Shown here: piece after piece, positions 1 to 64,000 of the stretch | Layout of the letters: each line of letters starts with the position of its first letter | How positions within the stretch are numbered: the stretch's first letter is position 1 | Origin: an uncultured bacterium | GTDB taxonomy: Bacteria > Patescibacteriota > Minisyncoccia > Phycocordibacterales > GWA1-40-21 | Direction of reading: 5' to 3' | Length of the DNA: 64,000 nt | Assembly (NCBI GenBank): GCA_903831305.1 | Contig: CAIKXE010000004.1 | Location: 9,026 to 73,025, forward strand | Translations under genes and position numbers: made by a program | Notes under the pieces: model-generated | The model's input: the letters and a program-made list of their open reading frames with translations, nothing else | Told to the model about the DNA's origin: nothing | Database searches by the model: none

Positions 1-475
1 CATACAAATCTACCTTTTCTCCGGTGGCGAAGCCAGAGGCAATCTCATCACAGCGCTCATTCCCGGCCACCCCCACGTGACCACCGACATAGTTCCACTT
101 AATCTTTCTATCTTTGATTAGTTCCGCCAGTTTTTCCCAGATATCTTTATTTAAAACTTCTTTTTTTTCTTTTGTTTTCCACCCATTTTTCTGCCAACCA
201 TAAATCCAGCCGGTAACACCGTTGATTAAATATTTAGAATCAGTATAGACTTCAACCTCCCTCAGTCCCCCCTCATCTGATAGGGGAAGGTGAGAAAGAG
301 CTTCCACGGCCCCGGTTAGCTCCATTCGATTATTAGTAGTCTTTTTTTCTCCACCGCCAAGCTCGATAACTTTTCCTTCCGGTAAAACTACCACGGCTCC
401 ATATCCCCCCGGTCCCGGATTCCCTTTTGACGCCCCATCTGTGAAAATTATTATTTTATTTTCCTTGTTTTGCAT
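1..475 (-). CDS. rnhA: Ribonuclease HI, partial (C-terminus lies beyond the window start)
   Basis: Reverse-strand translation from ATG (cat at about 473-475) gives MQNKENKIIIFTDGASKGNPGPGGYGAVVVLPEG...TTNNRMELTGAVEAL, typical of the RNase H fold. The ORF is open to position 1. Confidence 0.75.
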   Translation of the reverse strand, partial: MQNKENKIIIFTDGASKGNPGPGGYGAVVVLPEGKVIELGGGEKKTTNNRMELTGAVEALSHLPLSDEGGLREVEVYTDSKYLINGVTGWIYGWQKNGWKTKEKKEVLNKDIWEKLAELIKDRKIKWNYVGGHVGVAGNERCDEIASGFATGEKVDLY

Positions 476-482
476 AAAAAGA

Positions 483-2300
483 TTATAGCACAATTTCTAC
501 ATCCACAATTCTAAGCCGGAGTTCGGCAAAACCACGGAAGGTGGATTTTTCAAAGTTGGCCAGAAGGTTTATTCTATTGCCCACTTTTAGGGCGGGTCCA
601 TAATCAGTGTCCTTGGTAAAAAAACCAATTGCTTTGACGTCCCGCCCGCGGGAATTTTTAAATAACAACTCCAGATGATTTGCCTCCTTACCAAACATTT
701 TAACGCCTTCAATCATTACCTTTTCAAATAAGAATAAAGGTTTAGGATTCCCTACTCCGTAGGGGGCCAATTTTTCAATCAACCGATAATTTTCATTTGT
801 CACCTCATCAAAACTAATCTTGGCATCAGCAGTTATTTCTTCAGTCTCGATTTTACTTTTTATAATTACTTTTTCATAAGCTAACTGTAGTTTTTCTTCC
901 AACAAATGAACTTTTTCCTGCACCACGGAAAAACCACCAGACATATTATGCCCACCAAATTCTTCAAATATCCCCGCTTCCACTTCCATCATCAAATCAA
1001 TCACACTGGTACAACCATCACCCCGGCAAGAACCTTTTAAAATATTTCCACCATCCCGGCCCCAGAGAAATACTGGCCGAGCATGATCATCCACTAAAGA
1101 GTTAGCCACCAGCCCCAAAAGAGATGGCTTCCACTCTGGATTGCCGATAACTACAACTTTTTTTTCGGTCGTACCGTCAGAATATCTCTCCCGCATTATC
1201 TTCCGGACTTCTTTGACTATTCCCGCCACTACCCCTTTTCTTTCATTATTAATATGATCCAAGTGGCGAGCTAAAATATCCGCTTCTTCATCTGTCTTGG
1301 CCACAAATAATCTAAAAGCATCCTCTGGGTCACCCATCCGCGAAGCGGCGTTAATTCGTGGTGAAATAGAAAAACCGATATCATCCTCGGTAATATTTTT
1401 TTGCTCAATTTTTAACAAAGACAAGAGTTTCATTAGTCCCACCCGCGGAGATTTACGCAAAACCTTTAAACCATAAAATGCCAAAGCTCGGTTCTCCCCA
1501 ACGAGCGGAACCATATCAGATAAAGTAGCAATCCCCACCATGTCTAAAAACCATTTTTCGTGACCGCTTTTAATTGCTGACAAAATACCCAGAATACCCT
1601 CGGAATGATTAGCCCGCCTGCCGACTTCTAATGGCGGGCAGGTCTGCGTTAAATGGAGAGGGTGTTGTGGGGATTTTGTCAGCAACATGGCTTGAACTAA
1701 TTTGAAGGCCACACCGGCCCCACATAAATCTTTAAATGGATATTTACTATCTGTCCGCTTGGCGTCAATGACAGCGATGGCATCCGGCAAAACCTTACCT
1801 GGTTCATGGTGATCTGTAATAATCACATCAATTCCGTGCTCCTTTGCCCGAGCCACCTCGGCCACATCCGCAATGCCACAATCTACGGTAATAATCAAAC
1901 CTACTTTATCTACTTTAAACTTCTCTATCGCCTCATGATTTAAACCAAATCCCTCCAAGTGCCGATGTGGAATATAATTGGCAAAATCCGCATAACCAAT
2001 TTTTTCAAAAAAATCATGGAGGATTACTCCCCCGGGAATACCATCCGCATCATAATCACTGAAAATAACTATTTTTTCTTTTTTTTCGATTGCCAGCAAA
2101 ATCCGCTCCACGGCAACAGCCATATCAGGTAAAAGAAATGGATCATTTAAATCTCGTTCATAATCCGGCTCTAAAAACTCTTCGGTTTCCTCCTTAGTTT
2201 TGATTCCCCGGTTCCACAGTAAAATTTTTAGCAATTCTGGATACCCGGCTAGTTGTTCTAACCTTTTTTCATCTCTAATTTTTGACTTAAACTCTGACAT
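483..2300 (-). CDS. recJ: Single-stranded-DNA-specific exonuclease RecJ (DHH/DHHA1)
   Basis: 605 aa. DHH motif region IVIFSDYDADGIPGG...VDCGIADV...ITDHHEP. Domain order and size match RecJ. Confidence 0.85.
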   Translation of the reverse strand: MSEFKSKIRDEKRLEQLAGYPELLKILLWNRGIKTKEETEEFLEPDYERDLNDPFLLPDMAVAVERILLAIEKKEKIVIFSDYDADGIPGGVILHDFFEKIGYADFANYIPHRHLEGFGLNHEAIEKFKVDKVGLIITVDCGIADVAEVARAKEHGIDVIITDHHEPGKVLPDAIAVIDAKRTDSKYPFKDLCGAGVAFKLVQAMLLTKSPQHPLHLTQTCPPLEVGRRANHSEGILGILSAIKSGHEKWFLDMVGIATLSDMVPLVGENRALAFYGLKVLRKSPRVGLMKLLSLLKIEQKNITEDDIGFSISPRINAASRMGDPEDAFRLFVAKTDEEADILARHLDHINNERKGVVAGIVKEVRKIMRERYSDGTTEKKVVVIGNPEWKPSLLGLVANSLVDDHARPVFLWGRDGGNILKGSCRGDGCTSVIDLMMEVEAGIFEEFGGHNMSGGFSVVQEKVHLLEEKLQLAYEKVIIKSKIETEEITADAKISFDEVTNENYRLIEKLAPYGVGNPKPLFLFEKVMIEGVKMFGKEANHLELLFKNSRGRDVKAIGFFTKDTDYGPALKVGNRINLLANFEKSTFRGFAELRLRIVDVEIVL

Positions 2301-2367
2301 TAGGTGATTATAGCAAAAATTTCATCTAATGACTTAAAAACATAAGAAATAGATACCCAAAATTCTA

Positions 2368-4107
2368 CTAGGGTGTACAAGCATCACCGGTTACACAACT
2401 CGTCGTGTAAATACACTGCTTGGGACTAGGAGTAGAGATATATGAGAACATACAACCAGGAGGGGGGCCTGCGAATGTCTCACATGTAGAAGGAGGAGTT
2501 AGCGGTGAACCAGAACAAGTTGGCAAAACAGGTGCTGGTTCGTTGCAAATTATGCCTGAAGGAGCACAGGTAAAGTTTGTGGGGTTATAAACACACTGCA
2601 TTGGATTAGTGATTGACTCCCAGCTATTATTACAAGCGGCCGGACCAGCAAGTATCGTCGAGCAACCGCTTAAAGTCTCTGAGCCATAGCAGGCTATCGG
2701 ATCAGCAACCACCGTAAAGGGAAGTGTAGTCTCTACATCCCCTTCGGAACAGATGCCATCAATAGGACGAGAACAATAAAAACTAAATATTGTGCTATAT
2801 GATCCGGAAGTCGGTGGAGCAGTCAAACCAACATTCCACTTTTCAGTAGAAGAATCGTAAGTGGCATTTTGGCTTCCTGCTTGATCGTATGACCAATACT
2901 GGACACCAAAACCCCTATCTGGAGCACCAACCAGACCGTCTGAAGCTATTGTGCTGATAACATAAGTCATTGCTTCACCAGGAGAGTATGAAGCTTTATG
3001 ACCACTGATAGTCATAGAGTCTGCGGTTAGGTCCGGTCCGGCGGGTGGCTGATCAGCCGTCCACCTGGCATACAAAGTAATATTGACAGAACCCATCACC
3101 GAAGTAGAACCTGGCGTTTGATCCATACCCGTACCGTCGGCAAGCCAATTCCAACTAGCAAAGGTATAACCAGTTTTAACAAGAGAACCAGTGTTGCCTA
3201 AAATTGTAAATAAATCCCCGTTAGCATAATTATTTGAATCAACCGGCACTGAACCACCAGTATTACCGTTACCGCTATAAGTAACACTGTATGTAACAGC
3301 TCCCGGAAGCTCGCCCGCGGTAGGCAAACAATCATCATATGTCACCGTCGCTGTACCAGATTGTGGTATAAAACCAGTGTATTGTCCAGCTGGACCAGTA
3401 TTACTAAAAAATGGTGCATCACTTGGGGAACCGGGCGTAGTACCGATCAACCAGAGAGAATTAGCACTATTATAATAAACACTGTAAGTGCCAGTGTCTC
3501 TAGAGTAAACCGGCTGACCATTAGTACTTCCGTTCTCATAATAATTTCCTGCCACTGAGACATTACCACCGGTGACAACATAACCAGGAACACCAGAAGA
3601 ACAGGCCACTCCCCCCGTACCAACTTCGTCAGCCACACCACAATCAGCCGCACCCGGGGCACTATTCTTGGCCTGTGACTTGCCCGTACTATCTACACAC
3701 CACCCACCACCAGTGACTAGGGCATGCCACATAGAGTAAGCATTGATTTCCCCGCCAGCGGTAGCATCAGAATAACAAATAGGAACAACAGACAAACCAT
3801 CAATCGCCGGCCAAGCCCAAGGGGTCATCAAGTCCCCAAAAGCAGAGTTACTCACCAGTCCCTCACAACCATTATCACTCGTAGCTATACCATAACCACT
3901 ATTACCAAAAGCCAAACCAGAAGCGACTCTGATACTTGATAACTGACTTTTGATAAGTGTATCCCTAGATTTATTCCTAGCCGAATTTATAGAAATAATA
4001 ACCACCGAGGCTAAAATAGAAATAATTGATATAACGACTAAAAGCTCTATAATAGTAAACCCTCTCACCAACTTTTTTTTTAACTTATTAGTCACCCTTT
4101 TAATCAT
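2368..4107 (-). CDS. Type IV pilin-like protein (prepilin N-terminal methylation domain) fused to a large Cys-rich, B-repeat-containing C-terminal domain
   Basis: N-terminus KKKLVRGFTIIELLVVISIISILASVV matches the prepilin cleavage/methylation motif G|FT(L/I)IE. It contains a YSVTYSGNGNTGGSVPVDSNNYANGDLFTILGN...GYTFASWN B-repeat-like unit and a C-terminus with many Cys. It is paralogous to 4189..5199 over the first 150 aa or so. Confidence 0.7.
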   Translation of the reverse strand: MIKRVTNKLKKKLVRGFTIIELLVVISIISILASVVIISINSARNKSRDTLIKSQLSSIRVASGLAFGNSGYGIATSDNGCEGLVSNSAFGDLMTPWAWPAIDGLSVVPICYSDATAGGEINAYSMWHALVTGGGWCVDSTGKSQAKNSAPGAADCGVADEVGTGGVACSSGVPGYVVTGGNVSVAGNYYENGSTNGQPVYSRDTGTYSVYYNSANSLWLIGTTPGSPSDAPFFSNTGPAGQYTGFIPQSGTATVTYDDCLPTAGELPGAVTYSVTYSGNGNTGGSVPVDSNNYANGDLFTILGNTGSLVKTGYTFASWNWLADGTGMDQTPGSTSVMGSVNITLYARWTADQPPAGPDLTADSMTISGHKASYSPGEAMTYVISTIASDGLVGAPDRGFGVQYWSYDQAGSQNATYDSSTEKWNVGLTAPPTSGSYSTIFSFYCSRPIDGICSEGDVETTLPFTVVADPIACYGSETLSGCSTILAGPAACNNSWESITNPMQCVYNPTNFTCAPSGIICNEPAPVLPTCSGSPLTPPSTCETFAGPPPGCMFSYISTPSPKQCIYTTSCVTGDACTP

Positions 4108-4188
4108 AGAGATAATAATAACATAAAATATGCTTTTGCACTTTAAATTGGAGAGCTTCCAGCATAGAAAATATAAAAAGTAAGCCTG

Positions 4189-5199
4189 TTATGGGGCTAA
4201 ACAAATAACACCAGCTACACAACCATTAATAGTCCACTCACACCGTTTAGGGGTCGTTAGATTTTGCCAAGAATTATTACAAGCAATAGGAGGGGCCATA
4301 CCCAACGAAGCACAAGTATTGTTATTGGCAATCCTTGTGGGAGGGCAAGCTGATGCAGGTATCGATGGCTCTACCACCATAAAAGAAAGTGTAGTCTCTA
4401 CCTGTGCAGTAGAACAGATACCATCATTAGGACGAGAACAATAAAACTTAAAGGTTAAACTATGCGGACCCGTACCACTCGGAGCAGTCAGACTAGCCGT
4501 CCATAATTTAGTTAAAGAATCATAGCTACCTATACTATAATTTGTTCCGCCATCAAATGAGTATTGGATACCAAAACCTCTATCAGGACCAGTAGACCCG
4601 CCGTCAGAGGCTGTTGCACTAATAGTGTAATTCATTGACCCTCCAGGAATGTATGAGGAAACACCACCACTAACACTAATAGAACCAGCTGTTAAGGAAG
4701 TAATTACGGCCGGTGGTAGCCCATCTACGTCTCCACAGTCAACAGAGTTTGGCGCACTATCTCTAGCTTGTGACTTACCCGTACTATCCACACACCACCC
4801 ACCACCAGTCACTAGGGCATGCCACATAGAATAAGCCGTGATTTCTTTATTTGCCAAGGCATTGGAATAACAGGTAGGAACAACAGATAAACCATCAGTC
4901 GCCGGCCAAGCAGAAGGAGTCATTAAACCCTTAAGGGCAGAATTATTAACCATACCCTCACAACCATTATTAGTATTAGCTAGACCATAACCACCATTAC
5001 TGCTAAAAGCCAGACCAGTGGCCGCCCTAATACTTGATAACTGACTTTTAATAACAGTATCTTTAGATTTATTCCGCGCGGAATTTATAAAAACTAAAAC
5101 AATAGAAGTTAAAAAGGCGATGATGGAGATAACAACCAAAAGTTCTATGATAGTAAACCCTCGGTTCTTACTCTGTGAGTATGTAAAATCTTTTTTCAT
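4189..5199 (-). CDS. Type IV pilin-like protein, paralog of 2368..4107
   Basis: N-terminus NRGFTIIELLVVISIIAFL carries the prepilin motif. The block SARNKSKDT(V/L)IKSQLSSIR...GCEG(M/L)V.NSA...MWHALVTGGGWCVDSTGKSQA is shared with the upstream paralog. The C-terminus is Cys-rich. Confidence 0.7.
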   Translation of the reverse strand: MKKDFTYSQSKNRGFTIIELLVVISIIAFLTSIVLVFINSARNKSKDTVIKSQLSSIRAATGLAFSSNGGYGLANTNNGCEGMVNNSALKGLMTPSAWPATDGLSVVPTCYSNALANKEITAYSMWHALVTGGGWCVDSTGKSQARDSAPNSVDCGDVDGLPPAVITSLTAGSISVSGGVSSYIPGGSMNYTISATASDGGSTGPDRGFGIQYSFDGGTNYSIGSYDSLTKLWTASLTAPSGTGPHSLTFKFYCSRPNDGICSTAQVETTLSFMVVEPSIPASACPPTRIANNNTCASLGMAPPIACNNSWQNLTTPKRCEWTINGCVAGVICLAP

Positions 5200-5237
5200 A
5201 GTAATAACTATAACATAAAATATGCTATAATATTAGT

Positions 5238-5567
5238 ATGAAAGATGAAAATTGTATATTTTGTAAAATAGTAGCTAAGGAGGTGCCAGCGGAAATCCTC
5301 TTTGAAAATAAAAATTTAATAATTCTTCAGGATATAAAGCCCTCGGCCCCTTTTCATCACCTGATAATCCCCAAAGAGCATATCCAGTCCGTAGCTCACT
5401 TAGAAGAAAATGACCGGGAGATTATTGCGGATTTATTTTTTGCTGCCCGTGATGATGCTAAAAAAGCCGACCTCAAGGGCTACAAAACCATATTTAATGT
5501 CGGCCGAGAGGGCGGACAAATCATTGACCACTTGCACCTCCACCTCATGGGTGGGTGGGCTAAATAA
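5238..5567 (+). CDS. HIT-family (histidine triad) nucleotide hydrolase
   Basis: 109 aa. C-terminal histidine triad HLHLHLMGG. TATAAT lies about 7 nt upstream of the ATG, so the transcript may be leaderless. Confidence 0.85.
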   Translation: MKDENCIFCKIVAKEVPAEILFENKNLIILQDIKPSAPFHHLIIPKEHIQSVAHLEENDREIIADLFFAARDDAKKADLKGYKTIFNVGREGGQIIDHLHLHLMGGWAK

Positions 5568-6600
5568 TACTCTCAATCTGAAACTTTTTATTTAAATTCA
5601 CTTTTTTAAGGATCACTTTTTCTATTCTTTTACTACCCGGATTTATTTCTACCTCTAAGAGCCCGCCTTGCATCGTCTCGGGAGAAAAATACTGATCAAA
5701 GATAAAGTTACCCAGACTATATATAATGTAGACATTTTTATATTGCTCTAACGTCTGTACCACATGCGGATGGTGACCGATAATCAGATCCGCCCCGGCG
5801 TCTATAGCCAGCTTTGCATATTTCTGTTGAAAATCATTCGGCAATTTTTCATACTCCTCACCAAAGTGATATGAAACTACTACTAAATCAGCCTCTGCTC
5901 TAGCCTTACTAACACTCTCCGCTATTTCTTTTTCTAATACCATAGCCATACCCGGACGAGTGGAAGTACTGTTTACTCCCCCATCTCTAAACTGACTAAA
6001 GGTCAGAAAAGCTACCTTTACCCCCTCAACGTTAATAACCTTTCCAGCATAAGCCTCTGAACCTGAAAACCCCCCGCCCACATAGGTAATACCATTTTCT
6101 GCTAGCCTACTTAGGGTATCGGTAAAGGCTTCCCCTCCCCAATTAAAAGTATGATTGTTAGCCACCGAAAAGACAGTAAAGCCAACGGCCTTTAAGGCAG
6201 GCAAGACCTTGGGATCAAAACGAAAGGAATATAGGCCACCCTGATCCACCCCACGGTCTGAAATCGGCCCCTCTAGATTAGCAAACAACAAATCATAATT
6301 GCTCAGCTGATCAGCCACCTCGGAAAAAAGCCCGGCATAATCGCCGGCAAAATTTTTAGAGACCGAGCTTTTCACCCCGCGATCAAGCATCATATCCCCG
6401 ACAAAAGCCACCGTCAGGTGACCATCAATCCCCGCCTTAGTTAAGGCGGGGCGGTTGTATTCTGTTAAATCCGCCACAGTGGCGACCTTGGGAACCTTTA
6501 TTGGACTTATAAAATAAAAACAAAAAAGGTTAATTACAAAAAAAGTTAAAACAAAAACGCCCAGACCCCAGATAATTTGTTTTTTTAGATTAGTCCACAT
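5560..6600 (-). CDS. CapA-family metallophosphatase (poly-gamma-glutamate synthesis CapA-like)
   Basis: N-terminal TM segment, then a calcineurin-like phosphoesterase motif region (GDMMLDRG...NLEGP...ANNH...GHHPH) typical of MPP_CapA. Confidence 0.7.
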   Translation of the reverse strand: MWTNLKKQIIWGLGVFVLTFFVINLFCFYFISPIKVPKVATVADLTEYNRPALTKAGIDGHLTVAFVGDMMLDRGVKSSVSKNFAGDYAGLFSEVADQLSNYDLLFANLEGPISDRGVDQGGLYSFRFDPKVLPALKAVGFTVFSVANNHTFNWGGEAFTDTLSRLAENGITYVGGGFSGSEAYAGKVINVEGVKVAFLTFSQFRDGGVNSTSTRPGMAMVLEKEIAESVSKARAEADLVVVSYHFGEEYEKLPNDFQQKYAKLAIDAGADLIIGHHPHVVQTLEQYKNVYIIYSLGNFIFDQYFSPETMQGGLLEVEINPGSKRIEKVILKKVNLNKKFQIESII

Positions 6601-7357
6601 TCTTTAGCAATTCACCAAACTTTCTGGCGTTCAAACTCTCTCGGCCGACCAAAAGACCCTGAATCTGGCCGGAGATAATCATCTCGCGAGCATTATTGTG
6701 ATTCACCGAACCGCCATAAATAATAGGCACGGTAATAGCCACCTTTTGATCATAAATTTCAGTCAAAACTTTTTTTATAAATATTGATGTTTCATAAATA
6801 TCCCCCGGTTTCATCGCCTCCTCTTCACCCTTACCGATCGCCCAAAGAGGCTCATAAGCTATGATTATTTTAGTTAAAAATCTTTTGGGTAATTTGCCAA
6901 GGGAATTAATAATTTGCCCACGTAAAAAATGCAGATAATCCCCGTGCAGGTCTCTCTCTTTTTCCCCTATGCACAAAATTGTTTTCAAACCCACTTTGCT
7001 GGCCGAAGATACTTTCTTGGCCACTACTTCATCTGTCTCCCCTAATTCCCGTCTTTCAGAATGACCTAATATTACATAGCCTTCGCCTGATAACATTCCT
7101 CCACTTATTTCACCAGTATAAGATCCGCTCTTTTCCCAAAACATATCCTGCGCCCCCAAAATAACAGCCGAGGAAGCCAAACCAGAATTTACTTTCTCCA
7201 AGTCAGATAAATAAACATAAGGTGGACAAATCACTACCTGAGTATTCTTTAAAGCCTTAGTCTCCTTCTTTATATCTTTAAAAATAGTTAAAGCGGAGCT
7301 GACATTTTCCGGATTCATCTTCCAATTTCCCACCACCAATATCTTATTTTTCTTCAT
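6590..7357 (-). CDS. tpiA: Triosephosphate isomerase
   Basis: ILVVGNWKMN...GHSERR...IAYEPLWAIGKG...GGS are the diagnostic TIM motifs. The start is the internal Met (MKKNKILVVGNWKMN) rather than the first Met of the track ORF. Confidence 0.85.
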   Translation of the reverse strand: MKKNKILVVGNWKMNPENVSSALTIFKDIKKETKALKNTQVVICPPYVYLSDLEKVNSGLASSAVILGAQDMFWEKSGSYTGEISGGMLSGEGYVILGHSERRELGETDEVVAKKVSSASKVGLKTILCIGEKERDLHGDYLHFLRGQIINSLGKLPKRFLTKIIIAYEPLWAIGKGEEEAMKPGDIYETSIFIKKVLTEIYDQKVAITVPIIYGGSVNHNNAREMIISGQIQGLLVGRESLNARKFGELLKNVD

Positions 7358-7391
7358 CCTAAAATTATACCATAAAATAAAAATTATATGG

Positions 7392-10298
7392 CTAGTTACG
7401 AACACAGCGGACAGAAAAACCATAATCTTTATCATGAGTGCTATTACGCTCAATAGTGGGTAGGCCTGACTCTAATATACGTGACCAGGCCCTGTTATTA
7501 CCATTCGGAGTAGATGACCAGATATAGGCGGCCGAATCCAAAAAGTTAAATCGGCTCGTATTTGTTGAAGGATAACGGTAACCAGACAGAAGAGCCTTAA
7601 ACAGTCCTACCCCTGATTTTAAAGTAGTACCCTCATTTGTTCCGCGATCGCCGGTGGTAGTCGTATCATAAGGAAAATCCGTAGTGCAAGTCCCTGAAGT
7701 ACAAACCGTCCGTTCCAGAGTGGTAAACTCCTCATGAGTAGGGATATGCCAGCCGGCCGGGCAGAGACCTTGGGTCCCGGGTGTCGTTATGCCACACATC
7801 GCCTGAGTCCACTGATATAAACCACCGTCACTGGTACAGTTGCTTTCAGTGTTACTATAACAATATTTTCTGATTGTGGTGCAGGTATTATTTTGATTAC
7901 TAGTAGCTGAAATAATAGTTCCGACATTTATATTTTCCGCCATCCAGCATTGGAGACCAATCAAGTTTATAGCGTAAGATTTGCCGTCTCTCGTATCCAA
8001 GGTAGTTCCACTACAATTTTCTAGCCAAACAGCGTATAAGGTACTACTAGATACACCCATGCTATATGTCCCCGTATCAGGATAAGCGATACTTCCTATT
8101 GTACTGGTGGCCCAACCAGCAAAGAAATATCCATCTCTGGTAAAACTGTTAGCAGTCAAACTTGCTTCCTCCCCGGTTACTATTATTTGAGGGGTCATGA
8201 CTCCCGTACCACCATTAGCATTAAAAGAAACAGCCGGACCCAGAGCCACCCACTCGGCATATAGGGTCACATTAGAGGCACCAATAATGAAGGCTGAGGA
8301 AGTGGCACGGCTAGTACCAGTACCATCAAGTGAAGTATTCCAACCAGAAAAATAATAACCGGTCCGAGCCAGATCCTCAGTGTTATCAAGGACCGTCACA
8401 ATATCACCTACTTCATAAGCATTGTGATCTACCGGGACAAAACCTCGAGTGTTACTGTTACCACTATAAGTGACCGTATAAACACTGACTGGGGTATATT
8501 CACTGGGAGTAAAAGCGATTTCTCTTTGTTGCCATGAGCTATTAATATTTATAGTCTCGCTCACGGGCTGATAGTCAGCCTTGGCCAAAGACAAATTATA
8601 ATTACCAGACAAAAGACCAGTAAAGAAAACCTGGCCGGGTGGTACACAGTCCGAGGTAAAGGTAAACGACACATCTGAAACCGTGGGCGTTTTAGTCAGA
8701 TCCGCCGTTTGTAAAAATATTTTATAACGTAAATAGCGGTCTCCATCATGATTTGAGTTTATCTCTTGACTGGTCACCGTATAAAAAGTGTCAGCCGTAC
8801 CATCTGGTCCCTTAAAATTCCAAACTTCACCACCACTATTGGTCGCCACTTGAAGCCGAATACTATCCAATCCCGTCTCCGCTGGCTGATCCTCTGGCTG
8901 CCACGAAATTTTATGAAAATTACTAGCTGACCCCGTATCAAAAGTAGAGGAGATAAGCCAAGTAGAAGTGGCATATTCACCCAAGGTGCTTTTTAGTTTA
9001 ATGGTTCCACCAAAACTAGAAATATCCGCATTACCGTCGGAGTCAAAATATTTGGCCGGATCAGAAAAATGGTCTTGACCAGCTCCACCAGCCCAATCCG
9101 TCTGACGTAAAAAGCCTCGGCCAGTAATGTAGGTCGTATCATACTCTGCCCCGGTCAGATTTACCGCTACCTCAGAAAGAGGCAGCCCCGTGGAAACATC
9201 TTTAACCGTGATAAGCAAGCTCTGCGGACTCTTAGGGCTAAGAATCAGCTTGACGGTCTGGATAGTATCAGGGCTCAAGGTAAAAGTATTGGCCGGAATA
9301 ACCCCAGCCAGATCATAAGTATCATCTGTCGTGGTTAGCTTGTAGGTATCCCAATCTAGGCCGGTGATACTTTCCTCCCCAGCACTATCAGTCGTAAATA
9401 AATCATCAAATTTGTAAATGTCCACTCCAATCAGTTTTTCACCGTGCAAAGAAAAATCAAAATTTGGCACAACCAAACAAGTATCACTGACGCTTGATAT
9501 CTGGAGAGTACTGGCTTTATCTATAAAAAAACTAATTTGGGTCAATTGTTGGAGACTGACCGTGGCATGGGTTTTGACCGGGTTTGGGTTAGCTGGCTCG
9601 CCGACGGGATATGTCCGCTCGGTAGTATAACCATCTTTAGAAACCGTTATCTCATAGACCTGTACCCCGGGTGGGGCATCCACAATCTGTAGCAAACCAT
9701 CATTATTAGTCACATCATCAATGACAAAGCTTGGCACAACACTATTATTTTCCACGTGGACGGAAGCACCCGGTAAGGGCACGCCATTGGCATCAAAAAC
9801 CTTGATAAACAAGGCGCCGTTAGTGGAAGCACTTTCCAGATTTTTAGGACCAATATAAGTAGTCACATTTATCGGAGGGAAATTACGGCATAAAGCACAG
9901 GTTATCTCTAATTCGGCTAATTTATAATCCGCTGGTGAGGTATCATTGACCATTCCACCGAGCTCCCCGTCAAAGGGGTCATCAATGTTTCTGATAGTTG
10001 TTATAACGACAAATTCCTTACCGTCACGAATCAAAGTCTGAGTATAAGGGATCTTGCCGGGGGGCAGGCCTCCAGCGATACCGACATCAGCATAAGGCAG
10101 ATTCCGCATTATTTCAAACTGTTCATTGGCCAAAGCAGTAGCGGTCACTTTTATACGCGAAACCCGTATTACGTCCATTGCTAATTTGTAACCCTGATAA
10201 ACAGAGAGCGCCAAAATAACAAAAATAGCACTACCAACTAAGACCTCTACCAAAGTCATCCCTTTATTTTTTACTCTAAAAAAATTTAACTTGAACAT
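7392..10298 (-). CDS. Pseudopilin/pilin N-terminal domain protein with B-repeat and a C-terminal Fibrobacter-succinogenes-major-paralogous (FISUMP) domain; putative pilus-displayed adhesin
   Basis: 968 aa. N-terminus KNKGMTLVEVLVGSAIFVILALSV is a prepilin-type leader. YSGNSNTRGFVPVDHNAYEVGDIVTVLDNTEDLARTGYYFSGWN is a Listeria-Bacteroides repeat. The C-terminus CWMAENINVG...DGGLYQW...CPAGWHIPTHEEFTTL...YRY...YIWSST matches the FISUMP consensus. Confidence 0.65.
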   Translation of the reverse strand: MFKLNFFRVKNKGMTLVEVLVGSAIFVILALSVYQGYKLAMDVIRVSRIKVTATALANEQFEIMRNLPYADVGIAGGLPPGKIPYTQTLIRDGKEFVVITTIRNIDDPFDGELGGMVNDTSPADYKLAELEITCALCRNFPPINVTTYIGPKNLESASTNGALFIKVFDANGVPLPGASVHVENNSVVPSFVIDDVTNNDGLLQIVDAPPGVQVYEITVSKDGYTTERTYPVGEPANPNPVKTHATVSLQQLTQISFFIDKASTLQISSVSDTCLVVPNFDFSLHGEKLIGVDIYKFDDLFTTDSAGEESITGLDWDTYKLTTTDDTYDLAGVIPANTFTLSPDTIQTVKLILSPKSPQSLLITVKDVSTGLPLSEVAVNLTGAEYDTTYITGRGFLRQTDWAGGAGQDHFSDPAKYFDSDGNADISSFGGTIKLKSTLGEYATSTWLISSTFDTGSASNFHKISWQPEDQPAETGLDSIRLQVATNSGGEVWNFKGPDGTADTFYTVTSQEINSNHDGDRYLRYKIFLQTADLTKTPTVSDVSFTFTSDCVPPGQVFFTGLLSGNYNLSLAKADYQPVSETININSSWQQREIAFTPSEYTPVSVYTVTYSGNSNTRGFVPVDHNAYEVGDIVTVLDNTEDLARTGYYFSGWNTSLDGTGTSRATSSAFIIGASNVTLYAEWVALGPAVSFNANGGTGVMTPQIIVTGEEASLTANSFTRDGYFFAGWATSTIGSIAYPDTGTYSMGVSSSTLYAVWLENCSGTTLDTRDGKSYAINLIGLQCWMAENINVGTIISATSNQNNTCTTIRKYCYSNTESNCTSDGGLYQWTQAMCGITTPGTQGLCPAGWHIPTHEEFTTLERTVCTSGTCTTDFPYDTTTTGDRGTNEGTTLKSGVGLFKALLSGYRYPSTNTSRFNFLDSAAYIWSSTPNGNNRAWSRILESGLPTIERNSTHDKDYGFSVRCVRN

Positions 10299-10348
10299 TT
10301 TATTTTCTCTCTATATATTTTAGCATATTTAATGCTATAATTCTCCCT

Positions 10349-10975
10349 ATGAAGAGTTCTTGGCCTAAAAAAAATAATCTTCAAGCTGGTTTTACCCTTA
10401 CCGAGATTTTAGTCGTTTCCTTTATCCTAGTCATTGTTGGCATAGCAATTGTCAACTTTCAAATAGATCTTTTCTCTTTAAACAAAGTTTCCAGTGATAA
10501 TATTGTAGTCCAAGAAGAAGCCAGAAGGGTACTCAAGGCCCTCACGGCCGAGGCCCGCGGTATGTCACCCTCCAATATGGGGGCATATGCTTTAGCCGAG
10601 ATTGGCACTTCTACAATTACCTTTTATACCAATACAGATAATGATACACTCCAAGAACGTGTCCGCTACTTTTTGGCTGGTACTACCCTTAAAAAAGGTG
10701 TCATTGAGCCAACGGGTACTCCGCTAACTTACAATACAAATAATGAAGTGATACGTGAGGTAGTGCACGACATAGCCAACGGTACAACTTCTATTTTCAC
10801 TTTTTTTGATACTAATTATGACGGCACATCACCCGCTTTATCAGAACCAATCAACCTACCGAGCATCCGTCTAATTAAAATAAACCTCATCATTGATCGT
10901 GACCCACTAAAGTTGCCGGCTCCTTTATCTATGACGACACAAGTATCTATGCGTAATCTCAAAGACAATCTATGA
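10349..10975 (+). CDS. Minor pilin / pseudopilin-like protein (prepilin N-terminal domain)
   Basis: LQAGFTLTEILVVSFILVIVGIAI is a G|FTLxE prepilin motif. At 208 aa it is the size of PilW/GspJ-like minor pilins. Confidence 0.6.
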   Translation: MKSSWPKKNNLQAGFTLTEILVVSFILVIVGIAIVNFQIDLFSLNKVSSDNIVVQEEARRVLKALTAEARGMSPSNMGAYALAEIGTSTITFYTNTDNDTLQERVRYFLAGTTLKKGVIEPTGTPLTYNTNNEVIREVVHDIANGTTSIFTFFDTNYDGTSPALSEPINLPSIRLIKINLIIDRDPLKLPAPLSMTTQVSMRNLKDNL

Positions 10976-12393
10976 TTATAAAAAAAATAAAAAAACGGGG
11001 CTATATTCTGATACAAGTAATTATCTTTGCTTCTATTTCTACTTATATTCTAGGGGCCCTGATCAGCTGGGCCGCCACTGATATCAAAGCCTCCAAACAA
11101 GCGGCTGACCGCGAGCTTGCCATCCAGATAGCTGAAGCCGGCATTGATTATTATCGTTGGCATTTAGCACATGCCCCGACAGACTATCAAGACGGCACTG
11201 AGCAAACCAGCACCTATATCCATGATTTTTTAGATAAAAATGGCACAGCCATCGGTCAATTTGCTCTAGATATTACACCGCCACCACTTGGATCAAGTCT
11301 AGTAACCATCAGATCCACTGGCAGTGTTTTAAAGACTCCAAATCTGACAAGGACGATTCAGGTCAAGTTAGCCAAGCCATCTATGGCCAAATTTGCCGTA
11401 GTGGCCAATGACTACATGCGCTTTGGAGAAGGAACGGAAGTTTTTGGTCCGATTCACTCTAACAAAGGTATTCGTTTTGATGGGCTAGCCCACAACATAG
11501 TTTCCAGTTCTGTCATTACGGCTAATGACCCGGACCATACAGGCAATGAAGAATTTGGGGTCCACACCCATGTCACTCCCACTGATCCTCTGCCACCGGC
11601 CAGTATACCAGACCGCTCAGATATTTTTGAAACCGGCCGGGCCGTGGGTATATCAGAAACTGATTTTGATGGAATTACTGGTGATATCTCTCAAATAAAA
11701 ACTCTAGCTCAGGAAGCAACTGGTTTTTGGCGCGCGGGCTCTGGTGCTTTAGGCTATCACGTAATACTGAAAACCAATGACACTTTTGACCTCAAACAAG
11801 TAAACACCATCACAACTGTGAGTTCCTGCAGTGAAAAATGGAGTATCGGCACGGAAACTCTTTTGGGTAATTTTCCTTTCCCGGCTAACGGGATAATATT
11901 TTTGGAAGACCATATTTGGGTGGATGGTAAGATAGATAGTGGCAAGCTCACCATCGTCGCGGCGACTCTACCAGAAAACGCCTCCACCTTGAGAAACATT
12001 ATAGTTAATAATGATTTATTATATACAAAATATGACGGTACGGACGTTATTGGTCTAATTGCTCAGAATAATATTTTGGTTGGTCTTGTTAGTGAGGATG
12101 ATTTACGAATCGATAGCGCCCTGATGGCTCAAAAGGGCAAAGTGGCTAGACTCTCATACAGCCAATCTTGTTCCTCAACTTATTATACGCGCCAGACCAT
12201 TACTCTGTGGGGCATGATTGCCTCCAATGTCAGATATGGTTTTGCTTGGGTTAATATTTCAACTAATCAGTTTATCTCCGGATATGTTAATCGTATTTTA
12301 TATTATGATAGTAATCTACTCTACAGCCCACCACCGAGCTTTCCCCTCACTTCAGACCAATATGTCACTCTCTCTTGGGAGGAGATAAAATAA
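10972..12393 (+). CDS. Pilus-assembly-associated protein (PilX-like N-terminal hydrophobic segment), hypothetical
   Basis: 473 aa. One N-terminal TM segment (GYILIQVIIFASISTYILGALIS). It overlaps the upstream minor pilin by 4 nt, which suggests translational coupling. I recognise no catalytic motifs. Confidence 0.45.
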   Translation: MIIKKIKKRGYILIQVIIFASISTYILGALISWAATDIKASKQAADRELAIQIAEAGIDYYRWHLAHAPTDYQDGTEQTSTYIHDFLDKNGTAIGQFALDITPPPLGSSLVTIRSTGSVLKTPNLTRTIQVKLAKPSMAKFAVVANDYMRFGEGTEVFGPIHSNKGIRFDGLAHNIVSSSVITANDPDHTGNEEFGVHTHVTPTDPLPPASIPDRSDIFETGRAVGISETDFDGITGDISQIKTLAQEATGFWRAGSGALGYHVILKTNDTFDLKQVNTITTVSSCSEKWSIGTETLLGNFPFPANGIIFLEDHIWVDGKIDSGKLTIVAATLPENASTLRNIIVNNDLLYTKYDGTDVIGLIAQNNILVGLVSEDDLRIDSALMAQKGKVARLSYSQSCSSTYYTRQTITLWGMIASNVRYGFAWVNISTNQFISGYVNRILYYDSNLLYSPPPSFPLTSDQYVTLSWEEIK

Positions 12394-12398
12394 GAAAA

Positions 12399-12468
12399 AT
12401 TACCTAAAAAAGTCTCTCTCCACTTAACACCAGAACTAATCGTTCCGTGAGACTTTTTTGGGTAATTT
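12399..12468 (+). terminator. Intrinsic terminator hairpin with a family-E conserved loop (TTAAC..CAGAACTAATCG)
   Basis: attacctaaaaaagtctc...gagacttttttgggtaat. The stem is followed by a T-tract, and the loop carries cacttaacaccagaactaatcgttccg. Confidence 0.5.
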
Positions 12469-12476
12469 AGTAGGTA

Positions 12477-13703
12477 TTACACATTATCCATCACGGAGTA
12501 GATCGGCGCCACCATAGATAGAGCAAAGAAGCCCACCGCCGCCCCAATAATGACCATGAGTACTGGTTCAATAATCGTAGAGAGATCTTTGGTTCTTTCC
12601 TCCACATCTAGTTCATAAAAAATAGCTACCTCAGTCAGCATATTGGACATATTTCCTGTCTCCTCCCCCACGCCCATCATCTCCCCCACAAAGGTCGGAT
12701 AATACTTAGGATTTTTCATAAAAATTGCTGAAATATTTTCTCCCTTCTCCACCGCCTTAGAGGCATCGTCTAGCACTTGCTTATAATAATGGTTTGTTAC
12801 AATATCTTTGGTAATCAAAATAGATTGAGCAATGGGGACGCCCGCCGTCAAAAGTGAGGCCAACGTTCTAGCTACCCGAGCCGAGTTAGCCTCCATAATC
12901 AAGTCCCCCACTACTGGTAATCTGATGACTAAATAATCCCTTAGATTTTTACCCATCATAGTTTTTAAAAAGAGATAAGTACCTGAGACCGCACCAATAA
13001 TAAATAAAATAGTTAAAATCCAGTGCCCCACCAAAAAGTCACTAAGTCCAATGATAACCCGGGTGGTAAAAGGTAATTCTGTATTTAGCTCCTTAAAAGT
13101 AGCAGTAATCCCTGGCACCACAAAGATAAACATCAGTATCCCGACGATGATCATCACAGTCACAATCACCGCTGGATAGATCATGGCTCCCTTTACTTTT
13201 TTCTGCAAACGGTAGGTCTTATCCATTTGCAAAGCCACATTACCCAAGGCATCAGACAAGCCACCGCTCTCCTCACCGGCCTTGGCCATAAAAATAAAAA
13301 GATTGGAAAAAATATTTGGATAACCCCGGAGTGATTCACTTAAAGTTTTACCTTTTTTGATTTCAAGATTAATACCTTCTACAATATTTTTTAGCCGGCC
13401 GGGCTTGCTCTGTCTTTCAATTACTGATAAGGCTCGGCTCAGGGACAGTCCAGACCTGGTCATCGCTGATAAATTTTTTGCAAAAGAAATCTTTTGGGCG
13501 ATGGAAACACCACCCAAGAAACTGAAAATTTTATAAAAATATACCTGCCATTTGGTATGGCTGATTTCCTTAGCTGAAATCAGAACACTACCCTCGGCCT
13601 TGAGGTCATTATATAAGTTAAATTTGCTTTGGGCTTCAACCACCCCTTCGTAACGCTCACCACTTTTTTTTATAGCGCTGAATTTAAAATGCATTTTATT
13701 CAC
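12477..13703 (-). CDS. pilC: Type IV pilus assembly platform protein PilC / T2SS GspF family
   Basis: 408 aa. Duplicated GspF domain architecture with three TM segments. It overlaps pilB by 8 nt. Confidence 0.85.
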   Translation of the reverse strand: MNKMHFKFSAIKKSGERYEGVVEAQSKFNLYNDLKAEGSVLISAKEISHTKWQVYFYKIFSFLGGVSIAQKISFAKNLSAMTRSGLSLSRALSVIERQSKPGRLKNIVEGINLEIKKGKTLSESLRGYPNIFSNLFIFMAKAGEESGGLSDALGNVALQMDKTYRLQKKVKGAMIYPAVIVTVMIIVGILMFIFVVPGITATFKELNTELPFTTRVIIGLSDFLVGHWILTILFIIGAVSGTYLFLKTMMGKNLRDYLVIRLPVVGDLIMEANSARVARTLASLLTAGVPIAQSILITKDIVTNHYYKQVLDDASKAVEKGENISAIFMKNPKYYPTFVGEMMGVGEETGNMSNMLTEVAIFYELDVEERTKDLSTIIEPVLMVIIGAAVGFFALSMVAPIYSVMDNV

Positions 13704-15453
13704 TTATTACCCGAAGCACTTCCTCGATCGTCGTTACCCCCTGGACCGCTTTAAAAATACCATCTTCAATCATACTGATCATCCCCTCTTTTTTAGCCTG
13801 CTCGTTTATTACATGGTCAGGCTCGCCCCGCACCACGAGTTCCTTGATAGTGGGAGTCATCTTTAGCACCTCACAGATACATACCCGCCCACCATAACCA
13901 TCTTTGGATTCAGCTGACTCCTTTGGTTTATAAAAAGGAATAGTTTCGATCGTTTCTTTATCTCCAATTATTTTTTCCTTCTGCAAAAACTCCAGCACCC
14001 GTTTAATATCAATAATCTTGGCCAAGGAGGCTACTTCAGATTTTGACAAAAAGTATTTTTCTTTATTGGCACTTAACCGACGAATGAGCCTTTGAGCAAT
14101 AATCACCTTCACCGTTGAAACAATGAGAAAAGGCTCAATCTTCATGTCCACCAGACGGGGCATAGCCCCAGCCGCCGAATTAGTGTGTAAAGTGGAAAGA
14201 ACCAAGTGCCCAGTCAAAGCCGCATTAATAGCCAGAGAAGCCGTTTCATTATCACGAATTTCTCCGACCATGATGATATCTGGATCCTGACGAACTAAAG
14301 AACGCAAACCATTGGCAAAAGTAAAACCAATTTCTGGTTTGACCTGGGTTTGGTTTATCCGATCCATCTGATACTCTACCGGATCTTCAATGGTAGAAAT
14401 ATTCACATCAGCGGTATTTAAAATATCAAGCAAGGTATAAAGCGTGGTCGTTTTACCGGAACCAGTGGGACCGGTTGTCAATATAAGACCGGTAGTCTGC
14501 TTGATCGCCTCATGTAAAATTTCTAAGGCCTCACCATGAAAACCCATGGCTTCCAAAGTAAAACCAGAAACATTTTCTCGTAACAATCGCATAACCGCCT
14601 TCTCACCAAAATAAGTCGGCAAGATAGAAACACGAAAGGATACCCCCTCTCCATTCACCTCCATTTTAAACCGGCCGTCTTGAGGCAAGCGCTTTTCATC
14701 TAGCTTCAAACTGGCGAGTACTTTGATTCTAGCAATGATACTAGAGGCCACACTTTTTGGCAAAACCATAGCGTCATGCAAAATACCGTCAATCCGGTAA
14801 CGGATCAGTAATTCGTTCTCCAAAACTTCAATGTGAATATCAGAAGCATTTTGTAGAATGGAGTGCTTGAGCAAAGTATCCAAAATACGAATCACCGGTA
14901 AATCCTCTGCCATCTTCTTCAAATCTTCCCCCGTACTACCTACTCCCCGATTATCAATCAGACTCTTAAGCGCCACCGCATCTTTCTGAATAATGTCACC
15001 AAACTCCGCCCGTAAACTTTTCTGATATTGTAACAAAGCGCTTTTGATAGAGTCACTATCTGTCAAACGCAATAGTATTTTCAAGCCAACCTTCTTTTTT
15101 ATAAACTCAATAGATGATAGATCCTTGGTATCAAGCATGGCCACTTCCAAAGTATCACCCTCGCGCCTAAAAGCAATAGCATTATTTTTTCTGGCCACTG
15201 GTTCAGGGATCAACGCTAAAATAACCGGATCAATTTTTTGCCCTTTCAGACTGACAAACGGAATACCTAGGACGTAAGCCTCAGCCCGCCGAAAATCATC
15301 CTCGCTAATCTTGGCATTGTTTATGAGCACGTGGCCAACGGTCAATTTATTTTTACTCCTGCCGGCTTCAGCCATAGCATTTTCATAATCTAGTTCAGTA
15401 ATTAAACCAGAGTCTAAAAGAAATTCCTTGAGCTGCTTTTCTTGAACGATCAT
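13696..15453 (-). CDS. pilB: Type IV pilus assembly ATPase PilB / GspE family
   Basis: 585 aa. Walker A LILTTGPTGSGKTTTLY, a GspE N-terminal domain, and Asp/His boxes. Confidence 0.85.
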   Translation of the reverse strand: MIVQEKQLKEFLLDSGLITELDYENAMAEAGRSKNKLTVGHVLINNAKISEDDFRRAEAYVLGIPFVSLKGQKIDPVILALIPEPVARKNNAIAFRREGDTLEVAMLDTKDLSSIEFIKKKVGLKILLRLTDSDSIKSALLQYQKSLRAEFGDIIQKDAVALKSLIDNRGVGSTGEDLKKMAEDLPVIRILDTLLKHSILQNASDIHIEVLENELLIRYRIDGILHDAMVLPKSVASSIIARIKVLASLKLDEKRLPQDGRFKMEVNGEGVSFRVSILPTYFGEKAVMRLLRENVSGFTLEAMGFHGEALEILHEAIKQTTGLILTTGPTGSGKTTTLYTLLDILNTADVNISTIEDPVEYQMDRINQTQVKPEIGFTFANGLRSLVRQDPDIIMVGEIRDNETASLAINAALTGHLVLSTLHTNSAAGAMPRLVDMKIEPFLIVSTVKVIIAQRLIRRLSANKEKYFLSKSEVASLAKIIDIKRVLEFLQKEKIIGDKETIETIPFYKPKESAESKDGYGGRVCICEVLKMTPTIKELVVRGEPDHVINEQAKKEGMISMIEDGIFKAVQGVTTIEEVLRVISE

Positions 15454-15557
15454 TTGTTTTAATTATACCGCAAATTCCTTTCTCAAGCAAAACAAAAATC
15501 TCATTTCCCTATCCAGAAATGAGATTTTTGTTTTCACTAATAGTTTACAGGCTAAAA

Positions 15558-18500
15558 CTAAAATTCTGAATTTGATCCACCGCTCTCCACAACCGTGACA
15601 GAAGGATTATTACTACAATAAGCGACCTTAGTACCATCAGTTACCTTAGCGGTTACTGTATTTAGTCCCGTGGTCCTTAAGAAATAATAATATGTATTAT
15701 CAGTACTTGAGCCAGAAATCGGTGTGCCGTGCGGATTGGCCACCGTAATAGGATTATTTCTATTAATTATATACCAAGAGTATTGATACGTCCCGTCTGG
15801 CCCATAGACAGTAGCGGTCCAAAGGGAGTTAGAACCTCGATTGATGATGGGTGAGCTTGGGCTAGTTAATTCCACAGTACAGCTCAAGTCACTTCCTGGG
15901 ACACCCGAGCAATAAGAAATAGTCGTTCCTTTAGTACAAGTCCAATCCCCACTAATATATGGTGATTGGGAGGGGGTAGCACCCCCTATACATTCACCAG
16001 CAGTAGAGCTACAATAATCACCCTCATCCGGATTACCACCGCAGTTCTCGGTACAAGAGACCTCACAAGCTGGACAACTACCACCACAATCCACATCAGT
16101 TTCGTTACCATTTTTTTGACCGTCAGTACAAGTTGGAGACGGTGGAGTGGTAACACTCAAATTAGGACAACCAGCACTTAAAGTTTCAGTTCCACTATTA
16201 ATAGTGGAAGTAGCGGTATAATTCTTAACAGAAGTATAGGAAGTATTAACGACACTGGTAGTAGCACCATTAATATTCGTCCCTGCCCAAAGATAAGTAT
16301 ACGCTCCAATTCCACCAGTAGAGGTAGCGGTCCAAGTGACGGTTTGACCAGTAAGAGCAGTAGCTGGAGTGACAGAACAAGAAGCAGTAAGATGATCCCT
16401 AACTATAACATTGTTTTCGCTAGCACTATTAACACAGTTAGCTGAAGAAGTTTCCGTCCCCCTTGTGATTGTAGCAATACCATAATATGTTCCAGCGGTG
16501 GCATATGAGGTGGTGACGATGGCGGTGTTCTTGCCTGTCAAATTTGTACCGGCCCAGCTATAGGTATAGGCTCCGACTCCACCAGTAGAGGTAGCGGTCC
16601 AGGTCACAGTATCACCAGTGAGGACAGTAGCTGGAGCAACGGTACAGGAGACGGTAAAGGTTCCTGATTTGGTAGCTGAACAAGAAACTTCATTCCCTTG
16701 ATTAGCACAGGTCCAGCTCCAAGAATCAGTACCATCCGAGACGACACCTGAGGTACCAATACTACATTTTTCCGCCAGGGTGCTTGGGGCAGTGGTTCTC
16801 GTAGTCCCATTTGCACTACCACAAGAAGGATAAACGACTGGTGGTGGGGTAAAGGTTGCATTTATTGTGGTGTTAGTATTCAAAACAAAACCACAACCAC
16901 CAGTACCCGTACAACCACCGCCAGACCAACCCTGAAAGGAAGCACCACTGTCAGGTGTAGCTGTTAAAGCAATAGTTGTGCCGACGGGGAAAGTCACGAC
17001 ACAATCCGTAGCTGCAGGTCCACAGAGAATCATGGTGGTGGCGTCAGAGACAATACCGGGGCCAACTCTGTTTATACTCAAAGTCGCGGTTTCCGGAACT
17101 ACAACAGCCGAAGCCGAACAGGTGGAAACATAACAATTATTACTACAAGACCAAGTCCAAGGTCCAGTAGAACCTCCCACCACAGCACTTGCCGTACCAA
17201 TATCACATTTTTCTGTATCAGTATTTGGGGCGGTAGTTCTAGCAGTACCGTTTGCACTACCACAATAAGTGTTTGCTGGCTCAGTAGGAGTATCCATGCA
17301 AGCCGAACACTGTGCATTTAAACCACCATATCGCCCATTACAGTCCCATTTATATGTAGCTCCTTCGTCAGCAACATCAACAAAATCTCCTGTAGGACAA
17401 GTGTCTTTTGGCACACCACAAGTACCATCCACACCGTTAGTCTGTATCTCACAAGAAGAAGTAGCTGTTTTATTATTTACCGAATCTATAACTTTTATGT
17501 TAGCGATGTACTTGGTCGTGCCAGTGACAATATTCTGCAAGAAAGTGGCTGAAGTAGAACTCAGATCACCATTCCAGAAATAATTTGGATTACCGGTGTT
17601 ATAAGAGGTAGCCAGCCAAGAAATCTTTCCACTTGGAATATTTAACGGATCATCATAATATCTAGTACCAGAACAAGAAACCGTTGGGTCTGGAGTAATA
17701 GTCACATGATTATCACATGAAACGGTATATTCATTGGCATCCTGATCAGTCACTGTCACTTGACCATAATAGTCATCAGCCTCAGAGTATGAAGTAGTGG
17801 CGGCAGCGGAGTTGTTGCCAGTCAGATTAGGGCCTACCCAGCTATAAGTATAATCCCCAACTCCCCCAGTAGGAGTAGCCGTCCAAGTGACTGTCTCACC
17901 AATGGCCGCCGTAGATGGACTAACCGAACAAGAAGCTAAAAGTGGGGCCGCCGGGAAAGTCGTACTACAAGATGAAACGTAGCCAGCCGAGGAACATGTC
18001 CATGTCCAAGGAGCATCAATGCCACCAGTGATATCACTAGGGATACCGACTCTACATTTTTCTTCATTAGTGCTTGGAGCAATAGCTGTGGTGGTGGCAT
18101 TAAAAGTACCACAATAAGCAGGTGGTGGTACAGGTGGTGGCGTGACAGTACAAGTCACACTACTTGTTACTTCAGTACAAGTCCAATTCCAAGGACCGTT
18201 GGCATCACCATTTATAGCACTAGCAATACCGACCTGACACTTTTCTTCAGCCGTGTCTGGAGGAGTAGAACGGTCAATACCAGCCGGACGTACCTCATCA
18301 GCAACAGTACCACAGGCAGGATTACAAGGGTTTGATGGTGCACCGAACACCCCTACTGATAGAGCGGACTCTTTAGCTCCTAGATATGAACTGACCATGA
18401 ATAAATCAGTGGCTGAAGACGTGGCGGTGGTAGAAGTGGCGGTAGTGGTAGCGATGCGATTTGTCCCCTTGTAAACGTAATAACCGGTAACACCAGGGAC

Positions 18501-21500
18501 GGTACTCCACCTAATGGTGGTATAACCACCACACTGGCCAGCCGACTCGGCAGTAATAGTAGTAGGTGGACAAGGGGCCGAAGGCACACCATGGACAGCA
18601 CTAGATGATGTAGACTCCTGAGTGCCGAGATATGATCTGACAGTAAAGGTATCAGTGGTGGAGGCCAATAGTGTATAGGCAAGAACGGGCGTAGTAACAA
18701 GAGGGGTGGTCTCAGTACCACGATAGACTTTGTAACCAGTAGTTCCAGGAACTGGGCGCCAAGAAAGAGTGGTGTACCCGCCACACTGGGCAGCAGTGGC
18801 GACAAGGCTAGTTGGCGCCCCAAGATTAAATTGAGCAGTAACAGTAGTGGAGGTACTCATAGTAAAGGTACAAGTGAGAGCTGTTCCACTGCAGACTCCT
18901 CCCTGCCAACCGACAAAAATATGACCAGCGGTGGAGGTGGCAGTGAGAGTGACGGTAGTACCATTAATAACCGAAGTAGAAGTAGCTAAACAAGTTGCCC
19001 CGCAGATAACTCCTCCACCAGACACTGTACCAGTTCCCGTTCCAGTTTTGGTGACAGTTAGGGTAGAGGTACAAGGTCCTGAAGGAACTGCGGTTGCCGA
19101 ACTCGAAAATGCAGACTCTGCATTACCATTGTCAACGGCTTTAACTCGAAAAGTTTGTCCAGCTGTACTACTTGCCACATAAGAAATGTTGACAGTATAA
19201 CGAAGAAGTGTAAAAACAACATCGTTACTACTGACATAGATATTGTATCCTTTAGCACCAGGAATAGTGCCCCAGTTTAGAGAAATATTTCCCCCGCAAG
19301 AGGCAGAAGTAGTAGCCGTAAGATTAGGTGCTCCAAGGCCAAACCTGGCAAAAACAGTAGTGGTTGTACTCATAGTAAAGGTACAAGTAAGAGCTGTGCC
19401 ACTACATCCCCCTCCTGACCAGCCGACAAAGGCACTACCAGTAGTAGGGGTGGCCGTGAGAGTGACAGTAGTACCATTAATAACCGAAGTAGAAGTCGCT
19501 AAGCAACCGGCTCCGCAAGAGATTCCTCCACCAGACACTGTACCAGTTCCCGTTCCGATTTTAGTGACGGTTAGGGTAGAGGTACATGAAACAGAAGGGA
19601 TAGGTGATACTGAGTTTGAGGCGAGTGACTCGGTTTGACCAACATCAACAGCCTTAACTTGAAAATATTGTCCAGTGCTACTTGCTATGTAAGAAGTGGC
19701 GGGAGTCTCATAAAGAGGAGTAAAAACCACGCCATCAATACTTTTATAAATATGATATCCAGCTGCTCCGGGTATAGCGTCCCAGTTTAAAGAAATGTTT
19801 CCCCCGCAAGAGGCAGAAGTAGTAGCCGTAAGATTAGGTGCTCCAAGGCCAAACCTGGCAAAAACAGTAGTGGTTGTACTCATAGTAAAGGTACAAGTGA
19901 GAGCGGTGCCACTGCACCCCCCTCCAGACCAGCCGATAAAAGTGTTTCCAGGAATTGGATTAGCGGTGAGTATAATATCAGCACCAGGAATTACGGTAAT
20001 ACTTGCATTCTTACAATCGGCATCACAATTAATTACTGGAGTAACAGGAATACTAGAAGTACTGGTGACCAAACCAGTTCCAGATGATCCACTTTTACTA
20101 ACAGTTAAGACAGGGTATGGGAGAGAACAGGTAGTACTGGCACCGCCATACTGACCATTACAAGTCCAAAACGAAGTATCAGCAGTGTCTTCCGTATTAG
20201 TAAAAGTGCCTTCAATAGCACAGGTATTTACAACCAACGGCAGACTACAAGCACCAGCGACGGGAACGGGACAAGGAGCTGATGGCACACCATTTACAGA
20301 ATTTGATGATACAGATTCTTGAGTATCAAGATATGATCTGACAGTAAAAGTATCCGTAGTAGAGGCTAATAGAGTATAGCTAGTAACCGTGGTGGTAACG
20401 AGAGGGGTGGTTTCCGTTCCACGATAGACTTTGTAACCAGTAACACCAGTAACCGGCTGCCAAGAAAGAGTGGTAAAGCCTCCACACTGACCTGGGGTGG
20501 CTTGGGCGGTGAGCGAACTAGGTGCAGAAATAGTTTTATACTGACAATTACTAACAATGGCTGGACAGATAAAAACTTCCGACCAAGTACCACCTACGTT
20601 TGTTATTGTCTCCGAACAAGCAATACCATTTGGAGGAATTTTCCCAGCACAGGGAATATAAGGATCTATTACTACTTCACAAGTAGAAGACGCCGAAATT
20701 GAGGAACTATCAGTAGCGGTTACTTCAACAGTATAACGAGTCTTGGTCTGACTATTATATTCCTGCCAAACAGTATTCAATGAATCACCAGGGAGACTAT
20801 TGAGCAAGCTTGTTGGATCACCCTTCCACGTATAGGTGTAAGGAGCGTCTCCATTGGAAGCAGATGCCGTCCACTGAAGAGCATCACCATAATTTTCATC
20901 ATATGAAGACTTACCTAAATACGAACAACTAACATCAAGCCCAGGCCCAACGACAACTTGATTTGAACAGTTACTAAAACTTTCCTTATTTGCCTGATCA
21001 ATCACTTTTACAGAAAAAGCATATGTCCCAGGAGTAGAATAAACAATAGTGGTATTTGCGCTGCTAGTCGTGGCCATTTCTAAACCACTACGCTCATCTG
21101 TAAAGCGATACCGGTATGGAGCTGTTCCATCTGTAGCCACAGCCGTCCAGGTAACCAGTTGCCCCACCTTAGCTGAAGACCTGTTTGCGGAACAAGAAAC
21201 TTTAGGGCTAGGAATAGGGGTAGGGGTAATGATACACGGAGCGGAAGGCACAGCAGTAGCAAAATTGGAAAAGGGTATGTTAGCCGGATCTACTCCCGTT
21301 ATTAGTGGTTTAATGGCAAAGGAGTCTCCAATGACCGCATTTAACTCATATGAAATACCCGTTACTGTAGAAACAAAAACGGTTCCCGACGCATTTTTTT
21401 TATAAACCTGATAACTTGTTATACCCGGAACAGAATTCCAGTTTAAAATAACAAAACCATCACAAACGTCAGATGTTTTTGCCCTAATCTCTACAGGTGG

Positions 21501-24500
21501 AACAACTGTAAATTTGATATAGCCCTTTCCCCGAGCCACTGTCTGCCAAATTTTAGATTCAAACGTCTCCCAATTTATCTCCACAAATTCAGGTACATAC
21601 CACTGATTATCTACTTGTAAAAGAATATAATACACACCAGGAGTAGATGGAGCAATAAAAGATGCTCCTTGTTTTTCTAAAGAAAAATTATTACTATTCC
21701 AACCTTTTGGACAATCAAACCCCTCGCAACCACCTCCTTCATAGCGCCCATTGTTTATAATATAAGTTTCTTTATTATAAGGGTCAGTACCTACGGGAGA
21801 AGAAGACTGTAAAATATCTGATCTTTTAATAACTAATTGTTGAGGAGCATTACTACAAGCATAGCTTGATAAACTACCGGTAATATAAAACTCTTCATTT
21901 GGTGAAAGGATGAGCTGAGGAGCCGTTATGGTCATGGTTGTCACATTTCCACCGATATTATAAGCTGTATTAGAAGTCCAGACCACACTATTGGCACTAG
22001 CACTATCAAACGCCAAGAAAGAAGAAATCAGAACTAACACAAAAACTAATATAGTTTTCATCTCCTTTCTTTTTCTAAAAATATAAACACTGATAGACAA
22101 AATAATAACAGACAGAACGCCGAGTAAATAAAAGATGGCTTTACTTGTCGTCTGGGTATTCCCAGTCACCTCATTAGTATAGGTCGTGATAATATTATCA
22201 TTATCATCAGTCACTTTTATATCAATAAATATATTTTGTGCAGAAGCTTTTGCCTTTAAGGAAATGTCCAAAGAGATACCTTTGTTAAAATCTAATTTTC
22301 GGCTATAAGCAGACACAATTTCCTTGTTTTCGTTTAGAATATTTATAAACAGATTAAGTGGATTTTCTTTTACTGTCGGACCTAGATCAATATCCAGTGG
22401 GGCTCCGGTATAGACCATGTTAAAATTATAAGTATCCCCAACCTTCAAAATATTTTTGTTCAATGAGACAGATTGGATAGCTGCCACTGACCCCGTCACA
22501 ATGTATCTTGCTAAAACAGTCGGAGTGACTTTAATAGCATCTGAGTTTAAAAAATCAACGGACAGCTCATAAACTCCTGACTTGTCTAAATATGAAATCC
22601 CCCACTGAAATAGTTTTGTAGTACTGGCAGAAATAGTTATAGGATCAAGCCTATAACTAGTAATCAAATTCCCCGATACGGTCCGATCATATATTTTAAT
22701 CTCAGGGGTTAAAACCTGTCCCGTAGTAAAAGGATTCTCTACATTTATGTAAAGTGTTCCTTTCTTATCTGGGGAGAGAGTCGGCCCCTCCTGCAATCCA
22801 TATTTTTTCTCTCCTATCGTTAGATAAGCATCACTGACCTTTAAAAGTGAGTTATCCCCAGTAACTTCAATAAACTTATCCTTCCAAGACAAAGGCATGC
22901 CGGCCGCAGTATAAAACTGAATTTGAATACCTAAGGCTTTTCCTGAAAAGTTAGTCGGCAGTAAATAACTAAAATTAATTTGTTTCATTTCTCCCGCCTT
23001 TAGAAAAACCGGGCCGTATGACTTACTATCATAAATGACGCCCGCCAAACCGTTTCTCCGATACTCCCCAGCCAAAGAAACCGTATATTTTAAATCTGGC
23101 AAATTATAGTCCTTATCATTTTTCAAAGTAAAAGTTCCTGTTACTTCTTCACCAGCGGAATATTTATCCTTGGGCAGAGAAATATTTTTAATCTCCACTG
23201 ATGGCAGATTATTCAGCTCCGCTATCTCAGCCGGAGTAGCCTGAACTTCATAAGTGTCACCATTATTGGTTTGAGCCAAGACCGTATTAGCTGAAAAAAT
23301 TAAACTGCAAGACACTCCAATAAACAAAAATGTTTTCAGCATTTTATTTTTTTTATAAAACACACTGATAATAATTATTGCTAATAAAACCAAAAGCCCT
23401 AACGCCCATAAAACACCAGGAAAGCCGGTCGAAACGTTATTGCCTGTTATTTCGTGATTATAAGAGGTAATTTTGTCACCCTTGGCATCGGTCACTACCA
23501 CATTTACAAATACCCTGCTAGCACCAGCATTAGCGGTCAAAGGAACTTCTAATACGACTCCTTTATTAAAATCTAATTTACCATTATAGCTTGATACGAG
23601 GCGAGCCTCCTCATTCAAAATAGTAACTGATACATTGAGTACATTTTCCTTAAGAACAGAGGGTTGATCTATATCTTTTGGTATTCCCGTATAAACCATC
23701 TTAAAATTAAACTCCTTACCAGATTTTAAAGTATTCTTGTCTAGAGTGATCTGCTGAATAGTGGCCATCGGTCCGCTGATAACATATTTGACCAAGGTGG
23801 TCGGTGCTACTTTCACTTTTTGGCTGTTATAAAAGTTTACGGCCACTTCATAAATACCAGGCTTATCTAAATATGAGATTTCCGAGGAAAAAGATTTTGT
23901 ACCCCTAGCAGAAATTGTAAATGGTTTTAAAGTGGTGGTTTTAAGCAATGCCCCCATGGCTGATTGGTCATAGATTTTAATTTCGGGGGTGAGGGTTCGT
24001 TCCTGATTAAAAGGATTTTCCAGCTTTACATTTATTACCGCTTTCTTAGTGGCTGACAAAGTCGGCCCTGATGATACAGAATATTTATTATTCCCAATAT
24101 TAAGATAAGCATCAGCTATTTTCATCATTGAGTTTCCACCTGTTACTTCAAGAGGTTTATCCTTCCAAACCAAAGGTAGCCCGGTAGAGGTATAGAGCTC
24201 TATGCGGAGTCCCAAGTTTGACCCAGCTACATTACTTGGTAACAAATAACCAAAACTAATTTCTTTTGTTTCACCAGACTTCAAAAAAACAGGACCGTAA
24301 AACCGGCTATCGTATATTTCTCTCGCCAGACCATCAGCCCCATACCCGCCTACTAAAGATATCTGGTATTTCAAATCAGGAATGCTGTAGCCTTTAATAT
24401 TTTTAATAACAAATACTCCCGCTACTCCTTCGCCTTGAGTATAGGTAGATTTGGCTGGAGAAATATCTTTGATCTCAATTACGGGCAGACTGTCTGTCTT

Positions 24501-24632
24501 GGCCAACTCCTCTAGAGTGGTTTGCACCAAATCCATATTTCGGTTTACTGTCTGGGCTGAGGCGCTAGGGAGAAAAAAGCCAGACCCCAACAAAACCAAA
24601 GCCAAGACAGAGATCAAGAGAAGTTTTTTCAT
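15558..24632 (-). CDS. Giant (3024 aa) polytopic surface protein: two paralogous modules of about 430 aa, then a module of about 2170 aa with FN3-like, PKD-like, B-repeat-like and Cys-rich WxWTC repeats
   Basis: A single uninterrupted frame. The N-terminus MKKLLLISVLALVLLGSGFFLPSASAQ is a signal peptide. There are internal TM + KKNK/RKRKE + signal-like segments at residues of about 415-450 and 845-880. PKD-like units carry (T/V)TWTAT.TGG.G.YTY.W. FN3-like units carry GYK(V/I)Y. The DGQKNGNETDVDCGGSC motif is present. Confidence 0.7.
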   Translation of the reverse strand: MKKLLLISVLALVLLGSGFFLPSASAQTVNRNMDLVQTTLEELAKTDSLPVIEIKDISPAKSTYTQGEGVAGVFVIKNIKGYSIPDLKYQISLVGGYGADGLAREIYDSRFYGPVFLKSGETKEISFGYLLPSNVAGSNLGLRIELYTSTGLPLVWKDKPLEVTGGNSMMKIADAYLNIGNNKYSVSSGPTLSATKKAVINVKLENPFNQERTLTPEIKIYDQSAMGALLKTTTLKPFTISARGTKSFSSEISYLDKPGIYEVAVNFYNSQKVKVAPTTLVKYVISGPMATIQQITLDKNTLKSGKEFNFKMVYTGIPKDIDQPSVLKENVLNVSVTILNEEARLVSSYNGKLDFNKGVVLEVPLTANAGASRVFVNVVVTDAKGDKITSYNHEITGNNVSTGFPGVLWALGLLVLLAIIIISVFYKKNKMLKTFLFIGVSCSLIFSANTVLAQTNNGDTYEVQATPAEIAELNNLPSVEIKNISLPKDKYSAGEEVTGTFTLKNDKDYNLPDLKYTVSLAGEYRRNGLAGVIYDSKSYGPVFLKAGEMKQINFSYLLPTNFSGKALGIQIQFYTAAGMPLSWKDKFIEVTGDNSLLKVSDAYLTIGEKKYGLQEGPTLSPDKKGTLYINVENPFTTGQVLTPEIKIYDRTVSGNLITSYRLDPITISASTTKLFQWGISYLDKSGVYELSVDFLNSDAIKVTPTVLARYIVTGSVAAIQSVSLNKNILKVGDTYNFNMVYTGAPLDIDLGPTVKENPLNLFINILNENKEIVSAYSRKLDFNKGISLDISLKAKASAQNIFIDIKVTDDNDNIITTYTNEVTGNTQTTSKAIFYLLGVLSVIILSISVYIFRKRKEMKTILVFVLVLISSFLAFDSASANSVVWTSNTAYNIGGNVTTMTITAPQLILSPNEEFYITGSLSSYACSNAPQQLVIKRSDILQSSSPVGTDPYNKETYIINNGRYEGGGCEGFDCPKGWNSNNFSLEKQGASFIAPSTPGVYYILLQVDNQWYVPEFVEINWETFESKIWQTVARGKGYIKFTVVPPVEIRAKTSDVCDGFVILNWNSVPGITSYQVYKKNASGTVFVSTVTGISYELNAVIGDSFAIKPLITGVDPANIPFSNFATAVPSAPCIITPTPIPSPKVSCSANRSSAKVGQLVTWTAVATDGTAPYRYRFTDERSGLEMATTSSANTTIVYSTPGTYAFSVKVIDQANKESFSNCSNQVVVGPGLDVSCSYLGKSSYDENYGDALQWTASASNGDAPYTYTWKGDPTSLLNSLPGDSLNTVWQEYNSQTKTRYTVEVTATDSSSISASSTCEVVIDPYIPCAGKIPPNGIACSETITNVGGTWSEVFICPAIVSNCQYKTISAPSSLTAQATPGQCGGFTTLSWQPVTGVTGYKVYRGTETTPLVTTTVTSYTLLASTTDTFTVRSYLDTQESVSSNSVNGVPSAPCPVPVAGACSLPLVVNTCAIEGTFTNTEDTADTSFWTCNGQYGGASTTCSLPYPVLTVSKSGSSGTGLVTSTSSIPVTPVINCDADCKNASITVIPGADIILTANPIPGNTFIGWSGGGCSGTALTCTFTMSTTTTVFARFGLGAPNLTATTSASCGGNISLNWDAIPGAAGYHIYKSIDGVVFTPLYETPATSYIASSTGQYFQVKAVDVGQTESLASNSVSPIPSVSCTSTLTVTKIGTGTGTVSGGGISCGAGCLATSTSVINGTTVTLTATPTTGSAFVGWSGGGCSGTALTCTFTMSTTTTVFARFGLGAPNLTATTSASCGGNISLNWGTIPGAKGYNIYVSSNDVVFTLLRYTVNISYVASSTAGQTFRVKAVDNGNAESAFSSSATAVPSGPCTSTLTVTKTGTGTGTVSGGGVICGATCLATSTSVINGTTVTLTATSTAGHIFVGWQGGVCSGTALTCTFTMSTSTTVTAQFNLGAPTSLVATAAQCGGYTTLSWRPVPGTTGYKVYRGTETTPLVTTPVLAYTLLASTTDTFTVRSYLGTQESTSSSAVHGVPSAPCPPTTITAESAGQCGGYTTIRWSTVPGVTGYYVYKGTNRIATTTATSTTATSSATDLFMVSSYLGAKESALSVGVFGAPSNPCNPACGTVADEVRPAGIDRSTPPDTAEEKCQVGIASAINGDANGPWNWTCTEVTSSVTCTVTPPPVPPPAYCGTFNATTTAIAPSTNEEKCRVGIPSDITGGIDAPWTWTCSSAGYVSSCSTTFPAAPLLASCSVSPSTAAIGETVTWTATPTGGVGDYTYSWVGPNLTGNNSAAATTSYSEADDYYGQVTVTDQDANEYTVSCDNHVTITPDPTVSCSGTRYYDDPLNIPSGKISWLATSYNTGNPNYFWNGDLSSTSATFLQNIVTGTTKYIANIKVIDSVNNKTATSSCEIQTNGVDGTCGVPKDTCPTGDFVDVADEGATYKWDCNGRYGGLNAQCSACMDTPTEPANTYCGSANGTARTTAPNTDTEKCDIGTASAVVGGSTGPWTWSCSNNCYVSTCSASAVVVPETATLSINRVGPGIVSDATTMILCGPAATDCVVTFPVGTTIALTATPDSGASFQGWSGGGCTGTGGCGFVLNTNTTINATFTPPPVVYPSCGSANGTTRTTAPSTLAEKCSIGTSGVVSDGTDSWSWTCANQGNEVSCSATKSGTFTVSCTVAPATVLTGDTVTWTATSTGGVGAYTYSWAGTNLTGKNTAIVTTSYATAGTYYGIATITRGTETSSANCVNSASENNVIVRDHLTASCSVTPATALTGQTVTWTATSTGGIGAYTYLWAGTNINGATTSVVNTSYTSVKNYTATSTINSGTETLSAGCPNLSVTTPPSPTCTDGQKNGNETDVDCGGSCPACEVSCTENCGGNPDEGDYCSSTAGECIGGATPSQSPYISGDWTCTKGTTISYCSGVPGSDLSCTVELTSPSSPIINRGSNSLWTATVYGPDGTYQYSWYIINRNNPITVANPHGTPISGSSTDNTYYYFLRTTGLNTVTAKVTDGTKVAYCSNNPSVTVVESGGSNSEF
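18780..20160. repeat. Intragenic tandem DNA repeats (period about 519 bp; 2 full copies plus partial copies) inside the giant gene
   Basis: 19264-19420 and 19782-19940 are more than 95% identical (cccagttta.agaaat.tttcccccgcaagaggcagaagtagtagccgtaagattaggtgctccaaggccaaacctggcaaaaacag...). 18790-19100 is a more diverged copy. These encode the repeated protein unit of about 173 aa, GAPNLTATTSASCGGNISLNW...TLTVTK.GTGTGTVSGGG..CGA.CLATSTSVINGTTVTLTAT. Confidence 0.8.
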
Positions 24633-24745
24633 AATAAATTAATAATTATTAATAATAAATAGCTGGTAAATTAGCCCACCAAGTTTTTATTATAAAAACT
24701 TAAATGAGCAAACTACTGCCTCAGATAATTATACCATACCCCCGC

Positions 24746-24773
24746 TTGACAACAAGGGTAAATTTGCTATACT
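24746..24773 (+). promoter_or_regulatory. Putative sigma70-like promoter for nusA
   Basis: TTGACA, a 16-nt spacer, then TATACT (cttgacaacaagggtaaatttgctatacttg), about 155 nt upstream of the nusA ATG. Confidence 0.35.
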
Positions 24774-24930
24774 TGAGTAGTAAGGTTTCAGTTCGCCCAC
24801 AAAGCGGACTTAATTTTTTATCAAATAATAAGGATGAGGGGTTGGAAGATATAGTTTAATTTTTTTGTCCGGACCCAACCAGACTAAAAAAATTAAATAT
24901 ATCCTTCCACCCCTCCCAAAAATAAACAAC

Positions 24931-26121
24931 ATGGTAGATCTTAAAGTCTTAAACGCAGTGTTAGAACAACTAGAACAAGAAAGAGGTGTCCCCAAGGAAA
25001 AGATGCTTGAGGCTATTGGCATGTCCCTCGCGACCGCCTATAAGAAGGAATACGGTAAAAGAGGCCAGATTGTCAGGGCTAAATTTGACCTAAATACCGG
25101 TAAAACTGAGTTTGAACAGGTAAAAACCGTCGTAGAGAAGGATAATGTCATTATGCGTGATGAAAGTGAGATTGATTTGACCAAAAAGGAGGTTTTTAGC
25201 CATAAAACCGCTAATAAAGCCAGTGATGTGGAGGAAACTGAAGGTGATTTAGTCTATTTTAACCCGGAACACCATATTCTACTGGAAGATGCTAAAAAGA
25301 TTAAGAAAGGTATTGCCGCTGGTGATGAGATGATTTTCCCCTTGGAAGCCAAGGATGATTTCAGCCGTATTGCCGCTCAAACTGCCAAGCAGGTCATCAT
25401 TCAGAAGCTCCGCGAGGCGGAAAAAGTGTCTGTTTTGGGTGAATATGGCAAAAAAGAAGGTGAAATCGTCACTGGTTCCGTCCAAAGGATGGAAAGAGGT
25501 AACATTTTCATTGATATGGGGCGAGCAACCGCTATTTTGCCATTTGAAGAGCAAATTCCAGGTGAAAAGTATGCCCAAGGTGAGCGAATACGAGCTTATT
25601 TATATAGAGTAGAAGAGACCCCTAAGGGGATTTTCCTCAAATTATCCCGTTCTCACCCTAAATTCTTGGAAGAATTGTTTAAAATCGAAGCTCCAGAGGT
25701 GTTAAACGGTGTTGTGGTTATGAAAGCCATCGCTCGTGAGGCTGGTTCTCGTTCCAAGGTAGCCGTGGAATCCACGGACGCCCATATTGACCCCGTCGGA
25801 TCCCTGGTGGGTCAGCGTGGTGTGCGCGTGGCCACGGTTATGAGTGAGCTGGGTGGAGAAAAAATAGACATTATTGAATGGTCGGCTGATCCTAAGAGAT
25901 TCTTGGAAGATGCCTTGTCTCCGGCCAAAATCCTAAATGTGGAGATAGATGAGACAGAAAAGAAGGCTACGGTTGAAGTTTCTCCTGACCAACAGTCATT
26001 GGCTATCGGTAAAGGTGGACAAAACGTCCGTCTCGCCGCCAAGCTCACTGGTTGGAAGATAGATATCAAGTCCACCGCCGCTCCGGTGGCTGAAGAAACA
26101 GTAGAGAAAATAGAAGAGTAG
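24931..26121 (+). CDS. nusA: Transcription termination/antitermination factor NusA
   Basis: MVDLKVLNAVLEQLEQERGVPKEKMLEAIGMSLATAYKK is the NusA N-terminal domain, followed by S1 and tandem KH regions (GQRGVRVATVMSELGGEKIDIIEW). The start is the internal Met of the track ORF. Confidence 0.85.
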   Translation: MVDLKVLNAVLEQLEQERGVPKEKMLEAIGMSLATAYKKEYGKRGQIVRAKFDLNTGKTEFEQVKTVVEKDNVIMRDESEIDLTKKEVFSHKTANKASDVEETEGDLVYFNPEHHILLEDAKKIKKGIAAGDEMIFPLEAKDDFSRIAAQTAKQVIIQKLREAEKVSVLGEYGKKEGEIVTGSVQRMERGNIFIDMGRATAILPFEEQIPGEKYAQGERIRAYLYRVEETPKGIFLKLSRSHPKFLEELFKIEAPEVLNGVVVMKAIAREAGSRSKVAVESTDAHIDPVGSLVGQRGVRVATVMSELGGEKIDIIEWSADPKRFLEDALSPAKILNVEIDETEKKATVEVSPDQQSLAIGKGGQNVRLAAKLTGWKIDIKSTAAPVAEETVEKIEE

Positions 26122-26179
26122 TACCGCCCTAACAAAAGCCCTCAGAATATACTTTCCGAATAAAGGGTGCAAAGCACTT

Positions 26180-26335
26180 CCACTAAATCCCCACCTTAGT
26201 TAAGGCGGGGTGGTGAGGCTTTGCGAACCGGGGCGGTGTGTCTGTAGGGAGTACCGAGTCAGCGAGGGGAGGTGGTATAAAAAAACGGAAACAAACAAGG
26301 GCGGGAGGGGGTGCAGCACCCCCTCCCGCCCTTTC
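26180..26335 (+). repeat. GC-rich structured intergenic element, family C copy 1
   Basis: Hairpin ccccaccttagttaaggcgggg plus the motif gggagtaccgagtcagcgaggggaggtggt (also present at about 32246 and about 46938). A perfect 15-bp-stem hairpin ggcgggagggggtgc/gcaccccctcccgcc follows. Confidence 0.6.
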
Positions 26336-26337
26336 CG

Positions 26338-26553
26338 CTACTTCCGTGGTTTATGTAGCTTCTTAGTGGCATGCCACCGACGTGGCTTATGCTTTTGGGG
26401 TTTATTACTGTCGCACCACTTCTCAAAGCGCTGCCACCAGTCCAAACATTTACACACCACGATAGCACACAGAAGCACCGCACAACACAGAATACCGGCA
26501 AGAACCATCAGACCAAGGGTTTTAGCCTGCCATGTCATATTATCCCAGGTCAT
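26338..26553 (-). CDS. Small membrane protein (71 aa; single TM, Cys-rich, basic C-terminus), hypothetical
   Basis: A strong SD (aaggaggg) sits 5 nt upstream of the ATG on the minus strand. One TM helix, TLGLMVLAGILCCAVLLCAIVVC. On the minus strand it is followed by the GC hairpin 26302-26332 plus a T-tract, an intrinsic terminator. The overlapping plus-strand ORFs lack such signals. Confidence 0.45.
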   Translation of the reverse strand: MTWDNMTWQAKTLGLMVLAGILCCAVLLCAIVVCKCLDWWQRFEKWCDSNKPQKHKPRRWHATKKLHKPRK

Positions 26554-26712
26554 CTCGCCCTCCTTAACCTTTTATGGTCTTCTATTTTTGCCCCTATTCC
26601 AAATCTATTCTTAATAATACATATAAATGACATAATTGAAAGAGTTTAAACAAGGTTGTCTTATTTCTAAAAATCCGCTATAGTAAACCACATTATTAGT
26701 TTATTAAGATAA

Positions 26713-26800
26713 GAGAGCAAACATATTTGATTTTAAAATGTCTGGCCGAAGTTCTGACGAGGAGATCCGAGGACTTTTAAAATTAAATATGTTTGCTCTC
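26713..26800 (+). repeat. Family A miniature palindromic element, copy 1 (core about 64 bp with 14-bp TIRs, nested in a copy-specific 16-bp inverted repeat)
   Basis: gagagcaaacatattt | gattttaaaatgtctggccgaagttctgacgaggagatccgaggacttttaaaattaaat | atgtttgctctc. The core recurs at 36721-36820 (minus) and 41144-41236 (plus). This copy ends 15 nt upstream of the hppA ATG. Confidence 0.7.
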
Positions 26801-26814
26801 GCAACAATAAAAAT

Positions 26815-28830
26815 ATGTCAGGATACATTTGGTTTGCACTCATCGCTTCGCTCGTCGCTATCATCTATGGTCTGGTTCTCGCCCGATCAATTTTAAAAAA
26901 GTCCGCTGGTAATGCCCGTATGCAAGAGATTGCCAAAGCAATTCAAGACGGTGCCGGGGCTTATTTAAATAAACAATACAAAACTATCGGTATCATTGCC
27001 GCCATTTTGTTTTTGATAATTGGTTTTATTCCTAAACTTGGTTGGACCATGGCTATTGGCTTCCTCGTCGGGGCCTTTCTCTCGGCTCTTGCCGGCTATA
27101 TCGGGATGAACGTTTCTGTCCGCGCCAATGTCCGTACTACTGAAGCCGCCAGAAGTGGCATCAACGCCGCCCTCTCCCTGGCCTTTAAAGGCGGTACGGT
27201 TACTGGTCTTCTCGTCGTCGGTCTCGCTCTTCTCGGTGTCACCGCTTTTTATGCTATCACCGGTAGTGTCACCGCTCTCGTTGGTCTTGGTTTTGGAGCC
27301 TCCCTCATTTCCGTTTTTGCCAGACTCGGTGGAGGAATATTCACCAAAGCGGCAGATGTGGGTGCAGACTTAGTGGGAAAACTGGAAGCGGGAATTCCTG
27401 AGGATGATCCTCGAAATCCAGGCGTAATTGCTGATAACGTCGGAGACAACGTCGGTGACTGTGCTGGTATGGCCGCTGACCTCTTTGAGACTTATGCCGT
27501 TACCTCGGTGGCTACCATGCTTCTTGGTTCACTTCTCTTTGTCGGTTTTCAAGGCGCTATTTTATATCCCCTTGCTATTGGTGGTATTGCTATCTTTGCT
27601 TCCATTATCGGTACTTGGTTTGTAAAACTCAGTGCTGGTAGCCAAAACATTATGGGTGCTCTCTACAAAGGATTGATCGTTTCCGGAATTCTCGCCGTGG
27701 TCGCCTTCTACCCTATTACCAAAATGTTGATGGGCGGTCAGAATCTTTATTCTGTCTGGGACCTTTTCATCTGCTCCCTTGTTGGTCTCGTAGTAACTGG
27801 CGCCCTCGTCGTTATCACTGAGTACTTCACTTCTACCAAATATTCTCCCGTCCAAAGTATTGCTAAAGCTTCCCTCTCCGGACACGGCACAAACGTTATC
27901 CAAGGTTTAGCTATTTCCATGAAGTCTACCGCTTGGCCTTTGATCACTATCGTCCTCGGTATCCTTATTACTTATTATTTTGGTGGGCTTTACGGTATAG
28001 CGGTGGCGGCTATGTCCATGCTTTCTATGACCGGTATTATTGTGGCCATTGATGCTTATGGCCCTATCACTGATAACGCTGGTGGTATTGCGGAAATGGC
28101 GGAATTACCAGAATCCGTTCGTGATGTCACTGATCCTTTGGACGCTGTGGGTAACACCACCAAAGCTGTCACCAAGGGTTATGCTATCGGTTCCGCTGGT
28201 CTCGCTGCCCTTGTCCTCTTTGCTTCTTATACGGAGGAAATTGTCAAAGCCGGCAAAACTATTTCTTTTGACTTAAGCAATCCTTACGTTATCGTCGGTC
28301 TCTTTATTGGCGGTCTTCTCCCTTATTATTTTGGTGCTCTCTGTATGGAGGCCGTGGGTAAGACTGCCGGCAAGGTGGTAGAGGAAGTCCGCCGACAGTT
28401 CAAAGAGATCAAAGGTATTATGGATGGAACCGGCAAGCCAGATTATGCGGAGTGTGTTTCTATCGTGACTGGTGCGGCTATCAAGCAGATGATCATTCCC
28501 GCCCTGATTCCTGTCCTTACTCCTATCCTCATCGTCTTAATTTTTGGTAAAGATAATGGCCTAGTGGTCCTCGGTGGTTTGCTTATGGGTTCTATTGTCA
28601 CCGGTCTCTTCGTCGCTATCTCTATGACTTCTGGTGGTGGCGCTTGGGACAATGCCAAGAAATATATTGAGAAAGGAAACTTTGGTGGTAAAGGTAGCGA
28701 TGCCCACAAGGCCGCCGTCACTGGTGACACCGTGGGTGATCCTTACAAGGATACTGCTGGCCCCGCTATCAACCCCATGATCAAGATTCTAAACATTGTG
28801 GCTCTTATTATTGTCGCGCTGATGGTGTAG
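26815..28830 (+). CDS. hppA: K+/H+/Na+-translocating membrane pyrophosphatase
   Basis: 671 aa with many TM segments. Signature GDNVGDCAG and a DVGADLVGK-type motif. Confidence 0.9.
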
Positions 28831-28837
28831 CTCCCCT

Positions 28838-28900
28838 TTCCCCACCTTAGTCAAGGCGGGGTGTCTGTTCTGACAGACGGGGCGGTTGGTCAGGTATTGA
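28838..28900 (+). repeat. GC-rich hairpin element related to family C (lacks the gagtaccgagtc motif)
   Basis: ccccaccttagtcaaggcggggtg plus the gtctgttctgacagac hairpin plus ggggcggttggtcagg, immediately after the hppA stop. It shares ccccacctta...aaggcgggg and cggggcggt with the element after nusA. Confidence 0.5.
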
Positions 28901-28920
28901 ATTTAAAATTTTTAGTGTAT

Positions 28921-28957
28921 AATAAACGTATGGAGATATTTTCTCCATACGTTTATT
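28921..28957. terminator. Perfect 16-bp inverted repeat hairpin
   Basis: aataaacgtatggaga tatt ttctccatacgtttatt, in an AT-rich context between hppA and the next gene. Probably a terminator or operator. Confidence 0.4.
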
Positions 28958-28989
28958 AATTAACTACTCGATTAAAATTCGAGAAAAAA

Positions 28990-29817
28990 ATGAAAAAAAT
29001 AATTGGTACTAGTATACTTGCCTTGTTATTAGTCATCCCGGTGCTCTCCGTTAGAGCGGAAACGGATACAGAGAAGCCAAAAACTGGCGCTGAACAGCAA
29101 ACAGAATGGCAAGGTTTAACTAACAAAGAAAAGGAGGCCAGGGCAATCGAAGCCTTAAGATTAAAAGGCATCAAAATTGAGGTGAGAGCAAGCTCTACTG
29201 AAGACCGGATAGAGGCTCACGAGGCCCGTCTAGAAAACAGAGAAAATAAATTTGATATCAAATATGATCGGAATATAAACAGGGCCAGCACCACTGAGAA
29301 AAGATTAGAGAATAGAGAGATGGATATTGAGAGAATCCGTGAAAGGCTAGCTTCAACCACGTCTTCTACTTCAGCCAAGAGAATAGAGCAGATTAATGAC
29401 CACTTAGAGAAGCAAAGAGAGCAGATGAAGCAAGTCAAGGAAAGATTATTAGAAAAGGAATTGAAAGTATTAGAGGTTTTGGGTGAAATTGCCTCTAAAA
29501 TACAAGAAAGGATAGCCATCCTAGCCGCCAAAGGATTAGATATGACTGTTGCCAAAGCTAAATTAGCTGAAGCCTCTATCAAGATTGAAGAAATAACCGC
29601 CGAGGGTCAAAGCCTAGCACTTTTGATTGAAACAGAGATTACCGAAGCTAACAAAGACCAGTTATTTTCAGACATAAAAACTTCGCAAGGCAAAATAAGG
29701 AGTTTAGCACAGGCCACACATGGTCTCTTGGTCGATACTATCAAAGAGATCACCAAGGTTCTACCCGCCAAGGTAATCCGGACCGCCACGACAACTATTC
29801 CAGACACCACAAATTAA
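28990..29817 (+). CDS. Secreted coiled-coil protein, hypothetical
   Basis: Signal peptide MKKIIGTSILALLLVIPVLSVRA, then a highly charged Glu/Lys/Arg-rich heptad-like sequence. Confidence 0.5.
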   Translation: MKKIIGTSILALLLVIPVLSVRAETDTEKPKTGAEQQTEWQGLTNKEKEARAIEALRLKGIKIEVRASSTEDRIEAHEARLENRENKFDIKYDRNINRASTTEKRLENREMDIERIRERLASTTSSTSAKRIEQINDHLEKQREQMKQVKERLLEKELKVLEVLGEIASKIQERIAILAAKGLDMTVAKAKLAEASIKIEEITAEGQSLALLIETEITEANKDQLFSDIKTSQGKIRSLAQATHGLLVDTIKEITKVLPAKVIRTATTTIPDTTN

Positions 29818-29844
29818 TTTATAAAATAATTTAACACATATCAT

Positions 29845-30093
29845 ATGGAAAACGAAACAACTAACACCATACCAACAGAAAATAAAGGCGGGTTCGGCGG
29901 TGTAGCCGGAGCGGTCATTATCGTCGCCATTATCATCATTGGTGGTTGGTATTTTATCGGTAATCGTGTGGAAAAAATTCAAGATCAAAAATCAGCCACT
30001 ACTTCTTCCCTACAAATCACCACCGGGACTTCAACTGAGATAGATGACATCCAAACAGACTTGGATAATTTGAATCTGAAAGTTTTGGATTAA
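29845..30093 (+). CDS. Small single-TM membrane protein, hypothetical
   Basis: 82 aa. TM segment GGVAGAVIIVAIIIIGGWYFIG. Confidence 0.45.
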   Translation: MENETTNTIPTENKGGFGGVAGAVIIVAIIIIGGWYFIGNRVEKIQDQKSATTSSLQITTGTSTEIDDIQTDLDNLNLKVLD

Positions 30094-30103
30094 AATCACC
30101 AAC

Positions 30104-30180
30104 AAAAAACCTCCAGCAAACCTTCGCAGCGATTAGTTCTGACGTTAAGCGAAGAAGGTTAGGCTGGAGGTTTTTTGTTT
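30104..30180 (+). terminator. Long intrinsic terminator hairpin; the loop carries the family E core (reverse orientation)
   Basis: aaaaaacctccagc...gctggaggttttttgttt with nested stems ccttcgc/gcgaag(aag)g. The loop agcgattagttctgacgttaa is the reverse complement of ttaacgtcagaactaatcgct. Confidence 0.6.
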
Positions 30181-30186
30181 ACAAAC

Positions 30187-30260
30187 GGAAGCCCAGCAAA
30201 ACAATCTTCTTCGTTTAACGGAGTACCTAATCACTACGAAGATTGTTTACCGGGCTTCCA
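30187..30260 (+). other. Second long hairpin upstream of tig, with a family E-like variant loop
   Basis: ggaagccc/gggcttcc and aaacaatcttc/gaagattgttt stems. The loop is ttcgtttaacggagtacctaatcactacgaa, and ccattttgcatttt follows. Confidence 0.45.
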
Positions 30261-30296
30261 TTTTGCATTTTCTGTGTTTTTTGCTAGACTCTAGAA

Positions 30297-31349
30297 ATGA
30301 CAAAATATAAAATAATCAAGACTAAAGAGCTAACGGATTCTGAAGTAGAAATAGAGTGTGAAATAGACGCGGAGGCGGTGGCCACCTACCGACCAAAGGC
30401 AATTGCTAAAATCCAGAAAGACCTCAGCTTACCCGGTTTCCGCCCTGGTCATGTACCGGAAGCCATGCTCGTCAAGCATGTCGGCGAGCTCTATATTTAT
30501 AATGAGATGGCCGAGCTAGCCATTAACGCTTCTTTTCCAGAAATAATTACTGAGAGCAAAACCAGTTTTATCACCATGCCAAATATTCAGATTACTAAAT
30601 TAGCGGACAAGAACCCCGTGTTATTTAAAATCATTGGTCCTGTAATGCCAGAGATAAAGCTAGCGGATTATAAAAAAATCGCCAAGAAAGAAAATGAAGC
30701 TAAGTCAGAGCCCACTGAATCTACGGAAAAAGAATTAGAAGAAACGATAGAGGAGATCCGCAAAAATTTTGCTTTGAGAAACCATACGCATGCCGAGGGT
30801 GAAGAACATAAAGCTGATGAAAAAATGGATCTGCCAGAAGTGACCTTAGACTGGGTAAAGAAACTCGGCGCCTTTGAGACCATGGAGGATTTTAAAATTA
30901 AGATAAAGGAAGGAATACAGAAGGAAAAAGAATTCAAAGCCAAGGATAAAAAGCGTATGGCCATTATTGAAAAGATTTTAGAGGATACAAAAGTCACTTT
31001 ACCTAAAGTGATGATTGAGAGCGAGCTCCATAAAATGCAAGCTCAGTTTGAAGATGATATTACCCGCGCGGGCTTAAAAGTGGAAGATTATTTAAAGCAT
31101 TTAAAAAAGACCCCCGAGGATTTGAAAAAAGAGTGGGCGGGAGATGCGGAAAAGAGGGCCAAGGTCCAGGTCATCATCACCAAGATTGCCTTAGAGGAAA
31201 AGATTGAAGCTGATCCTGAGATCGTAAAAAAAGAAGTAGAAAATCTATTAAAAACTTATAAAGACGCCACTGAGGATCGCACCCGCGCTTATGTGGAAAT
31301 GATGCTCACCAATGAAAAGGTCTTTGAGTGGCTGGAGAATATAAAATAA
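30297..31349 (+). CDS. tig: Trigger factor (short form, apparently lacking the PPIase domain)
   Basis: The N-terminal ribosome-binding domain has the signature GFRPGHVP. At 350 aa it is shorter than the roughly 430 aa typical of TF. Confidence 0.75.
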   Translation: MTKYKIIKTKELTDSEVEIECEIDAEAVATYRPKAIAKIQKDLSLPGFRPGHVPEAMLVKHVGELYIYNEMAELAINASFPEIITESKTSFITMPNIQITKLADKNPVLFKIIGPVMPEIKLADYKKIAKKENEAKSEPTESTEKELEETIEEIRKNFALRNHTHAEGEEHKADEKMDLPEVTLDWVKKLGAFETMEDFKIKIKEGIQKEKEFKAKDKKRMAIIEKILEDTKVTLPKVMIESELHKMQAQFEDDITRAGLKVEDYLKHLKKTPEDLKKEWAGDAEKRAKVQVIITKIALEEKIEADPEIVKKEVENLLKTYKDATEDRTRAYVEMMLTNEKVFEWLENIK

Positions 31350-31351
31350 AA

Positions 31352-32113
31352 TCATCCCCGGTGAAAGGCTTCCCAGACAGCGGTGATAGCCGCTGTTTCT
31401 GCCCGCAGAATATTGTGACCAAGAGAGCAAACCTGAAAATTATTCTCTGTAAATAGCTTCATTTCTTTTTCCGTCCACCCGCCTTCCGGACCCACAAACA
31501 CCGCTACTTTTTCAACTAATATTTGCCCCGCTTCATCATATCCCCGCTCGGTAGCTGAATCACAATTTAATTCACCAGTATGAAAAGCCACACACATTTT
31601 ATTATTTTTCTTGGCCAGCAAAACCGCTGATTCTAAATCAGTAATTTCAAAAACCTCGGGGAGGCTTAGCCGGCCACTTTGTTCACTGGCCTCTTTAACA
31701 ATTTTTTCCAAACGAGGAATATTCAGATCCTTCTTTTCACTACGCAGAGAAATCACTGGGTGAATCTCCGCCACACCAATCTCCGTACATTTTTCCGCGG
31801 CTAATTCAAAATTATTTTTTTTAATCAGAGACAAATAAAGAGAAACAAAATTACGATCCGTCAAATGATATTCTCTAGGTGACTCGGCCAGGACCGGCAC
31901 TACGGTTTTAGCTAAACTCAAAATTACTTCTGTTCTACTCGCGGAAACTATTTCCGCCTTACCCTCAAAACCAGTACCGTCAAATACAATGATAGAATCC
32001 CCCACTTTGAACCGAAAAACGTTTAGGAGCTGATGGATCAAATCAGCATCGGAGATAGTCACCTCCTCATTATTACCCACCTTTTGCGCAATATAAAATC
32101 GGTGTAACCTCAT
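31352..32113 (-). CDS. rsmE: 16S rRNA (uracil1498-N3)-methyltransferase
   Basis: MRLHRFYI... is the typical RsmE N-terminus. A PUA-like N-domain precedes a SPOUT C-domain. The start is the internal Met of the track ORF. Confidence 0.75.
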   Translation of the reverse strand: MRLHRFYIAQKVGNNEEVTISDADLIHQLLNVFRFKVGDSIIVFDGTGFEGKAEIVSASRTEVILSLAKTVVPVLAESPREYHLTDRNFVSLYLSLIKKNNFELAAEKCTEIGVAEIHPVISLRSEKKDLNIPRLEKIVKEASEQSGRLSLPEVFEITDLESAVLLAKKNNKMCVAFHTGELNCDSATERGYDEAGQILVEKVAVFVGPEGGWTEKEMKLFTENNFQVCSLGHNILRAETAAITAVWEAFHRG

Positions 32114-32149
32114 ATGAAACAGTATAGCGTAAAACAAACACAAAACACA

Positions 32150-32280
32150 ACCGCCCCGGTCATCGGAATGACCACCCCGCCTTGACTAAGGCGGGGAAAG
32201 GGAACAGGAGCAGGTAGGGTCCCCTTTCTCCTCCTTGATTAAGGAGGAGTACCGAGTCGGCGAGGGGAGGTGGTGGGGTG
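32150..32280 (+). repeat. GC-rich structured intergenic element, family C copy 2 (between divergent rsmE and clpP)
   Basis: Palindrome ccccgccttgactaaggcgggg. Hairpin ctcctccttgattaaggaggag. Motif ggagtaccgagtcggcgaggggaggtggt, about 65 nt upstream of the clpP ATG. Confidence 0.6.
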
Positions 32281-32338
32281 GTTGTGTTTTTTGTTTCTTT
32301 ATTATAATCTTTACTCATTATCAACTAATATAAAATTT

Positions 32339-32914
32339 ATGTCATATTTAATTCCTACGGTTATTGAAAAGGGGCAAAACGGCGAACGCGCTTATGATAT
32401 TTATTCTAGGCTATTAAAAGAAAATATTATTTTCCTCGGTGGTCCGATCGATGATGATGTAGCCAACATTATTATTGCTCAGCTTTTATTTTTACAAAGC
32501 GAGGATCCTAAAAAAGATATCAAACTTTATATAAATTCCCCTGGTGGTCATGTCTCCGCGGGTCTCGCCATTATTGATACTATGAATCATATCAAAAATG
32601 ATGTCTCCACCGTCTGTGTGGGTATGGCGGCTTCCATGGGCGCGGTGATCCTAGCCTCCGGTGCCAAGGGTAAAAGGTATTCCCTACCAAACTCAGAGAT
32701 CATGATCCACCAACCATTAGGGGGCGCCCAGGGTCAAGCTACTGATATTCAGATTACCGCTAAACAAATTCTAAAATTAAAGGAAAAGTTAAACAAAATG
32801 ATGGCCGAGAGAACAGGCAAAACCTTTGCGGAAATAGAAAAGGATGCTGACCGTGACTACTATATGTCCGCCGACGAAGCTAAAAAGTATGGCATTGTGG
32901 ATAAAGTGCTCTAG
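32339..32914 (+). CDS. clpP: ATP-dependent Clp protease proteolytic subunit
   Basis: [12 protein letters not shown]...[19 protein letters not shown]..., catalytic Ser region GMAASMG, and a His/Asp region. The start is the internal ATG; the track ORF begins at an upstream GTG. Confidence 0.9.
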
Positions 32915-33132
32915 GTTGAAAATTGTCTGACTGGTTTTTAAGCATTGGACATTTTGTTCAAAATATTATAGTATGAAAAAGTTACTAATTAATTTATATG
33001 ACCCTGTTTTTTATCCATTTGAAATCAAAATATCTAGTGTCTAGGCAAAAAATGCCTTTATTTAGTCTACCAAAGGGTAACTAATAAAATTTGTTTTCAA
33101 TTACATAAAAAGCGGAGCATATTCGCAAATTT

Positions 33133-34662
33133 ATGTCATTACAAATTGTAATTTTGTTGGCGGGAGGGGCGGGACTCTTGGGCATTGCCCTGGGGTACTT
33201 TTTGCGTTTGATCATTTCCCTTGGGAAAAAGGGCTCCATGGAGCTAGAGATAAAAGGGATGATGCTTCAAGCCAAGGAGGAAGCTAAAAAGATAGTCTTA
33301 GAAGCGGAGAACAAAGCGGTTGAGACTTTGAAGGAAATCAAAGCCGAGGCTAAAGAGAAAGAAGACGCGTCCAAGATCGTGGAGGCCAGATTGATCAAAA
33401 AGGAGGATCTCCTGGACCAGCGCCAAACGGATATTGATAAGGAAGTAGAAAACATCAAAAAGAAAATTCTAGAGATCAAAGAGATCCGCGAACGAGCAGA
33501 GAAAGTGGAGTCTGAAAAAGTAGGCGAATTACAAAAAATAGCTAATTTGAGTGTGGAGGAAGCCAAAGAAGAAATCCTAAAAGCCACGGAAAAAAAATAT
33601 GAGGAAGATATTTTAGTTCGTATAAAGAAACTTGAGTTATTTGGAGAAGAAAAATATGAGGCCAAGGCCAAAGAAATTTTGACCACCGCTATCCAAAGAC
33701 TAGGTAACTCTGTGGCCTCAGATGTCATGTCCACTATTGTGAATATCCCATCAGATGAGATGAAGGGTAAGATCATTGGTAAGGAAGGAAAAAACATTAA
33801 AGCGTTTGAAAGAGCTACCGGTGTAGAAGTGATAGTAGATGATACCCCAGGAGCTATCACCATATCCTCCTTTGATCCCGTACGCAGACAAGTAGCGAGA
33901 GTGGCCTTGGAAAACCTCTTACTAGATGGACGCATTCAACCCGTCAAGATTGAGAAAATAGTGGAAGAGGCTAAATTAAGTATAAATAAAATCATTAAAG
34001 AAAAGGGCGAGGCCGCCGCTTATGAATGTGGGGTCTTTAACTTGGATCCGCGCATCGTCGCTATCCTTGGTCGCTTACACTTCCGCACTAGTTATGGCCA
34101 AAATGTGCTTCAGCACTCAGTGGAGATGGCCCATATTGCCGGCATGATTGCCGAAGAAATGAAGGCCAATGTCACGGTGGCCAAGACGGCCGCCCTCTTA
34201 CACGACCTTGGTAAAGCCGTGGATCATGAAGTGGCTGGTACCCATGTGGAGATTGGTCGCCGTATCCTCCAGAAATTTGGAGCCAGTGAGGAAATCATCA
34301 AGGCTATGCAAAGCCATCATGAAGAATACCCTTATGAATCCGTAGAATCCATCATTGTCCAAGTGGCTGACGCCATCTCTGGTAGTCGCCCGGGCGCTAG
34401 ACGTGACAACATTGAGAACTATATCAAGAGATTACAGGACCTAGAAGCCTTGGCTAATTCCTTTGCTGGTGTGGAGAAATCCTATGCCTTGCAAGCCGGT
34501 CGTGAAGTACGGGTCTTCGTTACCCCAGAGCAGATTACTGACTTAGAAGCCAAAAATCTGGCTCATGATATAGCCCAAAAGATAGAAACGGATCTGAAAT
34601 ACCCAGGAGAAATCAAGGTAAACGTGATTCGTGAGCTCCGAGTAGTAGAATACGCCAGATAA
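33133..34662 (+). CDS. rny: Ribonuclease Y
   Basis: N-terminal TM, a coiled-coil region, a KH domain (GKIIGKEGKNIKAFE), and an HD domain (LLHDLGK...H...D). Confidence 0.85.
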   Translation: MSLQIVILLAGGAGLLGIALGYFLRLIISLGKKGSMELEIKGMMLQAKEEAKKIVLEAENKAVETLKEIKAEAKEKEDASKIVEARLIKKEDLLDQRQTDIDKEVENIKKKILEIKEIRERAEKVESEKVGELQKIANLSVEEAKEEILKATEKKYEEDILVRIKKLELFGEEKYEAKAKEILTTAIQRLGNSVASDVMSTIVNIPSDEMKGKIIGKEGKNIKAFERATGVEVIVDDTPGAITISSFDPVRRQVARVALENLLLDGRIQPVKIEKIVEEAKLSINKIIKEKGEAAAYECGVFNLDPRIVAILGRLHFRTSYGQNVLQHSVEMAHIAGMIAEEMKANVTVAKTAALLHDLGKAVDHEVAGTHVEIGRRILQKFGASEEIIKAMQSHHEEYPYESVESIIVQVADAISGSRPGARRDNIENYIKRLQDLEALANSFAGVEKSYALQAGREVRVFVTPEQITDLEAKNLAHDIAQKIETDLKYPGEIKVNVIRELRVVEYAR

Positions 34663-34682
34663 TCTGTCAAGACTTTTCCCCT

Positions 34683-34710
34683 CTTGCCCTTTATTTACAA
34701 GGGTATATAA
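34683..34710 (+). promoter_or_regulatory. Putative promoter for hup
   Basis: TTGCCC, a 16-nt spacer, then TATAAT (ctcttgccctttatttacaagggtatataat). A 16-bp perfect palindrome ttgctcgcgcgagcaa lies between it and the start codon. Confidence 0.3.
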
Positions 34711-34793
34711 TAGTAGGGTAAGTAAGGTCGAAATAATTATTAGAATAAATTAAATTTGTTTGCTCGCGCGAGCAATTAAAGTAAAAAAATAAT

Positions 34794-35066
34794 ATGAATA
34801 AACAAGCAATTGTCGAGGCCGTAAATGGTATTTTGAACACCACTAAAGTTCAAGCTGAACAAGTAGTTGATAAGGTTTTTGATTCAATCGTCGCTTCTCT
34901 TAAGAAAGGCGAGGAAGTATCTGTCGCTGGTTTGGGTATCTTCTCAGTGAAGGCCCGCGCCGCTCGTGATGCTAGAAATCCAAGAACTGGTGAGACCGTC
35001 AAGGTCCCTGCTATGAATGTGCCAAAATTCCGAGCTGCTAAAGCTTTGAAGGACGCTGTTAAGTAA
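34794..35066 (+). CDS. hup: DNA-binding protein HU
   Basis: 90 aa. MNKQAIVEAV...GEEVSVAGLGIFSVKARAARDARNPRTGETVKVPA is the canonical HU/IHF fold sequence. Confidence 0.9.
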   Translation: MNKQAIVEAVNGILNTTKVQAEQVVDKVFDSIVASLKKGEEVSVAGLGIFSVKARAARDARNPRTGETVKVPAMNVPKFRAAKALKDAVK

Positions 35067-35071
35067 TTCTT

Positions 35072-35115
35072 AATAAAAAAGCACTCTGAAGTTTATCAAG
35101 GGGTGCTTTTTTATT
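35072..35115 (+). terminator. Intrinsic terminator after hup
   Basis: aaaaaagcactc...gggtgcttttttatttt. A stem followed by a T-tract. Confidence 0.5.
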
Positions 35116-35130
35116 TTGTAAATCTTTATT

Positions 35131-36354
35131 TTACGGCTTCTCGGTATTATAAATATTCAATATTTCCTCTACCGAGAGAGCTTTACTATAAATACGAACA
35201 TTATCAACAACCCCAGTAAAAAAACCTTGGACCGCACCATAGGTAGCCTGAGCACCAAATACTGAAATATTTGCTTTTGTTGTTGCACTAGTAAAGATAC
35301 TATACAGCCATTTAGTTTTGTCGGTTTCAGTACCTATATTTAAACTTTTTTCTACACCATTTAAATAAACAACCGGCGATATTGCGTTTTGAGTAACGGT
35401 AATCATCCCCCAATTATTTATAATGGGATCTAATGTGTCAGTAGAAGTATAGTAACTCCACATTACAGAACTATCCTGATTAAGACTTATTGATAATCTA
35501 TCAAATCTCATATCCGGAACTATATACATTCTGGTTTGTCCGCTCCAAGAAGAAATTGACACAGCATGTCCTTCACTATAAATATCTGGCATTCTAATCC
35601 AAAAATTAACAGACCCGGTTGTATTTTGACTTAGAGAGGATGAACTAATACCACTAATGTCAATATAATCATTCCCATCAAACGCATACGCCGTATTAGA
35701 GAGTCCCTTCACCCCCGTAGTGGCAGTAGCACCAGTGACAGTACCGTTATTACTCCCCCAGTTATCATTCGCATTCCCATCAAAGGACCAGTAAGAGACT
35801 AAGTGATCTGGCAAGATACCGTCAGAGGGTCCTAGAGCAATGGTTTGAGACAGTTCAGCATTAGAGGCTTTGACATAGATCTTGTTAGCGGAGTTCTTAG
35901 CCACTAGGTAGCCAGTGGAGGTACCAGAAGACTGGGGGTCAGTAGGAATAGCTACTAGGTAAGTAGGGACTAGGGGTGATAGGTCGACATAGCCAGTACA
36001 GGAGACACTGTGAGGGGAAGAGGTGGCTCCAGTGTTACAGATCTCTCCTAGGTTAGTGGCAGGGACACCAGCAGGGTAAGTACCGTTATCTATATAGTAT
36101 TGGTATAAAGCTTTGTTGATTTCCGCTAGATTAGCCTTCCTTTGGGTATTACGGACTTGGGAGAACATCTTGATGGGGTTTAGGGCCAGGATGACGATAC
36201 TGGCGAGGATGGCGATGATACCGATGACGAGGAGGATTTCGAGGAGGGTAAACCCGCTCACTAACTTTTTTCTAAAAGTTAGTGAGCGGGTAAAGCCCCC
36301 ACTACGCTTTAGCTTCGCGGGGCAGGCTTTCTGTTTGTATGCTTTTAAGGTCAT
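35131..36354 (-). CDS. Type IV pilin-like protein fused to a C-terminal LamG/concanavalin-A-like lectin domain
   Basis: KLVSGFTLLEILLVIGIIAILASIV is a prepilin motif. The C-terminal approximately 200 aa show LamG_3-like features (FDG.DY....NVRIYSKALSVEEI). The start is assigned to the internal Met (MTLKAY...). Confidence 0.6.
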   Translation of the reverse strand: MTLKAYKQKACPAKLKRSGGFTRSLTFRKKLVSGFTLLEILLVIGIIAILASIVILALNPIKMFSQVRNTQRKANLAEINKALYQYYIDNGTYPAGVPATNLGEICNTGATSSPHSVSCTGYVDLSPLVPTYLVAIPTDPQSSGTSTGYLVAKNSANKIYVKASNAELSQTIALGPSDGILPDHLVSYWSFDGNANDNWGSNNGTVTGATATTGVKGLSNTAYAFDGNDYIDISGISSSSLSQNTTGSVNFWIRMPDIYSEGHAVSISSWSGQTRMYIVPDMRFDRLSISLNQDSSVMWSYYTSTDTLDPIINNWGMITVTQNAISPVVYLNGVEKSLNIGTETDKTKWLYSIFTSATTKANISVFGAQATYGAVQGFFTGVVDNVRIYSKALSVEEILNIYNTEKP

Positions 36355-36601
36355 GATATTAAATAAACCTGTGCTTAATATAATAGCATATATACTGCGA
36401 ACCAACACACCGTTTTGCTCAACTCAGTACCTAATTAGTCACAATTTCAAGTAAGCCATGGCTTACTTCAGCAAAGAGTATACTTAATATTATTATTGTT
36501 AAAGTGGTCAACGTGGCAGGTTGACCACCTTAGACAAAATACCAAGTGAACCATGGTTCACTTGGTATCGGTTACTAATATAATAACAAAACATTTCATT
36601 G

Positions 36602-36672
36602 TGCGGGTAGGGCGAATCGAACGCCCAACATCAGTTTGGAAAACTGAAGTTTTACCATTAAACTATACCCGC
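36602..36672 (-). tRNA. tRNA-Gly (anticodon UCC)
   Basis: The reverse complement folds as a cloverleaf. Acceptor GCGGGTA/TACCCGC, D-stem GTTT/AAAC, anticodon stem TCAGT/ACTGA with loop TTTCCAA, T-arm GGGCG-TTCGATT-CGCCC. No CCA is encoded. Confidence 0.85.
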
Positions 36673-36720
36673 GAACATAATTAAAAGAACCCTCACATTA
36701 TACACATTTTCCCCAAATTT

Positions 36721-36820
36721 CAAAGTAACAAACGTCAAAATTATTTAATTTTAAAAGTCCTCGGATCCCCTCGTCAGAACTTCGGCCAGACATTTTAAAA
36801 TCAAACAATTTTTACTTTGC
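36721..36820 (-). repeat. Family A miniature palindromic element, copy 2
   Basis: The reverse complement contains gattttaaaatgtctggccgaagttctgacgaggggatccgaggacttttaaaattaaat, flanked by caaagtaa/ttactttg. It sits just 3' of the RNHCP gene. Confidence 0.7.
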
Positions 36821-36821
36821 A

Positions 36822-37124
36822 CTACACTGTACCTTTAGAAATCCGAACCACCTCTTCAAAATTATCATTCTTCTCCACTTTCTTCCGGCGCAAGAAATTA
36901 CATTTTTTACACTGATAAGTGAGCACATATTCCCCTTTCTCTATCTCCACCCTGACCGGTTTCATCAACCCTTGGCAAGTGGAAGCACGGTCCCCGGGGT
37001 TTATGTCCACATGTTTACTCCACAAGCATTTTGGGCAGTGGTTCGTATAGCCATCCCCTATCACTTGTTCACCACATTTTTCACAAGTAAAATCCTCAAT
37101 CCTTTTTTGAAACAATTTTGGCAT
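36822..37124 (-). CDS. RNHCP-domain zinc-ribbon protein
   Basis: 100 aa. CEKCGE...YTNHCPKC...CKKCNF gives two CxxC pairs plus the (R/T)NHCP motif. Confidence 0.65.
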   Translation of the reverse strand: MPKLFQKRIEDFTCEKCGEQVIGDGYTNHCPKCLWSKHVDINPGDRASTCQGLMKPVRVEIEKGEYVLTYQCKKCNFLRRKKVEKNDNFEEVVRISKGTV

Positions 37125-37181
37125 ATTTATATTCTTTCACAAAATAAAAAACTATGCTAGTATTCCATGGTCAATCAAATA

Positions 37182-37252
37182 TCGGGGCGTGGTGTAACGG
37201 TAGCATTCATGATTTGGGATCATGCAGTTCGGGTTCAAATCCCGGCGCCCCG
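37182..37252 (+). tRNA. tRNA-Pro (anticodon UGG)
   Basis: Acceptor cggggcg/cgccccg, anticodon stem catga/tcatg with loop tttggga, T-arm tcggg-ttcaaat-cccgg, discriminator A. Confidence 0.85.
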
Positions 37253-37300
37253 ACAAGTTAAACGGCCTCAAGCCGTTTTTAACTTGTCGGGGCGCAAAAA
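37245..37300 (+). other. Extended inverted repeat that includes the tRNA-Pro 3' acceptor strand, plus a second small hairpin
   Basis: gcgccccgacaagttaaacggc ctcaa gccgtttttaacttgtcggggcgc, followed by aaaaatgc gactaa gcattttt. Confidence 0.5.
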
Positions 37301-37404
37301 TGCGACTAAGCATTTTTAGGGATTTGAAAAGGTTCTCCCATATTTTTGAATCCTGACTATCTTATGGAAGGATGAAAAAATGGGAAACCTATACTGGTCA
37401 TGTA

Positions 37405-37520
37405 ATGACCAAAACTCCCGGTGACCAGGCAAATTTTTGTGACGACAAAAATTTAGCCGAGGGAAAAACTCCCGGCAAGACGGAAAAGTACCCGACGGTG
37501 TAACCGTCAAAATTCCCGGC
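37405..37520 (+). repeat. Three direct repeats of aaaa(c/t)tcccgg at 43-54 nt spacing in a non-coding stretch
   Basis: aaaactcccggtgacc at about 37411, aaaactcccggcaagac at about 37465, aaaattcccggcctac at about 37508. No supported ORF (the track ORF 37316..37540 has no start context and no similarity to anything I recognise). Confidence 0.5.
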
Positions 37521-37557
37521 CTACAAGCTCTATCGGACATCCATAAAGGACATCCTT

Positions 37558-38043
37558 TTATAATATAATATCCTCCATATAATTCACCTTGGCCTGCATA
37601 CTTTTTAGGTCCAAATACACTACCGCCACATCAAACTGCCAGTCTACCTCAGTGTTTACCCTTCCAGTTACATGTGCCTGCCCGCCAACTCGGAGGGAAA
37701 CAGCGGTATTCCCTCTGTAACCAAGCAAAAACGTCTGTATTACCCTACTCAGGCGCTTTAACTTCCAAGGGTGGAGGTTATCTTCCGGTCGATATTTATC
37801 CATTTCATACGAAACAGGTGATCCCGGTTTAGTAATATAGTCTGGCAAATGAGAAACAGTTTTAACCTCAATGAAGTGCAGCTTTTGGCCTTTCCGGGCA
37901 ATAATGTCTATTTCACCCCATTTCTTTAGGTAATTCCGCTCAATCACCTCAAAACCACGTTTCACCAGAAACCTACAGGCAATATTCTCGCCAATATCCC
38001 CTATTTTTCGCTTTTCTGTCCTTTTGTCTTCCATTTGTTTCAT
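37558..38043 (-). CDS. YraN/UPF0102-family PD-(D/E)xK nuclease-like protein (with an internal insertion)
   Basis: GDIGENIACRFLVKRGFEVIERNY...GEIDIIARKG...HFIEVKT is the YraN signature. At 161 aa it is longer than the roughly 120 aa typical. Confidence 0.65.
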   Translation of the reverse strand: MKQMEDKRTEKRKIGDIGENIACRFLVKRGFEVIERNYLKKWGEIDIIARKGQKLHFIEVKTVSHLPDYITKPGSPVSYEMDKYRPEDNLHPWKLKRLSRVIQTFLLGYRGNTAVSLRVGGQAHVTGRVNTEVDWQFDVAVVYLDLKSMQAKVNYMEDIIL

Positions 38044-38064
38044 ATGTAACGTTAGAAATCATCA

Positions 38065-38160
38065 CCGGGAATATAATTTTTGGAGTGCGCATAATTTTCT
38101 GCTGAAAATTTGCTCTCTCTCGCCTACCCGGCTGTGAAGCCTCCAAAATCATATTCCCGG
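38065..38160 (+). repeat. Family B conserved structured element, copy 1
   Basis: ccgggaatat | aattttggagtgcgcataattttctgctgaaaatttgctctctctcgcctacccggctgtgaagcctccaaaatcat | attcccgg. The core of about 78 nt is at least 95% identical at about 45770-45882 (minus) and 57198-57290 (plus). It contains the inner palindrome aattttc tgc tgaaaatt. Confidence 0.75.
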
Positions 38161-38167
38161 TATGATT

Positions 38168-38830
38168 TTAGATCTTACGTAAAATCATCTCAAACTTGGG
38201 CTGAGACTTAATGTCCTGAATATCCTTATAAACCACAAAGAAGCGGTATGGGCAAAGCTTTTCAATATCCTCCGGCTTATAAAAGTAATAATATTTCTCA
38301 TCACCCAGGTTCGTAGTCAATTTTTCCTGATAATCACCGTATTTACTAGAAAAAATACACAAAACACCCCCCGGTTTAAGCATTTTGTGGCATTTATCTA
38401 TAATACTAGCCGTTTCCGCCATGTTCATATGCACAAAAAAGGAAAAGGCAAAAATAATACCAAACGTTTCATGAACCTGCCCGCCAACTCCTAGGGTAAC
38501 CTCCATCTGCCGAACATCAACTAACCTAAAGTCCACCCCCGGATTTCTAGCTTTTGCTTCCTTTAAAAGTCCGGCCGAGGCATCTAAACCGATATAATTA
38601 TCCTTACCAAGTCGAGAAACGATATACTCAGCATCCCTACCACTTCCACAGCCAAGCTCCAGCACCTTATCTGATCCACTCTCATTTAGCTTGATGGCTC
38701 TATCAATATCCACCGTACTGACCCCATGACCATCAAAACGTTCCGCATAAAACTGCGGGTTTTTATCATAGGCTTCAATTGTTTTCTTATTTTTGTCCAT
38801 TATTTCCTTCATTTGTTTCATCTGAAACAC
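38168..38830 (-). CDS. Class I SAM-dependent methyltransferase
   Basis: VLELGCGSGRD is motif I, and there is a downstream acidic motif II. 220 aa. No DNA-MTase motifs (no DPPY, no PC). Confidence 0.7.
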   Translation of the reverse strand: MFQMKQMKEIMDKNKKTIEAYDKNPQFYAERFDGHGVSTVDIDRAIKLNESGSDKVLELGCGSGRDAEYIVSRLGKDNYIGLDASAGLLKEAKARNPGVDFRLVDVRQMEVTLGVGGQVHETFGIIFAFSFFVHMNMAETASIIDKCHKMLKPGGVLCIFSSKYGDYQEKLTTNLGDEKYYYFYKPEDIEKLCPYRFFVVYKDIQDIKSQPKFEMILRKI

Positions 38831-38994
38831 TATTTACTAGATATATCCTGTTTCACGTGAAACATTTACCATGTTTGACTTTAATCTAAAAAGTTATTTT
38901 GTCTGTCTATTTAAATATCGTTATTACTAGCCATATTTTGTTAAGGACCTAATTAAATGATCACGAATAGCTCTTTTTTAAGGCCATTTATTGG

Positions 38995-39030
38995 ACGTCT
39001 GTTATCAACATATCCCCATAGTTATCCACA
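38995..39030 (+). promoter_or_regulatory. Two DnaA-box-like 9-mers in a 410-bp AT-rich gene-free region
   Basis: ttatcaaca is one mismatch from consensus, and ttatccaca is the perfect TTATCCACA. They are direct repeats about 20 bp apart. The region 38831-39250 has no ORF and is AT-rich. Confidence 0.3.
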
Positions 39031-39256
39031 GTTTGACCTTTTTAGAAAGTTTACAGAATAAGCATTTTACACTTATAACTATAAACAAAGGCTAGAAAAT
39101 GTGTCAGAGTTTGCCCATCTGTCCTTTATGAGTAAGTACCAAAGAGCTGGTTAAAAAGATTAGTTTATGAGAAAAATAATTTTCTAACCATACTAAGTAT
39201 AGCACCTTAAATTATAATTTGTAAAAAAAATGATTTTAATATATGATAGGGAAGTT

Positions 39257-39327
39257 GCGGGCATGGTTTAGTGGTAGAACAGGTCCTTGCCAAGGATCAG
39301 ACGGGAGTCCGATTCTCCCTGCCCGCA
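39257..39327 (+). tRNA. tRNA-Gly (anticodon GCC)
   Basis: Acceptor gcgggca/tgcccgc, anticodon stem ggtcc/ggatc with loop ttgccaa, T-arm gggag-tccgatt-ctccc. Confidence 0.85.
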
Positions 39328-39356
39328 CTCCGAATTGTTTATTAATACATAACTTT

Positions 39357-39431
39357 GCTCCCATGGTGAAATGGATATCACGCAACGCTTCGGACGTTGT
39401 ATTGTGGGTTCGAGTCCTACTGGGGGCGCCA
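39357..39431 (+). tRNA. tRNA-Arg (anticodon UCG), 3' CCA encoded
   Basis: Acceptor gctccca/tgggggc with a G-U pair, D-stem gtga/tcac, anticodon stem caacg/cgttg with loop cttcgga, T-arm gtggg-ttcgagt-cctac, then gcca. Confidence 0.8.
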
Positions 39432-39577
39432 ATTAAACCGGAGGTTTAATTAGGACGAGAACGGCGGAGCTATATTTTTTCAGCCGAAAAAATAGCGAGC
39501 CGGTGGCCAGCCTAAAATTTCTGACGAGAAATTTTAAGGCGAGGCCGAGATTCCTACCAAACTTTCACATCAAAAAT

Positions 39578-41140
39578 ATGGCTCTAAATAAGTACGAGAT
39601 AAAAAAGTTAGATCTACCACTGGAAGTCATAAATGTCATTCAGACCTTGAAGGATAAGGCCTGCCCGCCCTCCGTAGGTGGCAGGCGGGGTTTTGAAGCT
39701 TATCTCATTGGTGGCTGTGTGCGTGATTTGTTATTAAACAGAAAGCCCAAGGACTGGGATGTGACTACAGATGCTACGCCAGAAGAAATAATTGCTTTGT
39801 TTAAGGATACTTTTTATGAGAATAATTACGGTACAGTGGGGATTGTGAATGAGGAAAGTAAAGATGAAACCCTAAAAGTAATCGAGGTTACGCCATATAG
39901 ACTAGAAGCCGAATACTCCGATAATCGCCGGCCAGATCATGTCACTTTTAGTAAAAATTTAGAAGATGATTTACAAAGAAGAGATTTTACTATCAATGCT
40001 ATTGCTCTAGATATAAAAGAAATAGCCAAAAATAAATCTGTTAAAGGCGGGCCAAAGTTTAGCGGAGAGTATCTGGATTATTATAACGGACATGAAGATC
40101 TGCAGGCTAAAATCATACGGACAGTGGGGGAAGCACATGATAGATTCACGGAAGATGGCCTCCGCATCCTCCGGGCGGTGAGAATTGCCACGGAAATCGG
40201 CTTTTGTATTGATAAAAAGACGGAAAAAGCCATAGTTACGAACGCTTCCTTACTTACCAATATCGCCAAGGAGAGAATCCGTGATGAATTTACCAAGATA
40301 ATTATGTCTGACAACCCCATGGCCGGACTTGTATTATGCCGTAAAATGGGCTTAATTCCTTATATTATACCAAAAATTGAGTCCACAGTGAGTGTTGAGC
40401 AGAGCCGGTCCCATATTTATGATGTTTTTGAGCATAGTTTACGCTCTTTACAGCACACCGCAGATAAAAAATACCCCTTGGAGATACGCCTGGCGGCTTT
40501 GTTTCATGATATCGGCAAGCCACCTACCAGAAGACGTGATAAAGAGCAGGATATTTGGACTTTCTATGGTCATGAGGTAACGGGGGCCAAAATAGTGGCC
40601 GAGATTTTAGCGGATTTACGATTTCCCAAAAAAATAATTGAAAAAGTGACCAAACTGGTGCGCTGGCATATGTTTTTTGCAGATACAGAACAAATATCCC
40701 TGTCCGCCGTACGCCGGATTATTTCTAGTGTCGGCCGTGATAATATTTGGGATCTGATGAACTTGAGGGGAGCGGATAGAATGGGTATGGGAAGGCCAAA
40801 AGAGAGCCCCTACCGCTTGAGAAAGTATCATTCGATGGTGGAGGAGGCTATGACAGATCCCGTGTCTGTAGGCATGCTCGAGATTGATGGTGCCCAGGTG
40901 ATGAAATTCACTGGTGAGGCACCCGGACCAAAAATTGGTTATATGTTACACGCTCTGCTGGAAGAAATGCTAGAAAATCCGGCCCTAAACACGGAAGAGT
41001 ATTTAAAGAAAAGAGCCAAGGAATTAGCCAAATTAGACGCTAATGACCTTAAAAAGCTAGGGGATTCTGGTAAAGAAACCAAGGAAAAAGAAGAGGAAAA
41101 GAAAATTGAGGAAATTCGTAAAAAACATTGGGTGCAGTAA
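39578..41140 (+). CDS. cca: CCA-adding enzyme / tRNA nucleotidyltransferase with a C-terminal HD domain
   Basis: AYLIGGCVRDLLLNRKPKDWDVTT is the Pol-beta NTase head motif, and the HD motif is LAALFHDIGKP. The start is assigned to the internal Met MALNKYEI. Confidence 0.8.
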   Translation: MALNKYEIKKLDLPLEVINVIQTLKDKACPPSVGGRRGFEAYLIGGCVRDLLLNRKPKDWDVTTDATPEEIIALFKDTFYENNYGTVGIVNEESKDETLKVIEVTPYRLEAEYSDNRRPDHVTFSKNLEDDLQRRDFTINAIALDIKEIAKNKSVKGGPKFSGEYLDYYNGHEDLQAKIIRTVGEAHDRFTEDGLRILRAVRIATEIGFCIDKKTEKAIVTNASLLTNIAKERIRDEFTKIIMSDNPMAGLVLCRKMGLIPYIIPKIESTVSVEQSRSHIYDVFEHSLRSLQHTADKKYPLEIRLAALFHDIGKPPTRRRDKEQDIWTFYGHEVTGAKIVAEILADLRFPKKIIEKVTKLVRWHMFFADTEQISLSAVRRIISSVGRDNIWDLMNLRGADRMGMGRPKESPYRLRKYHSMVEEAMTDPVSVGMLEIDGAQVMKFTGEAPGPKIGYMLHALLEEMLENPALNTEEYLKKRAKELAKLDANDLKKLGDSGKETKEKEEEKKIEEIRKKHWVQ

Positions 41141-41143
41141 GGA

Positions 41144-41236
41144 AAAAGCCCAGAATTGTTTGATTTTAAAATGTCTGGCCCTAGTCTGCGACGGGAGATC
41201 CGAGGACTTTTAAAATTAAATAATTCTGGGCTTTTT
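41144..41236 (+). repeat. Family A miniature palindromic element, copy 3, nested in the loop of the cca terminator stem
   Basis: aaaagcccagaatt | gtttgattttaaaatgtctggccctagtctgcgacgggagatccgaggacttttaaaattaaat | aattctgggctttttat. The outer 14-bp stem plus T-tract looks like an intrinsic terminator. Confidence 0.7.
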
Positions 41237-41249
41237 ATACATAATATTT

Positions 41250-41320
41250 AAAATCCCCAGGAAAATCCTCTCCGCTTAACGTCAGAACTAATCGCTCCGA
41301 GGAAATTCCTGGGGATTTTA
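41250..41320 (+). other. Hairpin with the family E conserved loop core
   Basis: aaaatccccagg...cctggggatttt is the stem. The loop ctccgcttaacgtcagaactaatcgctccgagg carries the same 22-nt core as the loop at 30125-30160. Confidence 0.55.
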
Positions 41321-41797
41321 TGAAATCAAAAAACCGCCCCTCAGTGTTTTCTTAGTCGGTAAGAAGACGTTTTGGAACGGTTTTGAAGCCGGTTCCTTTT
41401 GTTTTTGTTGGTACCGTACTTCACGATATGTGTGACATTGATCAGATGTCATTTTTTACTTAAAGAACTGATATTTTCTTCAACACTTTTGGCTGGAGAT
41501 ATTTTGCCGCTTGTGTTGGTCTGGTATTATTATATTCTTTATAAAAGACATGTAAAGGACAGACCTGTGGATAACTTTTTATTCTGTCCTTTATAACGGA
41601 CAACCACCAAAACGAGAGAAGCAAAAAATGTTGTCTTTCATTTGATCCTTATTTTATATTATATTTTTGATATTTAAATTACTCTTGACTTATATCTTAC
41701 ACTATGCCATATTGTTTTACAGAACGTTTTTCATGACTGCTCTCTACGAGCGGGTGGAAACGAAAAGTGTCCTTTCAATGAAAGAGGTCAGGGAAAA

Positions 41798-42082
41798 ATG
41801 AGTAAGGATGTTGTCAAGAAGTTTGAGGAGATCGTCGCCACGACCAGTCCCCGAGTTCGCTTCCGGATCAATAACCACGGCTTGGAAAATGGCGACTTTT
41901 ACCTTTTCCTGTGGAAAGTTGCAACAAGAAGAGAAGAGGCCGTCTTCCTGAGGGATGACGACAAGGTGACCCTCTGCCGTCTGGCTGAACGGCTGGCTGA
42001 AATGCTCGGCAAAGATCTGAGGAACGTCAGCCTCGACCGGGGCTATGAACTAACATATAACCTCCTCACTCCCAAGAAATAG
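41798..42082 (+). CDS. Hypothetical small protein (94 aa), first cassette-like ORF; about 52% GC
   Basis: SD-like ggtcagggaaaaATG. Its GC is elevated relative to neighbours. It is followed by a family D element. Confidence 0.4.
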   Translation: MSKDVVKKFEEIVATTSPRVRFRINNHGLENGDFYLFLWKVATRREEAVFLRDDDKVTLCRLAERLAEMLGKDLRNVSLDRGYELTYNLLTPKK

Positions 42083-42096
42083 GGAGCGGGGGGCTT

Positions 42097-42195
42097 TCCG
42101 CTATGATGGCGGACGCGAGTGGGAGAACGCGTGAGTTTCTCCCCTTTATTCAGTGCAAGATCTAAATCGTGCCTTGATAGAGAAAAACTATTTAT
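42097..42195 (+). repeat. Family D conserved element, copy 1 (about 95 nt; TATAAT-like box, then hairpin gggagaa..ttctccc and T-tract)
   Basis: ccgctatgatggcggacgcgagtgggagaacgcgtgagtttctcccctttattcagtgcaagatctaaatcgtgccttgatagagaaaaactattt. It is about 90% identical to 44442-44538, and a partial copy lies at 43621-43680. Confidence 0.75.
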
Positions 42196-42989
42196 TCTTT
42201 GATCCTTGATTTTTCTATAAGCTCATCACTTTGTTTTTCTGACATTTTCCAAGTGTACTCAAAAAATATTTTAAAAGTCTCCGCTATATTTTTATTCTCA
42301 ATAATCGTAGTAAATAAATTATCCTTGTAGGATGTGATTCCCACTTTATCACCGTAAATAAGTATCTGGGCGGGGACATTAAACTGCTCCCATGGAACCC
42401 AGCACCTAGTTACACTATTATTCTTATCATTTTGGGAAATATGAGATAAAGACATATTTTTTGCTGGAGAAATAACTCTAGTTTTTATACCCTTTTTTAC
42501 TTGCTTCTCAATTTGAGAAGCAACCAAATCCTTGAGCTCAAGTGTATCGTCATCCATGGGAGACCTAATTAACCTAATATCTTGAGTCTCAAAAAGTATA
42601 TCTTCATAAAGTTTATTCAAACCATCCTTACCTTCAAAAAAACGAACATTAGGCTTGCCTGAGAAAAAGTTATATTCAGAAACCAAACTACCAATAATAT
42701 TTTCGATTGAATTTTTGGCGAGCTTAGCCTCCTTTTGTTTCTTTTCAACTAGTTCTAGTATTTTTGAGGGATGAAGGCAGGTAAAAAGGGCAATCTTTGA
42801 AATTCTTTCATTTTTTTCAATCAGACCAAGAGTTACAAGGTCATCCAACACCTTGTAAGCAAGACCACGTTTCAGACCAGCCGAAATAGCTACCTTTCTA
42901 GCAGGCATAAAACCGCCTTTTAATAAAACTTGATAAACATTTGCCTGATCCTTTGTCAGGCCTGATTGAATTAAAAATTGCTCATACAT
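42192..42989 (-). CDS. TrmB-like winged-helix transcriptional regulator (about 33% GC)
   Basis: The N-terminal wHTH QANVYQVLLKGGFMPARKVAISAGLKRGLAYKVLDDLVTLGLIEK resembles the TrmB N-domain. 265 aa. Confidence 0.55.
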   Translation of the reverse strand: MYEQFLIQSGLTKDQANVYQVLLKGGFMPARKVAISAGLKRGLAYKVLDDLVTLGLIEKNERISKIALFTCLHPSKILELVEKKQKEAKLAKNSIENIIGSLVSEYNFFSGKPNVRFFEGKDGLNKLYEDILFETQDIRLIRSPMDDDTLELKDLVASQIEKQVKKGIKTRVISPAKNMSLSHISQNDKNNSVTRCWVPWEQFNVPAQILIYGDKVGITSYKDNLFTTIIENKNIAETFKIFFEYTWKMSEKQSDELIEKSRIKE

Positions 42990-43220
42990 GCAAGTATAAT
43001 ACTAAATTAAAACAGATTTGTCATGTATTAATGACGAAAATAGACTATTCTATATGTACTTTTTATTGTATTATCAAGATTTTATAACAATATTTGACAT
43101 ACCCTACTTATTGGGTTGACATTTATGGTAGGTATGCTAAGATTGTATCAGAAGGTTAGATCCTCGAAAGAAGATAGTGGCTTTATGTAGGTGTGCCAAT
43201 GAACACCAGAGGAGAGAGAT

Positions 43221-43604
43221 ATGAAGTTCGTATTCGTCATGCAACACGTGCCGACAACTGAGCAGTTGTCGGCGGCCGGAGCCGAGGGGCGGGAAGTCGT
43301 TCAGCTGGCCGACAAGAAGTTGTTGGCCGTGCCGGACGACGCATCCCTCGGGCGCGACTGGTTCACCACTCGCGCCGCCGAGATCTTGGCCGCGGTCGGT
43401 GGGCTCCAGGAGGGGGACACTCTCCACGTCATGGGTCAGCAGCAGCTGGCCATGGTGGTCTCGGCGATGGGACGCAAGGCCGGGGCGACACTCGTCGAGA
43501 GTGTCACACCTCGCACCTCTAAGGAGGTGACTCAGCCCGACGGGTCCGTGAGGAAGGAGAGTGTTTTCTCCTTCGCGGGGTTCCGCACAGTCCACCAGTA
43601 CTGA
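43221..43604 (+). CDS. Hypothetical protein encoded by a high-GC (about 63%) segment; probable foreign origin
   Basis: SD gaggagagagat precedes the ATG. GC3-rich codons (gtc, gcc, ggc, ctc), unlike the rest of the window. A partial family D element follows on the same strand. Confidence 0.45.
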   Translation: MKFVFVMQHVPTTEQLSAAGAEGREVVQLADKKLLAVPDDASLGRDWFTTRAAEILAAVGGLQEGDTLHVMGQQQLAMVVSAMGRKAGATLVESVTPRTSKEVTQPDGSVRKESVFSFAGFRTVHQY

Positions 43605-43620
43605 CCGACTGGTGAAAATG

Positions 43621-43680
43621 CCGGTATAATGCCGGCCGTTAAGGGAGAACGCGTAAGTTTCTCCTCTGTCCTCCGCTAAG
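43621..43680 (+). repeat. Family D element, partial or divergent copy
   Basis: ccggtataatgccggccgttaagggagaacgcgtaagtttctcctc. It shares the tataatg.cgg box and the gggagaacgcgt.agtttctcc hairpin. Confidence 0.6.
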
Positions 43681-43764
43681 CGGGGCTGATGAGACTTCCA
43701 TTACAATCTCGTTTGAGGTTGGTGGTAAGACGAAACAGATGTTCTTTGAGAGAAGAGAGATACC

Positions 43765-43881
43765 ATGACAACAAATGATTGGATTCAGATAACCCAGGAA
43801 GTAACAAAGGTACTCCATTTGGTAATGGGACCATTCGCAATCGCGTATTGGCTTTCCGTTGCGCTTAGGAAAAAACCATAA
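43765..43881 (+). CDS. Possible small hydrophobic peptide (38 aa)
   Basis: gagagaagagagataccATG gives MTTNDWIQITQEVTKVLHLVMGPFAIAYWLSVALRKKP. It is below the ORF-track size cutoff. It is weakly supported. Confidence 0.2.
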   Translation: MTTNDWIQITQEVTKVLHLVMGPFAIAYWLSVALRKKP

Positions 43882-44028
43882 ACGAGAGGAGGTGATGCGT
43901 GGAGTTGAGGGACTCCAAATTAAAACCCTCCTGTTCCACGAGTGTGTACTTGTGCTGATGAGTCCAAGAGGACGAAAACAGAGTTCTTTGTTAAAAATTT
44001 CCAGATAATATAGAGGGGGGGATAGGAT

Positions 44029-44370
44029 ATGTGGAACAATGAAGAGCGGTTAACATGTGTTAATGGCGGGGCCAGTTGGGGTCCGGCGACCGTTAAGGCG
44101 GACTTTGGCACCTGGGAAGACCAGTGGGCAACTCTCGGAATTTCCCATGGTCAAGTTTTGACCCTTACCCAAAAAGAAAAGCTAGAGGAATTCAGGAGTG
44201 GGTATATGGGAGATTTTTCAGGCATTCAATTCAAAGCGGAAGAGGGGCGGGTAACACCCGAACTTCTGGCGCTATGGGCCGAGTTAGCTAGAATTGTCCA
44301 AAAAACGGAAAAGAGTTGCAAGCAGGCAACTCAAGATGAACATTATAGGAGGTTTGGTATTAGAATTTGA
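44029..44370 (+). CDS. Hypothetical small protein (113 aa), third cassette-like ORF
   Basis: SD agagggggggataggatATG. It is followed by family D copy 3. Confidence 0.4.
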   Translation: MWNNEERLTCVNGGASWGPATVKADFGTWEDQWATLGISHGQVLTLTQKEKLEEFRSGYMGDFSGIQFKAEEGRVTPELLALWAELARIVQKTEKSCKQATQDEHYRRFGIRI

Positions 44371-44441
44371 AAATACAGTTTTTGTCCCCGTTTGCACTAT
44401 AAGCAAATGGAGAGTCCAGAGGAAGCAGAGCCTCTCAAATT

Positions 44442-44538
44442 CCGCTATAATGACGGACGCAGATGGGAGAACGCGTGAGTTTCTCCCCTTTATTCAGTGC
44501 AGGATCTAAATCATGCTTTGATAGAGGAAAACTATTTT
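44442..44538 (+). repeat. Family D conserved element, copy 3
   Basis: ccgctataatgacggacgcagatgggagaacgcgtgagtttctcccctttattcagtgcaggatctaaatcatgctttgatagaggaaaactatttt. It overlaps the 3' end of the convergent xthA. Confidence 0.75.
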
Positions 44539-45296
44539 AACTCCAGCATCACCGGACAGTGATCACTGCCGAGCATATTGTCCAGAATTTCCGCCCGTTT
44601 CAAGACGGGGAGGAGATCAGGAGAGATGAAAAAATAATCCAACCGCCAACCCACATTCCGCTCCCGAGCAAAAGTCTTCATGTCCCACCAGCTATATTTT
44701 ACTTGCTCCGGATGCAAAGTTCTAAACGTATCTAAATAACCCTTACTGATGACTTTATCCAGCCAATCCCGCTCAATTCGGAGGAAACCAGTGTGATTGG
44801 AATTCTCTTTTGGTCGAGACAAATCTATTTCATTGTGCGCGGTATTTATATCACCGCAAAAAATAACTTTTTTATCTGACTTTCTCAACTTTTCTATAAA
44901 AATCAAAAATTGCTCGTAAAATTCTAATTTATATTTCAACCGCTCCGGATCCACCCCACCGTTTGGAAAGTAACCGTTTAAAAGCACAAAATCCTGGAAA
45001 TAAGCGATGATCATCCGCCCCTCCTTATCCAAATCCCCATTACCCAAACTATATTCCACTTTTTCCGGTTTTATTTTACTGAAGATAGCCACCCCGCTAT
45101 AGCCCTGACGCATTTTAGAATGATCAAAATAAGCGTGATACCCAGCCGGGTTTTTTACTTCCTCCGGTAGCTGATCTGGATGAGCTTTAGTTTCCTGCAA
45201 ACAAAAAATATCTGGATCCAGCTCAAAAATACTATTGAAAGCACCTTTCTTATAAAAAGCCCGGAGACCATTTACGTTCCAAGATATTAATTTCAT
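44532..45296 (-). CDS. xthA: Exodeoxyribonuclease III (AP endonuclease)
   Basis: MKLISWNVNGLRA...CLQETK...SGVAI...GDINTAHNEIDL...GSDHCPV is the ExoIII/EEP signature. Confidence 0.9.
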   Translation of the reverse strand: MKLISWNVNGLRAFYKKGAFNSIFELDPDIFCLQETKAHPDQLPEEVKNPAGYHAYFDHSKMRQGYSGVAIFSKIKPEKVEYSLGNGDLDKEGRMIIAYFQDFVLLNGYFPNGGVDPERLKYKLEFYEQFLIFIEKLRKSDKKVIFCGDINTAHNEIDLSRPKENSNHTGFLRIERDWLDKVISKGYLDTFRTLHPEQVKYSWWDMKTFARERNVGWRLDYFFISPDLLPVLKRAEILDNMLGSDHCPVMLELK

Positions 45297-45368
45297 GCTC
45301 TAATACTAGCATGAAATTAGTATGAGTATAAAGTATAAGTATGTTCTGGAGTCTTTTTGTGCAGTTAG

Positions 45369-45722
45369 CTACTTTAAAAAAGTAAAAAGTTTACCAATAA
45401 CTGGCAATGGTTCCATTTTTCTTTCTAAAACATTTTTAATACCGATAATTAAGAGGGCGAGTATGGCAATATTCCAAATTCCTTTAAACCAAGTCAGTAT
45501 TGAGAGCCAAAATGGTAAATAATCCACTCCAAAATTACCGACAATAGCAACCAGCAACAAAATTATTCCCTGATTGATATGATAATTTAAAAATGAGGAA
45601 CGATTCTTCACCGCGAATAGGGGAATAAGAAATAAAATGTAAGCCAGTATGCCCCATAACTTATCATTATCAATCTGGTGATCAGGATTTACCGCTGGCA
45701 TTTGTTGATTTGAATTATCCAT
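45369..45722 (-). CDS. DUF4870-like small membrane protein
   Basis: 117 aa. KLWGILAYILFLIPLFAVKN...HINQGIILLL is the typical DUF4870 pattern, with three TM segments. Confidence 0.55.
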   Translation of the reverse strand: MDNSNQQMPAVNPDHQIDNDKLWGILAYILFLIPLFAVKNRSSFLNYHINQGIILLLVAIVGNFGVDYLPFWLSILTWFKGIWNIAILALLIIGIKNVLERKMEPLPVIGKLFTFLK

Positions 45723-45769
45723 AATTTTAAATTATTAAATTAATAATAAAGGTATTATAACATAAAAAC

Positions 45770-45882
45770 GGGATGATAAAATAATATGATTTTGGAGGCT
45801 TCACAGCCGGGTAGGCGAGAGAGAGCAAATTTTCAGCAGAAAATTATGCGCACTCCAAAAATTATACTATTTTATCATCCCC
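45770..45882 (-). repeat. Family B conserved structured element, copy 2
   Basis: gggatgataaaataatat | gattttggaggcttcacagccgggtaggcgagagagagcaaattttcagcagaaaattatgcgcactccaaaaatt | atactattttatcatccc. The core is in reverse orientation, with copy-specific 18-bp flanks. Confidence 0.75.
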
Positions 45883-45883
45883 C

Positions 45884-46831
45884 TTAACTCTTATTATGAA
45901 ACTTTTTGTGAATGTCACGGAGATGCTTATCCGTCACATGAGTGTAGATCTGCGTGGTGATAATACTGGAGTGGCCAAGCATGGTCTGGACCGAGCGAAT
46001 ATCCGCCCCATTGCTCAGTAAATCTGTAGCAAAGACGTGCCGGATGACGTGCGGGGTGACTTTTTTAGTAATACCCGCAATAGTGGCATAACGTTTGACT
46101 ATCCTTTCCACGGACCGGCCGGTCAGAGCGGTGACCTTCCCAGAGATGGATTGCTCCCGGTTCTTATCAATCGTCACAAATAATGCTTCAGACAAATCTT
46201 TACGTACCGCCAAGTAATCCCGGATGGCTTTCTTGGCATCATCAGACAGGAAAACCACGCGCACTTTTCCTCCCTTACCGCGAATAGAAAATTCATCCAA
46301 ATTCAAATCTAAATCCGTGGTCAAAGAACAAAGCTCAGATACACGTAAACCAGTAGAAAAAAGTAACTCCAAAAGTGCTTTATCTCGCGCTCGGCGCTCC
46401 AGATTTTGCTCTTGATTCGGCGCTTCAAGCAAGCGCTGTAATTCTTGGAGGGAAATCAGATCAATGGATCGCTCGCCGACTTTAGCGAGCTCGATATTGT
46501 CTGCTGGCAGGGAAGTGACGCCTCGGCGCGCCAAAAATTTCAGAAAGACGCGCAAAGCAATCAGGTAATAGTTTTGCGTCTTCTTGGCCATGGTGCCACC
46601 GGCCCGCGCTGGTGTACCAAACAAGTGGTAGGCCTTGGCTCCCGGCCGGCGGTTCAGCCAAATGCGGAATTCGCGGATTTTCTCATTGGTGATGTCCTTG
46701 GGATCCGTGATTTTAGTCTGCTCCAGGAAAAAAGTCAGATACCGGTCATAGCGGTCAATGGTTTTCAGGGCTCGGCCTTTTTCTATTTCCAAATATTCCA
46801 AAAATTGAGTTTTATATTCCTTGATATTCAT
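45884..46831 (-). CDS. Xer-like tyrosine site-specific recombinase
   Basis: An N-terminal SAM-like core-binding domain (MNIKEYKTQFLEYLEIEKG). The catalytic domain has R (LRVSEL), H.R (HVIRHVFAT) and LGHSSIITTQIYTHV (catalytic Y). The start is at the internal Met of the track ORF. Confidence 0.8.
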   Translation of the reverse strand: MNIKEYKTQFLEYLEIEKGRALKTIDRYDRYLTFFLEQTKITDPKDITNEKIREFRIWLNRRPGAKAYHLFGTPARAGGTMAKKTQNYYLIALRVFLKFLARRGVTSLPADNIELAKVGERSIDLISLQELQRLLEAPNQEQNLERRARDKALLELLFSTGLRVSELCSLTTDLDLNLDEFSIRGKGGKVRVVFLSDDAKKAIRDYLAVRKDLSEALFVTIDKNREQSISGKVTALTGRSVERIVKRYATIAGITKKVTPHVIRHVFATDLLSNGADIRSVQTMLGHSSIITTQIYTHVTDKHLRDIHKKFHNKS

Positions 46832-46861
46832 GTCGTACAATATTATACACCACCTCGTCAT

Positions 46862-46970
46862 CAGAATGCCACTCCTCCTAAGAATAGGAGGAGATGAAGC
46901 CCACCCGAAGTTACGTCTTACTCTCCGCCTATCTTAGGAGGAGTACCGAGTCTGCGAGGGGAGGTGGTAT
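46862..46970 (+). repeat. GC-rich structured intergenic element, family C copy 3 (between divergent xer and rpsO)
   Basis: Hairpins ctcctcctaagaataggaggag and ctccgcctatcttaggaggag. Motif ggagtaccgagtctgcgaggggaggtggt ends about 45 nt upstream of the rpsO ATG. A 10-codon uORF (MGLAFLGETC) starts 3 nt after the SD-like ggaggtggt. Confidence 0.6.
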
Positions 46971-47010
46971 GGGCCTTGCATTTTTAGGAGAAACGTGCTA
47001 ACATCCTAAA

Positions 47011-47271
47011 ATGCTTACAAAAACCAAAAAGGCAAAAGTTATCAAGGAAGTAGCGGTTCATGACACCGATACTGGTTCTACTGAAGTCCAAGTGGCTGTT
47101 TTGTCCAAAAGAATTGATGAATTAGCCTCTCATTTAAAGAAAAATCCCAAGGATAATCACTCCCGCCGTGGCTTGCTGGGTATGGTGGCTGATCGCCGAA
47201 CTCATCTTAAATACTTGGAGAAGAAGAACTTGAAGCGCTACACCGCTTTGGTTAAGAAACTTGGTTTATAA
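47011..47271 (+). CDS. rpsO: 30S ribosomal protein S15
   Basis: 86 aa. ...DTGSTEVQVAVLSKRI..L..HLK.N.KD.HSRRGLL..V..RR..L.YL is the canonical S15 sequence. Confidence 0.9.
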   Translation: MLTKTKKAKVIKEVAVHDTDTGSTEVQVAVLSKRIDELASHLKKNPKDNHSRRGLLGMVADRRTHLKYLEKKNLKRYTALVKKLGL

Positions 47272-47385
47272 TTAAACTCCACAAAATATAGTAACTATAT
47301 TCTTGCTCCGTTTAATTTACAGCTATTGAATATGCTATACTGTAAGTAGGTCGAATTTTTAATAAAAAATTAATTATATTTTAAT

Positions 47386-47907
47386 ATGTTAATAAAACAT
47401 AAAGATCAGAGAGTTGGTATTTTTATCGACGCTCAAAATTTATATCATTGTGCCAAGAATTTGTACGGCGCTAAAGTAAACTTTGCCCAAGTGGTAAAGG
47501 ATGCCTTAGGTAGCCGTGCTCTTATCCGAGCGATTGCCTATGTGATTTCCACTGAAGGTGGAGAAGAGAAAAGTTTTTTTGATGCCCTGACTAAAGCGGG
47601 GATTGAGACCAAAACCAAGGATTTACAAATCTTTGCAGGTGGCCAGAAGAAAGCAGACTGGGATGTGGGTCTAGCGGTAGATGCTATCAAAATGGCGCCT
47701 AAGCTCGACACCGTCATCATCATTGCTGGTGATGGCGACTATGTTCCGCTCGTGGAATACCTCAAAATGAACGAGGGTTGCCAAGTGGAAGCTGTTTGCT
47801 TTGGCAAGAGCACTTCCGCCAAACTGATTGATGTCGTGGATGGCTTTACGGATTTGGATGTCAATAATCGTAAATACTTACTAGGGTCAGTGGGGCTAAG
47901 ACGTTAG
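47386..47907 (+). CDS. NYN-domain (LabA-like) putative ribonuclease
   Basis: VGIFIDAQNL...(D)...GGQKKADWDVGLAVDA...IIIAGDGDYVPL is the NYN/LabA acidic-residue pattern. It sits between rpsO and pnp. Confidence 0.7.
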   Translation: MLIKHKDQRVGIFIDAQNLYHCAKNLYGAKVNFAQVVKDALGSRALIRAIAYVISTEGGEEKSFFDALTKAGIETKTKDLQIFAGGQKKADWDVGLAVDAIKMAPKLDTVIIIAGDGDYVPLVEYLKMNEGCQVEAVCFGKSTSAKLIDVVDGFTDLDVNNRKYLLGSVGLRR

Positions 47908-48083
47908 GAAACGTCCGCAAGTAAGCCATGGCTTACTTGGTATGAGCCCTTGTTCCCACACCTACTTTAAATAAGCAGGCGTGGGACTTGCATTTAAAAA
48001 TCGGGAGGTAGAGGGATTACTTGCTAACTTTCTGTTTTTTGCTAATCTTAAACTAGAAAGTACAAATTCAAAGGAGGTGCGAT

Positions 48084-48272
48084 ATGCTGAAGAAAGCGAA
48101 GCGTAAAAGAACAGATCCCGATAACCAGGCAATTGGGGGTAGTGATTTTCACTTCCAAAAGTTAAACCGCAGTCAAGGGCCTGGTTCGGGGAGGAAGAAA
48201 GTCAGAAGAGCCTTGAGTCGGTGGAAGCGGCAGAAAATACTGGAAGGTGTGCTTGTTGGGTTGAGCAACTGA
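48084..48272 (+). CDS. Small highly basic protein (62 aa), hypothetical
   Basis: Strong SD aaggaggtg lies 5 nt upstream of the ATG. A GC-rich terminator follows immediately. Confidence 0.4.
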   Translation: MLKKAKRKRTDPDNQAIGGSDFHFQKLNRSQGPGSGRKKVRRALSRWKRQKILEGVLVGLSN

Positions 48273-48276
48273 ACAC

Positions 48277-48330
48277 CTTCGGATCTCGTGGGCCGGGCGC
48301 GCCGCGCCCGGCCCATTTGTTTTCCTTTTT
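48277..48330 (+). terminator. GC-rich intrinsic terminator
   Basis: tgggccgggcgcgccgcgcccggccca, a perfect palindrome, followed by tttgttttcctttttattt. Confidence 0.6.
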
Positions 48331-48447
48331 ATTTCTTATGTGCTATCCTAAAATCAGTTATTTTATCAGTGCTGGTCTTTGAATATGCAGTTTAGAACCT
48401 TGAGTTCTGACCTGAAATTCAGAGATCTAGCTTAAGCAATATTAATT

Positions 48448-50571
48448 ATGAAGAAAAAAGAGTTTGTGACCGAGCTTAATGGCAAGAAGCTCCAGGCGGA
48501 GTTTAGTGATTTAGTAGAAAATGCCCACGGTTCAGTCATCCTTAAATATGGCAATACCGTTATTTTAGCAACCGCGGTTATTAGTAAGGACGAGATCAGC
48601 AAGGATTATCTACCCCTCACGGTGGATTATGAGGAAAAGTTTTATGCTTCTGGTCAAATCCTCGGTAGCCGTTTTATGAAGCGAGAAGGCAAGCCGTCTG
48701 ACGAAGCCATATTATCCGGCCGAGTGGTGGACCGAACTATCCGCCCTCTCTTTGACCAATGGATCAGAAATGAAATACAGGTGGTCATCACTATCCTCTC
48801 GATTGATCAAGATGACCCAGATGTACTAGCCGTTATTGCCGCTTCACTTGCCCTTGGTGTCTCCAAGATTCCTTTCCACGGACCAGTGTCTGCTATCCGT
48901 ATTGGCAAACACAAAACCGATGGCTTTGAAATCAACCCTACTTATACAGAAAGAGAAAATGAAAACTTTGAAATTGATTTGATTGCTTGTGGTAAAGATG
49001 GCCATATCAACATGATCGAGCTTGGCGGTGATGAAGCCCAAGAGGAAGTGATCATTGAAGCCATGACCAAAGCCTCTATTGAAATTGAGAAGTTAAACGC
49101 TTGGCAGAAATCAGTCATTGCCGAGATTGGCGTACCAAAGATTTCTCTCTCCGCTCCCGTGATGCCCGAGGAAGTAAAAAAACTTTTTGCTACCGAGATT
49201 GAGCCAAAGCTTGAAGGCTTTGTGATGAGTGGAATTCCGGGTGGTTCCAAGATCGGCGAGATCATGGATATTTGGCTGAAATTGGCGGCTGAGAAATTAC
49301 CAGAAGTAAAATCATCTTTTGCTGAACATTTGTTTGAAGAAAAAGTAGATGCTTTGATCCACGAGCAAGTCTTGAAAAATAACAAGCGGGCGGATGGCCG
49401 GGGGATAGACGAACTCCGACCCCTCTTTGCTCAAGCGGGTGGCATATCACCAGTCCTTCATGGCTCCGGTATATTTTACCGCGGAGGAACCCACATCTTA
49501 ACTGCTTTGACTTTAGGTGGACCAGCTGATGCGCAGATAATAAATGGTATGGAAGAGAGTACGGATGCCAAGCGCTTTATGCATCACTACAACTTCCCAC
49601 CATATTCGACCGGTGAGACCGGCAAGATGGGTGGCACAAACAGAAGGATGATTGGTCACGGTGCTCTCGCCGAAAAAGCCTTGCTTCCTATTATTCCTAA
49701 AAATGTGGACTTTCCTTATACTATCCGTCTGGTCTCTGAAGCTATGTCTTCAAATGGTTCTACTTCTATGGGCTCGGTCTGTGCTTCTACTATTGCCCTC
49801 ATGGATGGTGGGGTGCCGATCAAGGCTCCAGTGGCCGGTATTGCCTCCGGACTGATGATGGATGATAAAGGTAATTATAAAGTCCTCACCGATATCCAAG
49901 GACCGGAAGATCATTATGGTGATATGGACTTTAAAGTGGCTGGAACTAAAAACGGAGTGACCGCTATCCAGATGGATGTAAAAGTCTCTGGGGTGCCGAT
50001 CAGAGCTTTAGCGGAAGCTTTTCAAAAAGCCAAGGCGGCTCGTTTAAAAATACTAGAGGTAATCCTGGCTGAGATTTCTGAAACTAGAAAAGATATTTCG
50101 GCAAACGCGCCCAAAATATTAGTTCTAAAAATAAAACCAGATCAGATTGGTGGAGTGATTGGTAGTGGTGGAAAAACAATCAAAGAAATAAAAGAGCGGA
50201 CGGGTGCTGACATTGATATTGAAGATGATGGTACTGTGTATTGTACAGGAAAGGATGGTTCGGCCGAGAAAGCCAAACTGATCATTGAAGCCATGACTCA
50301 CGAGTATAAGGCCGGGGAGAAATATGAGGGAACCGTAACCAAGGTGACGGACTTTGGTGCCTTTGTAAAAATCGGTGATAGTGATAATGAAGGACTCGTC
50401 CACGTGTCTGAGATTGCTTCCTTCCGCGTAGAAAATGTCAGTGCGGTTTTGAAACCAGGTGACAAGGTACCGGTGATAGTAAAGGGAGTAGATGAGAGAG
50501 ACCGTATCAGCTTGTCCATCAAACTTGCCGACCCAACTTTCATTAAGAACAAGGCTATAGAAAAAAAGTAA
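48448..50571 (+). CDS. pnp: Polyribonucleotide nucleotidyltransferase (PNPase)
   Basis: 707 aa. Two RNase PH domains followed by KH (GGVIGSGGKTIKEI) and S1 domains. The rpsO-pnp synteny is preserved. Confidence 0.9.
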   Translation: MKKKEFVTELNGKKLQAEFSDLVENAHGSVILKYGNTVILATAVISKDEISKDYLPLTVDYEEKFYASGQILGSRFMKREGKPSDEAILSGRVVDRTIRPLFDQWIRNEIQVVITILSIDQDDPDVLAVIAASLALGVSKIPFHGPVSAIRIGKHKTDGFEINPTYTERENENFEIDLIACGKDGHINMIELGGDEAQEEVIIEAMTKASIEIEKLNAWQKSVIAEIGVPKISLSAPVMPEEVKKLFATEIEPKLEGFVMSGIPGGSKIGEIMDIWLKLAAEKLPEVKSSFAEHLFEEKVDALIHEQVLKNNKRADGRGIDELRPLFAQAGGISPVLHGSGIFYRGGTHILTALTLGGPADAQIINGMEESTDAKRFMHHYNFPPYSTGETGKMGGTNRRMIGHGALAEKALLPIIPKNVDFPYTIRLVSEAMSSNGSTSMGSVCASTIALMDGGVPIKAPVAGIASGLMMDDKGNYKVLTDIQGPEDHYGDMDFKVAGTKNGVTAIQMDVKVSGVPIRALAEAFQKAKAARLKILEVILAEISETRKDISANAPKILVLKIKPDQIGGVIGSGGKTIKEIKERTGADIDIEDDGTVYCTGKDGSAEKAKLIIEAMTHEYKAGEKYEGTVTKVTDFGAFVKIGDSDNEGLVHVSEIASFRVENVSAVLKPGDKVPVIVKGVDERDRISLSIKLADPTFIKNKAIEKK

Positions 50572-50597
50572 AAATTCGGTTATACTAGAGGTCAGAT

Positions 50598-51752
50598 ATG
50601 CCTCCCGAAGAAAATACAAATAAAAATAATCTACCCTTGGGTGCTTTTAGAGTCGGGATTGACCCGGTTTTTAAAGGTAACCCAGTTACTCAAACGAGAT
50701 CTAGTATCCCTGGTTTCACTGGTATGAGCCACCCCGTGGAGGCCGGAGGTGCTTATGACGTTCTGAATAACCAAAAATACGTTCCTTCTGCCTCGCCTGT
50801 TCCACTTGCCCCAAAACAAACAGCAACTCAAAATAGTACTCCAAAATCCATCATCCGGACATACAAAGGTGACCTAGAGTCTGCGGTGGAGGCCAACCAC
50901 TTATCTTCTATAAACATCGCCATTGCCGAAAATGAAAAGATGCATAATCAGATTAAAGCGGGGACAGGCGGGGAAAACTATGGCTTAAACACCACTGCTG
51001 ATTATTCAGACTATTCTAAAAGTAAAATAATTATTTTTATTAGTTTTATTTTTATTTTGGCGGGCGGGATCGGCTTGGGTATTACTTTCTTTATAAAGAA
51101 TCCAAATTTAAATATCATTCCCGTGGTTCAAAGCCAGGAATGGCCATCACTCATAACCGCCGAAATAAAGGCTGAGTTAGACACAAACACTGTGGCTAAA
51201 GGCAAATTTATTATTACTTTATCTGACATGATTAGTGGAAGTCAAATACCAATAAATAATTTTTATAATATTTCCATTACCACCGGCACCAGTACAAAGA
51301 GACTGCTCAGCTCTGCCGAGCTTGTTACTCTACTCAATTTTAAAATGCCCGATCTGATGAAGCGGACATTATCAACCAGCTTTATGATAGGGGTATATTC
51401 GCAAACAAAAAATACACCTTTCCTTATTTTAAAAACCACCTCTTCAGAAAATACCTATGCCGGAATGCTAGCTTGGGAAAAAGATCTAGAAGATAATTTC
51501 AAAATATTATTTAAGCTCCCAGGTTATGAAAAAAACGTCAGCCTAAATGATTTACTCGGCCCGACTGTTTTGAAAAAATTTGAAGATGCCGTCATTATAA
51601 ACAAGGATGTCCGCCTGCTCCGAGACGCTGATAAACAAATAATACTGCTGTATAGCTTGATTGATAAAGAAACGGTAGTGATTACCACTGATACTCAAGC
51701 CTTAAAAGATATTATTGCCCGGCTTAATAAGGAAAAAACCCTTAAAAGGTAG
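50598..51752 (+). CDS. Hypothetical membrane-anchored protein
   Basis: 384 aa. A single TM (IIIFISFIFILAGGIGLGITFFI) after an N-terminal cytoplasmic region of about 150 aa. I recognise no motifs. Confidence 0.45.
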   Translation: MPPEENTNKNNLPLGAFRVGIDPVFKGNPVTQTRSSIPGFTGMSHPVEAGGAYDVLNNQKYVPSASPVPLAPKQTATQNSTPKSIIRTYKGDLESAVEANHLSSINIAIAENEKMHNQIKAGTGGENYGLNTTADYSDYSKSKIIIFISFIFILAGGIGLGITFFIKNPNLNIIPVVQSQEWPSLITAEIKAELDTNTVAKGKFIITLSDMISGSQIPINNFYNISITTGTSTKRLLSSAELVTLLNFKMPDLMKRTLSTSFMIGVYSQTKNTPFLILKTTSSENTYAGMLAWEKDLEDNFKILFKLPGYEKNVSLNDLLGPTVLKKFEDAVIINKDVRLLRDADKQIILLYSLIDKETVVITTDTQALKDIIARLNKEKTLKR

Positions 51753-51789
51753 CCTGGTGGTTTTTCCATTTTGTGCTATTATTTATGAT

Positions 51790-52143
51790 ATGGAAACAAA
51801 TAAATATAAGAAGTTGCTTGAGGAGGAAAAAGTCAAATTAATAAAAGAGCTAAATACTATTGGCCAGAAAAATCCTTCTAATTCTAAAGATTGGGAAGCC
51901 AAGCCTACAAACATGGATTCAGATTCCGCTGATGACAACGAAGTAGCTGACACCATAGAAGAATTTGAAGGTAACTCCGCCATCTTAAAACAACTGGAAA
52001 TCCAAGTGAATAATGTGGAAACCGCTTTGAAAGAAATCCTGGCTGGCACTTACGGTAAATGTCTCATCTGTGGGGAGCAAATCCCTGAAGACCGCCTCCT
52101 AGCGAACCCCGCTTCACTGACTTGCATCGAGCATACTAAGTAA
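51790..52143 (+). CDS. DksA/TraR-family C4-type zinc-finger protein
   Basis: C-terminal CLICGEQIPEDRLLANPASLTCIEH (CxxC...C..H/C), preceded by a coiled-coil region. Start at the internal Met METNKYKK. Confidence 0.65.
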   Translation: METNKYKKLLEEEKVKLIKELNTIGQKNPSNSKDWEAKPTNMDSDSADDNEVADTIEEFEGNSAILKQLEIQVNNVETALKEILAGTYGKCLICGEQIPEDRLLANPASLTCIEHTK

Positions 52144-52149
52144 TAAAAA

Positions 52150-52192
52150 CAAAAAACCTATGCTATACTAAACATAGGTTTTTTGTTTTCAC
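52150..52192 (+). terminator. Bidirectional-looking intrinsic terminator
   Basis: aaaaaacctatgctatactaaacataggttttttgtttt. Confidence 0.55.
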
Positions 52193-52229
52193 TTTATAAA
52201 CTTTAGAACTTTTAACTTTACAAACTAAT

Positions 52230-53837
52230 ATGGGATTTGCTAAAACATACAGTGCCCAGCCCAGTATCCTCGGGGCCAGGATTATTGACGTGGAGGTAGA
52301 TATTTCTAAAGGTTTAAATGCTTTTACCGTGGTGGGGCTAGGGGACAAGAGTGTGGAGGAGAGCAAGGACCGTATGGCCTCCGCCATAAAAAACTCTGGC
52401 TTCAAATCCCCAAAACAAAGCAATCAAAAAGTAGTTATTTCGCTTGCTCCTGCGGATTTTAAGAAAGAAGGCCCAGTGTTTGACCTAGCGATGGCGATAG
52501 CTTATCTGACAGCGAATGAAGAACTATTTTTTAATCCGGACGGCAAAATCTTCTTAGGGGAATTATCCCTGGATGGTAAATTGCGAAAAATCAGTGGTGT
52601 GCTTCCAGCTGTAGCGGAAGCCAAGAAAAAAGGTTTTACGGAAATATATTTACCTAAAGAAAACGCTCGCGAGGCGGCCTTGATTTCTGATATTTTAATT
52701 TATGGCGCCGACACTTTAGAGGAAGTAATCACTCATCTATCATTAGGTGAGGGCAGTGGAGAGGAGGAAACGGATGCCGAGTGTTTTGAGGCGGAAGAAA
52801 AGAATAATCGTTTTCATAAAAGTTCCAGAAAAATAAATAATCAGCCCAAAACCAAAATTGAATACCCAGATGAGGAAAATGAGATTGATTTCTCTGATGT
52901 AGTGGGGCAGGAAAGCGCCAAAAGAGGATTAGAGATAGCCGCCGCTGGTGGGCACAACATAGCCATGTATGGACCACCCGGGACTGGTAAAACCATGCTA
53001 GCTAAAGCATTCTCTGGAATATTACCGCCGCTCTCCTTTGATGAAATAATTGAGATTACTGGTATTCACTCCGTAGCGGGAACACTCAAGGGGGATTTGG
53101 TCAGTGTACCACCAATCCGTGCCCCTCATCACACGGCTTCTTATGTCTCGCTTGTCGGTGGAGGCACTATCCCCAAACCAGGAGAAGTGACTTTAGCTCA
53201 CCGCGGAGTACTATTCCTAGATGAATTTCCAGAGTTTGATAAGAAAGTGTTAGAGACTCTACGCCAGCCACTAGAGGAGAGGGAAATCAGTATTTCTCGC
53301 GCTCGGGGGTCTATCACTTTCCCCGCTAATTTTATTTTAATCGCTGCTATGAACCCTTGCCCCTGCGGTAATCACGGTTCAAAAACCAAAGAGTGTATTT
53401 GCCGAGCGATTGATCTGCTAAAATATCAACGAAAGATTTCTGGCCCGATCATGGACCGGATAGATATGTGGGTAGAAGTTTCCCTCATCAACCACGCTGA
53501 TCTGTCTGGTAAAAAAAGTGATAAGCAAATAAAAAATAATCCTAAAATCCGCACCCGCATCGCCGCCGCCAGAGAGATGCAAAAAGTCCGTTTTGCCAAT
53601 TTAAAAAGAAAAGTAAAAACCAATGGGGAAATGAACTCTAAAGATATTTCTAATCTGATTGAGCTGTCTAAAGAGGTAAAGGATATTCTGGATAGGAGTG
53701 CCGTAAAGCTCGGCCTCTCCGCCCGCGCTTATCACCGGGTGATCAAGCTTGCTCGCACCATCGCTGACCTAGAGAAAAAAGCCGAGATTGAATTACCACA
53801 TATCTTAGAGGCTCTGCAGTATCGCCCTAAGAATTAA
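52230..53837 (+). CDS. comM: YifB/ComM-family Mg-chelatase-like AAA+ ATPase
   Basis: The N-terminal Lon-like domain, the Walker A motif GPPGTGKTMLAK, and the C-terminal helical domain match the YifB/ComM family. Confidence 0.85.
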   Translation: MGFAKTYSAQPSILGARIIDVEVDISKGLNAFTVVGLGDKSVEESKDRMASAIKNSGFKSPKQSNQKVVISLAPADFKKEGPVFDLAMAIAYLTANEELFFNPDGKIFLGELSLDGKLRKISGVLPAVAEAKKKGFTEIYLPKENAREAALISDILIYGADTLEEVITHLSLGEGSGEEETDAECFEAEEKNNRFHKSSRKINNQPKTKIEYPDEENEIDFSDVVGQESAKRGLEIAAAGGHNIAMYGPPGTGKTMLAKAFSGILPPLSFDEIIEITGIHSVAGTLKGDLVSVPPIRAPHHTASYVSLVGGGTIPKPGEVTLAHRGVLFLDEFPEFDKKVLETLRQPLEEREISISRARGSITFPANFILIAAMNPCPCGNHGSKTKECICRAIDLLKYQRKISGPIMDRIDMWVEVSLINHADLSGKKSDKQIKNNPKIRTRIAAAREMQKVRFANLKRKVKTNGEMNSKDISNLIELSKEVKDILDRSAVKLGLSARAYHRVIKLARTIADLEKKAEIELPHILEALQYRPKN

Positions 53838-53848
53838 AACAAAAAAAC

Positions 53849-53910
53849 CATCATATATTCTCTTCACTTAACGAGGACTAATCGTTCAGAGAACATATGA
53901 TGTTTTTTTA
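53849..53910 (+). terminator. Terminator hairpin between convergent genes, with a family E loop core
   Basis: catcatatattctc...gagaacatatgatgtttttttagg. The loop ttcacttaacgaggactaatcgttca shares ttaacg..ctaatcg with the loops at 12425, 30125 and 41262. Confidence 0.5.
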
Positions 53911-53914
53911 GGAC

Positions 53915-54973
53915 TTAAAAAGGATTCTTAGCCCCACGAATTTCAAAGTGTAGGTGCGGACCGGTGGACTTACCAGTATTACCAGAATAACCGATGAGCT
54001 GGCCCCGGCTGACCGTCTGCCCGACAGAGACCACGGTGCTGGTCATATGACCATAAACCGTTTGGGTATTGTTTGGATGCTCTATAACCACATAATTACC
54101 ATATCCACCGTTCCAACCAGAATTCTTACTAATAATCACCGTACCGGGAGCTGAGGCGTAAAGGGTGGAACCAAGTGGCATACCATAGTCTACACCATTA
54201 TAACCATGCAAACCTTGAGTCCTGTGTCCACCAATAAAAGGCTTGGCGTAATAACCATCATAAGCCGGGCCCGAAGCGGAAGTAATCAGACGAGAAGTGG
54301 CGTTGGTAGAAGGACGAATAGAAGAAGAAACCTGGCCATCAGGAATCAGGATAGTATCACCGATCGCCAGCTTGGCGCTCACACTTAAATCGTTAAAGCT
54401 TGCTATTTCAGACAAATCTCCGCCATATTTTTTAGCAATAGTGTTTAAAGTATCACCCTTAACCACCGTGTGCATCACCCCTGAGATAGGCAAGATAACA
54501 AGAGTCTGACCAGCGCGCAAAATAGAGCTCTTAGTCATATCGTTAGCCCAGAGGATAGTGTTTACTGATACATCAAACATCTCGGCAATCTTGGCCAAGG
54601 TATCTCCACTTCTAACTGTGTAAACGCTGATCTGGGCGTTTGAATTGTCTATTTCTTCCGGTGCCAAACTGGAAGGTCCAACTTCAGGCAATAAAGCCTG
54701 CCCACCATCAATAACAAGCTCGGCGCCAGTTTTAGGAATTGGGTCAAAATTGTTTGCGGCTTCAAGGACATTTTGTGAACTATTCTCTATAATTGAATCA
54801 GATTGGGCTGAAACATCTTGTCCGGAAAAGATACTGGTAACCGAGGACCAAAAACCAGCCTGGGTAACCGCCGGCCTAGCAAAAAGTAAGGTCAGAATGA
54901 GGAATAACAAAAAAAACCTTTCAAAGAAAGACCGTAAAAACTTCACTATTTCAATATAAATTTTAAAATCCAT
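53915..54973 (-). CDS. LysM-domain-containing M23-family peptidase
   Basis: Signal/TM segment, two LysM repeats (YTVRSGDTLAKIA..., HTVVKGDTLNTIAKKYG), then an M23 domain with HxxxD and the HLHFEIR motif. Confidence 0.8.
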   Translation of the reverse strand: MDFKIYIEIVKFLRSFFERFFLLFLILTLLFARPAVTQAGFWSSVTSIFSGQDVSAQSDSIIENSSQNVLEAANNFDPIPKTGAELVIDGGQALLPEVGPSSLAPEEIDNSNAQISVYTVRSGDTLAKIAEMFDVSVNTILWANDMTKSSILRAGQTLVILPISGVMHTVVKGDTLNTIAKKYGGDLSEIASFNDLSVSAKLAIGDTILIPDGQVSSSIRPSTNATSRLITSASGPAYDGYYAKPFIGGHRTQGLHGYNGVDYGMPLGSTLYASAPGTVIISKNSGWNGGYGNYVVIEHPNNTQTVYGHMTSTVVSVGQTVSRGQLIGYSGNTGKSTGPHLHFEIRGAKNPF

Positions 54974-55182
54974 AATTAAGGCAGTTACAAGGGAAAGAGG
55001 TGAACCAACATATCAGGAAAATCATAAAAACTGCTAAACTGCCTACCTTCCTATATTAGCAAAAAAGTGGTAAAAAATCAATCTAAAGGTGCCTAACCTG
55101 TGGATATCTCTAAATAATTATCTGGCTCAAAATAAGGCTATTTTAGCTAGGGAATAGCCAAAAACTGTGTTAGAATGAATAA

Positions 55183-57150
55183 ATGGAAGAAAAAAAGGTA
55201 AAAAATGATCATTTGGAGGGACTAAACCCCGCCCAAAAAGAGGCCGTTTTACACACAAACGGACCCCTTTTAATCTTTGCCGGGGCGGGAGCAGGCAAAA
55301 CCAAGACCATCACTTGCCGAATAATGCATTTAATCAAGTCTGGGGTAGAGCCCAAGAACATTTTAGCTATTACCTTTACTAATAAAGCGGCCAAAGAGAT
55401 GCGTGACCGAGTATTAACTGCCTTAGAAAAGGAAAGGGGGTTGGCAAATACTCCTTACCATGAAAAACCCTTTATTAGTACTTTTCACTCCCTCGGGGTC
55501 CATATTTTAAAAGAAAACAGCCGAGAGCTCGGTCTCACCAGGAACTTTTCTATTTTTGATAAGAGTGATTCACAAAAAACCGTCCGGGACATTGTCCGAG
55601 ATATGGGTCTGGACCCTAAACAGCATGAACCAAATAAGATTTTGAACATCATTTCTCGGGAAAAAGGTGATTTAAAAAATGCCCAAGACTTTGCGGAGTC
55701 TATCAGTGGGGAAAACCACACCGCGGCTCATGGCTTGATCTCCCAAATCTGGACCGAGTATGAGAAGAGGCTACGAGCAGAAAAAGCTTTAGATTTTGAT
55801 GATTTATTGCTCCAGACATATAAATTATTAAAAAATCACCCTGCCATCTTAGAAAAATATCAGAACTTGTGGCAATACATCCATATAGACGAGTATCAAG
55901 ACACCAACAAAGTGCAATATATGACGGTGAAACTATTGGCGACCAAGCACCAAAACTTGTGCGTGGTGGGGGATATTGACCAGAATATTTACAGCTGGCG
56001 TGGAGCAGATATTAAAAATATTTTAAATTTTGAAAAAGATTATCCTCAAGCCCTGGTAGTACTGCTTGAAGAAAACTATCGTTCCACCCAAAATATTTTA
56101 GCGGTAGCTAATAGCATCATTAAAAAAAATACTAATCGTGTAGAAAAAAATCTATTTACTAAAAATGCTGAGGGAGATAAGGTCTCCCTTTATGCTGGTT
56201 ACAATGAAGCTGAGGAAGCACATTATATTGCTAATAAATGCAAAGAATTAATAGCCACTGGTATCTCGGCGCGGGAGATTGCCGTTTTATATCGGGCCAA
56301 CTTTCAGTCCCGCGCCCTGGAGGATGCCTTCCTAACTAAAAGTGTCCCGTATCAAGTGCTCGGCACAAAATTCTTTGAGAGAAAAGAAGTCAAAGATATC
56401 GTTTCTTTTGTCCGCGCCGGACTCAATCCCGAAAGCATGACAGATATAAAAAGAATCATAAATGTGCCGGCTCGCGGTATCGGCAAGGTCACTATTTTAA
56501 AAATATTTGCTGGCCAAAAAGAGGAGATTCCACTGGCCACCAGACTAAAAGTAGATCAATTTTATAATTTACTAAAAGATATTGGCAAGCTGGCCCACGA
56601 GACCAAACCATCAGAAGTAATCAAATTCATCATCAAGGAAAGTGGCATTGAAAAGGAGCTCCGGGACGGGAATGATGAAGAGAAAGAAAGGCTGGAAAAC
56701 ATGCGTGAATTAGCCACTTTAGCTATAAAATACGACCATTTTCCGCAGGGTGAGGGGATAGAAAAGCTGGTGGAAGAAGCGGCTCTAGCGACAGACCAGG
56801 ACAGCCTAGAAAAAAATGAAAATGCGGTCAAACTGATGACGGTACATGCTTCCAAGGGCCTAGAATTTGATTATGTTTTTATCACCGGACTGGAAGAAGA
56901 TTTGTTTCCGCATCAGCGGATGAACAGTGTAAAAAATAAAGAAGACAGCGAGGAGGAAAGGCGATTATTTTATGTGGCCCTCACTCGAGCGCGCAAGAAA
57001 GTATTTTTAACTTATGCTAATACTCGAACTATTTTTGGCTCGGCCCAAGTAAACACCCCGTCACAATTTATTGGTGATATTGAAGAGAGCTTTATTGAAG
57101 CGGATCAGACATTTGAATATCGGGAGAAAATAATTTATTTGGAGTTGTAG
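55183..57150 (+). CDS. pcrA: ATP-dependent DNA helicase PcrA/UvrD family
   Basis: Walker A AGAGAGKTKTI. The SF1 helicase motifs are VDEYQDTN and YRANFQSR. Confidence 0.85.
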   Translation: MEEKKVKNDHLEGLNPAQKEAVLHTNGPLLIFAGAGAGKTKTITCRIMHLIKSGVEPKNILAITFTNKAAKEMRDRVLTALEKERGLANTPYHEKPFISTFHSLGVHILKENSRELGLTRNFSIFDKSDSQKTVRDIVRDMGLDPKQHEPNKILNIISREKGDLKNAQDFAESISGENHTAAHGLISQIWTEYEKRLRAEKALDFDDLLLQTYKLLKNHPAILEKYQNLWQYIHIDEYQDTNKVQYMTVKLLATKHQNLCVVGDIDQNIYSWRGADIKNILNFEKDYPQALVVLLEENYRSTQNILAVANSIIKKNTNRVEKNLFTKNAEGDKVSLYAGYNEAEEAHYIANKCKELIATGISAREIAVLYRANFQSRALEDAFLTKSVPYQVLGTKFFERKEVKDIVSFVRAGLNPESMTDIKRIINVPARGIGKVTILKIFAGQKEEIPLATRLKVDQFYNLLKDIGKLAHETKPSEVIKFIIKESGIEKELRDGNDEEKERLENMRELATLAIKYDHFPQGEGIEKLVEEAALATDQDSLEKNENAVKLMTVHASKGLEFDYVFITGLEEDLFPHQRMNSVKNKEDSEEERRLFYVALTRARKKVFLTYANTRTIFGSAQVNTPSQFIGDIEESFIEADQTFEYREKIIYLEL

Positions 57151-57197
57151 GGTAGCTTTTTTCTCTCTAGATTGGTAGGATTAGAACGTCTCGGCTA

Positions 57198-57290
57198 GGA
57201 TAACATAATTTTGGAGTGCGCATAATTTTCTGCTGAAAATTTGCTCTCTCTCGGCTACCCGCCTGTGAAGCCTCCAAAATCATATTATCC
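57198..57290 (+). repeat. Family B conserved structured element, copy 3
   Basis: ctaggataacat | aattttggagtgcgcataattttctgctgaaaatttgctctctctcggctacccgcctgtgaagcctccaaaatcat | attatcctag. It lies between pcrA and rsmA. The outer flank is a copy-specific palindrome. Confidence 0.75.
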
Positions 57291-57307
57291 TAGCTGATAC
57301 TTAAAAC

Positions 57308-58150
57308 ATGGAAAATATAATTGCAAAAAAATCACTTGGCCAGAACTTTTTGAAATCCAAAACAGCTTTATTAAAAATGATTGAGGCCGGAGAAATAAAT
57401 AATGAGGATACGGTGCTTGAAGTGGGCCCGGGGAAGGGGGTGCTGACCGAGAAACTACTAGAAAAAGCCAAGAAGGTGATTGCGGTGGAAAAAGATGACC
57501 GCCTGATTTCTTTTTTACAAGAAAAGTTTGCCACGGAAATTTCTGCTGGTAAATTGCAAATCATTCATGATGATATTTTAAATTTTGATTTAAAACGCAA
57601 CCTCACCCCAGCACTCTCCTTAACTAATGAGAGGGAGAAGAGGTACAAAATAATCGCTAATATCCCTTATTACATCACCGGACAATTCTTGCGTCAGTTT
57701 TTAGAAACGGATAATCAGCCGGAGCGGATAGTGGTGATGGTCCAAAAGGAGATCGCCCAGCGCATCATTGCTAACAACCCGACCAAGGCGGGGGAAAAGA
57801 AGGAGAGCTTGCTGTCAATGAGTGTGAAGGCTTTTGGGACGCCTAAAATGATCATGAAAGTGGATAAAGAGAACTTTTCCCCCGCCCCCAAGGTAGATTC
57901 TGCTATTCTCCTAATTTCTGGCATTTCTAAAGGCTTTTTCACGGATAACCAGATAACGGAGAAGGACTTTTTTGCCACCATCCACGCTGGTTTTGCCCAC
58001 AAAAGAAAGATACTAGCGAGTAATCTAAAATCCGTGTTTCCTGGTGTTGATTGGGCTGAGCGGATGGAGAAGGCGGGATTAAATATAAAAGTGCGAGCGG
58101 AGGACCTCTCCCTAGTGGACTGGATGAAACTCATTTCCATTGTAATCTAA
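57308..58150 (+). CDS. rsmA: 16S rRNA (adenine1518/1519-N6)-dimethyltransferase
   Basis: SLGQNFL, VLEVGPGKGVLTE and IANIPYYIT are the KsgA/Dim1 motifs. Confidence 0.85.
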   Translation: MENIIAKKSLGQNFLKSKTALLKMIEAGEINNEDTVLEVGPGKGVLTEKLLEKAKKVIAVEKDDRLISFLQEKFATEISAGKLQIIHDDILNFDLKRNLTPALSLTNEREKRYKIIANIPYYITGQFLRQFLETDNQPERIVVMVQKEIAQRIIANNPTKAGEKKESLLSMSVKAFGTPKMIMKVDKENFSPAPKVDSAILLISGISKGFFTDNQITEKDFFATIHAGFAHKRKILASNLKSVFPGVDWAERMEKAGLNIKVRAEDLSLVDWMKLISIVI

Positions 58151-58178
58151 AAGCATAAATGTTATTATTCAGTGAGTT

Positions 58179-59207
58179 ATGAACAAATTTTTGCCATCGG
58201 GAAAATTTTTGCTTGTTCTCTTTTCCATTATTTTAGCCTTGGGACTTGTTTTAGGCACACCAGTTCTCTCTCGCTATTATAAAAACCAAAAAATAGTCGT
58301 CACTAACCCCCAAACAAGCAATCAAATCTCTGTCAAAGAATTTATGGCTGTTGATTCTGACCAGGACGGCCTTTTGGACTGGGAAGAAGCCCTCTGGAAA
58401 ACAGACCCCCAAAGAGTAGACACTGACGGGGACGGGACACCTGACGGGGAAGAGACTAACCTCAACCGCAACCCCATCATAACCAATACCGCCCAAAAAA
58501 ACCAAACCCCTAATGATCAAATAGATGAGAAAATAATCACTGACGCTAAACAAGCCCAGGAAGAATACGACAAGCTGACTGATACAGAAAAGTTTTCCCG
58601 CGAGCTTTTTTCTCAATACGTGATTGCTAAAAATAACAACGGCGGAAAAGCCTTAGATAATACCGCTAAAATGGAAGTGCTGAACACTGTAATTGACAAA
58701 ACGGTAGCTACTATAATCACCAAATATTCTATTTCTGATATTAAAAACACCGTGGAGATGACTGACACTAATTTAAAAGATTATGGTAACAAGCTGGGAG
58801 AAATCCTCATGCAATACTCCACTAACGGCGCCGGTGATGAATTACTTTATATTCAAGAGGCCATAACCAAAGAGGATGAAACCCTGCTTAAGCCACTTGT
58901 CCCTATCATCACGAATTACACCAATATGCTTGTGAGCTTTATCCTGATGCCGGTGCCAAAGGATTTGTTGGATATCCACATCAAGATAGTAAATAATTTT
59001 TATAATGTTATAATTAGCTTAGAAAATATTAAGAGTTTCTTTGTTGACCCGATAAACGGCGTCACGAGCCTGCAAACGTATCAAGCTTCCTTTGCTGACC
59101 TTTTTAAAAACATTGAAATACTGAGAATAAAGATGCTAGAAAAAAATATAATTTTTGGAGTAAATGACCCGGGTTATGTTTTTATTAATGTTTCACAACA
59201 ACAATGA
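58179..59207 (+). CDS. Membrane-anchored/secreted protein with thrombospondin-type-3-like Ca-binding Asp repeats, hypothetical
   Basis: N-terminal TM/signal segment. DSDQDGLLDWEE and DTDGDGTPDGEE are D.D.DG..D-type repeats. Confidence 0.45.
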   Translation: MNKFLPSGKFLLVLFSIILALGLVLGTPVLSRYYKNQKIVVTNPQTSNQISVKEFMAVDSDQDGLLDWEEALWKTDPQRVDTDGDGTPDGEETNLNRNPIITNTAQKNQTPNDQIDEKIITDAKQAQEEYDKLTDTEKFSRELFSQYVIAKNNNGGKALDNTAKMEVLNTVIDKTVATIITKYSISDIKNTVEMTDTNLKDYGNKLGEILMQYSTNGAGDELLYIQEAITKEDETLLKPLVPIITNYTNMLVSFILMPVPKDLLDIHIKIVNNFYNVIISLENIKSFFVDPINGVTSLQTYQASFADLFKNIEILRIKMLEKNIIFGVNDPGYVFINVSQQQ

Positions 59208-60916
59208 TGAAATCATTTTTTAAAAAAAATATTTGCGCTTTGCTAATAGTTTCTATTATCCTTCCAACGGTCTTTTTTTCTCAGCCCCCAAAGGCCCAAG
59301 CGGTATATCCAGTGACTGATGCCCTCAACTTGGTCCGTAATATCTATACGGGGACCATGACCGCCCTGACAAAGGCTAGTGTTTTTATTTCCGCCCATAA
59401 GGAAACAGTCCTGGACCCCCTTGCTTATGCGGCTGCTCGTATGGTTATCCACCAGTTAACCCAGAGCATAGTGCAGTGGATAAACAACGGTTTTGAAGGC
59501 AGTCCGTCATTTATCCAAGACCCCGGGCGTTTTCTCACAGATACTGCTGATCAAGCTATCGGGGAATTCATTTTTGGCTCAGATTTAGCCTTTCTCTGTG
59601 ACCCTTTTGGCGATGGACAATTTAAACTAAATATCCAGCTCGCCCTCGGCCTTTCATACTCTACGACTCGTCACAAAATAAACTGTACTCTGTCTGATGT
59701 TTTAAAAAACACTAAGGATGCTTATAAAAAGTTTACCAACGGGGACTTTATAGCTGGTGGCGGCTGGGATAGCTGGATATCTGTATCAGCCAATCCCCAA
59801 AACAACGAGCTCGGAGCTATGGTTATAGCTAGCGCGGAAATGGAAGCAAAAATTGACGCTAATAAAGCCCAGGCTAGTATGGAAGCCGGCTGGGGTACGG
59901 GTACTTTATCAATGAAACAATGCAGAGAAACTGTGGTAAACAATCAAGGGGTGCTTGTCAGGGAAGTTTCAAAGTTTGACGGTAACCCAGCAACTCATTC
60001 CTCTACCGACCTGTCAACGGATGATATGGCCCTAGGTTATAGCACCAAGGTGACCTGTAGCACCGTCACCCCCGGCAGTTTGATCAATCAACAGATGGAA
60101 GAGGTAGTTGGTTCTGATTTAAAACAATTACAATTAGCTGATGAATTTAATGAGATTGTGGGAGCACTGGCAAACTTTATGATTAGTAAAGTGGCAAAAA
60201 AGGATGGAGGAGGCCTGCTAGGTGCGGGAGCTCAGGGGGATACAGCAGATAATAAATTTGACAGCCAGATGGCTGGTCTGACTGACGCTTATAACAGTGC
60301 CAACCAAGGCTTGAACCTCGCAGACACAATACTCGCTGCTCAGATAGCCAGCAGTACTATGTCAAACTCCCAAAAGATTGTCGCTGAACAAATAATCCTG
60401 GAACAAAAATACCAGGCCAACTTAGAGATGATTCTGACGAACCTCTACTATGACCCAGCTTCTGCCTACAACCTCTTTGAAAACATCGCCATCCCCACCT
60501 GTAACCCAGAAGCCACTGTGGTGCTTGACCTGATTGACGGTACCACCCCATATGATACCACCGACCCGGACCGCCTGGGCCCGCTTGAAAATCTAACTGT
60601 ACCGGCTTTAGAGGCAAAAAGTGAAGTTGCCACCCAAAATTTGACCGCCTTGGGGACTTTGTTTGAAGAAATCAAAACCAAAACCTCTACCGAGGCCCTG
60701 TTTGTGATCCGAGCTAATGACTTGATCAATACTCCTAGTATGCACCACCAGTCTGACGTTGATTCCTTTAGCCGCCAAGCCACCAACAATTCCAAATATA
60801 CAGCTATTAAAAACTGGCTAAATGATATGAAGATCAAATATGAAGGAGGTGCTTCTGGCCCACGTGGTACAAAGACCTGCAGGATAGATCTTAGCGCTTT
60901 ATGGCCGATTCGTTAA
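59204..60916 (+). CDS. Secreted hypothetical protein (signal peptide), possibly a T4SS-like module component
   Basis: MMKSFFKKNICALLIVSIILPTVFFSQPPKAQA is a signal peptide. At 570 aa it immediately precedes the VirB6/TrbL-like gene, and its start overlaps the upstream stop by 4 nt. Confidence 0.45.
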   Translation: MMKSFFKKNICALLIVSIILPTVFFSQPPKAQAVYPVTDALNLVRNIYTGTMTALTKASVFISAHKETVLDPLAYAAARMVIHQLTQSIVQWINNGFEGSPSFIQDPGRFLTDTADQAIGEFIFGSDLAFLCDPFGDGQFKLNIQLALGLSYSTTRHKINCTLSDVLKNTKDAYKKFTNGDFIAGGGWDSWISVSANPQNNELGAMVIASAEMEAKIDANKAQASMEAGWGTGTLSMKQCRETVVNNQGVLVREVSKFDGNPATHSSTDLSTDDMALGYSTKVTCSTVTPGSLINQQMEEVVGSDLKQLQLADEFNEIVGALANFMISKVAKKDGGGLLGAGAQGDTADNKFDSQMAGLTDAYNSANQGLNLADTILAAQIASSTMSNSQKIVAEQIILEQKYQANLEMILTNLYYDPASAYNLFENIAIPTCNPEATVVLDLIDGTTPYDTTDPDRLGPLENLTVPALEAKSEVATQNLTALGTLFEEIKTKTSTEALFVIRANDLINTPSMHHQSDVDSFSRQATNNSKYTAIKNWLNDMKIKYEGGASGPRGTKTCRIDLSALWPIR

Positions 60917-60982
60917 TCATTAGTGGATTATAAAGTTTTTTTAGGGTAAAATATGATTAGTTAATTAAGTTTAGACAGGTAA

Positions 60983-63094
60983 ATGAAGAAAAATTCTTCA
61001 AAAATTATTATTTTATTTTTACTCACCATCTTTTTATGGAGTGGGGTGAATTTTAGTTTTCAAAAAAAGGAGTTTATTGTTACAACAGAGAAGGCATATG
61101 GACTAGTTATTCCCGGCGAACAGCCGGTAGTACCAACCGTTACCCCGACTACTGGGTCAACAGATGCCACGAATTGTAATACCCAGAAAGCAGCCTGGCA
61201 AGCAAACCCCAACAATGGTAATCTGAATAAGGCATATACAGATTGTTTAAAGGCAACCATGCAAATGGCAGCAGCAGAGAGCGCAGCAGGACAAATGTAT
61301 GATAATATTTTAACAGCGGCAATAAAGGGTCTTGATATTGCCGAGATGCTATCAGAGAGTGTTTTAAAAACAGTACTCACGGTTATTGCTTCAATATATC
61401 AATTTGCAATAATTCCGCTACTGGGCGTCCTGGTAAGGATAGCGGCTGGCTGCCTAGACCTAGCCCTTAGATTCACCCTAGATTCAAAAAATATTACTAA
61501 TATTGATGGCGCTATCCAGCAAACCTGGATGATTATCCGAAATATTTTTAATATTACCTTCATCTTTATTTTGCTTTATACCGCTATCAGAACCATCTTG
61601 GGTACGGCCGGGACCGATACTAAGAAAATGATTGCTAATGTGGTCATTGCCGCTCTGCTTATAAACTTCAGTTTATTTATCACCAGAATACTTATTGATG
61701 CTGGAAACGTTTTGGCAGCCGCCTTATACAATGCCGCCACCAGTAATGGGGCCTCTTTTTCCGAGTCTCTCGTTACCGCTCTAGGAATAAGCGCTTTATG
61801 GGGTAAGACGGGAGTTACTTGTTTGGTTTGTGTACCATTCTTTGTTGCCACTGCTATACAGACCATAGTTTTATTAAGTTCGTTCATAATTTTAATATAT
61901 GTGACCCTCCTTATGGTGGCCAGAACAGTGGTATTGATCTTCCTGATGGCTATATCACCTGTTGGTTTTATGGGGGACATACTGCCTCAAGTCAAAGAAT
62001 ACAGTAAAAAGTGGCGGGAAAATCTCTTTGGTCAGATCTTTATTGCCCCAGTTTTCCTTCTATTTTATTATTTGATAGTTAATATTAGCGGAACATTCAC
62101 CGCCACCGGCGTCAGCCTTACTGATGATACAAAAAACTATGCTGGTATTTTTAAGTTTATAATAATCCTTGTTCTCCTTTTTGCCGCCGTTAAAATAACC
62201 AAAAAGATGGCCGGGGAGGTTGGCGGTTTTGTAGAGAAAGCCGGGATGCTAGCGGCCGGAGCGGCTATTGGCTATGCCACCGGTGGTGCATCAATGCTAT
62301 TGAAGGGAACTGTCGGTAGGGTAGCTGCTAAAGCCGCTGCAAGCAATAGTCTAGTAGACGCTGCAGATGGAAAAGGTATCCGTGGTTTTGCTTCTCGTAT
62401 GACGCTCAAGGGAGCTACTGCCGCTTCTAAAGCAAGCTTTGATATTAGAAATACTGAGTCATTCAAAAAGGGCACGGGCTTTGTTGGGGATAATACTGGA
62501 GTTAAGGTTGATTACAATACCGGCCGAGCAGCTCAAAAGGGAGGCTATGCTGACATAATTGAAAAGAGGAAGAAGGAAGAGGAAGCAAAAGCTAAAGCAA
62601 TAGCAAATACCGATAACTTAAAGGTTGATCATTGGTCAATTGAACAAGAAAAAGTTGATGCAGAAATCGAAAAAAGAAAAGCGGAGGCAGCAACAAACAA
62701 TGCAATCCTAGTTAATGAAATACAAGCCAAGAAAGATAAGTTACAGGCAGAGGCTCTAACCCTGACACCAAAAGAAAAACAAAAAATAGAAAAAGAGATC
62801 GATGACCATCAAGAAGTAATAGAAAGAAATCAAAAGTTAACGAAGGCTGACCTGTCCGAGGAAGAAAAAATGAAACTAGAGGAAGATATTAGGAAGGATA
62901 TGGCAAAAGCCCAAACAATAGCTAACGCAAACAGTAGAGTAAAAGCGATTGCGTCAAATGGTACAACCGCAAACAAAAGAGCCGCGGCGGTGGTCAGAGG
63001 CTTTATTAAAGCAATCAATAGGGAAAAAACTGATGCAGAAAAGCAAACTGACCTCCTTGAGGAAATAAAAAGGAATTCTAAGACAACAACATAA
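60983..63094 (+). CDS. VirB6/TrbL-like polytopic membrane protein with a long charged C-terminal tail (type IV secretion-like)
   Basis: N-terminal signal peptide, an extracytoplasmic domain of about 100 aa, five or more TM helices with TrbL-like spacing, and a Lys/Glu-rich coiled-coil tail of about 200 aa. A PrgI-like gene follows. Confidence 0.45.
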   Translation: MKKNSSKIIILFLLTIFLWSGVNFSFQKKEFIVTTEKAYGLVIPGEQPVVPTVTPTTGSTDATNCNTQKAAWQANPNNGNLNKAYTDCLKATMQMAAAESAAGQMYDNILTAAIKGLDIAEMLSESVLKTVLTVIASIYQFAIIPLLGVLVRIAAGCLDLALRFTLDSKNITNIDGAIQQTWMIIRNIFNITFIFILLYTAIRTILGTAGTDTKKMIANVVIAALLINFSLFITRILIDAGNVLAAALYNAATSNGASFSESLVTALGISALWGKTGVTCLVCVPFFVATAIQTIVLLSSFIILIYVTLLMVARTVVLIFLMAISPVGFMGDILPQVKEYSKKWRENLFGQIFIAPVFLLFYYLIVNISGTFTATGVSLTDDTKNYAGIFKFIIILVLLFAAVKITKKMAGEVGGFVEKAGMLAAGAAIGYATGGASMLLKGTVGRVAAKAAASNSLVDAADGKGIRGFASRMTLKGATAASKASFDIRNTESFKKGTGFVGDNTGVKVDYNTGRAAQKGGYADIIEKRKKEEEAKAKAIANTDNLKVDHWSIEQEKVDAEIEKRKAEAATNNAILVNEIQAKKDKLQAEALTLTPKEKQKIEKEIDDHQEVIERNQKLTKADLSEEEKMKLEEDIRKDMAKAQTIANANSRVKAIASNGTTANKRAAAVVRGFIKAINREKTDAEKQTDLLEEIKRNSKTTT

Positions 63095-63099
63095 TTAGT

Positions 63100-63843
63100 A
63101 TGGGTGAAGAAACACAAAAAATAATAGCCGAGCAGATGAAAAAGCTACCGAATGAAGTTCGTGAGGCTATTCTTTCTATTGATTATGAAATAAAACTCCA
63201 AGAAATATACAAGAGACAAAGGTTGCTTATAGATCAGGCCCAAAAACTGGAAACAGAGACCTCCTTGGTACTGCTCGGCCTAGAACCAATCTCAGATTAT
63301 ATTAGTAATCTAGAAAAAAATCTGAACATCACGCCTGATAAGGCCCAGGAAGTAGCACTAGATGTAGATGAAAATATCTTTAAAAAAGTGCGCACCTCTC
63401 TACAAAAAATAGACGAGGATATGCTGGCCGCTGACTATTTTGGTACACCGGAAGAGGAATATTCAAAGGAACCACCCGTTACCAAATTTACTAATACCAA
63501 TGAGGCTATGCTGAACCGAGACCAGATATTGAAAGAGATTGAAGACCCATCAGTGACTGAAGGAGGGGAAGAGGTTGTAAAAGCAGAAAAGGAGACTCCG
63601 ACAAAAACCTCCACCGCACTTGAAGTACGCCCCGCCCAAGAGCTTGAAACTCTGCCTGGGGAAGGAGTAAAAGATATCACCCCAAGTGCTAATCTGACTA
63701 CAGATATCCTCCAAGCCAAGATGAGCAGTCCCACTATTATTTCCAAGCAGGCCGTAGAAGTAAGACCGAGTGCAAGGCTTCCTGAAATTGAAAAAATAAA
63801 AACATATAAAGGAGTAGACCCTTATCGAGAACCCATAATATAA
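63100..63843 (+). CDS. Acidic hypothetical protein
   Basis: 247 aa, Glu/Asp-rich with no TM. It is tightly packed between the TrbL-like and PrgI-like genes. Confidence 0.4.
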   Translation: MGEETQKIIAEQMKKLPNEVREAILSIDYEIKLQEIYKRQRLLIDQAQKLETETSLVLLGLEPISDYISNLEKNLNITPDKAQEVALDVDENIFKKVRTSLQKIDEDMLAADYFGTPEEEYSKEPPVTKFTNTNEAMLNRDQILKEIEDPSVTEGGEEVVKAEKETPTKTSTALEVRPAQELETLPGEGVKDITPSANLTTDILQAKMSSPTIISKQAVEVRPSARLPEIEKIKTYKGVDPYREPII

Positions 63844-64000
63844 TGCGCTTTCAAGTACCACAATTTATTGAAATAGAAGATAAAATATTTGGTCCCTTGA
63901 CCATCAAGCAGTTTATTTATATTGCCGGTGGGGCAGGGTTATCCTTTATAATATATCGCTTTTTACCATTATTTTTAGTTATTCCTTTGGTTATAGTTGT
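63844..64000 (+). CDS. PrgI-family (VirB3-analogous) small membrane protein, partial (runs off the window end)
   Basis: MRFQVPQFIEIEDKIFGPLTIKQFIYIAGGAGLSFIIYRF... matches the PrgI N-terminal pattern (VP..l..e.ki.fG.lt.rQ) followed by a TM helix. The ATG directly abuts the upstream stop. Confidence 0.45.

Follow-up and report, generated by a model that had tools for sequence, protein, structure and literature searches.

Modular pilins with B-repeat, FISUMP, LamG and cysteine-rich modules encoded at and near a type IV pilus locus of a Parcubacteria-type genome

Modular pilins, as described by Raynaud 2021, combine a class III signal and a pilin module with domains that do not belong to pili, and the four large proteins analysed here are built in the same manner. 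The members characterised so far are those of a Gram-positive pathogen, with vWA or ConA as the added modules: in S. sanguinis, PilB (vWA) and PilC (Ig-like and ConA-like lectin domains) are tip-located adhesive proteins (PMC8179133, PMC9934059; Raynaud 2021, Shahin 2023), whereas none with a FISUMP, B-repeat or Cys-rich module has been studied. In the census of Raynaud 2021 the commonest combination was pilin with LamG (PF13385; 229 proteins), pilin with PF13620 was represented by 66 proteins and pilin with two B-repeats (IPR013378) by 9, and many of the representatives were from the CPR. In Saccharibacteria (TM7x), PilX2 is required for binding to the host, with glycans as the implied ligands (PMC11623550). 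TM7x PilX1 and PilX2 resemble the proteins described here in being large minor pilins of a CPR bacterium with lectin-like C-terminal modules (PMC11623550), but their modules are a beta-jelly-roll and an RCC1 beta-propeller and the organism belongs to another class, Saccharimonadia.

The tip complexes GspH/I/J/K and PilV/W/X share with the present locus a conserved set of pilin-like proteins encoded beside the assembly genes, one of them devoid of Glu5 and one very large; however, there are only three such genes here, and they give no significant sequence match to the Gsp/Pil minor pilin families. The tip adhesin PilY1 is a separate protein, whereas here the adhesive module would be part of a pilin (for tip presentation see PMC9934059). 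The family of ~600-aa pilins with N_methyl and CarboxypepD_reg (IPR012902-PF13620) has the same operon and the same partners, but the 968-aa protein of this locus (pil968) runs 370 residues further. FISUMP is usually preceded by an N-terminal lipoprotein signal (PMC11661182), and in Fibrobacter and Bacteroidota it typically occurs behind lipoprotein or Sec signals in multi-copy paralogous families. This context is not matched here: the window holds a single FISUMP copy, at the C-terminal end of a pilin.

Prepilin signals and pilus genes in the window

The window, i.e. the whole stretch of DNA analysed, comprises 64,000 nt and was searched together with 10 kb on each side (84 kb). Its relevant features are the following.

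2368..4107, minus strand: pil579, a GspG/PilA-like pilin module (residues 1-160), an unassigned beta domain (161-265), a B-repeat, an Ig-like domain (360-470) and two Cys-rich tails of ~55 aa
3067..3291, minus strand: B-repeat of pil579, residues 273-347 (Flg_new, E 1.5e-7)
4189..5199, minus strand: pil336, a pilin module, an Ig-like domain and one Cys-rich tail
7392..10298, minus strand: pil968, a 968-aa modular putative minor pilin with a conserved ~600-aa core and an apparently lineage-specific C-terminal cassette
7395..8012, minus strand: FISUMP domain of pil968, residues 763-968, a C-type-lectin-like distal head (TIGR02145 and PF09603)
8028..8480, minus strand: two InlB-type B-repeats of pil968, residues 607-757 (Flg_new_2 at 619-684, Flg_new at 690-757)
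8505..10298, minus strand: core of pil968, residues 1-598, with the class III signal, the pilin helix and predicted beta-sandwich and CBM-like domains
10349..10975, plus strand: pil208, a 208-aa minor pilin (G/FTLTEILVV; N_methyl and TIGR02532)
10972..12393, plus strand: p473, a 473-aa pilin-like protein (KKRG/YILIQ) without Glu5 (Gln at +5)
12477..13703, minus strand: PilC platform protein (T2SSF, E 1e-56)
13696..15453, minus strand: PilB assembly ATPase (T2SSE, E 6e-122, and MshEN)
15558..24632, minus strand: 3024-aa surface protein with Flg_new_2 repeats (profile match; internal tandem repeats D1-D4)
35131..36354, minus strand: pil407, a GspG-like carrier pilin with a LamG (ConA-like) module
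35161..35679, minus strand: LamG module of pil407, residues 226-398 (Laminin_G_3, PF13385)
36243..36300, minus strand: 27-nt inverted repeat (repeat search) in the leader-coding region of pil407, where the G/FT motif is doubled (GGFTRSLTFRKKLVSGFT)

The ORFs of pil579, pil336 and pil968, with the coordinates and lengths (579, 336 and 968 aa) given by the initial annotation, are intact on the minus strand. The fourth ORF, 35131..36354, is also present on this strand; however, the 425 aa assigned to it were wrong for these coordinates, because translation from the ATG at 36354 gives 407 aa and 425 aa correspond to 35131..36408 with a start at an upstream GTG. The claim that all four begin with a class III signal was confirmed: Gly-1, Glu+5 and a hydrophobic helix of ~20 residues are present in each of them, and all pass NCBIfam TIGR02532 (26.6, 27.0, 21.2 and 21.3 bits for pil579, pil336, pil968 and pil407, respectively; cut-off 16.3). 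With Pfam N_methyl (PF07963) the scores in the same order were 27.6, 30.8, 25.3 and 20.8 bits, which places pil407 slightly below the cut-off of 21.2 bits and the other three above it. The leaders read MIKRVTNKLKKKLVRG/FTIIELLVV in pil579, ...SKNRG/FTIIELLVV in pil336, ...VKNKG/MTLVEVLVG in pil968, where +1 is Met instead of Phe, and ...KKLVSG/FTLLEILLV in pil407 (the slash follows Gly-1). The repeat in the leader-coding region of pil407 could represent a 42-nt in-frame palindromic insertion. A six-frame motif scan of the 64 kb revealed exactly five prepilin signals, the fifth being that of pil208.

The neighbours reported earlier, pilB and pilC, a minor pilin and a giant surface protein, were all found as described. 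The genes for pil968, pil208 and p473 are adjacent to those for PilB and PilC (12477..15453), and pil336 and pil579 are encoded 7-10 kb off. p473, for which neither Pfam nor NCBIfam gave a match, is a candidate cap (K-like) subunit. The 3024-aa surface protein, the gene of which adjoins pilB, contains the type of B-repeat module that is found in the pilins. For the reading as a type IV pilus with modular pilins, developed below, the location of ComEC 2 kb past recJ counts in favour, and the observations against it include that pil407 is encoded ~20 kb from the pilus genes and that no prepilin peptidase, PilT or PilM/N/O was found in the window and the 10 kb on each side. A prepilin peptidase was also searched for upstream of pilB in a relative (L038) and not found there; PilD is reported to be widespread in CPR (PMC6744442). 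Scanning 2200..10500 for promoters and terminators gave nothing informative above the shuffled expectation.

The domain claims made for the C-terminal parts held as well. pil579 contains 20 Cys in addition to its B-repeat, and pil336, a tandem paralogue of pil579 minus the 200-aa insert, has 8 of its 12 Cys within the last 83 residues; besides N_methyl, it has no Pfam domain, and its tail matches only itself and pil579. Laminin_G_3 in pil407 scored 43.9 bits (gathering cut-off 27.6; model positions 2-150 of 151). In pil968, where both B-repeats were recognised by the Flg_new and Flg_new_2 profiles, Fib_succ_major (PF09603) covers residues 780-967 with 105.8 bits (E 4e-30, model 3-187 of 187, cut-off 33.9), and TIGR02145 gave 108.1 bits (model 3-176 of 176, cut-off 41.65). 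In these N_methyl proteins Flg_new, CarboxypepD_reg, Fib_succ_major and Laminin_G_3 all exceed their respective gathering cut-offs, and it is by such a combination that a modular pilin is defined. The four proteins are modular pilins in the sense of Raynaud 2021, a kind already catalogued, and not a new system.

The fusion of FISUMP to a pilin leader had been regarded as undescribed. This turned out to be incorrect, as both PF07963 and PF09603 are present in 11 of the cassette's 120 best relatives in the database. The entry IPR011871 is the one that we take to be FISUMP. In Dataset S1 of Raynaud 2021, IPR012902-IPR011871 ranks fifth in frequency among the modular-pilin architectures and is represented by 40 proteins; the five-part combination of N_methyl, CarboxypepD_reg, two B-repeats and FISUMP is absent from that list. 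As to the broader suggestion that pilin subunits directly display adhesin or lectin modules, the idea has experimental precedent (PMC8179133, PMC9934059, PMC11623550), but the four proteins do not constitute a homogeneous set: pil968 appears to be a conserved minor pilin with an add-on, and pil579, pil336 and pil407 have GspG/PilA-like pilin modules.

The core of pil968 and its appended cassette

The search with pil968 yielded 1803 homologues, the best 120 of which are 56-66% identical to it across residues 1-600. Over 100 columns of the core alignment are invariant, and family members stop at residue ~598; residues 1-598 are 50-66% identical to a ~600-aa pilin of Parcubacteria-type genomes. 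Within the core, Pfam detects CarboxypepD_reg at residues 166-229. The N-terminal helix matched GspI and GspJ with 17.9 and 16.0 bits (E 0.003-0.008), far below the respective cut-offs of 44 and 65 bits. The core was modelled by AF2 with a pLDDT of 60-85, as a helix (residues 16-66) followed by beta domains, and the model of the whole protein (30-sequence alignment) had a mean pLDDT of 51, with the C-terminal 370 residues left unmodelled. When this whole-protein model was compared with the PDB by Foldseek, weak matches to an Ig-like pilin stalk and to CBM86/CBM32 were obtained (TM < 0.3), which we take to say only that the core is probably rich in beta-sandwiches. This moderate model with its weak matches weighs against the type IV pilus reading developed below, as do the low GspI and GspJ scores with regard to a tip location of pil968.

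The gene order pilB-pilC-pilin600-pilin195-p473 is kept in 80 loci of Parcubacteria-type genomes. In all 80 the match to pil968 extends to residue ~598 only and the mature big pilin has 579-595 aa, an orthologue of pil208 (192-199 mature aa) directly follows the 600-aa pilin in 78, and an orthologue of p473 (48-69% identity) is present in 77. The 370-aa extension is missing from each of these loci and from 118 of the 120 best database matches, which end at ~600 aa. These comparisons, newly made here, indicate that pil968 is probably the highly conserved ~600-aa minor pilin of this operon to which a cassette has been added, and that the extension, found only in pil968 and in one orthologue (P0002, 81% identical and of the same architecture), is likely to be lineage-specific. 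An identical pil968 is encoded on 11 contigs, which stem from several metagenome assemblies made independently, and in none of the assemblies is the sequence broken at the gene's 3' end. Because of these 11 contigs and the orthologue, we do not consider pil968 and its companions to be an assembly artefact. P0002 has one B-repeat more than pil968 (a 77-aa indel), and the identity between the two falls from the base outwards, being 90.7% in the pilin module, 82.6% in the core, 66.7% in the B-repeats and 55.6% in FISUMP. This increase in divergence toward the putative tip counts in favour of the type IV pilus reading.

The two B-repeats of pil968, which are 44% identical to that of pil579, may act as the stalk of the cassette. 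The FISUMP domain was modelled with a pLDDT of ~90 as a C-type-lectin fold, with matches to TvpA, invasin-type InvE, Lcl, Bdellovibrio Bd2740, Mtd and TaqVP; among these matches are domains by which bacterial adhesins and other proteins bind receptors, and TvpA, Mtd and TaqVP are variable proteins of diversity-generating retroelements (DGR) sharing this fold. The C-terminal part of P0125, a modular pilin, is 46% identical to the cassette and collinear with it. P0125 (locus L089) and P0130 (L092), the closest full-length relatives, combine two B-repeats with a C-type-lectin-like FISUMP at 45-46% identity, collinear with pil968; however, their cassette is carried by a small GspG-like pilin, with bAvd, TR and a reverse transcriptase (RT) behind it, whereas in pil968 it is placed on the core minor pilin. 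VR/TR pairs are present in both, and their mismatches are mostly adenine-specific (14 of 18 and 9 of 13 for P0125 and P0130, respectively). The genome encoding P0130 and the present one have in common an RNaseH-ComEC-Lactamase_B neighbourhood (67-76% identity). The carrier of pil407 shares 58% identity with the carrier of P0163, which is a pilin with FISUMP, and 48% with that of P0130. Relatives built on the pil579 carrier have other ends: a B-repeat with an NHL propeller in P0360, LRR_5 in P0278 and an Lcl_C-like domain in P0361.

Proposed assembly and competing readings

We propose, with a probability of about 0.72, that this is a type IV pilus (T4P) locus of Parcubacteria-type Patescibacteria (CPR) and that its modular pilins consist of a carrier module and C-terminal effectors whose ligands are most likely host-cell glycans or surface proteins. 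A prepilin peptidase would cleave behind the conserved Gly, and the hydrophobic alpha-1 helices would let PilB and PilC polymerise the pilins. The conserved trio of pil968, pil208 and p473, the last without Glu5, would prime the assembly and thereby come to lie at the pilus tip; for pil968 the tip location is suggested by analogy. The 600-aa core pilin at the tip may, in this lineage, have acquired two B-repeats as a stalk and a FISUMP C-type-lectin-like head, so that the priming pilin itself would bear a receptor-binding domain at the outermost point of the pilus. The remaining proteins would present an Ig-like domain together with a Cys-rich tail, a B-repeat (pil579) or a LamG lectin module (pil407). 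The C-type-lectin-like fold and the LamG assignment suggest that these extra modules have a direct role in adhesion and possibly in host attachment. Modules may also have been exchanged between carriers, as the B-repeat/FISUMP cassette is found in a related genome on a carrier of the pil407 type, where it is mutated by a DGR. It counts against the reading as a whole that pil579, pil336 and pil407 have carriers more like major pilins/GspG than minor pilins, which may bear on their place in the filament.

This resemblance also leads to a different proposal for pil579 and pil336, which could be the major, filament-forming pilins, with their Ig-like and Cys-rich domains (and the B-repeat of pil579) decorating the full length of a thick heteropolymeric pilus, comparable to the 85%-identical major pilins PilE1 and PilE2 of S. 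sanguinis. The pilin module of pil336 matched 13,824 representatives in an exhaustive HMMER search, mostly of 140-170 aa, and 550 of the representatives are homologous to it over its full length (residues ~10-155; E ≤ 1e-10, 35-54% identity). It was this exhaustive search that made the pilin-module family visible, the word-indexed search with pil579 being swamped by B-repeat proteins. The best NCBIfam matches of both proteins are to the major pseudopilin GspG, the two are tandem paralogues with a conserved upstream region (74% identity in the pilin module and 45% in the Ig-like domain), a small classical pilin is absent from the window and its flanks, and a location in the pilus body is conceivable if the linker is flexible (Raynaud 2021). 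However, the one CPR organism investigated so far has small major pilins and uses its large pilins as minor ones (PMC11623550), an appendage of 170-420 aa on every subunit would need steric room, and the 80 related loci have no counterpart of pil579 and pil336 at this position. The gene for the major pilin must therefore lie elsewhere in those genomes, and the same may be true of this one, viewed here over 84 kb. Small pilins beside the operon in three relatives (L019, L024 and L031) were considered as major pilins of the pil336 type and rejected, as they are unrelated. On balance, we regard a major-pilin role of pil579 and pil336 as rather unlikely.

Class III signals are also carried by the sugar-binding proteins of the archaeal 'bindosome'. 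The proteins described here might likewise not polymerise at all, the signal being a membrane anchor or export route for surface binding proteins, or they might be components of a pseudopilus (T2SS-like). Such an interpretation would fit the unlinked position of pil407, the retraction ATPase and peptidase not being seen in the window and its 10-kb flanks, and a relative in which a 702-aa protein with a Sec signal and two LamG domains (L006), whose modules are closely related, adjoins the same operon. It is nevertheless highly improbable, given that the orthologue of pil968, 50-65% identical and with more than 100 invariant residues, is encoded right after pilB-pilC in 80 genomes, which fits a structural component of the machine, that Glu5, complete pilin modules and the cysteines of the conserved disulfide pattern are kept in all the proteins, and that a T2SS has no obvious role in CPR because these bacteria lack an outer membrane (PMC6744442). 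Similarly improbable is that the FISUMP head of pil968 is the target of a DGR encoded elsewhere in the genome and hypervariable in the population: although FISUMP is a reported DGR target in 43 proteins (PMC11661182), P0125 and P0130 are followed by a DGR and the fold is that of known variable proteins, we found in the 84 kb no TR-like copy of 7392..8100 (blastn, word size 7-11) and, using the L092 proteins in tblastn, no homologue of Avd or of RT, by which a DGR within this region is rejected, the protein is identical in several samples with its gene unbroken, and its C-terminal scaffold differs from the TR of the relatives by an indel.

Possible exchange of heads and host recognition

Within the type IV pilus reading, we tentatively suggest that the receptor-binding heads of Patescibacteria pili might be exchangeable cassettes that serve as a host-range switching system of episymbionts, although we consider this possible rather than probable. 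The B-repeat/FISUMP cassette would move between a small GspG-like carrier, on which it is hypermutated by a DGR, and the universally conserved 600-aa priming pilin, on which it is fixed, and LamG, LRR, NHL-propeller and Lcl-like heads would be swapped on these carriers. If true, the pilus tip would be a host-recognition organ, analogous to the diversification of the phage tail fibre (Mtd) and of the fibre tip of Bdellovibrio.

Patescibacteria (CPR) make up a large part of bacterial diversity, and nearly all of the cultivated members are attached to other microbes. How they recognise their hosts is largely obscure, and type IV pili, the leading candidates, have been tested only in Saccharibacteria. 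Here, a single genome presents putative ligand-binding heads grafted on pilins (FISUMP, LamG, and an Ig-like domain combined with a Cys-rich tail); of these, FISUMP appears to be grafted on the conserved core minor pilin itself. Together with the DGR-bearing relatives, this locus provides concrete candidates for host-recognition proteins in Parcubacteria-type organisms, and a first structural and functional handle on FISUMP, a domain without a known function or an experimentally defined ligand.

Pilin-leader proteins of the window and their surroundings

The four large pilin-leader ORFs proposed in the initial annotation all exist on the minus strand, and a six-frame motif scan located exactly five prepilin-type signals in the window, the fifth belonging to the minor pilin pil208. 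The length of 425 aa originally given for the fourth ORF is counted from a GTG further upstream, at 36408, and had to be corrected to 407 aa.

2368..4107, minus strand: pil579, 579 aa
4189..5199, minus strand: pil336, 336 aa
7392..10298, minus strand: pil968, 968 aa
35131..36354, minus strand: pil407, 407 aa from the ATG at 36354
10349..10975: pil208, 208 aa, the fifth prepilin signal

In all four large ORFs the leader is short and basic and ends in Gly, followed by a hydrophobic residue at +1 (Phe in pil579, pil336 and pil407, Met in pil968), Glu at +5 and a hydrophobic helix. The HMM check bore out the N_methyl-type leaders: all four passed NCBIfam TIGR02532 (21.2-27.0 bits; cut-off 16.3 bits), and three passed Pfam N_methyl, with pil407 0.4 bit under the cut-off. 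Pfam/NCBIfam profile matches agreed with every B-repeat, FISUMP and LamG guess for the C-termini, revealing Flg_new in pil579, CarboxypepD_reg, Flg_new_2, Flg_new and Fib_succ_major in pil968 (FISUMP scoring 105.8 bits with PF09603 and 108 bits with TIGR02145), and Laminin_G_3 in pil407 (43.9 bits). The pilus genes and giant surface protein expected nearby were present as PilC, PilB and a 3024-aa B-repeat protein at 12477..24632.

The 3024-aa ORF (15558-24632) has an N-terminal signal peptide and, at about residues 400-460 and 830-880, two internal stretches resembling a transmembrane anchor followed by a signal peptide. Its first two ~420-aa segments are repeated; tandem repeats of 510 nt (D1-D3) occur along with Flg_new_2 repeats, and the ORF may represent several fused surface proteins.

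The leader-coding part of pil407 contains an inverted repeat of 27 nt around a 4-nt loop (36243-36300, minus strand; central 18 bp perfect), which encodes GGFTRSLTFRKKLVSGFT and thereby doubles the G|FT cleavage motif. The repeat resembles a palindromic insertion of 42 nt, in frame, within a leader that was ancestrally '...KACPAKLKRSGG|FT'; the leader of P0278, a relative protein, reads KKACPAKLKRSRG|FT. Translation could alternatively start at the GTG directly preceding the second motif. Short GC-rich palindromic stretches also lie in frame in housekeeping genes, at 1574-1685 (recJ), 39662 (CCA-adding enzyme ORF), 37667 and 38466. The window's RecJ carries the peptide CPPLEVGRRA, which is missing from the 72%-identical RecJ of L006, the closest syntenic relative, and three other ORFs contain 'ACPP..GGRR'-like peptides and the D20 repeat. 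The stretches may form a family of tiny in-frame repeat elements. GC-rich hairpin repeats (CCCCGCCTTAGTTAAGGCGGGG) were seen at 6427, 26186, 28837 and 32171, and an 80-84-nt intergenic element (97-100% identity, one copy inverted) at 38072-38155, 45783-45866 and 57209-57288. Between nusA and the H+-pyrophosphatase gene, some 700 nt (26121-26815) hold low-quality ORFs only, together with repeat copies D11, D12, D17 and I16. A 2.3-kb segment at 42096-44537, bounded by 98-nt direct repeats (91% identical) and containing an ORF for a TrmB-like regulator and, at 43137-43604, overlapping ORFs with an unusual composition, may be a small island that was inserted. The type IV secretion cluster at 58179-64000, which continues past the right end in L085/L086, is of Patescibacteria type and comprises TrbL_3 (703 aa), PrgI, a TraC-like protein, a VirB4/TraG-type ATPase and T4SS_pilin. 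Beyond it come yidC, rnpA and dnaA, which places the end of the window close to the replication origin.

The conserved core of pil968 and its C-terminal cassette

Over its first ~600 residues pil968 is a member of a very conserved family. Of the 1803 database matches, the best 120 share 56-66% identity over residues 1-600; nearly all of these are 574-653 aa long with N_methyl and CarboxypepD_reg, and the family alignment, with more than 100 invariant columns, stops at residue ~598. When one genome per species was scanned, relatives turned up in 278 genomes. Patescibacteria labels are attached to the best 80 loci; the informative ones are of the Parcubacteria group (Taylor-, Zambryski-, Kaiser-, Campbell-, Giovannoni-, Sungi-, Portnoy- and Nomurabacteria; Paceibacteria), and the many 'uncultured Candidatus Saccharibacteria' and two 'uncultured Gammaproteobacteria' are suspected mislabels. 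Across these loci the gene order PilB-PilC-pilin600-pilin195-p473-TIM...HIT-RecJ is kept (p473 being a 473-aa pilin-like protein), with orthologues of pil208 in 78 and of p473 in 77 of the 80, and the mature big pilin measures 579-595 aa wherever the motif scan called its ORF.

Among the best 120 of the 1803 matches, only pil968 and its orthologue P0002 (1043 aa, 81% identical) extend past ~600 aa. The 370-residue extension of pil968, consisting of two InlB-type B-repeats and FISUMP, begins exactly at the ancestral C-terminus. The protein is identical on 11 contigs from several assemblies, and therefore pil968 is not a chimera. Between pil968 and P0002 identity declines toward the tip, from 90.7% in the pilin module and 82.6% in the core to 66.7% in the B-repeats (one repeat gained or lost) and 55.6% in FISUMP.

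The operon is rearranged in the window. In most genomes the minor-pilin trio is co-directional with pilB and pilC, and in the nearest relatives, L005 and L006, it is flipped as one block; in the window the flip relative to pil968 is confined to pil208 and p473, placing them on the strand opposite to pil968, PilC and PilB, with a shared 50-bp divergent intergenic region (10299-10348). Compared with L005/L006, the trio at 7392-12393 shows nested inversions. One breakpoint of the extra inversion falls at the 3' end of pil968, where the cassette was added; a causal tie between the two events is speculation.

Heads and carriers in related proteins

N_methyl and Fib_succ_major were both present in 11 of the 120 best cassette relatives, and one further protein among them combines a T2SSG pilin domain with FISUMP. 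The 11 proteins support pilin-FISUMP fusions independently of the mapping of IPR011871, which we take to be the FISUMP entry. In P0125 and P0130 (~555 aa), a small carrier bears two B-repeats and FISUMP collinear with pil968 residues 607-968 (45-46% identical), and both genes precede bAvd and a reverse transcriptase (RT). These loci bear the signature of a diversity-generating retroelement (DGR): the variable repeat spans the final ~185 nt of the target gene, a 91-93%-identical copy lies between Avd and RT, the template copy has A at 14 of 18 and 9 of 13 mismatches, and AAY codons occupy its variable sites. The complete cassettes, from related Patescibacteria (L089 3157-6833; L092 4801-8462), are ordered target pilin, bAvd, template repeat, RT. 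Their pilin heads are type IV pilin heads under DGR hypermutation. The P0130 contig and the window genome share an RNaseH-ComEC-Lactamase_B neighbourhood (67-76% identity). No DGR was found near three other pilin-FISUMP genes, and no template repeat, Avd or RT in the 64-kb window or the flanks examined.

The model of whole pil968 was moderate (core pLDDT 60-85), and in it beta-sandwich-rich domains come after a long helix at the N-terminus; the core weakly matched Ig-like stalks of Gram-positive pilins, a transthyretin-like carboxypeptidase domain and CBM86/CBM32. The modelled FISUMP domain matched the following folds.

Fold matches of the pil968 FISUMP domain (score)
Treponema TvpA, a DGR variable protein: 9.0
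Yersinia InvE: 8.4
PvdO and other FGE-like proteins: ~8
Legionella Lcl C-terminal domain: 7.9
Bdellovibrio Bd2740 C-terminal domain (a predator fibre tip): 7.5
TaqVP, Mtd and many animal C-type lectins: 5-7

These matches support FISUMP of pil968 as a putative ligand-binding head.

The tandem paralogues pil579 and pil336 are 74% identical in the pilin module and 45% identical in an Ig-like domain common to both, and a Cys-rich tail is likewise shared; a 200-aa insert in pil579 adds an uncharacterised beta domain and a B-repeat 44% identical to that of pil968. An exhaustive HMMER search showed full-length homology between their pilin module and a huge family of ordinary pilins of 140-170 aa, with 13,824 representatives reaching E<=1e-3 and 550 reaching E<=1e-10, and the Ig/Cys part of pil336 matched nothing besides itself and pil579. 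The few extended relatives on this type of carrier each end in a different module: B-repeat and NHL propeller in P0360, BspA-type LRR in P0278, an Lcl_C-like domain in P0361. The pil407 carrier shares 58% identity with the carrier of P0163, a pilin-FISUMP protein of 369 aa, and 48% with that of P0130. For the pil579, pil336 and pil407 carriers the best NCBIfam match is the major pseudopilin GspG, below cut-off. In L006 a 702-aa Sec-signal protein (7837-9945) between TIM and the 600-aa pilin gene has two Laminin_G_3 domains (E 7e-40) closely resembling the pil407 LamG, which implies that pilin heads are also borne by non-pilin surface proteins.

Relation to known modular pilins and proposed assembly

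The design of these proteins is the 'modular pilin' design of Raynaud et al. 2021, whose InterPro census counted 1219 proteins in 264 architectures, with many representatives from CPR; pilin+PF13385 (LamG) was commonest (229), followed among others by pilin+PF13620 (CarboxypepD_reg; 66), pilin+IPR011871 (40, fifth) and pilin+2x B-repeat (9). The class was already known, and in view of this census and the 11 cassette relatives the suggestion that FISUMP on a pilin leader is undescribed fails; the underlying observation stands, and its interpretation is supported in part. New are the joining of the cassette to a conserved core pilin, the model-based assignment of a C-type-lectin fold to FISUMP, the evidence for heads swapping between carriers, and the targeting of pilin relatives by DGRs, for which the searchable literature offers only a passing mention of a 'G-type pilin' among DGR targets (PMC11661182).

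A prepilin peptidase would cleave the pilins at G|F/M, and PilB and PilC would build the filament; no such peptidase was seen within the 84 kb examined. By analogy with the HIJK and PilABC complexes (PMC9934059), the trio of pil968, pil208 and p473, which lacks Glu5, may prime assembly and finish at the pilus tip. We infer filament incorporation, tip location and ligands alike. The high cysteine content of the pilins fits the MdbA-like/VKOR oxidative folding system enriched in CPR (PMC6744442), and the adjoining ComEC fits the known link between pili and competence in CPR. In Saccharibacteria, lectin-like modular minor pilins have been shown experimentally to mediate host binding (PMC11623550). 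Here the B-repeat stalk would present the C-type-lectin-like head outward to bind a host-surface ligand, and the LamG and Ig/Cys pilins may contribute extra specificities at the tip or along the filament.

Follow-up and report, generated by a model that had tools for sequence, protein, structure and literature searches.

Family E, a recurrent palindromic hairpin with a conserved structured apex at gene ends in Candidatus Saccharibacteria

The window, a stretch of 64,000 nucleotides of bacterial DNA analysed here at its full length, contains six copies of a long hairpin family denoted family E. Their coordinates, strands, covariance-model scores and gene contexts are as follows.

E copy 1, 12397..12468, plus strand: 59.4 bits; 20-bp arms and the apex TCTCC AC TTAACACCAGAACTAATC GT TCCGT; makes up the whole junction where ORF 10972-12393 converges with the T2SSF gene 12477-13703.
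E copy 2, 30104..30180, minus strand (the motif reads on the minus strand): 58.2 bits; directly 3′ of an 82-aa ORF (29845-30093).
E copy 3, 30187..30260, plus strand: 55.7 bits; core variant GGAGTACC with a GT/AC helix.
E copy 4, 41249..41320, plus strand: 74.5 bits; of all six the most like the family consensus (ccaggAAAATCCTC ... GAGGAAATTcctgg); carries the tandem A.A mismatch; 3′ of the CCA-adding enzyme gene 39503-41140, directly behind the family-A hairpin 41143-41236.
E copy 5, 53842..53909, plus strand: 70.2 bits; 16-nt loop (TTAACGAGGACTAATC) and an AC/GT helix; makes up the whole junction where the ComM-like Mg-chelatase gene 52230-53837 converges with the M23/LysM peptidase gene 53915-54973.
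E copy 6, 1589..1670, minus strand: 35.1 bits, E 7e-9 locally; inside the putative recJ gene.

A sequence-only reading of the window had described copies 1 to 5 as terminator-like hairpins. All five are present where it placed them, the core is common to all of them, and the gene contexts it gave agree with our ORF calls and domain search; copy 6 had been missed. The stems at these five sites are 20-22 bp long, and each hairpin folds far better than its dinucleotide shuffles (z −5.4 to −9). A search of the window with the 20-mer core CTTAACGNCAGAACTAATCG, allowing <=3 mismatches, returned 3 matches where 0.03 are expected, and under the covariance model, built mostly from relatives, these sites reach 55-75 bits (E <= 8e-12).

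Copies 2 and 3 form the back-to-back doublet directly upstream of tig that had been pointed out earlier, copy 2 being its first half (30104-30180) and copy 3 its second (30187-30260). The arm of copy 3 has CCAGCAAA..TTC in common with copy 2, a likeness that suggests local duplication. The core variant GGAGTACC of copy 3 also occurs in the related loci L126, L154 and L184, and the orthologue of copy 2 has the same orientation in L121 and is flipped in L123. Copy 6 is a long form of the element, in which a further GC-rich apical stem (CCTGCCCGCC...GGCAGGCGGG) separates TTAACGCAGAC from CTAATC.

The window also encodes several pilus-type genes, including the T2SSF gene 12477-13703, pilin-like N_methyl proteins (2368-4107 and 4189-5199) and a probable T2SSE gene (13696-15453), assigned by synteny with L125/L243. 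The adjacent 968-aa protein (7392-10298) contains Flg_new, CarboxypepD_reg and Fib_succ_major domains, and a giant ORF of 3024 aa (15558-24632, minus strand) adjoins the type IV pilus genes. Genes are encoded almost all on the minus strand from 1 to 24632 and almost all on the plus strand from 24865, and the GC skew changes sign at ~24000-26000, a region that may be a replication origin or terminus.

We searched for relatives of the element in three ways. A scan of reference genomes used a pattern with 15 specified bases, and 113 of its 115 loci were chance matches; the two real loci with full hairpin context, L007 and L044, both come from Candidatus Saccharibacteria MAGs. Through homologues of the window's trigger factor we reached syntenic contigs whose proteins are 79-88% identical (L121, L123/L124, L125 and L126). 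All of them carry family E, and one of the two Saccharibacteria matches of the first scan lies in the MAG that also contains L126. A more specific pattern, scanned against metagenome contigs, added 116 loci. The resulting sample comprises 755 kb of related Candidatus Saccharibacteria contigs with 127 distinct E hairpins. The family is absent from 63 kb of relatives at 58-74% trigger-factor identity, where plain long terminators sit instead at the same kinds of sites, and its core has 0 matches in viral contigs. On this distribution, the best reading is that family E is specific to one sub-clade of Candidatus Saccharibacteria.

At gathering thresholds, Rfam 15 reports only tRNAs in the window, and permissive Rfam scans of E, long E and family A gave chance-level matches only. 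Family A and the long form of E resemble the hammerhead (CUGANGA) and twister superficially, a likeness that we set aside for want of an Rfam match. In the literature we found no account of such repeats in Saccharibacteria, and a large MITE survey (PMC11602168) makes no mention of this phylum.

Comparison across relatives, which the sequence-only reading had proposed, recovered a full-length consensus from the 127 copies. The 5′ half reads A4-5, (G)CC.CCGG and AAAATCCTC, then TYC RY TTAACGCGGACTAATC; after TTAACGCGGACTAATC the 3′ half continues with RY TMC, then GAGGAAATT, CCGG.GG and T4-5. The whole element spans ~70-85 bp. Its GC-rich outer arm is 7-8 bp long, and the inner arm (AAAATCCTC / GAGGAAATT) is conserved and carries a fixed tandem A.A mismatch. 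The apex opens from the last stem pairs (YTC/GAR) into a 3x3 internal loop, TYC in its 5′ strand and TNC in its 3′ strand, followed by a 2-bp helix and TTAACG(2-4 nt)GAACTAATC. The loop is 16-18 nt or, in the long form, is extended by the additional apical stem. Conservation is highest at the centre and lowest at the ends, yet the A-tract keeps a fixed distance to the core, with >90% A at positions −18 to −21.

Two-sided compensatory changes occur at 21/21 base pairs, and 89.8% of cells in the alignment are paired, against 64% after column shuffles and ~40% with slid partners. The 2-bp helix is itself exchangeable among copies (AC/GT 55, GT/AC 50, GC/GC 17, AT/AT 2, G.T 1, non-pairs 2). The earlier description of a conserved loop of 22 nt is right as to conservation and too narrow as to extent, since about 31 nt are conserved and are structured, with an internal loop, a covarying helix and a 16-18-nt loop. 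The accompanying observation that an ordinary terminator needs no conserved loop holds as well: the apex is conserved beyond what termination needs, and the family is real and non-random. The stems had been called unrelated, which is true within the window's diverged copies and fails across relatives, where the arms have a full-length consensus, fall into sub-families (for example ccgccacaagtttctc / gagaatcttctggcgg) and recur in copies that are at least 90% identical. From the sequences, the E copies of the window genome are probably simply older and more diverged.

Family E is concentrated at the ends of genes. Based on crude ORF calls, the median distance from stop codon to hairpin start is 7 nt, and E occupies 45/110 (41%) of convergent junctions, 39/415 co-directional and 9/102 divergent ones (chi-square p = 2.5e-16). 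Convergent junctions with E have a median gap of 86 nt, and their spacer is essentially all E. A bias towards 3′ ends and convergent pairs, which the sequence-only reading had named as a check, is thus present. So are the T-tracts it had seen: the consensus ends in T4-5 with a mirror A-tract. With its GC-rich stem base (..CCGG.GG), its A/T tracts and its position downstream of genes, E has the architecture of a bidirectional intrinsic terminator, and by this architecture it probably acts as one. Our simple terminator scan, with a loop limit of 8 nt, is blind to E hairpins.

The sites occupied by E differ among close relatives. At several of them the whole hairpin is present in one genome and missing in another: L222 compared with L225/L168, where the empty allele reads TAAAA-T-ATG, and also L233 compared with L136/L193, L212 with L234, L129 with L216, and L191 with L174 and the window. 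The tig/rsmE junction holds E in L121 and L126, and the gap there in the window is 2 nt. Copies at unrelated positions can be nearly the same, with 99 non-orthologous pairs reaching 90% identity or more across 64 nt that take in the arms, and some of these pairs lie on one contig (for example L140/L143). This presence/absence polymorphism and the near-identical copies at unrelated loci bear out the earlier suspicion that something mobile is involved. One spacer may hold different sub-family members (L148 compared with L235/L169), several new copies directly adjoin an older one, and ~20% of copies stand in doublets ~10 nt apart, 10 of 12 of them with their cores opposed. Besides the window doublet (30104-30260), such pairs occur in L140, L146, L154, L176, L196, L203, L212 and others. 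No target-site duplications or element ends could be placed in the filled/empty alignments, which are AT-rich and too diverged.

In L123/L124, an HTH_17 + Fic gene pair (7273-8043) lies between tig and rsmE, extra with respect to the window and L121, and a long-form E copy (7959-8043) sits directly at the end of that insertion. A GIY-YIG ORF of ~89 aa is found directly beside E in two of three loci (L124 11405-11674, L189 1234-1440), a sample too small to interpret.

Orthologous E copies also differ in orientation. Counting reciprocal and so non-independent comparisons, we found orthologous sites with the same orientation 51 times, flipped 33 times and empty 45 times. The clearest flip is between L214 and L234, whose flanks are >90% identical and whose arms are the same, with an asymmetric centre that is exactly inverted, including the inner-arm mismatch. 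An inverted centre within the same arms and flanks means that the E centre flips in place, and we infer that it does so by recombination or template switching between the arms. An invertible promoter switch was considered and rejected, as the invertible centre, ~26 nt, is too short for a promoter.

These polymorphisms bear on what the mobile unit is. The sequence-only reading had raised a small loop-targeting insertion. On such a reading, only an apex of ~35 nt (ATCCTC...GAGGA) would be mobile and would enter the loops of existing terminators, the outer stems being host-specific. One comparison agrees with this: in L201 the apex lies within an outer stem that is a plain terminator, ccGGAAAttccgg, in L202 and L156, so that here the apex alone is missing and the outer stem is shared. 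The spacer between the small gene and tig, where from genome to genome outer stems of similar sequence (aaaaacctcc..) enclose either E, in one or the other orientation, or unrelated inserts of ~100 nt, points the same way, as do the clade's plain terminators, which already consist of an A-tract, 6-9 bp and a T-tract. However, a deletion between GGAAA direct repeats on either side of the apex would explain the L201 case equally well, and most polymorphisms involve the whole hairpin, leaving empty sites of a few nt (L222 compared with L225, L233, L212, L129, L191). Near-identical outer arms recur at unrelated loci, the A-tract stands at a fixed distance from the core, and copies within coding sequences carry full arms. 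We therefore regard loop targeting by the apex as improbable, and on the sequences at hand the whole hairpin is best read as the unit.

Only ~8% of E copies are intragenic. Copy 6 lies in frame in a 605-aa ORF (483-2300, minus strand), called recJ from its sequence, where it encodes ..HPLHLTQTCPPLEVGRRANHSEGILG.. (peptide HPLHLTQT-CPPLEVGRRA-NHSEGILG). L044 and L171 carry short E copies at the same position in recJ, and L218 carries a flipped one. Further in-frame copies occur in rsmE (L121 and L123; the gene is insert-free in the window, L125 and L126), in a murC-like gene (L007), in a methyltransferase gene (L154/L195; empty in L231) and in tsaE (L187), the names of these four genes being taken from reading the translated sequences. 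In the orientation of the noted motif one frame only is open, and it gives (N)PL(R/H)LT(R/Q)TN(R/H)SE. Core sequences scattered through coding DNA with no hairpin around them would have spoken against the original observation; coding copies do occur, and as all of them retain the hairpin, this is not what we find. In-frame copies in genes indicate that E is inserting DNA rather than a signal specific to terminators.

The arms of E carry a strand polarity of their own. In the orientation of the noted motif, A.C mismatches outnumber G.T ones 57 to 16, and every context class agrees; the excess is 51 to 11 at the variable outer positions and 43 to 15 when counted by copies, which share ancestry and are not fully independent. 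On the complementary strand, the A.C mismatches become G.T wobbles, the 3x3 loop becomes GKA/GRA, permitting G.A and A.G pairs round U-A or U.G, and two further wobble pairs are possible in the loop. Folding agrees with this, the complementary strand being the more stable in 109/121 copies by a mean of 4.05 kcal/mol, and the strand that folds better is independent of the host mRNA strand. From the mismatch asymmetry and the strand stability, the constrained form appears to be a single strand of fixed sense with the loop GAUUAGUCCGCGUUAA.

The conserved loop had also been taken to suggest a protein-binding or RNA-RNA interaction module. If E were an RNA module in host transcripts, the terminator loop would bind a protein or an RNA, such as the 10-mer of the family-A loops, and would control mRNA 3′ ends. 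Genomes with diverged arms and flanks do indeed keep the apex, with its covarying 2-bp helix and conserved internal loop; AGTTCTGACG in the window's family-A loops complements the E centre CGTCAGAACT, and wobble pairs are more numerous where the better-folding strand is the mRNA (small numbers). However, in co-directional contexts E has the same orientation as the upstream gene 22 times and the opposite one 15 times. The centre flips between near-identical strains, the wobble polarity tracks the element and not the mRNA, sites vary among relatives while distant relatives manage without E, some copies are translated in frame, and Rfam has no match. Action in host mRNA is accordingly quite unlikely, and recognition of the apex by a protein is plausible on the single strand of the element itself.

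A signal read in duplex or cruciform DNA, either a competence uptake sequence or a site for a nucleoid or recombination protein, would account for the independence of orientation, and the window does encode competence-type genes (type IV pilus, ComM). The Neisseria DUS and Haemophilus USS often form inverted pairs in terminators, as such a signal might. Uptake sequences occur about once per kb, whereas the window has roughly one E per 10 kb; the core hardly ever occurs without its hairpin, and the wobble polarity points to a folded single strand rather than a duplex. With presence/absence variation and in-frame coding copies added, we consider a duplex or cruciform signal highly improbable. 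We also compared the core with integron attC sites, whose RYYYAAC is matched by GCTTAAC, and rejected the likeness: a GTTRRRY partner is missing, conservation is central rather than terminal, and the neighbours are syntenic core genes.

We find no bias of E orientation with respect to gene direction, used as a proxy for replication direction. Strand-specific transposition of the IS200/IS605 type predicts an orientation bias, and in-place flips may erase it.

Family E is accompanied by a second set of hairpins, family A, which is found in the window at three positions.

Family A, 26713-26800, plus strand: hairpin.
Family A, 36737-36812, minus strand: hairpin.
Family A, 41143-41236, plus strand: hairpin directly ahead of E copy 4.

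Family A also occurs in L125, L160, L166, L184 and L212, with 8 distinct copies in about 820 kb. Its outer arms are copy-specific, and its inner arms are conserved and, as written here (TTGTTTGATTTTAAAA / TTTTAAAATTAAATAA), contain two G.T wobbles. Its centre, of 33-46 nt (TGTCTGGCC...GATCCGAGGAC), has TAGTCTGCG / AGTTCTGACG and GCGWCGRGG(C)AGATCC in common with the complement of short and long E. Given these common centre sequences, A and E probably form one superfamily with the same polarity. In the spacer between the small gene and tig, unrelated inserts of ~100 nt are held in E-like outer stems (L125 9815-9960, L126 4160-4300, L123 5960-6110). They look like a third hairpin-embedded family, and the L123 insert has no Rfam match.

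The reading that we favour, and hold to be somewhat more probable than all others together, is that family E is a palindromic repeat, mobile or duplicative and confined to its clade, which also acts as a bidirectional terminator and whose apex is recognised on a folded single strand. The unit is gained, lost, duplicated beside itself and copied to unrelated sites, and survives mostly where it is harmless, that is, after stop codons, mainly in convergent junctions, and sometimes in frame in tolerant protein loops. Service as a terminator to the host would explain both the retention of E and the compensatory evolution of its arms. The apex would be conserved because it is the recognition module for the copying machinery. 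Copies would arise by way of a folded single strand, ssDNA or RNA, with a fixed polarity complementary to the noted motif, and under a model of single-strand recognition the GATTAGTCCGCGTTAA strand would be the one bound. By analogy, such recognition could be likened to the handling of IS200/IS605 and REP hairpins by HUH/Y1 enzymes.

We searched for a candidate enzyme. A Pfam search of 30 window ORFs found no transposase or HUH enzyme, only a Xer-type recombinase. In the 755 kb of relatives, tblastn with an approximate IS200 TnpA sequence and an HUH motif scan gave no match, which is a weak test. More speculative, and rather doubtful, is the proposal that E, family A and the long forms belong to a new class of hairpin elements that move as a folded single strand through an unrecognised enzyme and supply terminators that the host needs. 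The feature recognised would be the apex, with its tandem G.A pairs, 2-bp helix and GAUUAGUCCGCGUUAA loop; the enzyme would be of a type not recognised as a transposase, in a minimal-genome phylum without evident IS; and a large part of the host's bidirectional termination would depend on E and A elements.

Mobile DNA is usually described as scarce in Saccharibacteria and other CPR bacteria, whose genomes are tiny and streamlined. The presence of E in ~40% of convergent junctions, and of its peptides in RecJ, RsmE and TsaE, suggests that selfish or domesticated palindromes still shape such genomes. In practice, E elements could serve as strain-typing markers, and they can break assemblies and mislead gene calling, as with the in-frame copy of ~25 aa in the window's recJ. 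The family is a natural set of compensatory stem variants for the study of terminator design, and its fixed strand polarity and in-place flipping are handles for finding the protein that would recognise the apex.

We compared family E with known systems by description. In function, Rickettsia palindromic elements (RPE), SPRITE and REP/BIME/REPIN elements come nearest to it. Ordinary bidirectional terminators share with it the A-tract, the GC-rich stem base, the T-tract, the position near stop codons and the enrichment at convergent junctions; unlike E, they can do without a structured, conserved apex of 31 nt, are not repeated in near-identical form and are not found in frame in genes.

A MITE in the strict sense has a parent IS, ends in conserved terminal inverted repeats and is flanked by target-site duplications. 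Elements of this kind (Correia/CREE, ERIC, Nezha) resemble E in being small, non-coding, multi-copy, polymorphic in insertion and hairpin-forming, whereas the ends of E are A/T tracts plus a variable 7-8 bp rather than conserved terminal inverted repeats. No parent IS with ends matching E was seen in the window or the loci. A MITE may provide a terminator or become part of a translated fusion (PMC10969869).

In REP/REPIN-RAYT systems the unit is a palindrome of 20-40 nt with a conserved GTAG or CGTC at one end, and strand-specific recognition of a single strand is the model for its mobility (PMC3733652). Like E, REP, BIME and REPIN elements are extragenic palindromes that lie at gene ends, fold into imperfect hairpins whose mismatches are conserved, and frequently occur as inverted doublets. 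In REP, however, the stems are conserved and the loop or spacer varies, and in E the reverse holds; E also has no GTAG or CGTC head, is 2-3 times longer and has variable arms. No RAYT/IS200-like gene was found among the window ORFs, and a weak search of the 755 kb was negative.

SPRITE is a terminator-like repeat of pneumococcus (PMC10969869 / PMC3733652). As described, it is like E in being interspersed and intergenic, in looking like an intrinsic terminator and in often clustering with other repeats, and it differs in belonging to the Firmicutes. For SPRITE, we know of no report that its apex is conserved and structured, that copies lie in frame in coding sequence or that they flip in place.

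RPE elements (Ogata et al. 2000/2002 via PMC10969869) are about 100-150 nt long, with nearly half of them intragenic in some families. They are like E in being small palindromes of a reduced genome that lie between genes and in frame in housekeeping genes, adding a peptide, with no known mobiliser. E, by contrast, belongs to another phylum, is ~75 nt long, is intragenic in ~8% of copies, ends in A/T tracts and has a terminator-like position. Like RPE, E sits in frame in unrelated genes and adds a conserved peptide; the likeness is one of function by analogy, drawn from description, with the E sequence unrelated as far as we can judge. With six copies in the window and 127 in relatives, similar at non-orthologous sites and polymorphic among genomes, we file family E among interspersed palindromic repeats, outside any named family.

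Follow-up and report, generated by a model that had tools for sequence, protein, structure and literature searches.

A giant Patescibacteria surface protein with in-frame membrane hairpins and its possible processing as a secreted polyprotein

Introduction

The CPR/Patescibacteria are obligate epibionts and, to our knowledge, the machinery by which they attach to their hosts is largely unknown. Among other bacteria, the cytochrome b/c1 precursor FbcH of Bradyrhizobium japonicum is a polyprotein reportedly processed at an internal signal peptide, and the SlpA precursor of Clostridioides difficile gives rise to two S-layer subunits that are bound to each other non-covalently. Glycoprotein polyproteins of viruses, such as Gn/Gc of the bunyaviruses and prM-E of the flaviviruses, are cut by the signal peptidase of the host (PMC5113920; PMC7926653).

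The window analyzed here, a stretch of 64,000 nucleotides from an uncultured bacterium of the Patescibacteriota, contains a gene for a very large protein (Table 1) that is a member of a large, unnamed Patescibacteria (CPR) cell-surface protein family. As judged from its sequence, export would most likely leave a set of three processed polypeptides, not a single four-TM protein.

The Open Reading Frame and Its Family

The sequence-only reading of the window had proposed a protein of 3024 residues encoded in a single frame, and one open frame of that length was found. Its product is annotated in IMG as a hemolysin-III channel. Kyte-Doolittle analysis of the full protein identified exactly five strongly hydrophobic segments (residues 4-22, 407-425, 435-453, 833-851, and 860-878), with none above the threshold among the other approximately 2100 residues. 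The first is the hydropathy peak of an ordinary N-terminal signal peptide, which has A-S-A at positions -3 to -1 and aligns with the signal peptides of orthologs; the class III leader of pilins (N_methyl; G↓F-x-x-x-E, with the arrow marking the cleavage site here and below) is absent from the protein. LPXTG was likewise not found in it, loose matches being limited to IPCAG and VPVAG in mid-protein, and the C-terminus (...NSEF) does not have the hydrophobic segment of a sortase anchor.

The family was defined here by a profile (A1), a search with which returned 1458 matches at E ≤ 1e-3, of which 314 lie at or below 1e-30, counted as 50%-identity representatives. Neither Pfam nor NCBIfam offers a model for it, and a literature search turned up no paper on it. 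Its members begin with a signal peptide, a module of approximately 380 residues with three Ig-like domains, a stop-transfer TM helix, a short basic loop, and a second helix that resembles a signal peptide; thereafter follow a conserved beta-sandwich, variable adhesin-like repeats, and a conserved domain ending in Glu-Ile/Phe. The orthologs P0001 to P0004 are 47-56% identical to the window protein by BLASTP (48-52% in the core alignment), and in each of them the TM helix, an R/KKNK loop, the second helix, and a cleavage-type motif all lie in one chain. A protein from a Candidatus Taylorbacteria MAG, with 36% identity, has the same layout in one polypeptide and lacks the junction Met; a scan of genome contigs returned one locus, from a Taylorbacteria MAG.

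Table 1. Features of the surface-protein gene and of the adjoining pilus genes, in coordinates of the window.
Feature	Coordinates	Strand	Residues	Remarks
Surface-protein gene	15558..24632	(-)		Single ORF, 3024 aa, ATG start
N-terminal signal peptide	24555..24632	(-)	1-26	MKKLLLISVLALVLLGSGFFLPSASA↓Q
Module 1 ectodomain	23415..24554	(-)	27-406	Homology to module 2
TM helix 1	23355..23414	(-)	407-426	Predicted stop-transfer anchor of module 1; Kyte-Doolittle 3.04
Basic loop 1, KKNKMLK	23334..23354	(-)	427-433	Predicted cytoplasmic
Internal signal-peptide-like helix 1	23274..23333	(-)	434-453	TFLFIGVSCSLIFSANTVLA↓Q; Kyte-Doolittle 1.91
Module 2 ectodomain	22140..23273	(-)	454-831	Three Ig-like beta-sandwich domains
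TM helix 3	22077..22139	(-)	832-852	Kyte-Doolittle 2.51; helix 401-424 in AF2 model
Basic loop 2, RKRKEMK	22056..22076	(-)	853-859	Junction-2 Met codon and pseudo-Shine-Dalgarno inside
Internal signal-peptide-like helix 2	21993..22055	(-)	860-880	TILVFVLVLISSFLAFDSASA↓NS; Kyte-Doolittle 2.22
Post-hairpin beta-sandwich domain, conserved	21495..21992	(-)	881-1046	End GYIKFTVVPP
Variable Cys-rich repeat region	15861..21494	(-)	1047-2924	FN3-like, InlB B-repeat, PKD-like, WxWTC modules
C-terminal Ig/PKD-like domain, conserved	15561..15860	(-)		~100 aa; end ...VVESGGSNSEF-COOH; last-120-aa alignment of 139 members
pilB (T2SSE ATPase)	13696..15453	(-)		Directly downstream of surface-protein gene; Pfam T2SSE, E 6e-122
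pilC (T2SSF platform protein)	12477..13703	(-)		Pfam T2SSF, E 1e-56

The Membrane Hairpins

Both of the internal junctions claimed earlier were recognized, each as a TM helix followed by a basic loop and a signal-peptide-like helix. At junction 1 the DNA reads TAT AAA AAA AAT AAA ATG CTG (...SVFYKKNK/MLKTFLF), with the Met codon at 23342-23340 and, in the same loop, a run of eight adenines (A8; 23347-23354). At junction 2 it reads AGA AAA AGA AAG GAG ATG AAA (...YIFRKRKE/MKTILVF), with the Met codon at 22061-22059 directly preceded, at zero spacing, by an 'aaggag' (22062-22067) that forms Lys and Glu codons. The apolar core of TM helix 1 spans 19 residues and that of the internal helix behind it, which ends in V-L-A ahead of the predicted cleavage site, 14; over the two hairpins, the first helices have cores of 19-21 residues as opposed to 14-15 in the second helices, and the residues before the predicted sites are small (VLA↓Q and ASA↓N).

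The second loop aligns with the ortholog loops RKNKGLK, RKNKAVK, KKNKAMK, and RRNKTVK, and the SASA↓NS that follows internal helix 2 is kept in P0001, P0003, P0004, and P0006, with ASA↓S in P0002. In the column of the module-3 Met, P0001, P0002, and P0004 have Leu or Val and P0003 has Met, the residue before it being G, A, A, or T in these four orthologs. Given that the orthologs carry the junction in frame, mostly without the Met, junction 2, between module and passenger, is an ancestral, conserved feature of the family and not a lesion of this genome. Across the best 150 of the 1458 profile matches, 140 of 149 junctions show the succession of TM helix, loop, and TM helix, a hairpin that occurs twice in the window protein. 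The loops have a median length of 6 residues; in 137 of the 140 family junctions their net charge is +2 or higher, and 29 of the 140 have a Met anywhere in the loop region.

Two further ideas concerning junction 1 were set aside. An out-of-frame TAA was considered as a relic of a split state and rejected, as the AAT AAA (Asn-Lys) that contains it is also found in the fused genes of loci L002 and L003. A chimeric origin, from an ortholog-type junction helix and the c-region of a signal peptide, found weak support in peptide alignment scores, the 5' part of internal helix 1 resembling ortholog junction helices and its 3' part, weakly, the c-regions of N-terminal signal peptides.

The Ig-like Modules and Their Duplication

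Full-length paralogy had been proposed for modules 1 (430 residues) and 2 (427 residues), and the two proved to be 48% identical from end to end (E 3e-143). Each matches the module HMM over positions 1-373 and, compared with the modules of orthologs, they are 45-60% identical. Searches of the modules against Pfam and NCBIfam returned no family, only sub-threshold noise. An earlier AF2 model based on 6 sequences was poor (pLDDT 67, pTM 0.41), and a Foldseek search of the PDB with it returned only multi-Ig arrays of low TM-score (complement, MG domains of alpha-2-macroglobulin). In the model built from 64 sequences (pLDDT 84, pTM 0.80), three beta-sandwiches are succeeded by a helical hairpin and then by one more beta-sandwich. 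Module 1, as a homolog of module 2, should form three Ig-like beta-sandwich domains; the fold searches gave generic Ig-like matches only and no functional clue.

Among 151 proteins, the mod-mod-dom layout was seen in the window protein alone, which points to a lineage-specific tandem duplication, although the absence of a second two-module protein is limited by the sensitivity of the word-indexed protein searches, which returned 4 matches and 1 match. A protein search with module 1 only found no closer relative. An NJ tree pairs the two modules as sisters, at a bootstrap of only 54%, and places module 1 on a long branch; module 1 is the faster-evolving paralog, its distance to outgroups being 1.5 as opposed to 1.1 for module 2. 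For junction 1, the most likely origin is a tandem duplication of the module unit within an already fused gene, rather than a fusion of separate genes. The unit duplicated here would comprise the module, TM helix, loop, and signal-like helix, giving rise to two hairpins and three ectodomains.

The Passenger and Its C-terminus

Module 3 had been thought to contain FN3-, PKD-, and B-repeat-like units together with Cys modules, a content borne out by Pfam and by regular-expression counts. Pfam identified four stretches of Flg_new_2 (InlB B-repeat; E 6.5e-17) and weak matches to PKD_4, Y_Y_Y, and GH85_C; at E ≤ 0.01 these were the only families found, with no PilY1 beta-propeller or vWA domain in module 3. 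By regular expression, the module holds six FN3-like 'LxW..V.G..GY.VY', four 'GWSGGGC', four 'WxW[TS]C', and at least four PKD-like 'VTWTA' units. It contains 85 Cys residues, as against none in module 1 and one in module 2. Self-BLASTP of module 3 detected no usable repeats; these were found instead at the DNA level, with a period of 510-513 nt and approximately 80% identity.

The post-hairpin domain was aligned in all orthologs, its HMM ('dom') matches 71 of 151 representatives, and AF2 predicts its strands at model residues 454-613. At the other end of the passenger, Glu occupies the penultimate position in 98 of 139 family members, the window protein among them, and in 67 of the 139 the last two residues are E and one of I, F, L, V, M, W, and Y.

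The Pilus Neighborhood

The location of the surface-protein gene upstream of pilB-pilC on the same strand was confirmed, and no terminator-like site was found in the 104-nt gap between it and pilB. Three of the four orthologs are also directly followed by pilB, in L002, where NusA lies upstream, and in L003 and L006, and genes for minor-pilin-like proteins lie upstream of family genes in L010, L012, and L015. Owing to their shared synteny, L012 and L015 are not independent observations; in L012, the preceding genes encode GFTLIE-type leaders, three of them recognized by motif scan, together with a fourth pilin-like ORF. Within the window itself, N_methyl matches occur in neighboring ORFs (10349-10975, 7392-10298, 4189-5199, and 2368-4107). 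The association with pilus genes is absent in L008, L011, and L013. The earlier idea of a pilus-associated adhesin gains support from conserved synteny, which suggests a role for the protein at the pilus. Across the family, pilus genes are frequent neighbors, and the highly variable, Cys-rich middle region is what would be expected of a host-recognition surface.

Split and Fused Genes

A comparison of orthologous loci, as proposed in the sequence-only reading, revealed that separate and fused forms both exist. The 140 junctions counted above are fused, whereas in five representatives (in loci L008, with two pairs, L009, L013, and L014) the break falls in the loop and leaves a pair of tightly coupled genes. 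The arrangements found at the split are TAA-1nt-ATG, an in-frame TAA-ACA-ATG, ATGA, and overlaps of 8 nt, and the downstream protein begins with the second helix as a normal N-terminal signal peptide. These natural split forms indicate that the two halves can work as separate polypeptides and that the family moves between the fused and split states. The earlier proposal had left a choice between a four-TM polytopic protein and three tandem genes fused through stop-codon loss; of this, the genuine ORF and a fusion on an evolutionary scale stand, and a recent stop-codon loss in this genome does not.

Maturation of the Precursor

The second helix of each hairpin appears to have the features of a signal peptide for signal peptidase I. 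In 53% of family junctions it ends in a strict A-x-A, a motif with a frequency of 48% in the N-terminal signal peptides of these proteins and of 11% in control windows. The underlying -3/-1 rule is crude and our own, and when relaxed it is also satisfied by 76% of the control windows. The -1 position is Ala in 115 of 140 junctions and the -3 position Ala or Val in 119, and the apolar core of the second helix is shorter than that of the first (median 17 as opposed to 19; p 9e-10).

The gene is a genuine ORF of the hairpin family, and we consider it rather probable that signal peptidase I cuts its product into two anchored modules and an anchorless, adhesin-like passenger. The Sec machinery would export the ectodomains one after another, with the basic loops remaining cytoplasmic, and signal peptidase I would cleave after A26, A453, and A880 to leave the predicted mature N-termini Q27 (QTVNR...), Q454 (QTNNGDTYEVQATPAEIAELNNLPSVEIK), and N881 (NSVVWTSNTAYNIGGNVTTMTITAPQ...). 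The expected products are two Ig-like modules of 427 residues (Q27-A453 and Q454-A880), both anchored in the membrane through a helical hairpin at the C-terminus, and a Cys-rich passenger of 2144 residues (N881-F3024). Encoding by a single ORF would fix their stoichiometry, here at 2:1. How the cleaved passenger, which has no recognizable anchor, would be retained is a matter of speculation; it may stay at the surface through non-covalent contacts with the modules or with the type IV pilus whose genes lie alongside.

With cores (median 17 residues) that are long for signal peptides and can span the membrane, the second helices could alternatively be stable TM helices. On this account, which is possible and in our view doubtful, removal of the N-terminal signal peptide would leave one uncleaved polytopic chain that displays three ectodomains and whose four TM helices form two hairpins; the small residues behind each hairpin would simply be the start of the next beta-sandwich. 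The absence of cleavage would explain how the giant passenger, for which no other anchor is apparent, is kept on the cell, and it is consistent with the conservation of the hairpins, with loops that follow the positive-inside rule, and with the tight hairpin into which AF2 builds the two helices; it does not, however, account for a strict A-x-A that is five-fold over control windows and as common as in the family's own N-terminal signal peptides, nor for a second helix that is consistently shorter than the first. Moreover, in the split forms the same helix serves a separate secreted protein as its N-terminal signal peptide, so that a covalent link would not seem to be required for function.

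Internal starts at Met431 and Met858, by which modules 2 and 3 would be produced as separate proteins beside or instead of the full chain, are highly improbable. Although an ATG followed by a signal-peptide-like sequence is present at both junctions, and AAGGAG precedes the second, the latter has no Shine-Dalgarno spacing, most orthologs have G, A, or T and then L or V in place of a junction Met, a loop Met is confined to the minority of family junctions noted above, and no upstream stop codon would free ribosomes for re-initiation. The earlier objection to a separate start at the module-3 Met was correct. An artefact or recent lesion, in which indel errors in homopolymers or a recent loss of stop codons joined three genes, was ruled out as having a nearly negligible probability. 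In its favor, an A8 run longer by one A would read ...KKK TAA A ATG, and a 1-nt deletion before junction 2 would create an ATGA overlap (an out-of-frame TGA overlaps that ATG), both matching the arrangements of natural split loci. Against it, records of the exact protein come from several samples and sources, with ERZ1426747 and ERZ27313541 among the source samples, the identical gene was assembled from at least two separate samples, and the one other contig compared at the DNA level (L001) does not differ from the window anywhere in the gene. The remaining long ORFs of the window are all intact, junction 2 is in frame in orthologs that mostly lack the Met, the family junctions are fused in 140 of 149 cases, and the out-of-frame TAA comes with the conserved Asn-Lys codons, which are shared with L002 and L003.

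If the internal signal peptides are cleaved, the precursor would represent a rare bacterial polyprotein processed by Sec and signal peptidase, of a kind otherwise typical of enveloped viruses. Extending this cleaved-precursor reading, we would tentatively raise the possibility that Patescibacteria make wide use of polyprotein secretion, in which secretory units strung together by hairpins are cut by signal peptidase I to give an Ig 'dock' and a variable adhesin in fixed stoichiometry; the Glu-Ile/Phe tail might attach to the dock or to the pilus tip, and the A-rich Lys/Asn codons of the loop might allow switching between fused and split forms by single-base slips. The fused and split variants provide a natural experiment on why interacting secreted partners share one ORF.

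Comparison with Known Systems

The Flg_new_2 stretches of module 3 are shared with the Listeria-Bacteroides/InlB B-repeat proteins, and relatives of the window protein carry Flg_new repeats; these are one interchangeable part of the variable region and do not define the family. Like the PilY1/PilC tip adhesins, the window protein is large, secreted, and equipped with an ordinary, non-pilin signal peptide. The family genes of L012 and L015 directly follow a run of minor pilins, whereas the gene in the window adjoins pilB-pilC, and PilY1 proteins have neither the TM hairpin nor the N-terminal Ig module.

SlpA offers the likeness of a single precursor that yields a cell-proximal, anchoring subunit and a distal, exposed one in fixed stoichiometry, but there the cleaving enzyme is the cysteine protease Cwp84, a TM hairpin is lacking, and CWB2 domains provide the anchorage to a wall polymer. 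FbcH is closer in mechanism, one ORF giving two membrane or periplasmic proteins by way of an internal signal sequence located after TM helices; however, it is a subunit of a respiratory complex, unrelated in sequence, and has no repeated or duplicated unit.

Viral Gn/Gc and prM-E share no sequence or fold kinship with the window protein, and their units are fusion proteins rather than Ig-like modules and adhesin repeats. The window protein is cellular and bacterial, and its cleavage, which is predicted, would depend on Sec and signal peptidase I and not on the ER machinery. The likeness lies in the order of parts within one ORF: a signal peptide, an ectodomain, a TM anchor, a short cytoplasmic turn, an internal signal peptide, and the next ectodomain. 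The polyprotein-type feature of a stop-transfer TM helix followed by a short positive loop is present at both KKNKMLK and RKRKEMK, directly ahead of the helices that would correspond to the viral internal signal peptide, which both restarts translocation and marks the site of cleavage.

A single frame conserved across a family

The window protein is encoded by a single ORF of 3024 codons with an ATG start. At junction 1, between its two N-terminal Ig-like modules, the DNA TAT AAA AAA AAT AAA ATG CTG is read through as ...VFYKKNK/MLKTFLF, and at junction 2, ahead of the giant module 3, AGA AAA AGA AAG GAG ATG AAA is read as ...IFRKRKE/MKTILVF. Kyte-Doolittle analysis revealed five strongly hydrophobic segments (residues 4-22, 407-425, 435-453, 833-851 and 860-878), and none in the ~2100 residues outside them. 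The factual elements of the sequence-only reading were all confirmed, namely the single frame with its two in-frame junctions, the full-length paralogy of modules 1 and 2 (48% identity, E 3e-143), the FN3-like, PKD-like, B-repeat-like and Cys modules of module 3 (by Pfam and pattern counts) and, from Pfam annotation of the downstream ORFs, the presence of pilB-pilC beside the gene on the same strand.

In the close relatives P0001-P0004 (751-1227 aa; 47-56% identity by BLASTP), one chain holds an N-terminal signal peptide, a single module and a TM helix, then R/KKNK and a second hydrophobic helix, and after these a conserved domain of ~170 aa. The second helix ends in ASA in each of the four, and as SASA/NS in three. 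The fused form was also found in a Candidatus Taylorbacteria MAG protein with 36% identity, whose junction (...FVFRGSIKKRILSLFLVLFFVLGCCQGANAG/IITW) lacks Met; P0005 is the window protein itself, truncated at the N terminus. A search of 1.84 billion representatives with a profile of the core gave 1458 matches at E <= 1e-3, 919 at <= 1e-10 and 314 at <= 1e-30. The best 150 of the 1458 were mostly 750-1800 aa and aligned as one stretch through the hairpin of TM helix, short basic loop and second helix; with local HMMs, only the window protein among the best family representatives had two modules. These alignments show conservation of a single ORF with what are predicted to be alternating export signals and stop-transfer anchors.

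The hairpin and its split forms

TM-loop-TM was called in 140 of 149 family junctions, the regular expression used having missed two more. The positive-inside rule predicts a positively charged cytoplasmic turn, and the short loop (median 6 residues), with a net charge of +2 or more in 137/140, fits that prediction. The best -3/-1 site is found 22 residues past the loop (median), with Ala at -1 in 115/140 and Ala or Val at -3 in 119/140; +1 is frequently Phe, Tyr or Trp, and +2 frequently Thr. Strict A-x-A occurs at 53% of junctions, compared with 11% of random windows and 48% of N-terminal signal peptides of the same proteins, and the apolar core is shorter in the second helix than in the first, both family-wide (median 17 vs 19, Wilcoxon p 9e-10) and in the window protein (14-15 vs 19-21). 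This enrichment and the shorter core suggest that the second helix is built like a Sec/SPase I signal peptide, a reading that is supported but not concluded, because the -3/-1 scoring rule is a crude one devised for this work that, when relaxed, also fits 76% of controls.

Five representatives (P0056, P0094, P0104, P0123 and P0149) end right after the first TM helix and a basic tail, and in the three looked up (P0056, P0094 and P0149) the next gene begins immediately with Met, basic residues, a hydrophobic helix and A-x-A. The family thus exists in two states, fused in the majority and split in a minority, with the break exactly at the predicted cytoplasmic loop. It follows that the two halves can work as separate polypeptides and that the internal helix shares ancestry with a genuine N-terminal signal peptide. 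Lys/Asn codons rich in A encode the loop, and single-base slips in them that make or remove TAA or TGA beside ATG are a plausible route of repeated switching between the states. One locus, L008, holds two tandem pairs of module and passenger genes (426 and 863 aa; 437/448 and 982 aa); in the second, the stop codon and the following start share a frame, so that one substitution in TAA ACA ATG would fuse the genes.

Predicted structure and processing

An AlphaFold2 model of residues 431-1046, from an alignment of 64 sequences (pLDDT 84, pTM 0.80), predicts three beta-sandwich domains, a hairpin of helices at model residues 401-424 and 426-443, and a fourth beta-sandwich. In the proposed pathway, the first ectodomain would be exported by Sec, TM1 would act as a stop-transfer segment with the basic loop remaining inside, and the helix after the loop would restart export. 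Signal peptidase I would cut after A26, A453 and A880. The products would be two chains of 427 aa, Q27-A453 and Q454-A880, both carrying three Ig-like domains on a helical hairpin at the C-terminus, and N881-F3024, a Cys-rich, anchorless passenger of 2144 aa that either the modules or the pilus may retain through non-covalent contacts. Cleavage of the precursor at its internal signal peptides is somewhat favoured. An uncleaved four-TM protein, the polytopic form offered by the sequence-only reading, is rather unlikely; the predicted hairpins and the permissive relaxed rule are compatible with it, and the A-x-A enrichment and split genes with cleavage.

Very little probability attaches to an artefactual fusion. 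Lengthening the A8 run at 23347-23354 by one A would yield ...KKK TAA A ATG at junction 1, and a 1-base deletion ahead of junction 2 an ATGA overlap; however, the conserved Asn-Lys codons AAT AAA, found in fused orthologs too, automatically generate the out-of-frame TAA, and the exact 3024-aa protein was recorded from several samples and sources (ENA, JGI and NCBI; longest contig 217 kb), including a MEGAHIT contig, L001, from another sample, whose DNA is identical over the entire gene. That identity and the in-frame junction in orthologs also argue against stop-codon loss as a lesion in this genome, the other proposal of the sequence-only reading. No interruptions affect the remaining window ORFs, which are long and encode ordinary housekeeping domains; they show no sign of homopolymer-error-prone assembly. 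The final ~170 nt of contig L001, which is otherwise identical to the window, differ from it at 41 positions, all within pilB, and look like a strain-chimeric contig end. Internal translation initiation at the junctions has equally little standing; Met858 at junction 2 is incidental, because P0001-P0004 hold L, V, M and V in that column (G, A, A and T in the one before).

Origin of the three-module form

The module duplication is specific to the lineage of this genome. Module 2 shares 54-60% identity with orthologous modules; module 1 shares at most 45-51% with anything, module 2 being nearest, and no nearer relative emerged when module 1 alone was the query. Kimura distances to outgroups are ~1.5 for module 1 vs ~1.1 for module 2, and a neighbour-joining tree groups the two (54% bootstrap). 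Junction 1 (KKNK-MLKTFLFIGVSCSLIFSANT-VLAQ/TNNG) resembles, with suggestive scores, ortholog junction helices in its first part (e.g., P0002, RKNKAVKT...FSANT) and the c-region of N-terminal signal peptides in its last (...SAQ/T). The simplest origin would be an in-frame tandem duplication in an already fused gene, through unequal exchange between its two signal-peptide-like segments, after which the N-terminal copy would have diverged faster.

Module 3 and the C-terminal signature

Pfam identified InlB-type B-repeats in module 3 (Flg_new_2, four stretches, E 6.5e-17) and weak PKD, Y_Y_Y and GH85_C matches, and simple patterns counted six FN3-like, four GWSGGGC, four WxW[TS]C and at least four PKD-like units. 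Cysteines number 85, vs none in module 1 and one in module 2; the thioredoxin, DsbB and DsbA-like genes near family members fit disulfide formation in such putative passengers. Its DNA contains repeats of 233-300 nt, ~80% identical, at intervals of 510-513 nt that cover one B-repeat and one FN3-like unit, suggesting that the repeats are still expanding.

The last ~100 residues form a domain conserved across the family that ends in a free-carboxyl motif: Glu occupies the penultimate position in 98/139 members (endings EI 33, EF 24), often within '...TTTVVQ.GG...EI' or '...NP.F.EF'. The window protein ends in ...SGGSNSEF, and this Glu-penultimate ending is absent from all other large secreted proteins in the window. 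At split loci the tail is carried by the downstream protein. As a guess, it might be a docking signal.

Genomic neighbourhood

The window gene lies in a type IV pilus neighbourhood, with pilB and pilC downstream and no terminator-like site in the 104-nt gap before pilB. The P0001 locus has the same order (NusA, gene, pilB, pilC); P0003 and P0004 have pilB next downstream, with NusA not seen upstream. At L012 the family gene comes directly after minor-pilin-like genes, three with GFTLIE-type leaders and a fourth ORF PilX-like in appearance. L015 has the same order of pilin-like genes, family gene and ligA, its two tandem family genes (1359 and 1806 aa) following three small genes, at least one with a pilin-type leader. 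A pilin gene precedes the family gene at L010; no pilus genes were found near it at L008, L011 or L013.

Four modular pilins of the window are unusually large, three of them (968, 579 and 336 aa) close to the window gene; domains include CarboxypepD_reg, Flg_new and Fib_succ_major (968 aa), Flg_new (579 aa) and Laminin_G_3 (425 aa). On the strand opposite to pilC, a 208-aa pilin gene overlaps that of a 473-aa protein, without a Pfam or NCBIfam match, which starts ...KKRGYILIQVIIF; this has the look of a degenerate prepilin leader in which Gln replaces Glu5, resembling PilX/GspK. A tyrosine recombinase may be XerC/D-like or mark a mobile element.

Positions of features in the window and at related loci (L numbers)
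Feature	Position	Strand	Remarks
Window gene	15558-24632	-	
Junction 1 Met codon	23342-23340	-	
Junction 2 Met codon	22061-22059	-	
Module 3 DNA repeats	18568-20501	-	
Conserved C-terminal domain, ~100 aa	15561-15860	-	Alignment of family C-termini; family-wide
Modular pilins	7392-10298, 2368-4107, 4189-5199, 35131-36408	-	Prepilin N_methyl leader, adhesin/lectin-type domains
208-aa pilin overlapping 473-aa PilX-like protein	10349-12393	+	GFTLTE leader (pilin); divergent from pilC
Tyrosine recombinase	45884-46861	-	Phage-integrase family; adjoins NYN-domain gene
Divergent contig end	L001 13100-13277		
Tandem split pairs	L008 2054-8334		
Split, pair 1	L008		AAT AAA TAA T ATG
Split, pair 2	L008		ATA TAA ACA ATG; stop in frame with next start
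Split	L009		ATGA overlap
Split	L013/L014		8-nt overlap; at least 5 contigs
Thioredoxin and DsbB genes	L006 2301-3243		
DsbA-like gene	L011 87-896		
Tandem family genes	L015 1897-11421		

Relation to known systems

The window protein is a real feature with a conserved, undescribed family architecture, and is a putative multi-unit secretory precursor or surface adhesin with predicted cleavage and function. The module matched no Pfam or NCBIfam model. Membership of the PilY1, LPXTG or pilin families was rejected, the defining domains or motifs having been tested for and found absent, and the IMG name 'predicted membrane channel-forming protein YqfA (hemolysin III family)' finds no support in the sequence. 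A bacterial precedent is the cytochrome b/c1 precursor FbcH of B. japonicum. The nearest working analogy is with the glycoprotein polyproteins of enveloped viruses that are processed by signal peptidase, such as bunyavirus Gn/Gc (PMC5113920, PMC7926653).

Follow-up and report, generated by a model that had tools for sequence, protein, structure and literature searches.

A mosaic array of B-repeat/FN3 units in a giant gene beside type IV pilus genes of a Patescibacteria genome

Layout of the giant gene and its repeat units

The window (the whole 64-kb stretch of DNA that was analyzed) belongs to a genome of the Patescibacteria (candidate phyla radiation) and contains a giant gene, read as a single open reading frame (ORF) of 3,024 residues, which heads a type IV pilus cluster. 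The giant gene is adjoined downstream by genes for a PilB-type ATPase and a PilC-type platform protein, after which come several genes of the pilin-like kind that carry N-terminal methylation motifs; a product of 968 residues with Flg_new and Fib_succ_major domains is encoded by one of them. Self-comparison of the giant gene revealed an array of three head-to-tail units of 501–534 nt each, with start-to-start spacings of 510 and 513 nt (170 and 171 codons). The features of the locus, ordered by position, are as follows.

12477..13703, minus strand: PilC-type platform protein (PF00482, E = 1e-56)
13696..15453, minus strand: PilB-type type IV pilus assembly ATPase (PF00437, E = 6e-122), adjoining the giant gene downstream
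15558..24632, minus strand: giant ORF, 3,024 residues (9,075 nt)
18324..18569, minus strand: F4, FN3-fold domain (residues 2022–2103) directly after the array, orthologous to the last FN3 domain of the center of the orthologue P0002
18570..19070, minus strand: unit 3 (residues 1855–2021; B-repeat B3 and FN3-fold domain F3; PF18998, 28.2 bits)
19071..19583, minus strand: unit 2 (residues 1684–1854; chimeric B2 and F2; PF18998, 28.2 bits, with an AlphaFold2 model and FN3 matches)
19584..20117, minus strand: unit 1 (residues 1506–1683; B1 and F1; PF18998, 30.1 bits; domain map by HMMs built from the units)
20271..20513, minus strand: F0, FN3-fold domain (residues 1374–1454) upstream of the array, a paralogue of F3 found by self-comparison

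The giant protein is predicted to consist of three extracellular modules with two transmembrane hairpins between them, and hydrophobic segments were located at residues 1–25, 400–429, 435–453, 829–854 and 857–880. The repeat array lies in the third module (2,140 residues). The same continuous layout was found in the orthologue P0002, no family for the giant protein was found in NCBIfam, and the structure predicted for N-terminal module 1 was of low confidence (pLDDT 62, pTM 0.38). The transmembrane segments, the extracellular-type domains and the neighboring PilB, PilC and pilin-like genes point to a surface location, and a membrane-anchored protein with the array inside its extracellular part is the best explanation of this layout. 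A likely role for the array, given the kinds of domain in it, is that of a spacer or stalk keeping the cysteine-rich and PKD-like domains of the C-terminus at a distance from the membrane.

In each unit (167–178 residues), an FN3-fold domain follows a divergent InlB-type B-repeat. When the units were scanned separately with PF18998 (Flg_new_2), all three passed the curated gathering cut-off of 23.6 bits, with 30.1, 28.2 and 28.2 bits for units 1, 2 and 3, and the whole giant protein scored 61.6 bits with four stretches matched. The Pfam fn3 profile (PF00041) gave no match in the units even at E ≤ 10, and GH85_C and Ig_RIMBP2, two families of related beta-sandwiches, matched their second half only weakly. 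An AlphaFold2 model of unit 2, for which an alignment of the window and orthologue domains was used as input, had a mean pLDDT of 95.3. An alignment of unit 2 with its database matches was rejected for modeling, given that the second B-repeats of the matches fell under the FN3 half. In Foldseek searches with the second half of the unit 2 model, a bacterial Fn3-like structure (3mpc_A) was matched with a TM score of 0.69 and an FN3 structure (7jgu) with 0.77 (rmsd 2.4 across 89 columns; TM values normalized to the target), and many further FN3 chains matched the model at a probability of 1.0. On the evidence of the model, the second half of the unit was assigned to the FN3 fold, a seven-stranded beta-sandwich, although the PF00041 profile was negative. 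The reading of the unit as FN3-like plus B-repeat-like, given in a preliminary description made from the letters of the window, is thus borne out by the PF18998 matches above the cut-off in all three units and by the predicted fold.

Identity between the units and the composition of unit 2

At the DNA level, units 1 and 2 are 70.8% identical over their whole length, units 2 and 3 66.5%, and units 1 and 3 55.8%; the corresponding protein identities are 61–64%. The segments 19272–19420 and 19782–19930 differ at 7 of 149 nt (95% identity, in a register of 510 nt), in agreement with the preliminary description, which had singled out two near-identical segments there. It had further described near-identical tandem repeats of about 519 bp; the tandem arrangement and a near-identical patch were found, but the period is 510 or 513 nt and the whole units are only 56–71% identical. 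The more diverged third copy that it mentioned exists (18570–19070) and lies downstream in the gene's own direction, not upstream. The patch and its exact core, the longest exact repeat of the gene, were delimited as follows.

19235..19451, minus strand: wider patch, unit 2 copy, 86% identical over 217 nt to 19745–19961 (diagonal self-comparison)
19288..19388, minus strand: exact 101-nt core, unit 2 copy
19745..19961, minus strand: wider patch, unit 1 copy (diagonal self-comparison and mismatch list)
19798..19898, minus strand: exact 101-nt core, unit 1 copy

High identity is limited to this patch of ∼100–220 nt, and sliding windows of 60 nt gave 44–75% elsewhere, with identity falling off gradually on either side of the core. 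When the aligned sites were shuffled in 10,000 trials, the longest identical run had a mean of 15.6 nt and a maximum of 42 nt, as against the 101 nt observed; the patch is therefore not due to chance. Nothing was reported by Tandem Repeats Finder, whose longest period is 500 nt, so that its silence is uninformative on a 510-nt period. In unit 2, the exact core codes for the two final strands of B2, for the linker and for strand A of F2 (strands taken from the model), and the patch thus straddles the junction between the two domains.

Unit 2 is a chimera, and this is statistically supported. Read in the direction of the gene, its 5′ 135 nt (19583 to ∼19449) are similar to unit 3 and the rest of it (∼19448 to 19071) to unit 1. 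Among the informative sites, namely those at which unit 1 differs from unit 3, 50 of 56 in the first part are unit-3-like and 95 of 127 in the remainder are unit-1-like. The maximum chi-square, at a breakpoint of ∼19449, was 64.5, whereas 10,000 permutations reached at most 22.4 (P < 1e-4).

Codons and synonymous sites were compared within and outside the patch. Where paired codons stand for one and the same residue, the codons themselves agree at 42 of 49 positions within the patch and at 28 of 59 elsewhere (Fisher P = 4e-5), and protein constraint therefore fails to explain the identity. At four-fold sites, of which each segment offers the small number of 22–39, divergence between the two copies of the patch was 0.12, and that between the 5′ halves of units 2 and 3 was 0.23. 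The bodies of F1 and F2 gave 0.50, F0 and F3 gave 0.45, and orthologous segments of the window and P0002 gave 0.39–0.64. According to these values, the F1/F2 body (P = 0.004) and the split from the orthologue, as judged from the orthologous C-terminal region (P = 0.001), are both older than the patch. The difference in divergence between the F1/F2 body and the 5′ half of units 2 and 3 is of marginal significance only (P = 0.047). The F1/F2 body has diverged as far as the orthologues have and is near saturation, which puts the order of duplication and species split beyond reach. No other donor sequence for the patch was found within the 64-kb window.

Relatives and the origin of the patchwork

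A search of 5.8 billion proteins returned fragments of the giant protein itself and a single orthologue, P0002 (GCA_964502955.1, locus L002), which is 62% identical overall. The N-terminal modules and the C-terminal third of the two proteins are collinear, and their center is rearranged. In the window it reads F0, linker, B1-F1-B2-F2-B3-F3-F4 (three B-repeats and five FN3 domains); in P0002 it reads three FN3 domains, linker, B1-F-F-B-F (two B-repeats and six FN3 domains), with neither B2 nor F3. F3 has its nearest relative in F0 and not in F1 or F2 (78% protein and 76% DNA identity; about 80% DNA identity across 219 nt at an offset of 1,701 nt), and both are closer to each other, at 78% protein identity, than to Fc of P0002 (70% and 60%). 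Similarly, the protein identity of 84% between B2 and B3 exceeds that of either to P0002's second B-repeat (61% and 59%); that repeat, in turn, is closer to the C-terminal B-repeat of P0002 than to B3 of the window. The rearranged center, together with paralogues that are closer than orthologues in both genomes, indicates that domain turnover in the center is recurrent. The longest exact intragenic repeat of P0002 is 41 nt and every tract in it is at most 76% identical; the near-identical patch is thus specific to the lineage of the window.

PilB of the window and of the P0002 organism are 95.5% identical in protein at a four-fold divergence of 0.59, so that the giant protein, at 62%, evolves much faster than its neighbor. 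Searches of genome contigs with the giant protein recovered no relatives. With PilB, 80 Patescibacteria loci were recovered, the best matches (one genome per species) being at most 71% identical and coming from Patescibacteria/Paceibacterota assemblies; at none of the 80 loci is pilB preceded by a gene homologous to the giant gene, and weak domain-level matches were limited to one of them (L053). Metagenome contigs searched with peptide patterns and with 61 nt of the exact core yielded nothing, and population variants were not recovered.

The reading that we favor, with a probability of roughly three in four, is that the patchwork arose by homologous recombination between paralogous B-repeat/FN3 units, in a surface protein near a pilus cluster. 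Of the two causes put forward in the preliminary description, ongoing gene conversion is the better, as the patch is short and bounded on both sides, synonymous sites are almost unaltered within it and have diverged outside it, and unit 2 is chimeric. Two steps may be envisaged. The chimera suggests that unequal exchange between the upstream B1 and the downstream B3 coding segments would have created unit 2, adding one 510-nt unit in frame; such an exchange would give unit 2 a B3-type 5′ end of 135 nt, followed by the 3′ half of B1 and a copy of F1. The ages of the synonymous sites suggest that a shorter event came later, namely gene conversion between units 1 and 2 over ∼100–220 nt, with a tract that would have crossed the B-repeat/FN3 junction and left 101 nt identical. 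This history is drawn from one genome and one distant orthologue, and no intermediates were found. The exact 101-nt patch is a plausible candidate substrate for further in-frame recombination, by which 510 nt (170 residues) could be gained or lost.

In a bolder version of the recombination reading, the organism would be an episymbiotic Patescibacterium, the giant protein would serve in host contact in association with the pilus, and the array would be its stalk, actively varying in length and shuffling its sequence; recombination among the units would then alter reach or specificity on ecological timescales. We consider this version unlikely, and it is kept open because of the fast divergence relative to PilB, the domain count, which is unlike that of the orthologue, and the end of one contig. 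This contig, L083, comes from the only distinct (near-identical) strain, with 2 mismatches in 3,446 nt, and it starts at 18571, the distal edge of the array, which is a hint and no more. An exact repeat was considered as the cause of the break and rejected, given that the longest exact repeat nearby is only 20 nt. No change in copy number was seen in the recovered assemblies that span the array, all of which represent one strain with three units.

A recent tandem duplication of a whole unit, after which the flanks diverged quickly under diversifying selection while a structurally constrained patch did not, would be in keeping with the fast evolution of the giant protein (62% identity, against 95.5% for PilB at a similar four-fold divergence) and with the position of the patch across a domain junction, which is possibly constrained. 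Selection on the protein gives no explanation for the four-fold divergence of 0.50–0.53 outside the patch as against 0.12 inside, nor does duplication account for the enrichment of identical codons for identical residues within the patch (P = 4e-5) or for a 5′ part of unit 2 that is like unit 3 and unlike unit 1. The recent duplication of a whole unit of ∼519 bp proposed in the preliminary description does not hold, since four-fold divergence outside the patch equals that of orthologues in another species; as an origin of the patch, we give duplication with selected flanks little chance.

It is very improbable that the patch is an assembly artefact, in the sense that reads of similar repeats or of mixed strains were merged to a consensus or that copies collapsed. 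Two points could be taken in favor of such an event: the sequence was assembled from short metagenomic reads, and the L083 contig starts precisely where the array has its distal edge. Against it, the exact 3,024-residue protein occurs in 12 blocks of the collection and in all six contigs that were read. The contigs L001 (sample ERZ27313541) and L084 (JGI 3300045653), which come from other samples, show no differences from the window across the 9,075 nt of the gene and across 10,726 nt, respectively, and all three units are unchanged in the partial proteins P0001 and P0125. Three independent assemblies, all of one strain, are thus alike base for base across the array, with three units each. Moreover, the exact repeat of 101 nt is shorter than the k of 141 implied by the name of the L001 contig, and the flanks of the two copies are distinct. 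The collapse of the assembly at the repeats, raised in the preliminary description, is not supported, given the repeat length relative to k and the agreement of the three assemblies across the array.

Two ORFs on the opposite strand overlap both copies of the patch.

19243..19638, plus strand: antisense ORF of 131 residues, wholly within the sense gene
19795..20154, plus strand: antisense ORF of 119 residues, with 46 residues in common with the ORF at 19243..19638

The two ORFs share a stretch of 46 residues because both read the repeated patch, and one of them starts 11 residues ahead of this stretch. They exist and are artefactual, as had been described, but their N-termini are not strictly identical. 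They are by-products of the repeated sense sequence, whose gene has domain and fold support, and should not be annotated as genes. These long ORFs, and a nucleotide identity that exceeds what the protein requires, might suggest that the patch is kept identical by a function of the DNA or RNA, such as that of a promoter inside the gene, of a transcript from the opposite strand or of a duplicated binding site. We hold this to be highly improbable: no RNA family was found in the gene with Rfam at gathering thresholds, the second copy is absent altogether from P0002, and the gradual decay of identity beside the core is what conversion tracts predict.

Lastly, a diversity-generating retroelement could have the pair as its template and variable repeats, or the pair could belong to another programmed variation system, given that such retroelements are reportedly common in the candidate phyla radiation and have near-identical repeat pairs of ∼100–150 nt, but the copies differ by mismatches of mixed types that are not confined to the adenines of either one, none of the 34 scanned ORFs of at least 200 residues (of 35 in the 64-kb window; the antisense ORF 33267..33935 was omitted) matched a reverse transcriptase family, and both copies lie mid-gene in B-repeat/FN3 sequence and not in a C-terminal lectin-type fold; the lack of a reverse transcriptase match and the mixed mismatches effectively refute a diversity-generating retroelement within the window.

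Known repeat systems and biological meaning

In Periscope Proteins, variation in repeat number is driven by high DNA identity between tandem domains, and the repeats are long and highly identical (2021, PMC8201768). The giant protein shares with them a surface protein with tandem folded domains, in which identity between repeats forms a substrate for in-frame recombination within the gene, whereby whole units would be gained or lost. It differs in that its units are 56–71% identical in DNA and 61–64% in protein, with only a patch of 101–217 nt being near-identical, and in that there are only three units, each with two alternating folds. Furthermore, no variation in copy number was seen in the assemblies of this organism that span the array (one strain), and the other species has two B-repeats. 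Given that the repeats are not highly identical and no number variation was seen, the protein was not filed as a Periscope Protein.

Fibrillar adhesins with stalk domains (Monzon et al. 2021, PMC8286594) are likewise long multidomain surface proteins with repeated beta-sandwich domains of the stalk type; in the giant protein, these are the B-repeat, FN3 and PKD-like domains. In contrast to these adhesins, no recognizable adhesive domain or cell-wall anchor was identified in the giant protein, and it is predicted to be anchored by transmembrane hairpins and to have two extra N-terminal paralogous modules. A third comparison concerns tandem divergent InlB B-repeat proteins (PF18998, TIGR02543-type), with which the array has one PF18998 domain per unit in common. 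When a unit was used as query, 169 database proteins matched at E ≤ 0.001, mostly through the PF18998 domain. Unlike the array, most of these matches are runs of B-repeats alone and cover 40–50% of the unit; strict alternation of B-repeat and FN3 is rarer, PF00041 also being present in 5 among the 120 matches listed.

The array is therefore an ordinary mosaic repeat, a new example of a well-known phenomenon that raises no new mechanism or question. The result is of use chiefly for annotation and for judging the quality of the assembly: an intact gene, assembled reproducibly, carries genuine repeats. What the locus documents is a turnover of repeats, apparently through unequal exchange and the conversion of short tracts, in a giant envelope protein of a Patescibacteria lineage that evolves fast and is encoded beside type IV pilus genes. 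If proteins of this kind are used for host contact, the central B-repeat/FN3 region would be where structural change is concentrated and a place in which strain-level differences may be sought.

Modular build of the giant ORF

Three modules were distinguished in the giant ORF, which occupies 15558-24632 on the minus strand, and these are linked by transmembrane hairpins (residues 400-453 and 829-880) with loops rich in K/R. The second helix of each hairpin is closed by an AxA-like motif (VLA|QT and ASA|NS), much as signal peptides are. Between modules 1 and 2, which are paralogous, identity is 51%. Both hairpins were conserved in P0002, the orthologue of the giant protein on contig L002 (GCA_964502955.1), where the codons at the junctions are not start codons, and the same contig also carries a stand-alone module-1-like gene with its own signal peptide (3-692, minus strand). 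The giant ORF may be a fusion of formerly separate genes, and the fused protein would possibly be cleaved by signal peptidase. At ~1080-1230 of L002, the N-terminal signal peptide (ATGAAAAAACTT...) is not in frame with the start annotated for P0002. The offset at the P0002 N-terminus amounts to a 1-nt frame shift, which may be an assembly error or genuine.

The C-terminal region contains a cysteine-rich module of ~45-60 residues, present in four copies (residues ~2104-2650). A fourth B-repeat and PKD-like GGxGxYTYxW domains are interspersed among these copies. None of the four copies was matched in Pfam or NCBIfam, and the DNA identity among them reached ~75% at most.

Cysteine-rich region
15558-18320, minus strand: four copies of the module, CG..NGT..T.AP.T..EKC..G....W.W.C

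Large pilin-like proteins and other ORFs

Unusually large pilin-like proteins with an N-terminal methylation motif are also encoded in the window. Flg_new, CarboxypepD_reg and Fib_succ_major domains occur together in one of them, a protein of 968 residues; another, of 579 residues, carries Flg_new, and another, of 425 residues, carries Laminin_G_3. When six ORFs of 247-703 residues in the window were scanned against Pfam, zero matches were obtained.

Pilin-like proteins and Pfam-negative ORFs
2368-4107, minus strand: large pilin-like protein
4189-5199, minus strand: large pilin-like protein
7392-10298, minus strand: large pilin-like protein
10349-10975, plus strand: large pilin-like protein
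35131-36408, minus strand: large pilin-like protein
10972-12393, plus strand: Pfam-negative
28990-29817, plus strand: Pfam-negative
50598-51752, plus strand: Pfam-negative
59204-63843, plus strand: Pfam-negative

Repeat array and contig ends in related assemblies

The G+C content of the window peaks at 18001-20000 (0.478 vs ~0.42), where the GC skew of the plus strand is positive, and this peak coincides with the Thr/Gly/Ser/Ala-rich repeat array. Contig L083, from a near-identical strain (JGI 3300045650; 2 mismatches in 3,446 nt), begins at window position 18571, the exact distal edge of the array. Exact repeats at this point do not exceed 20 nt. The position of the contig start could reflect chance, low coverage or structural heterogeneity.

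Positions 13102-13277 of contig L001 (sample ERZ27313541) correspond to window 14356-14530, inside pilB. These final 176 nt differ from the window at 47 positions, mostly at spacings that are multiples of three, and the rest of the contig is 100% identical. The end of L001 looks like a chimera with pilB from a related population.

Divergence of the giant protein

Between the window organism and the L002 organism, the PilB protein is 95.5% identical, with four-fold sites of pilB 0.59 diverged; the window's pilB lies at 13696-15453 on the minus strand. For the giant protein encoded next to it, identity is just 62%, and for module 2 of that protein just 55%. On these comparisons, the protein-level evolution of the giant protein is very fast.
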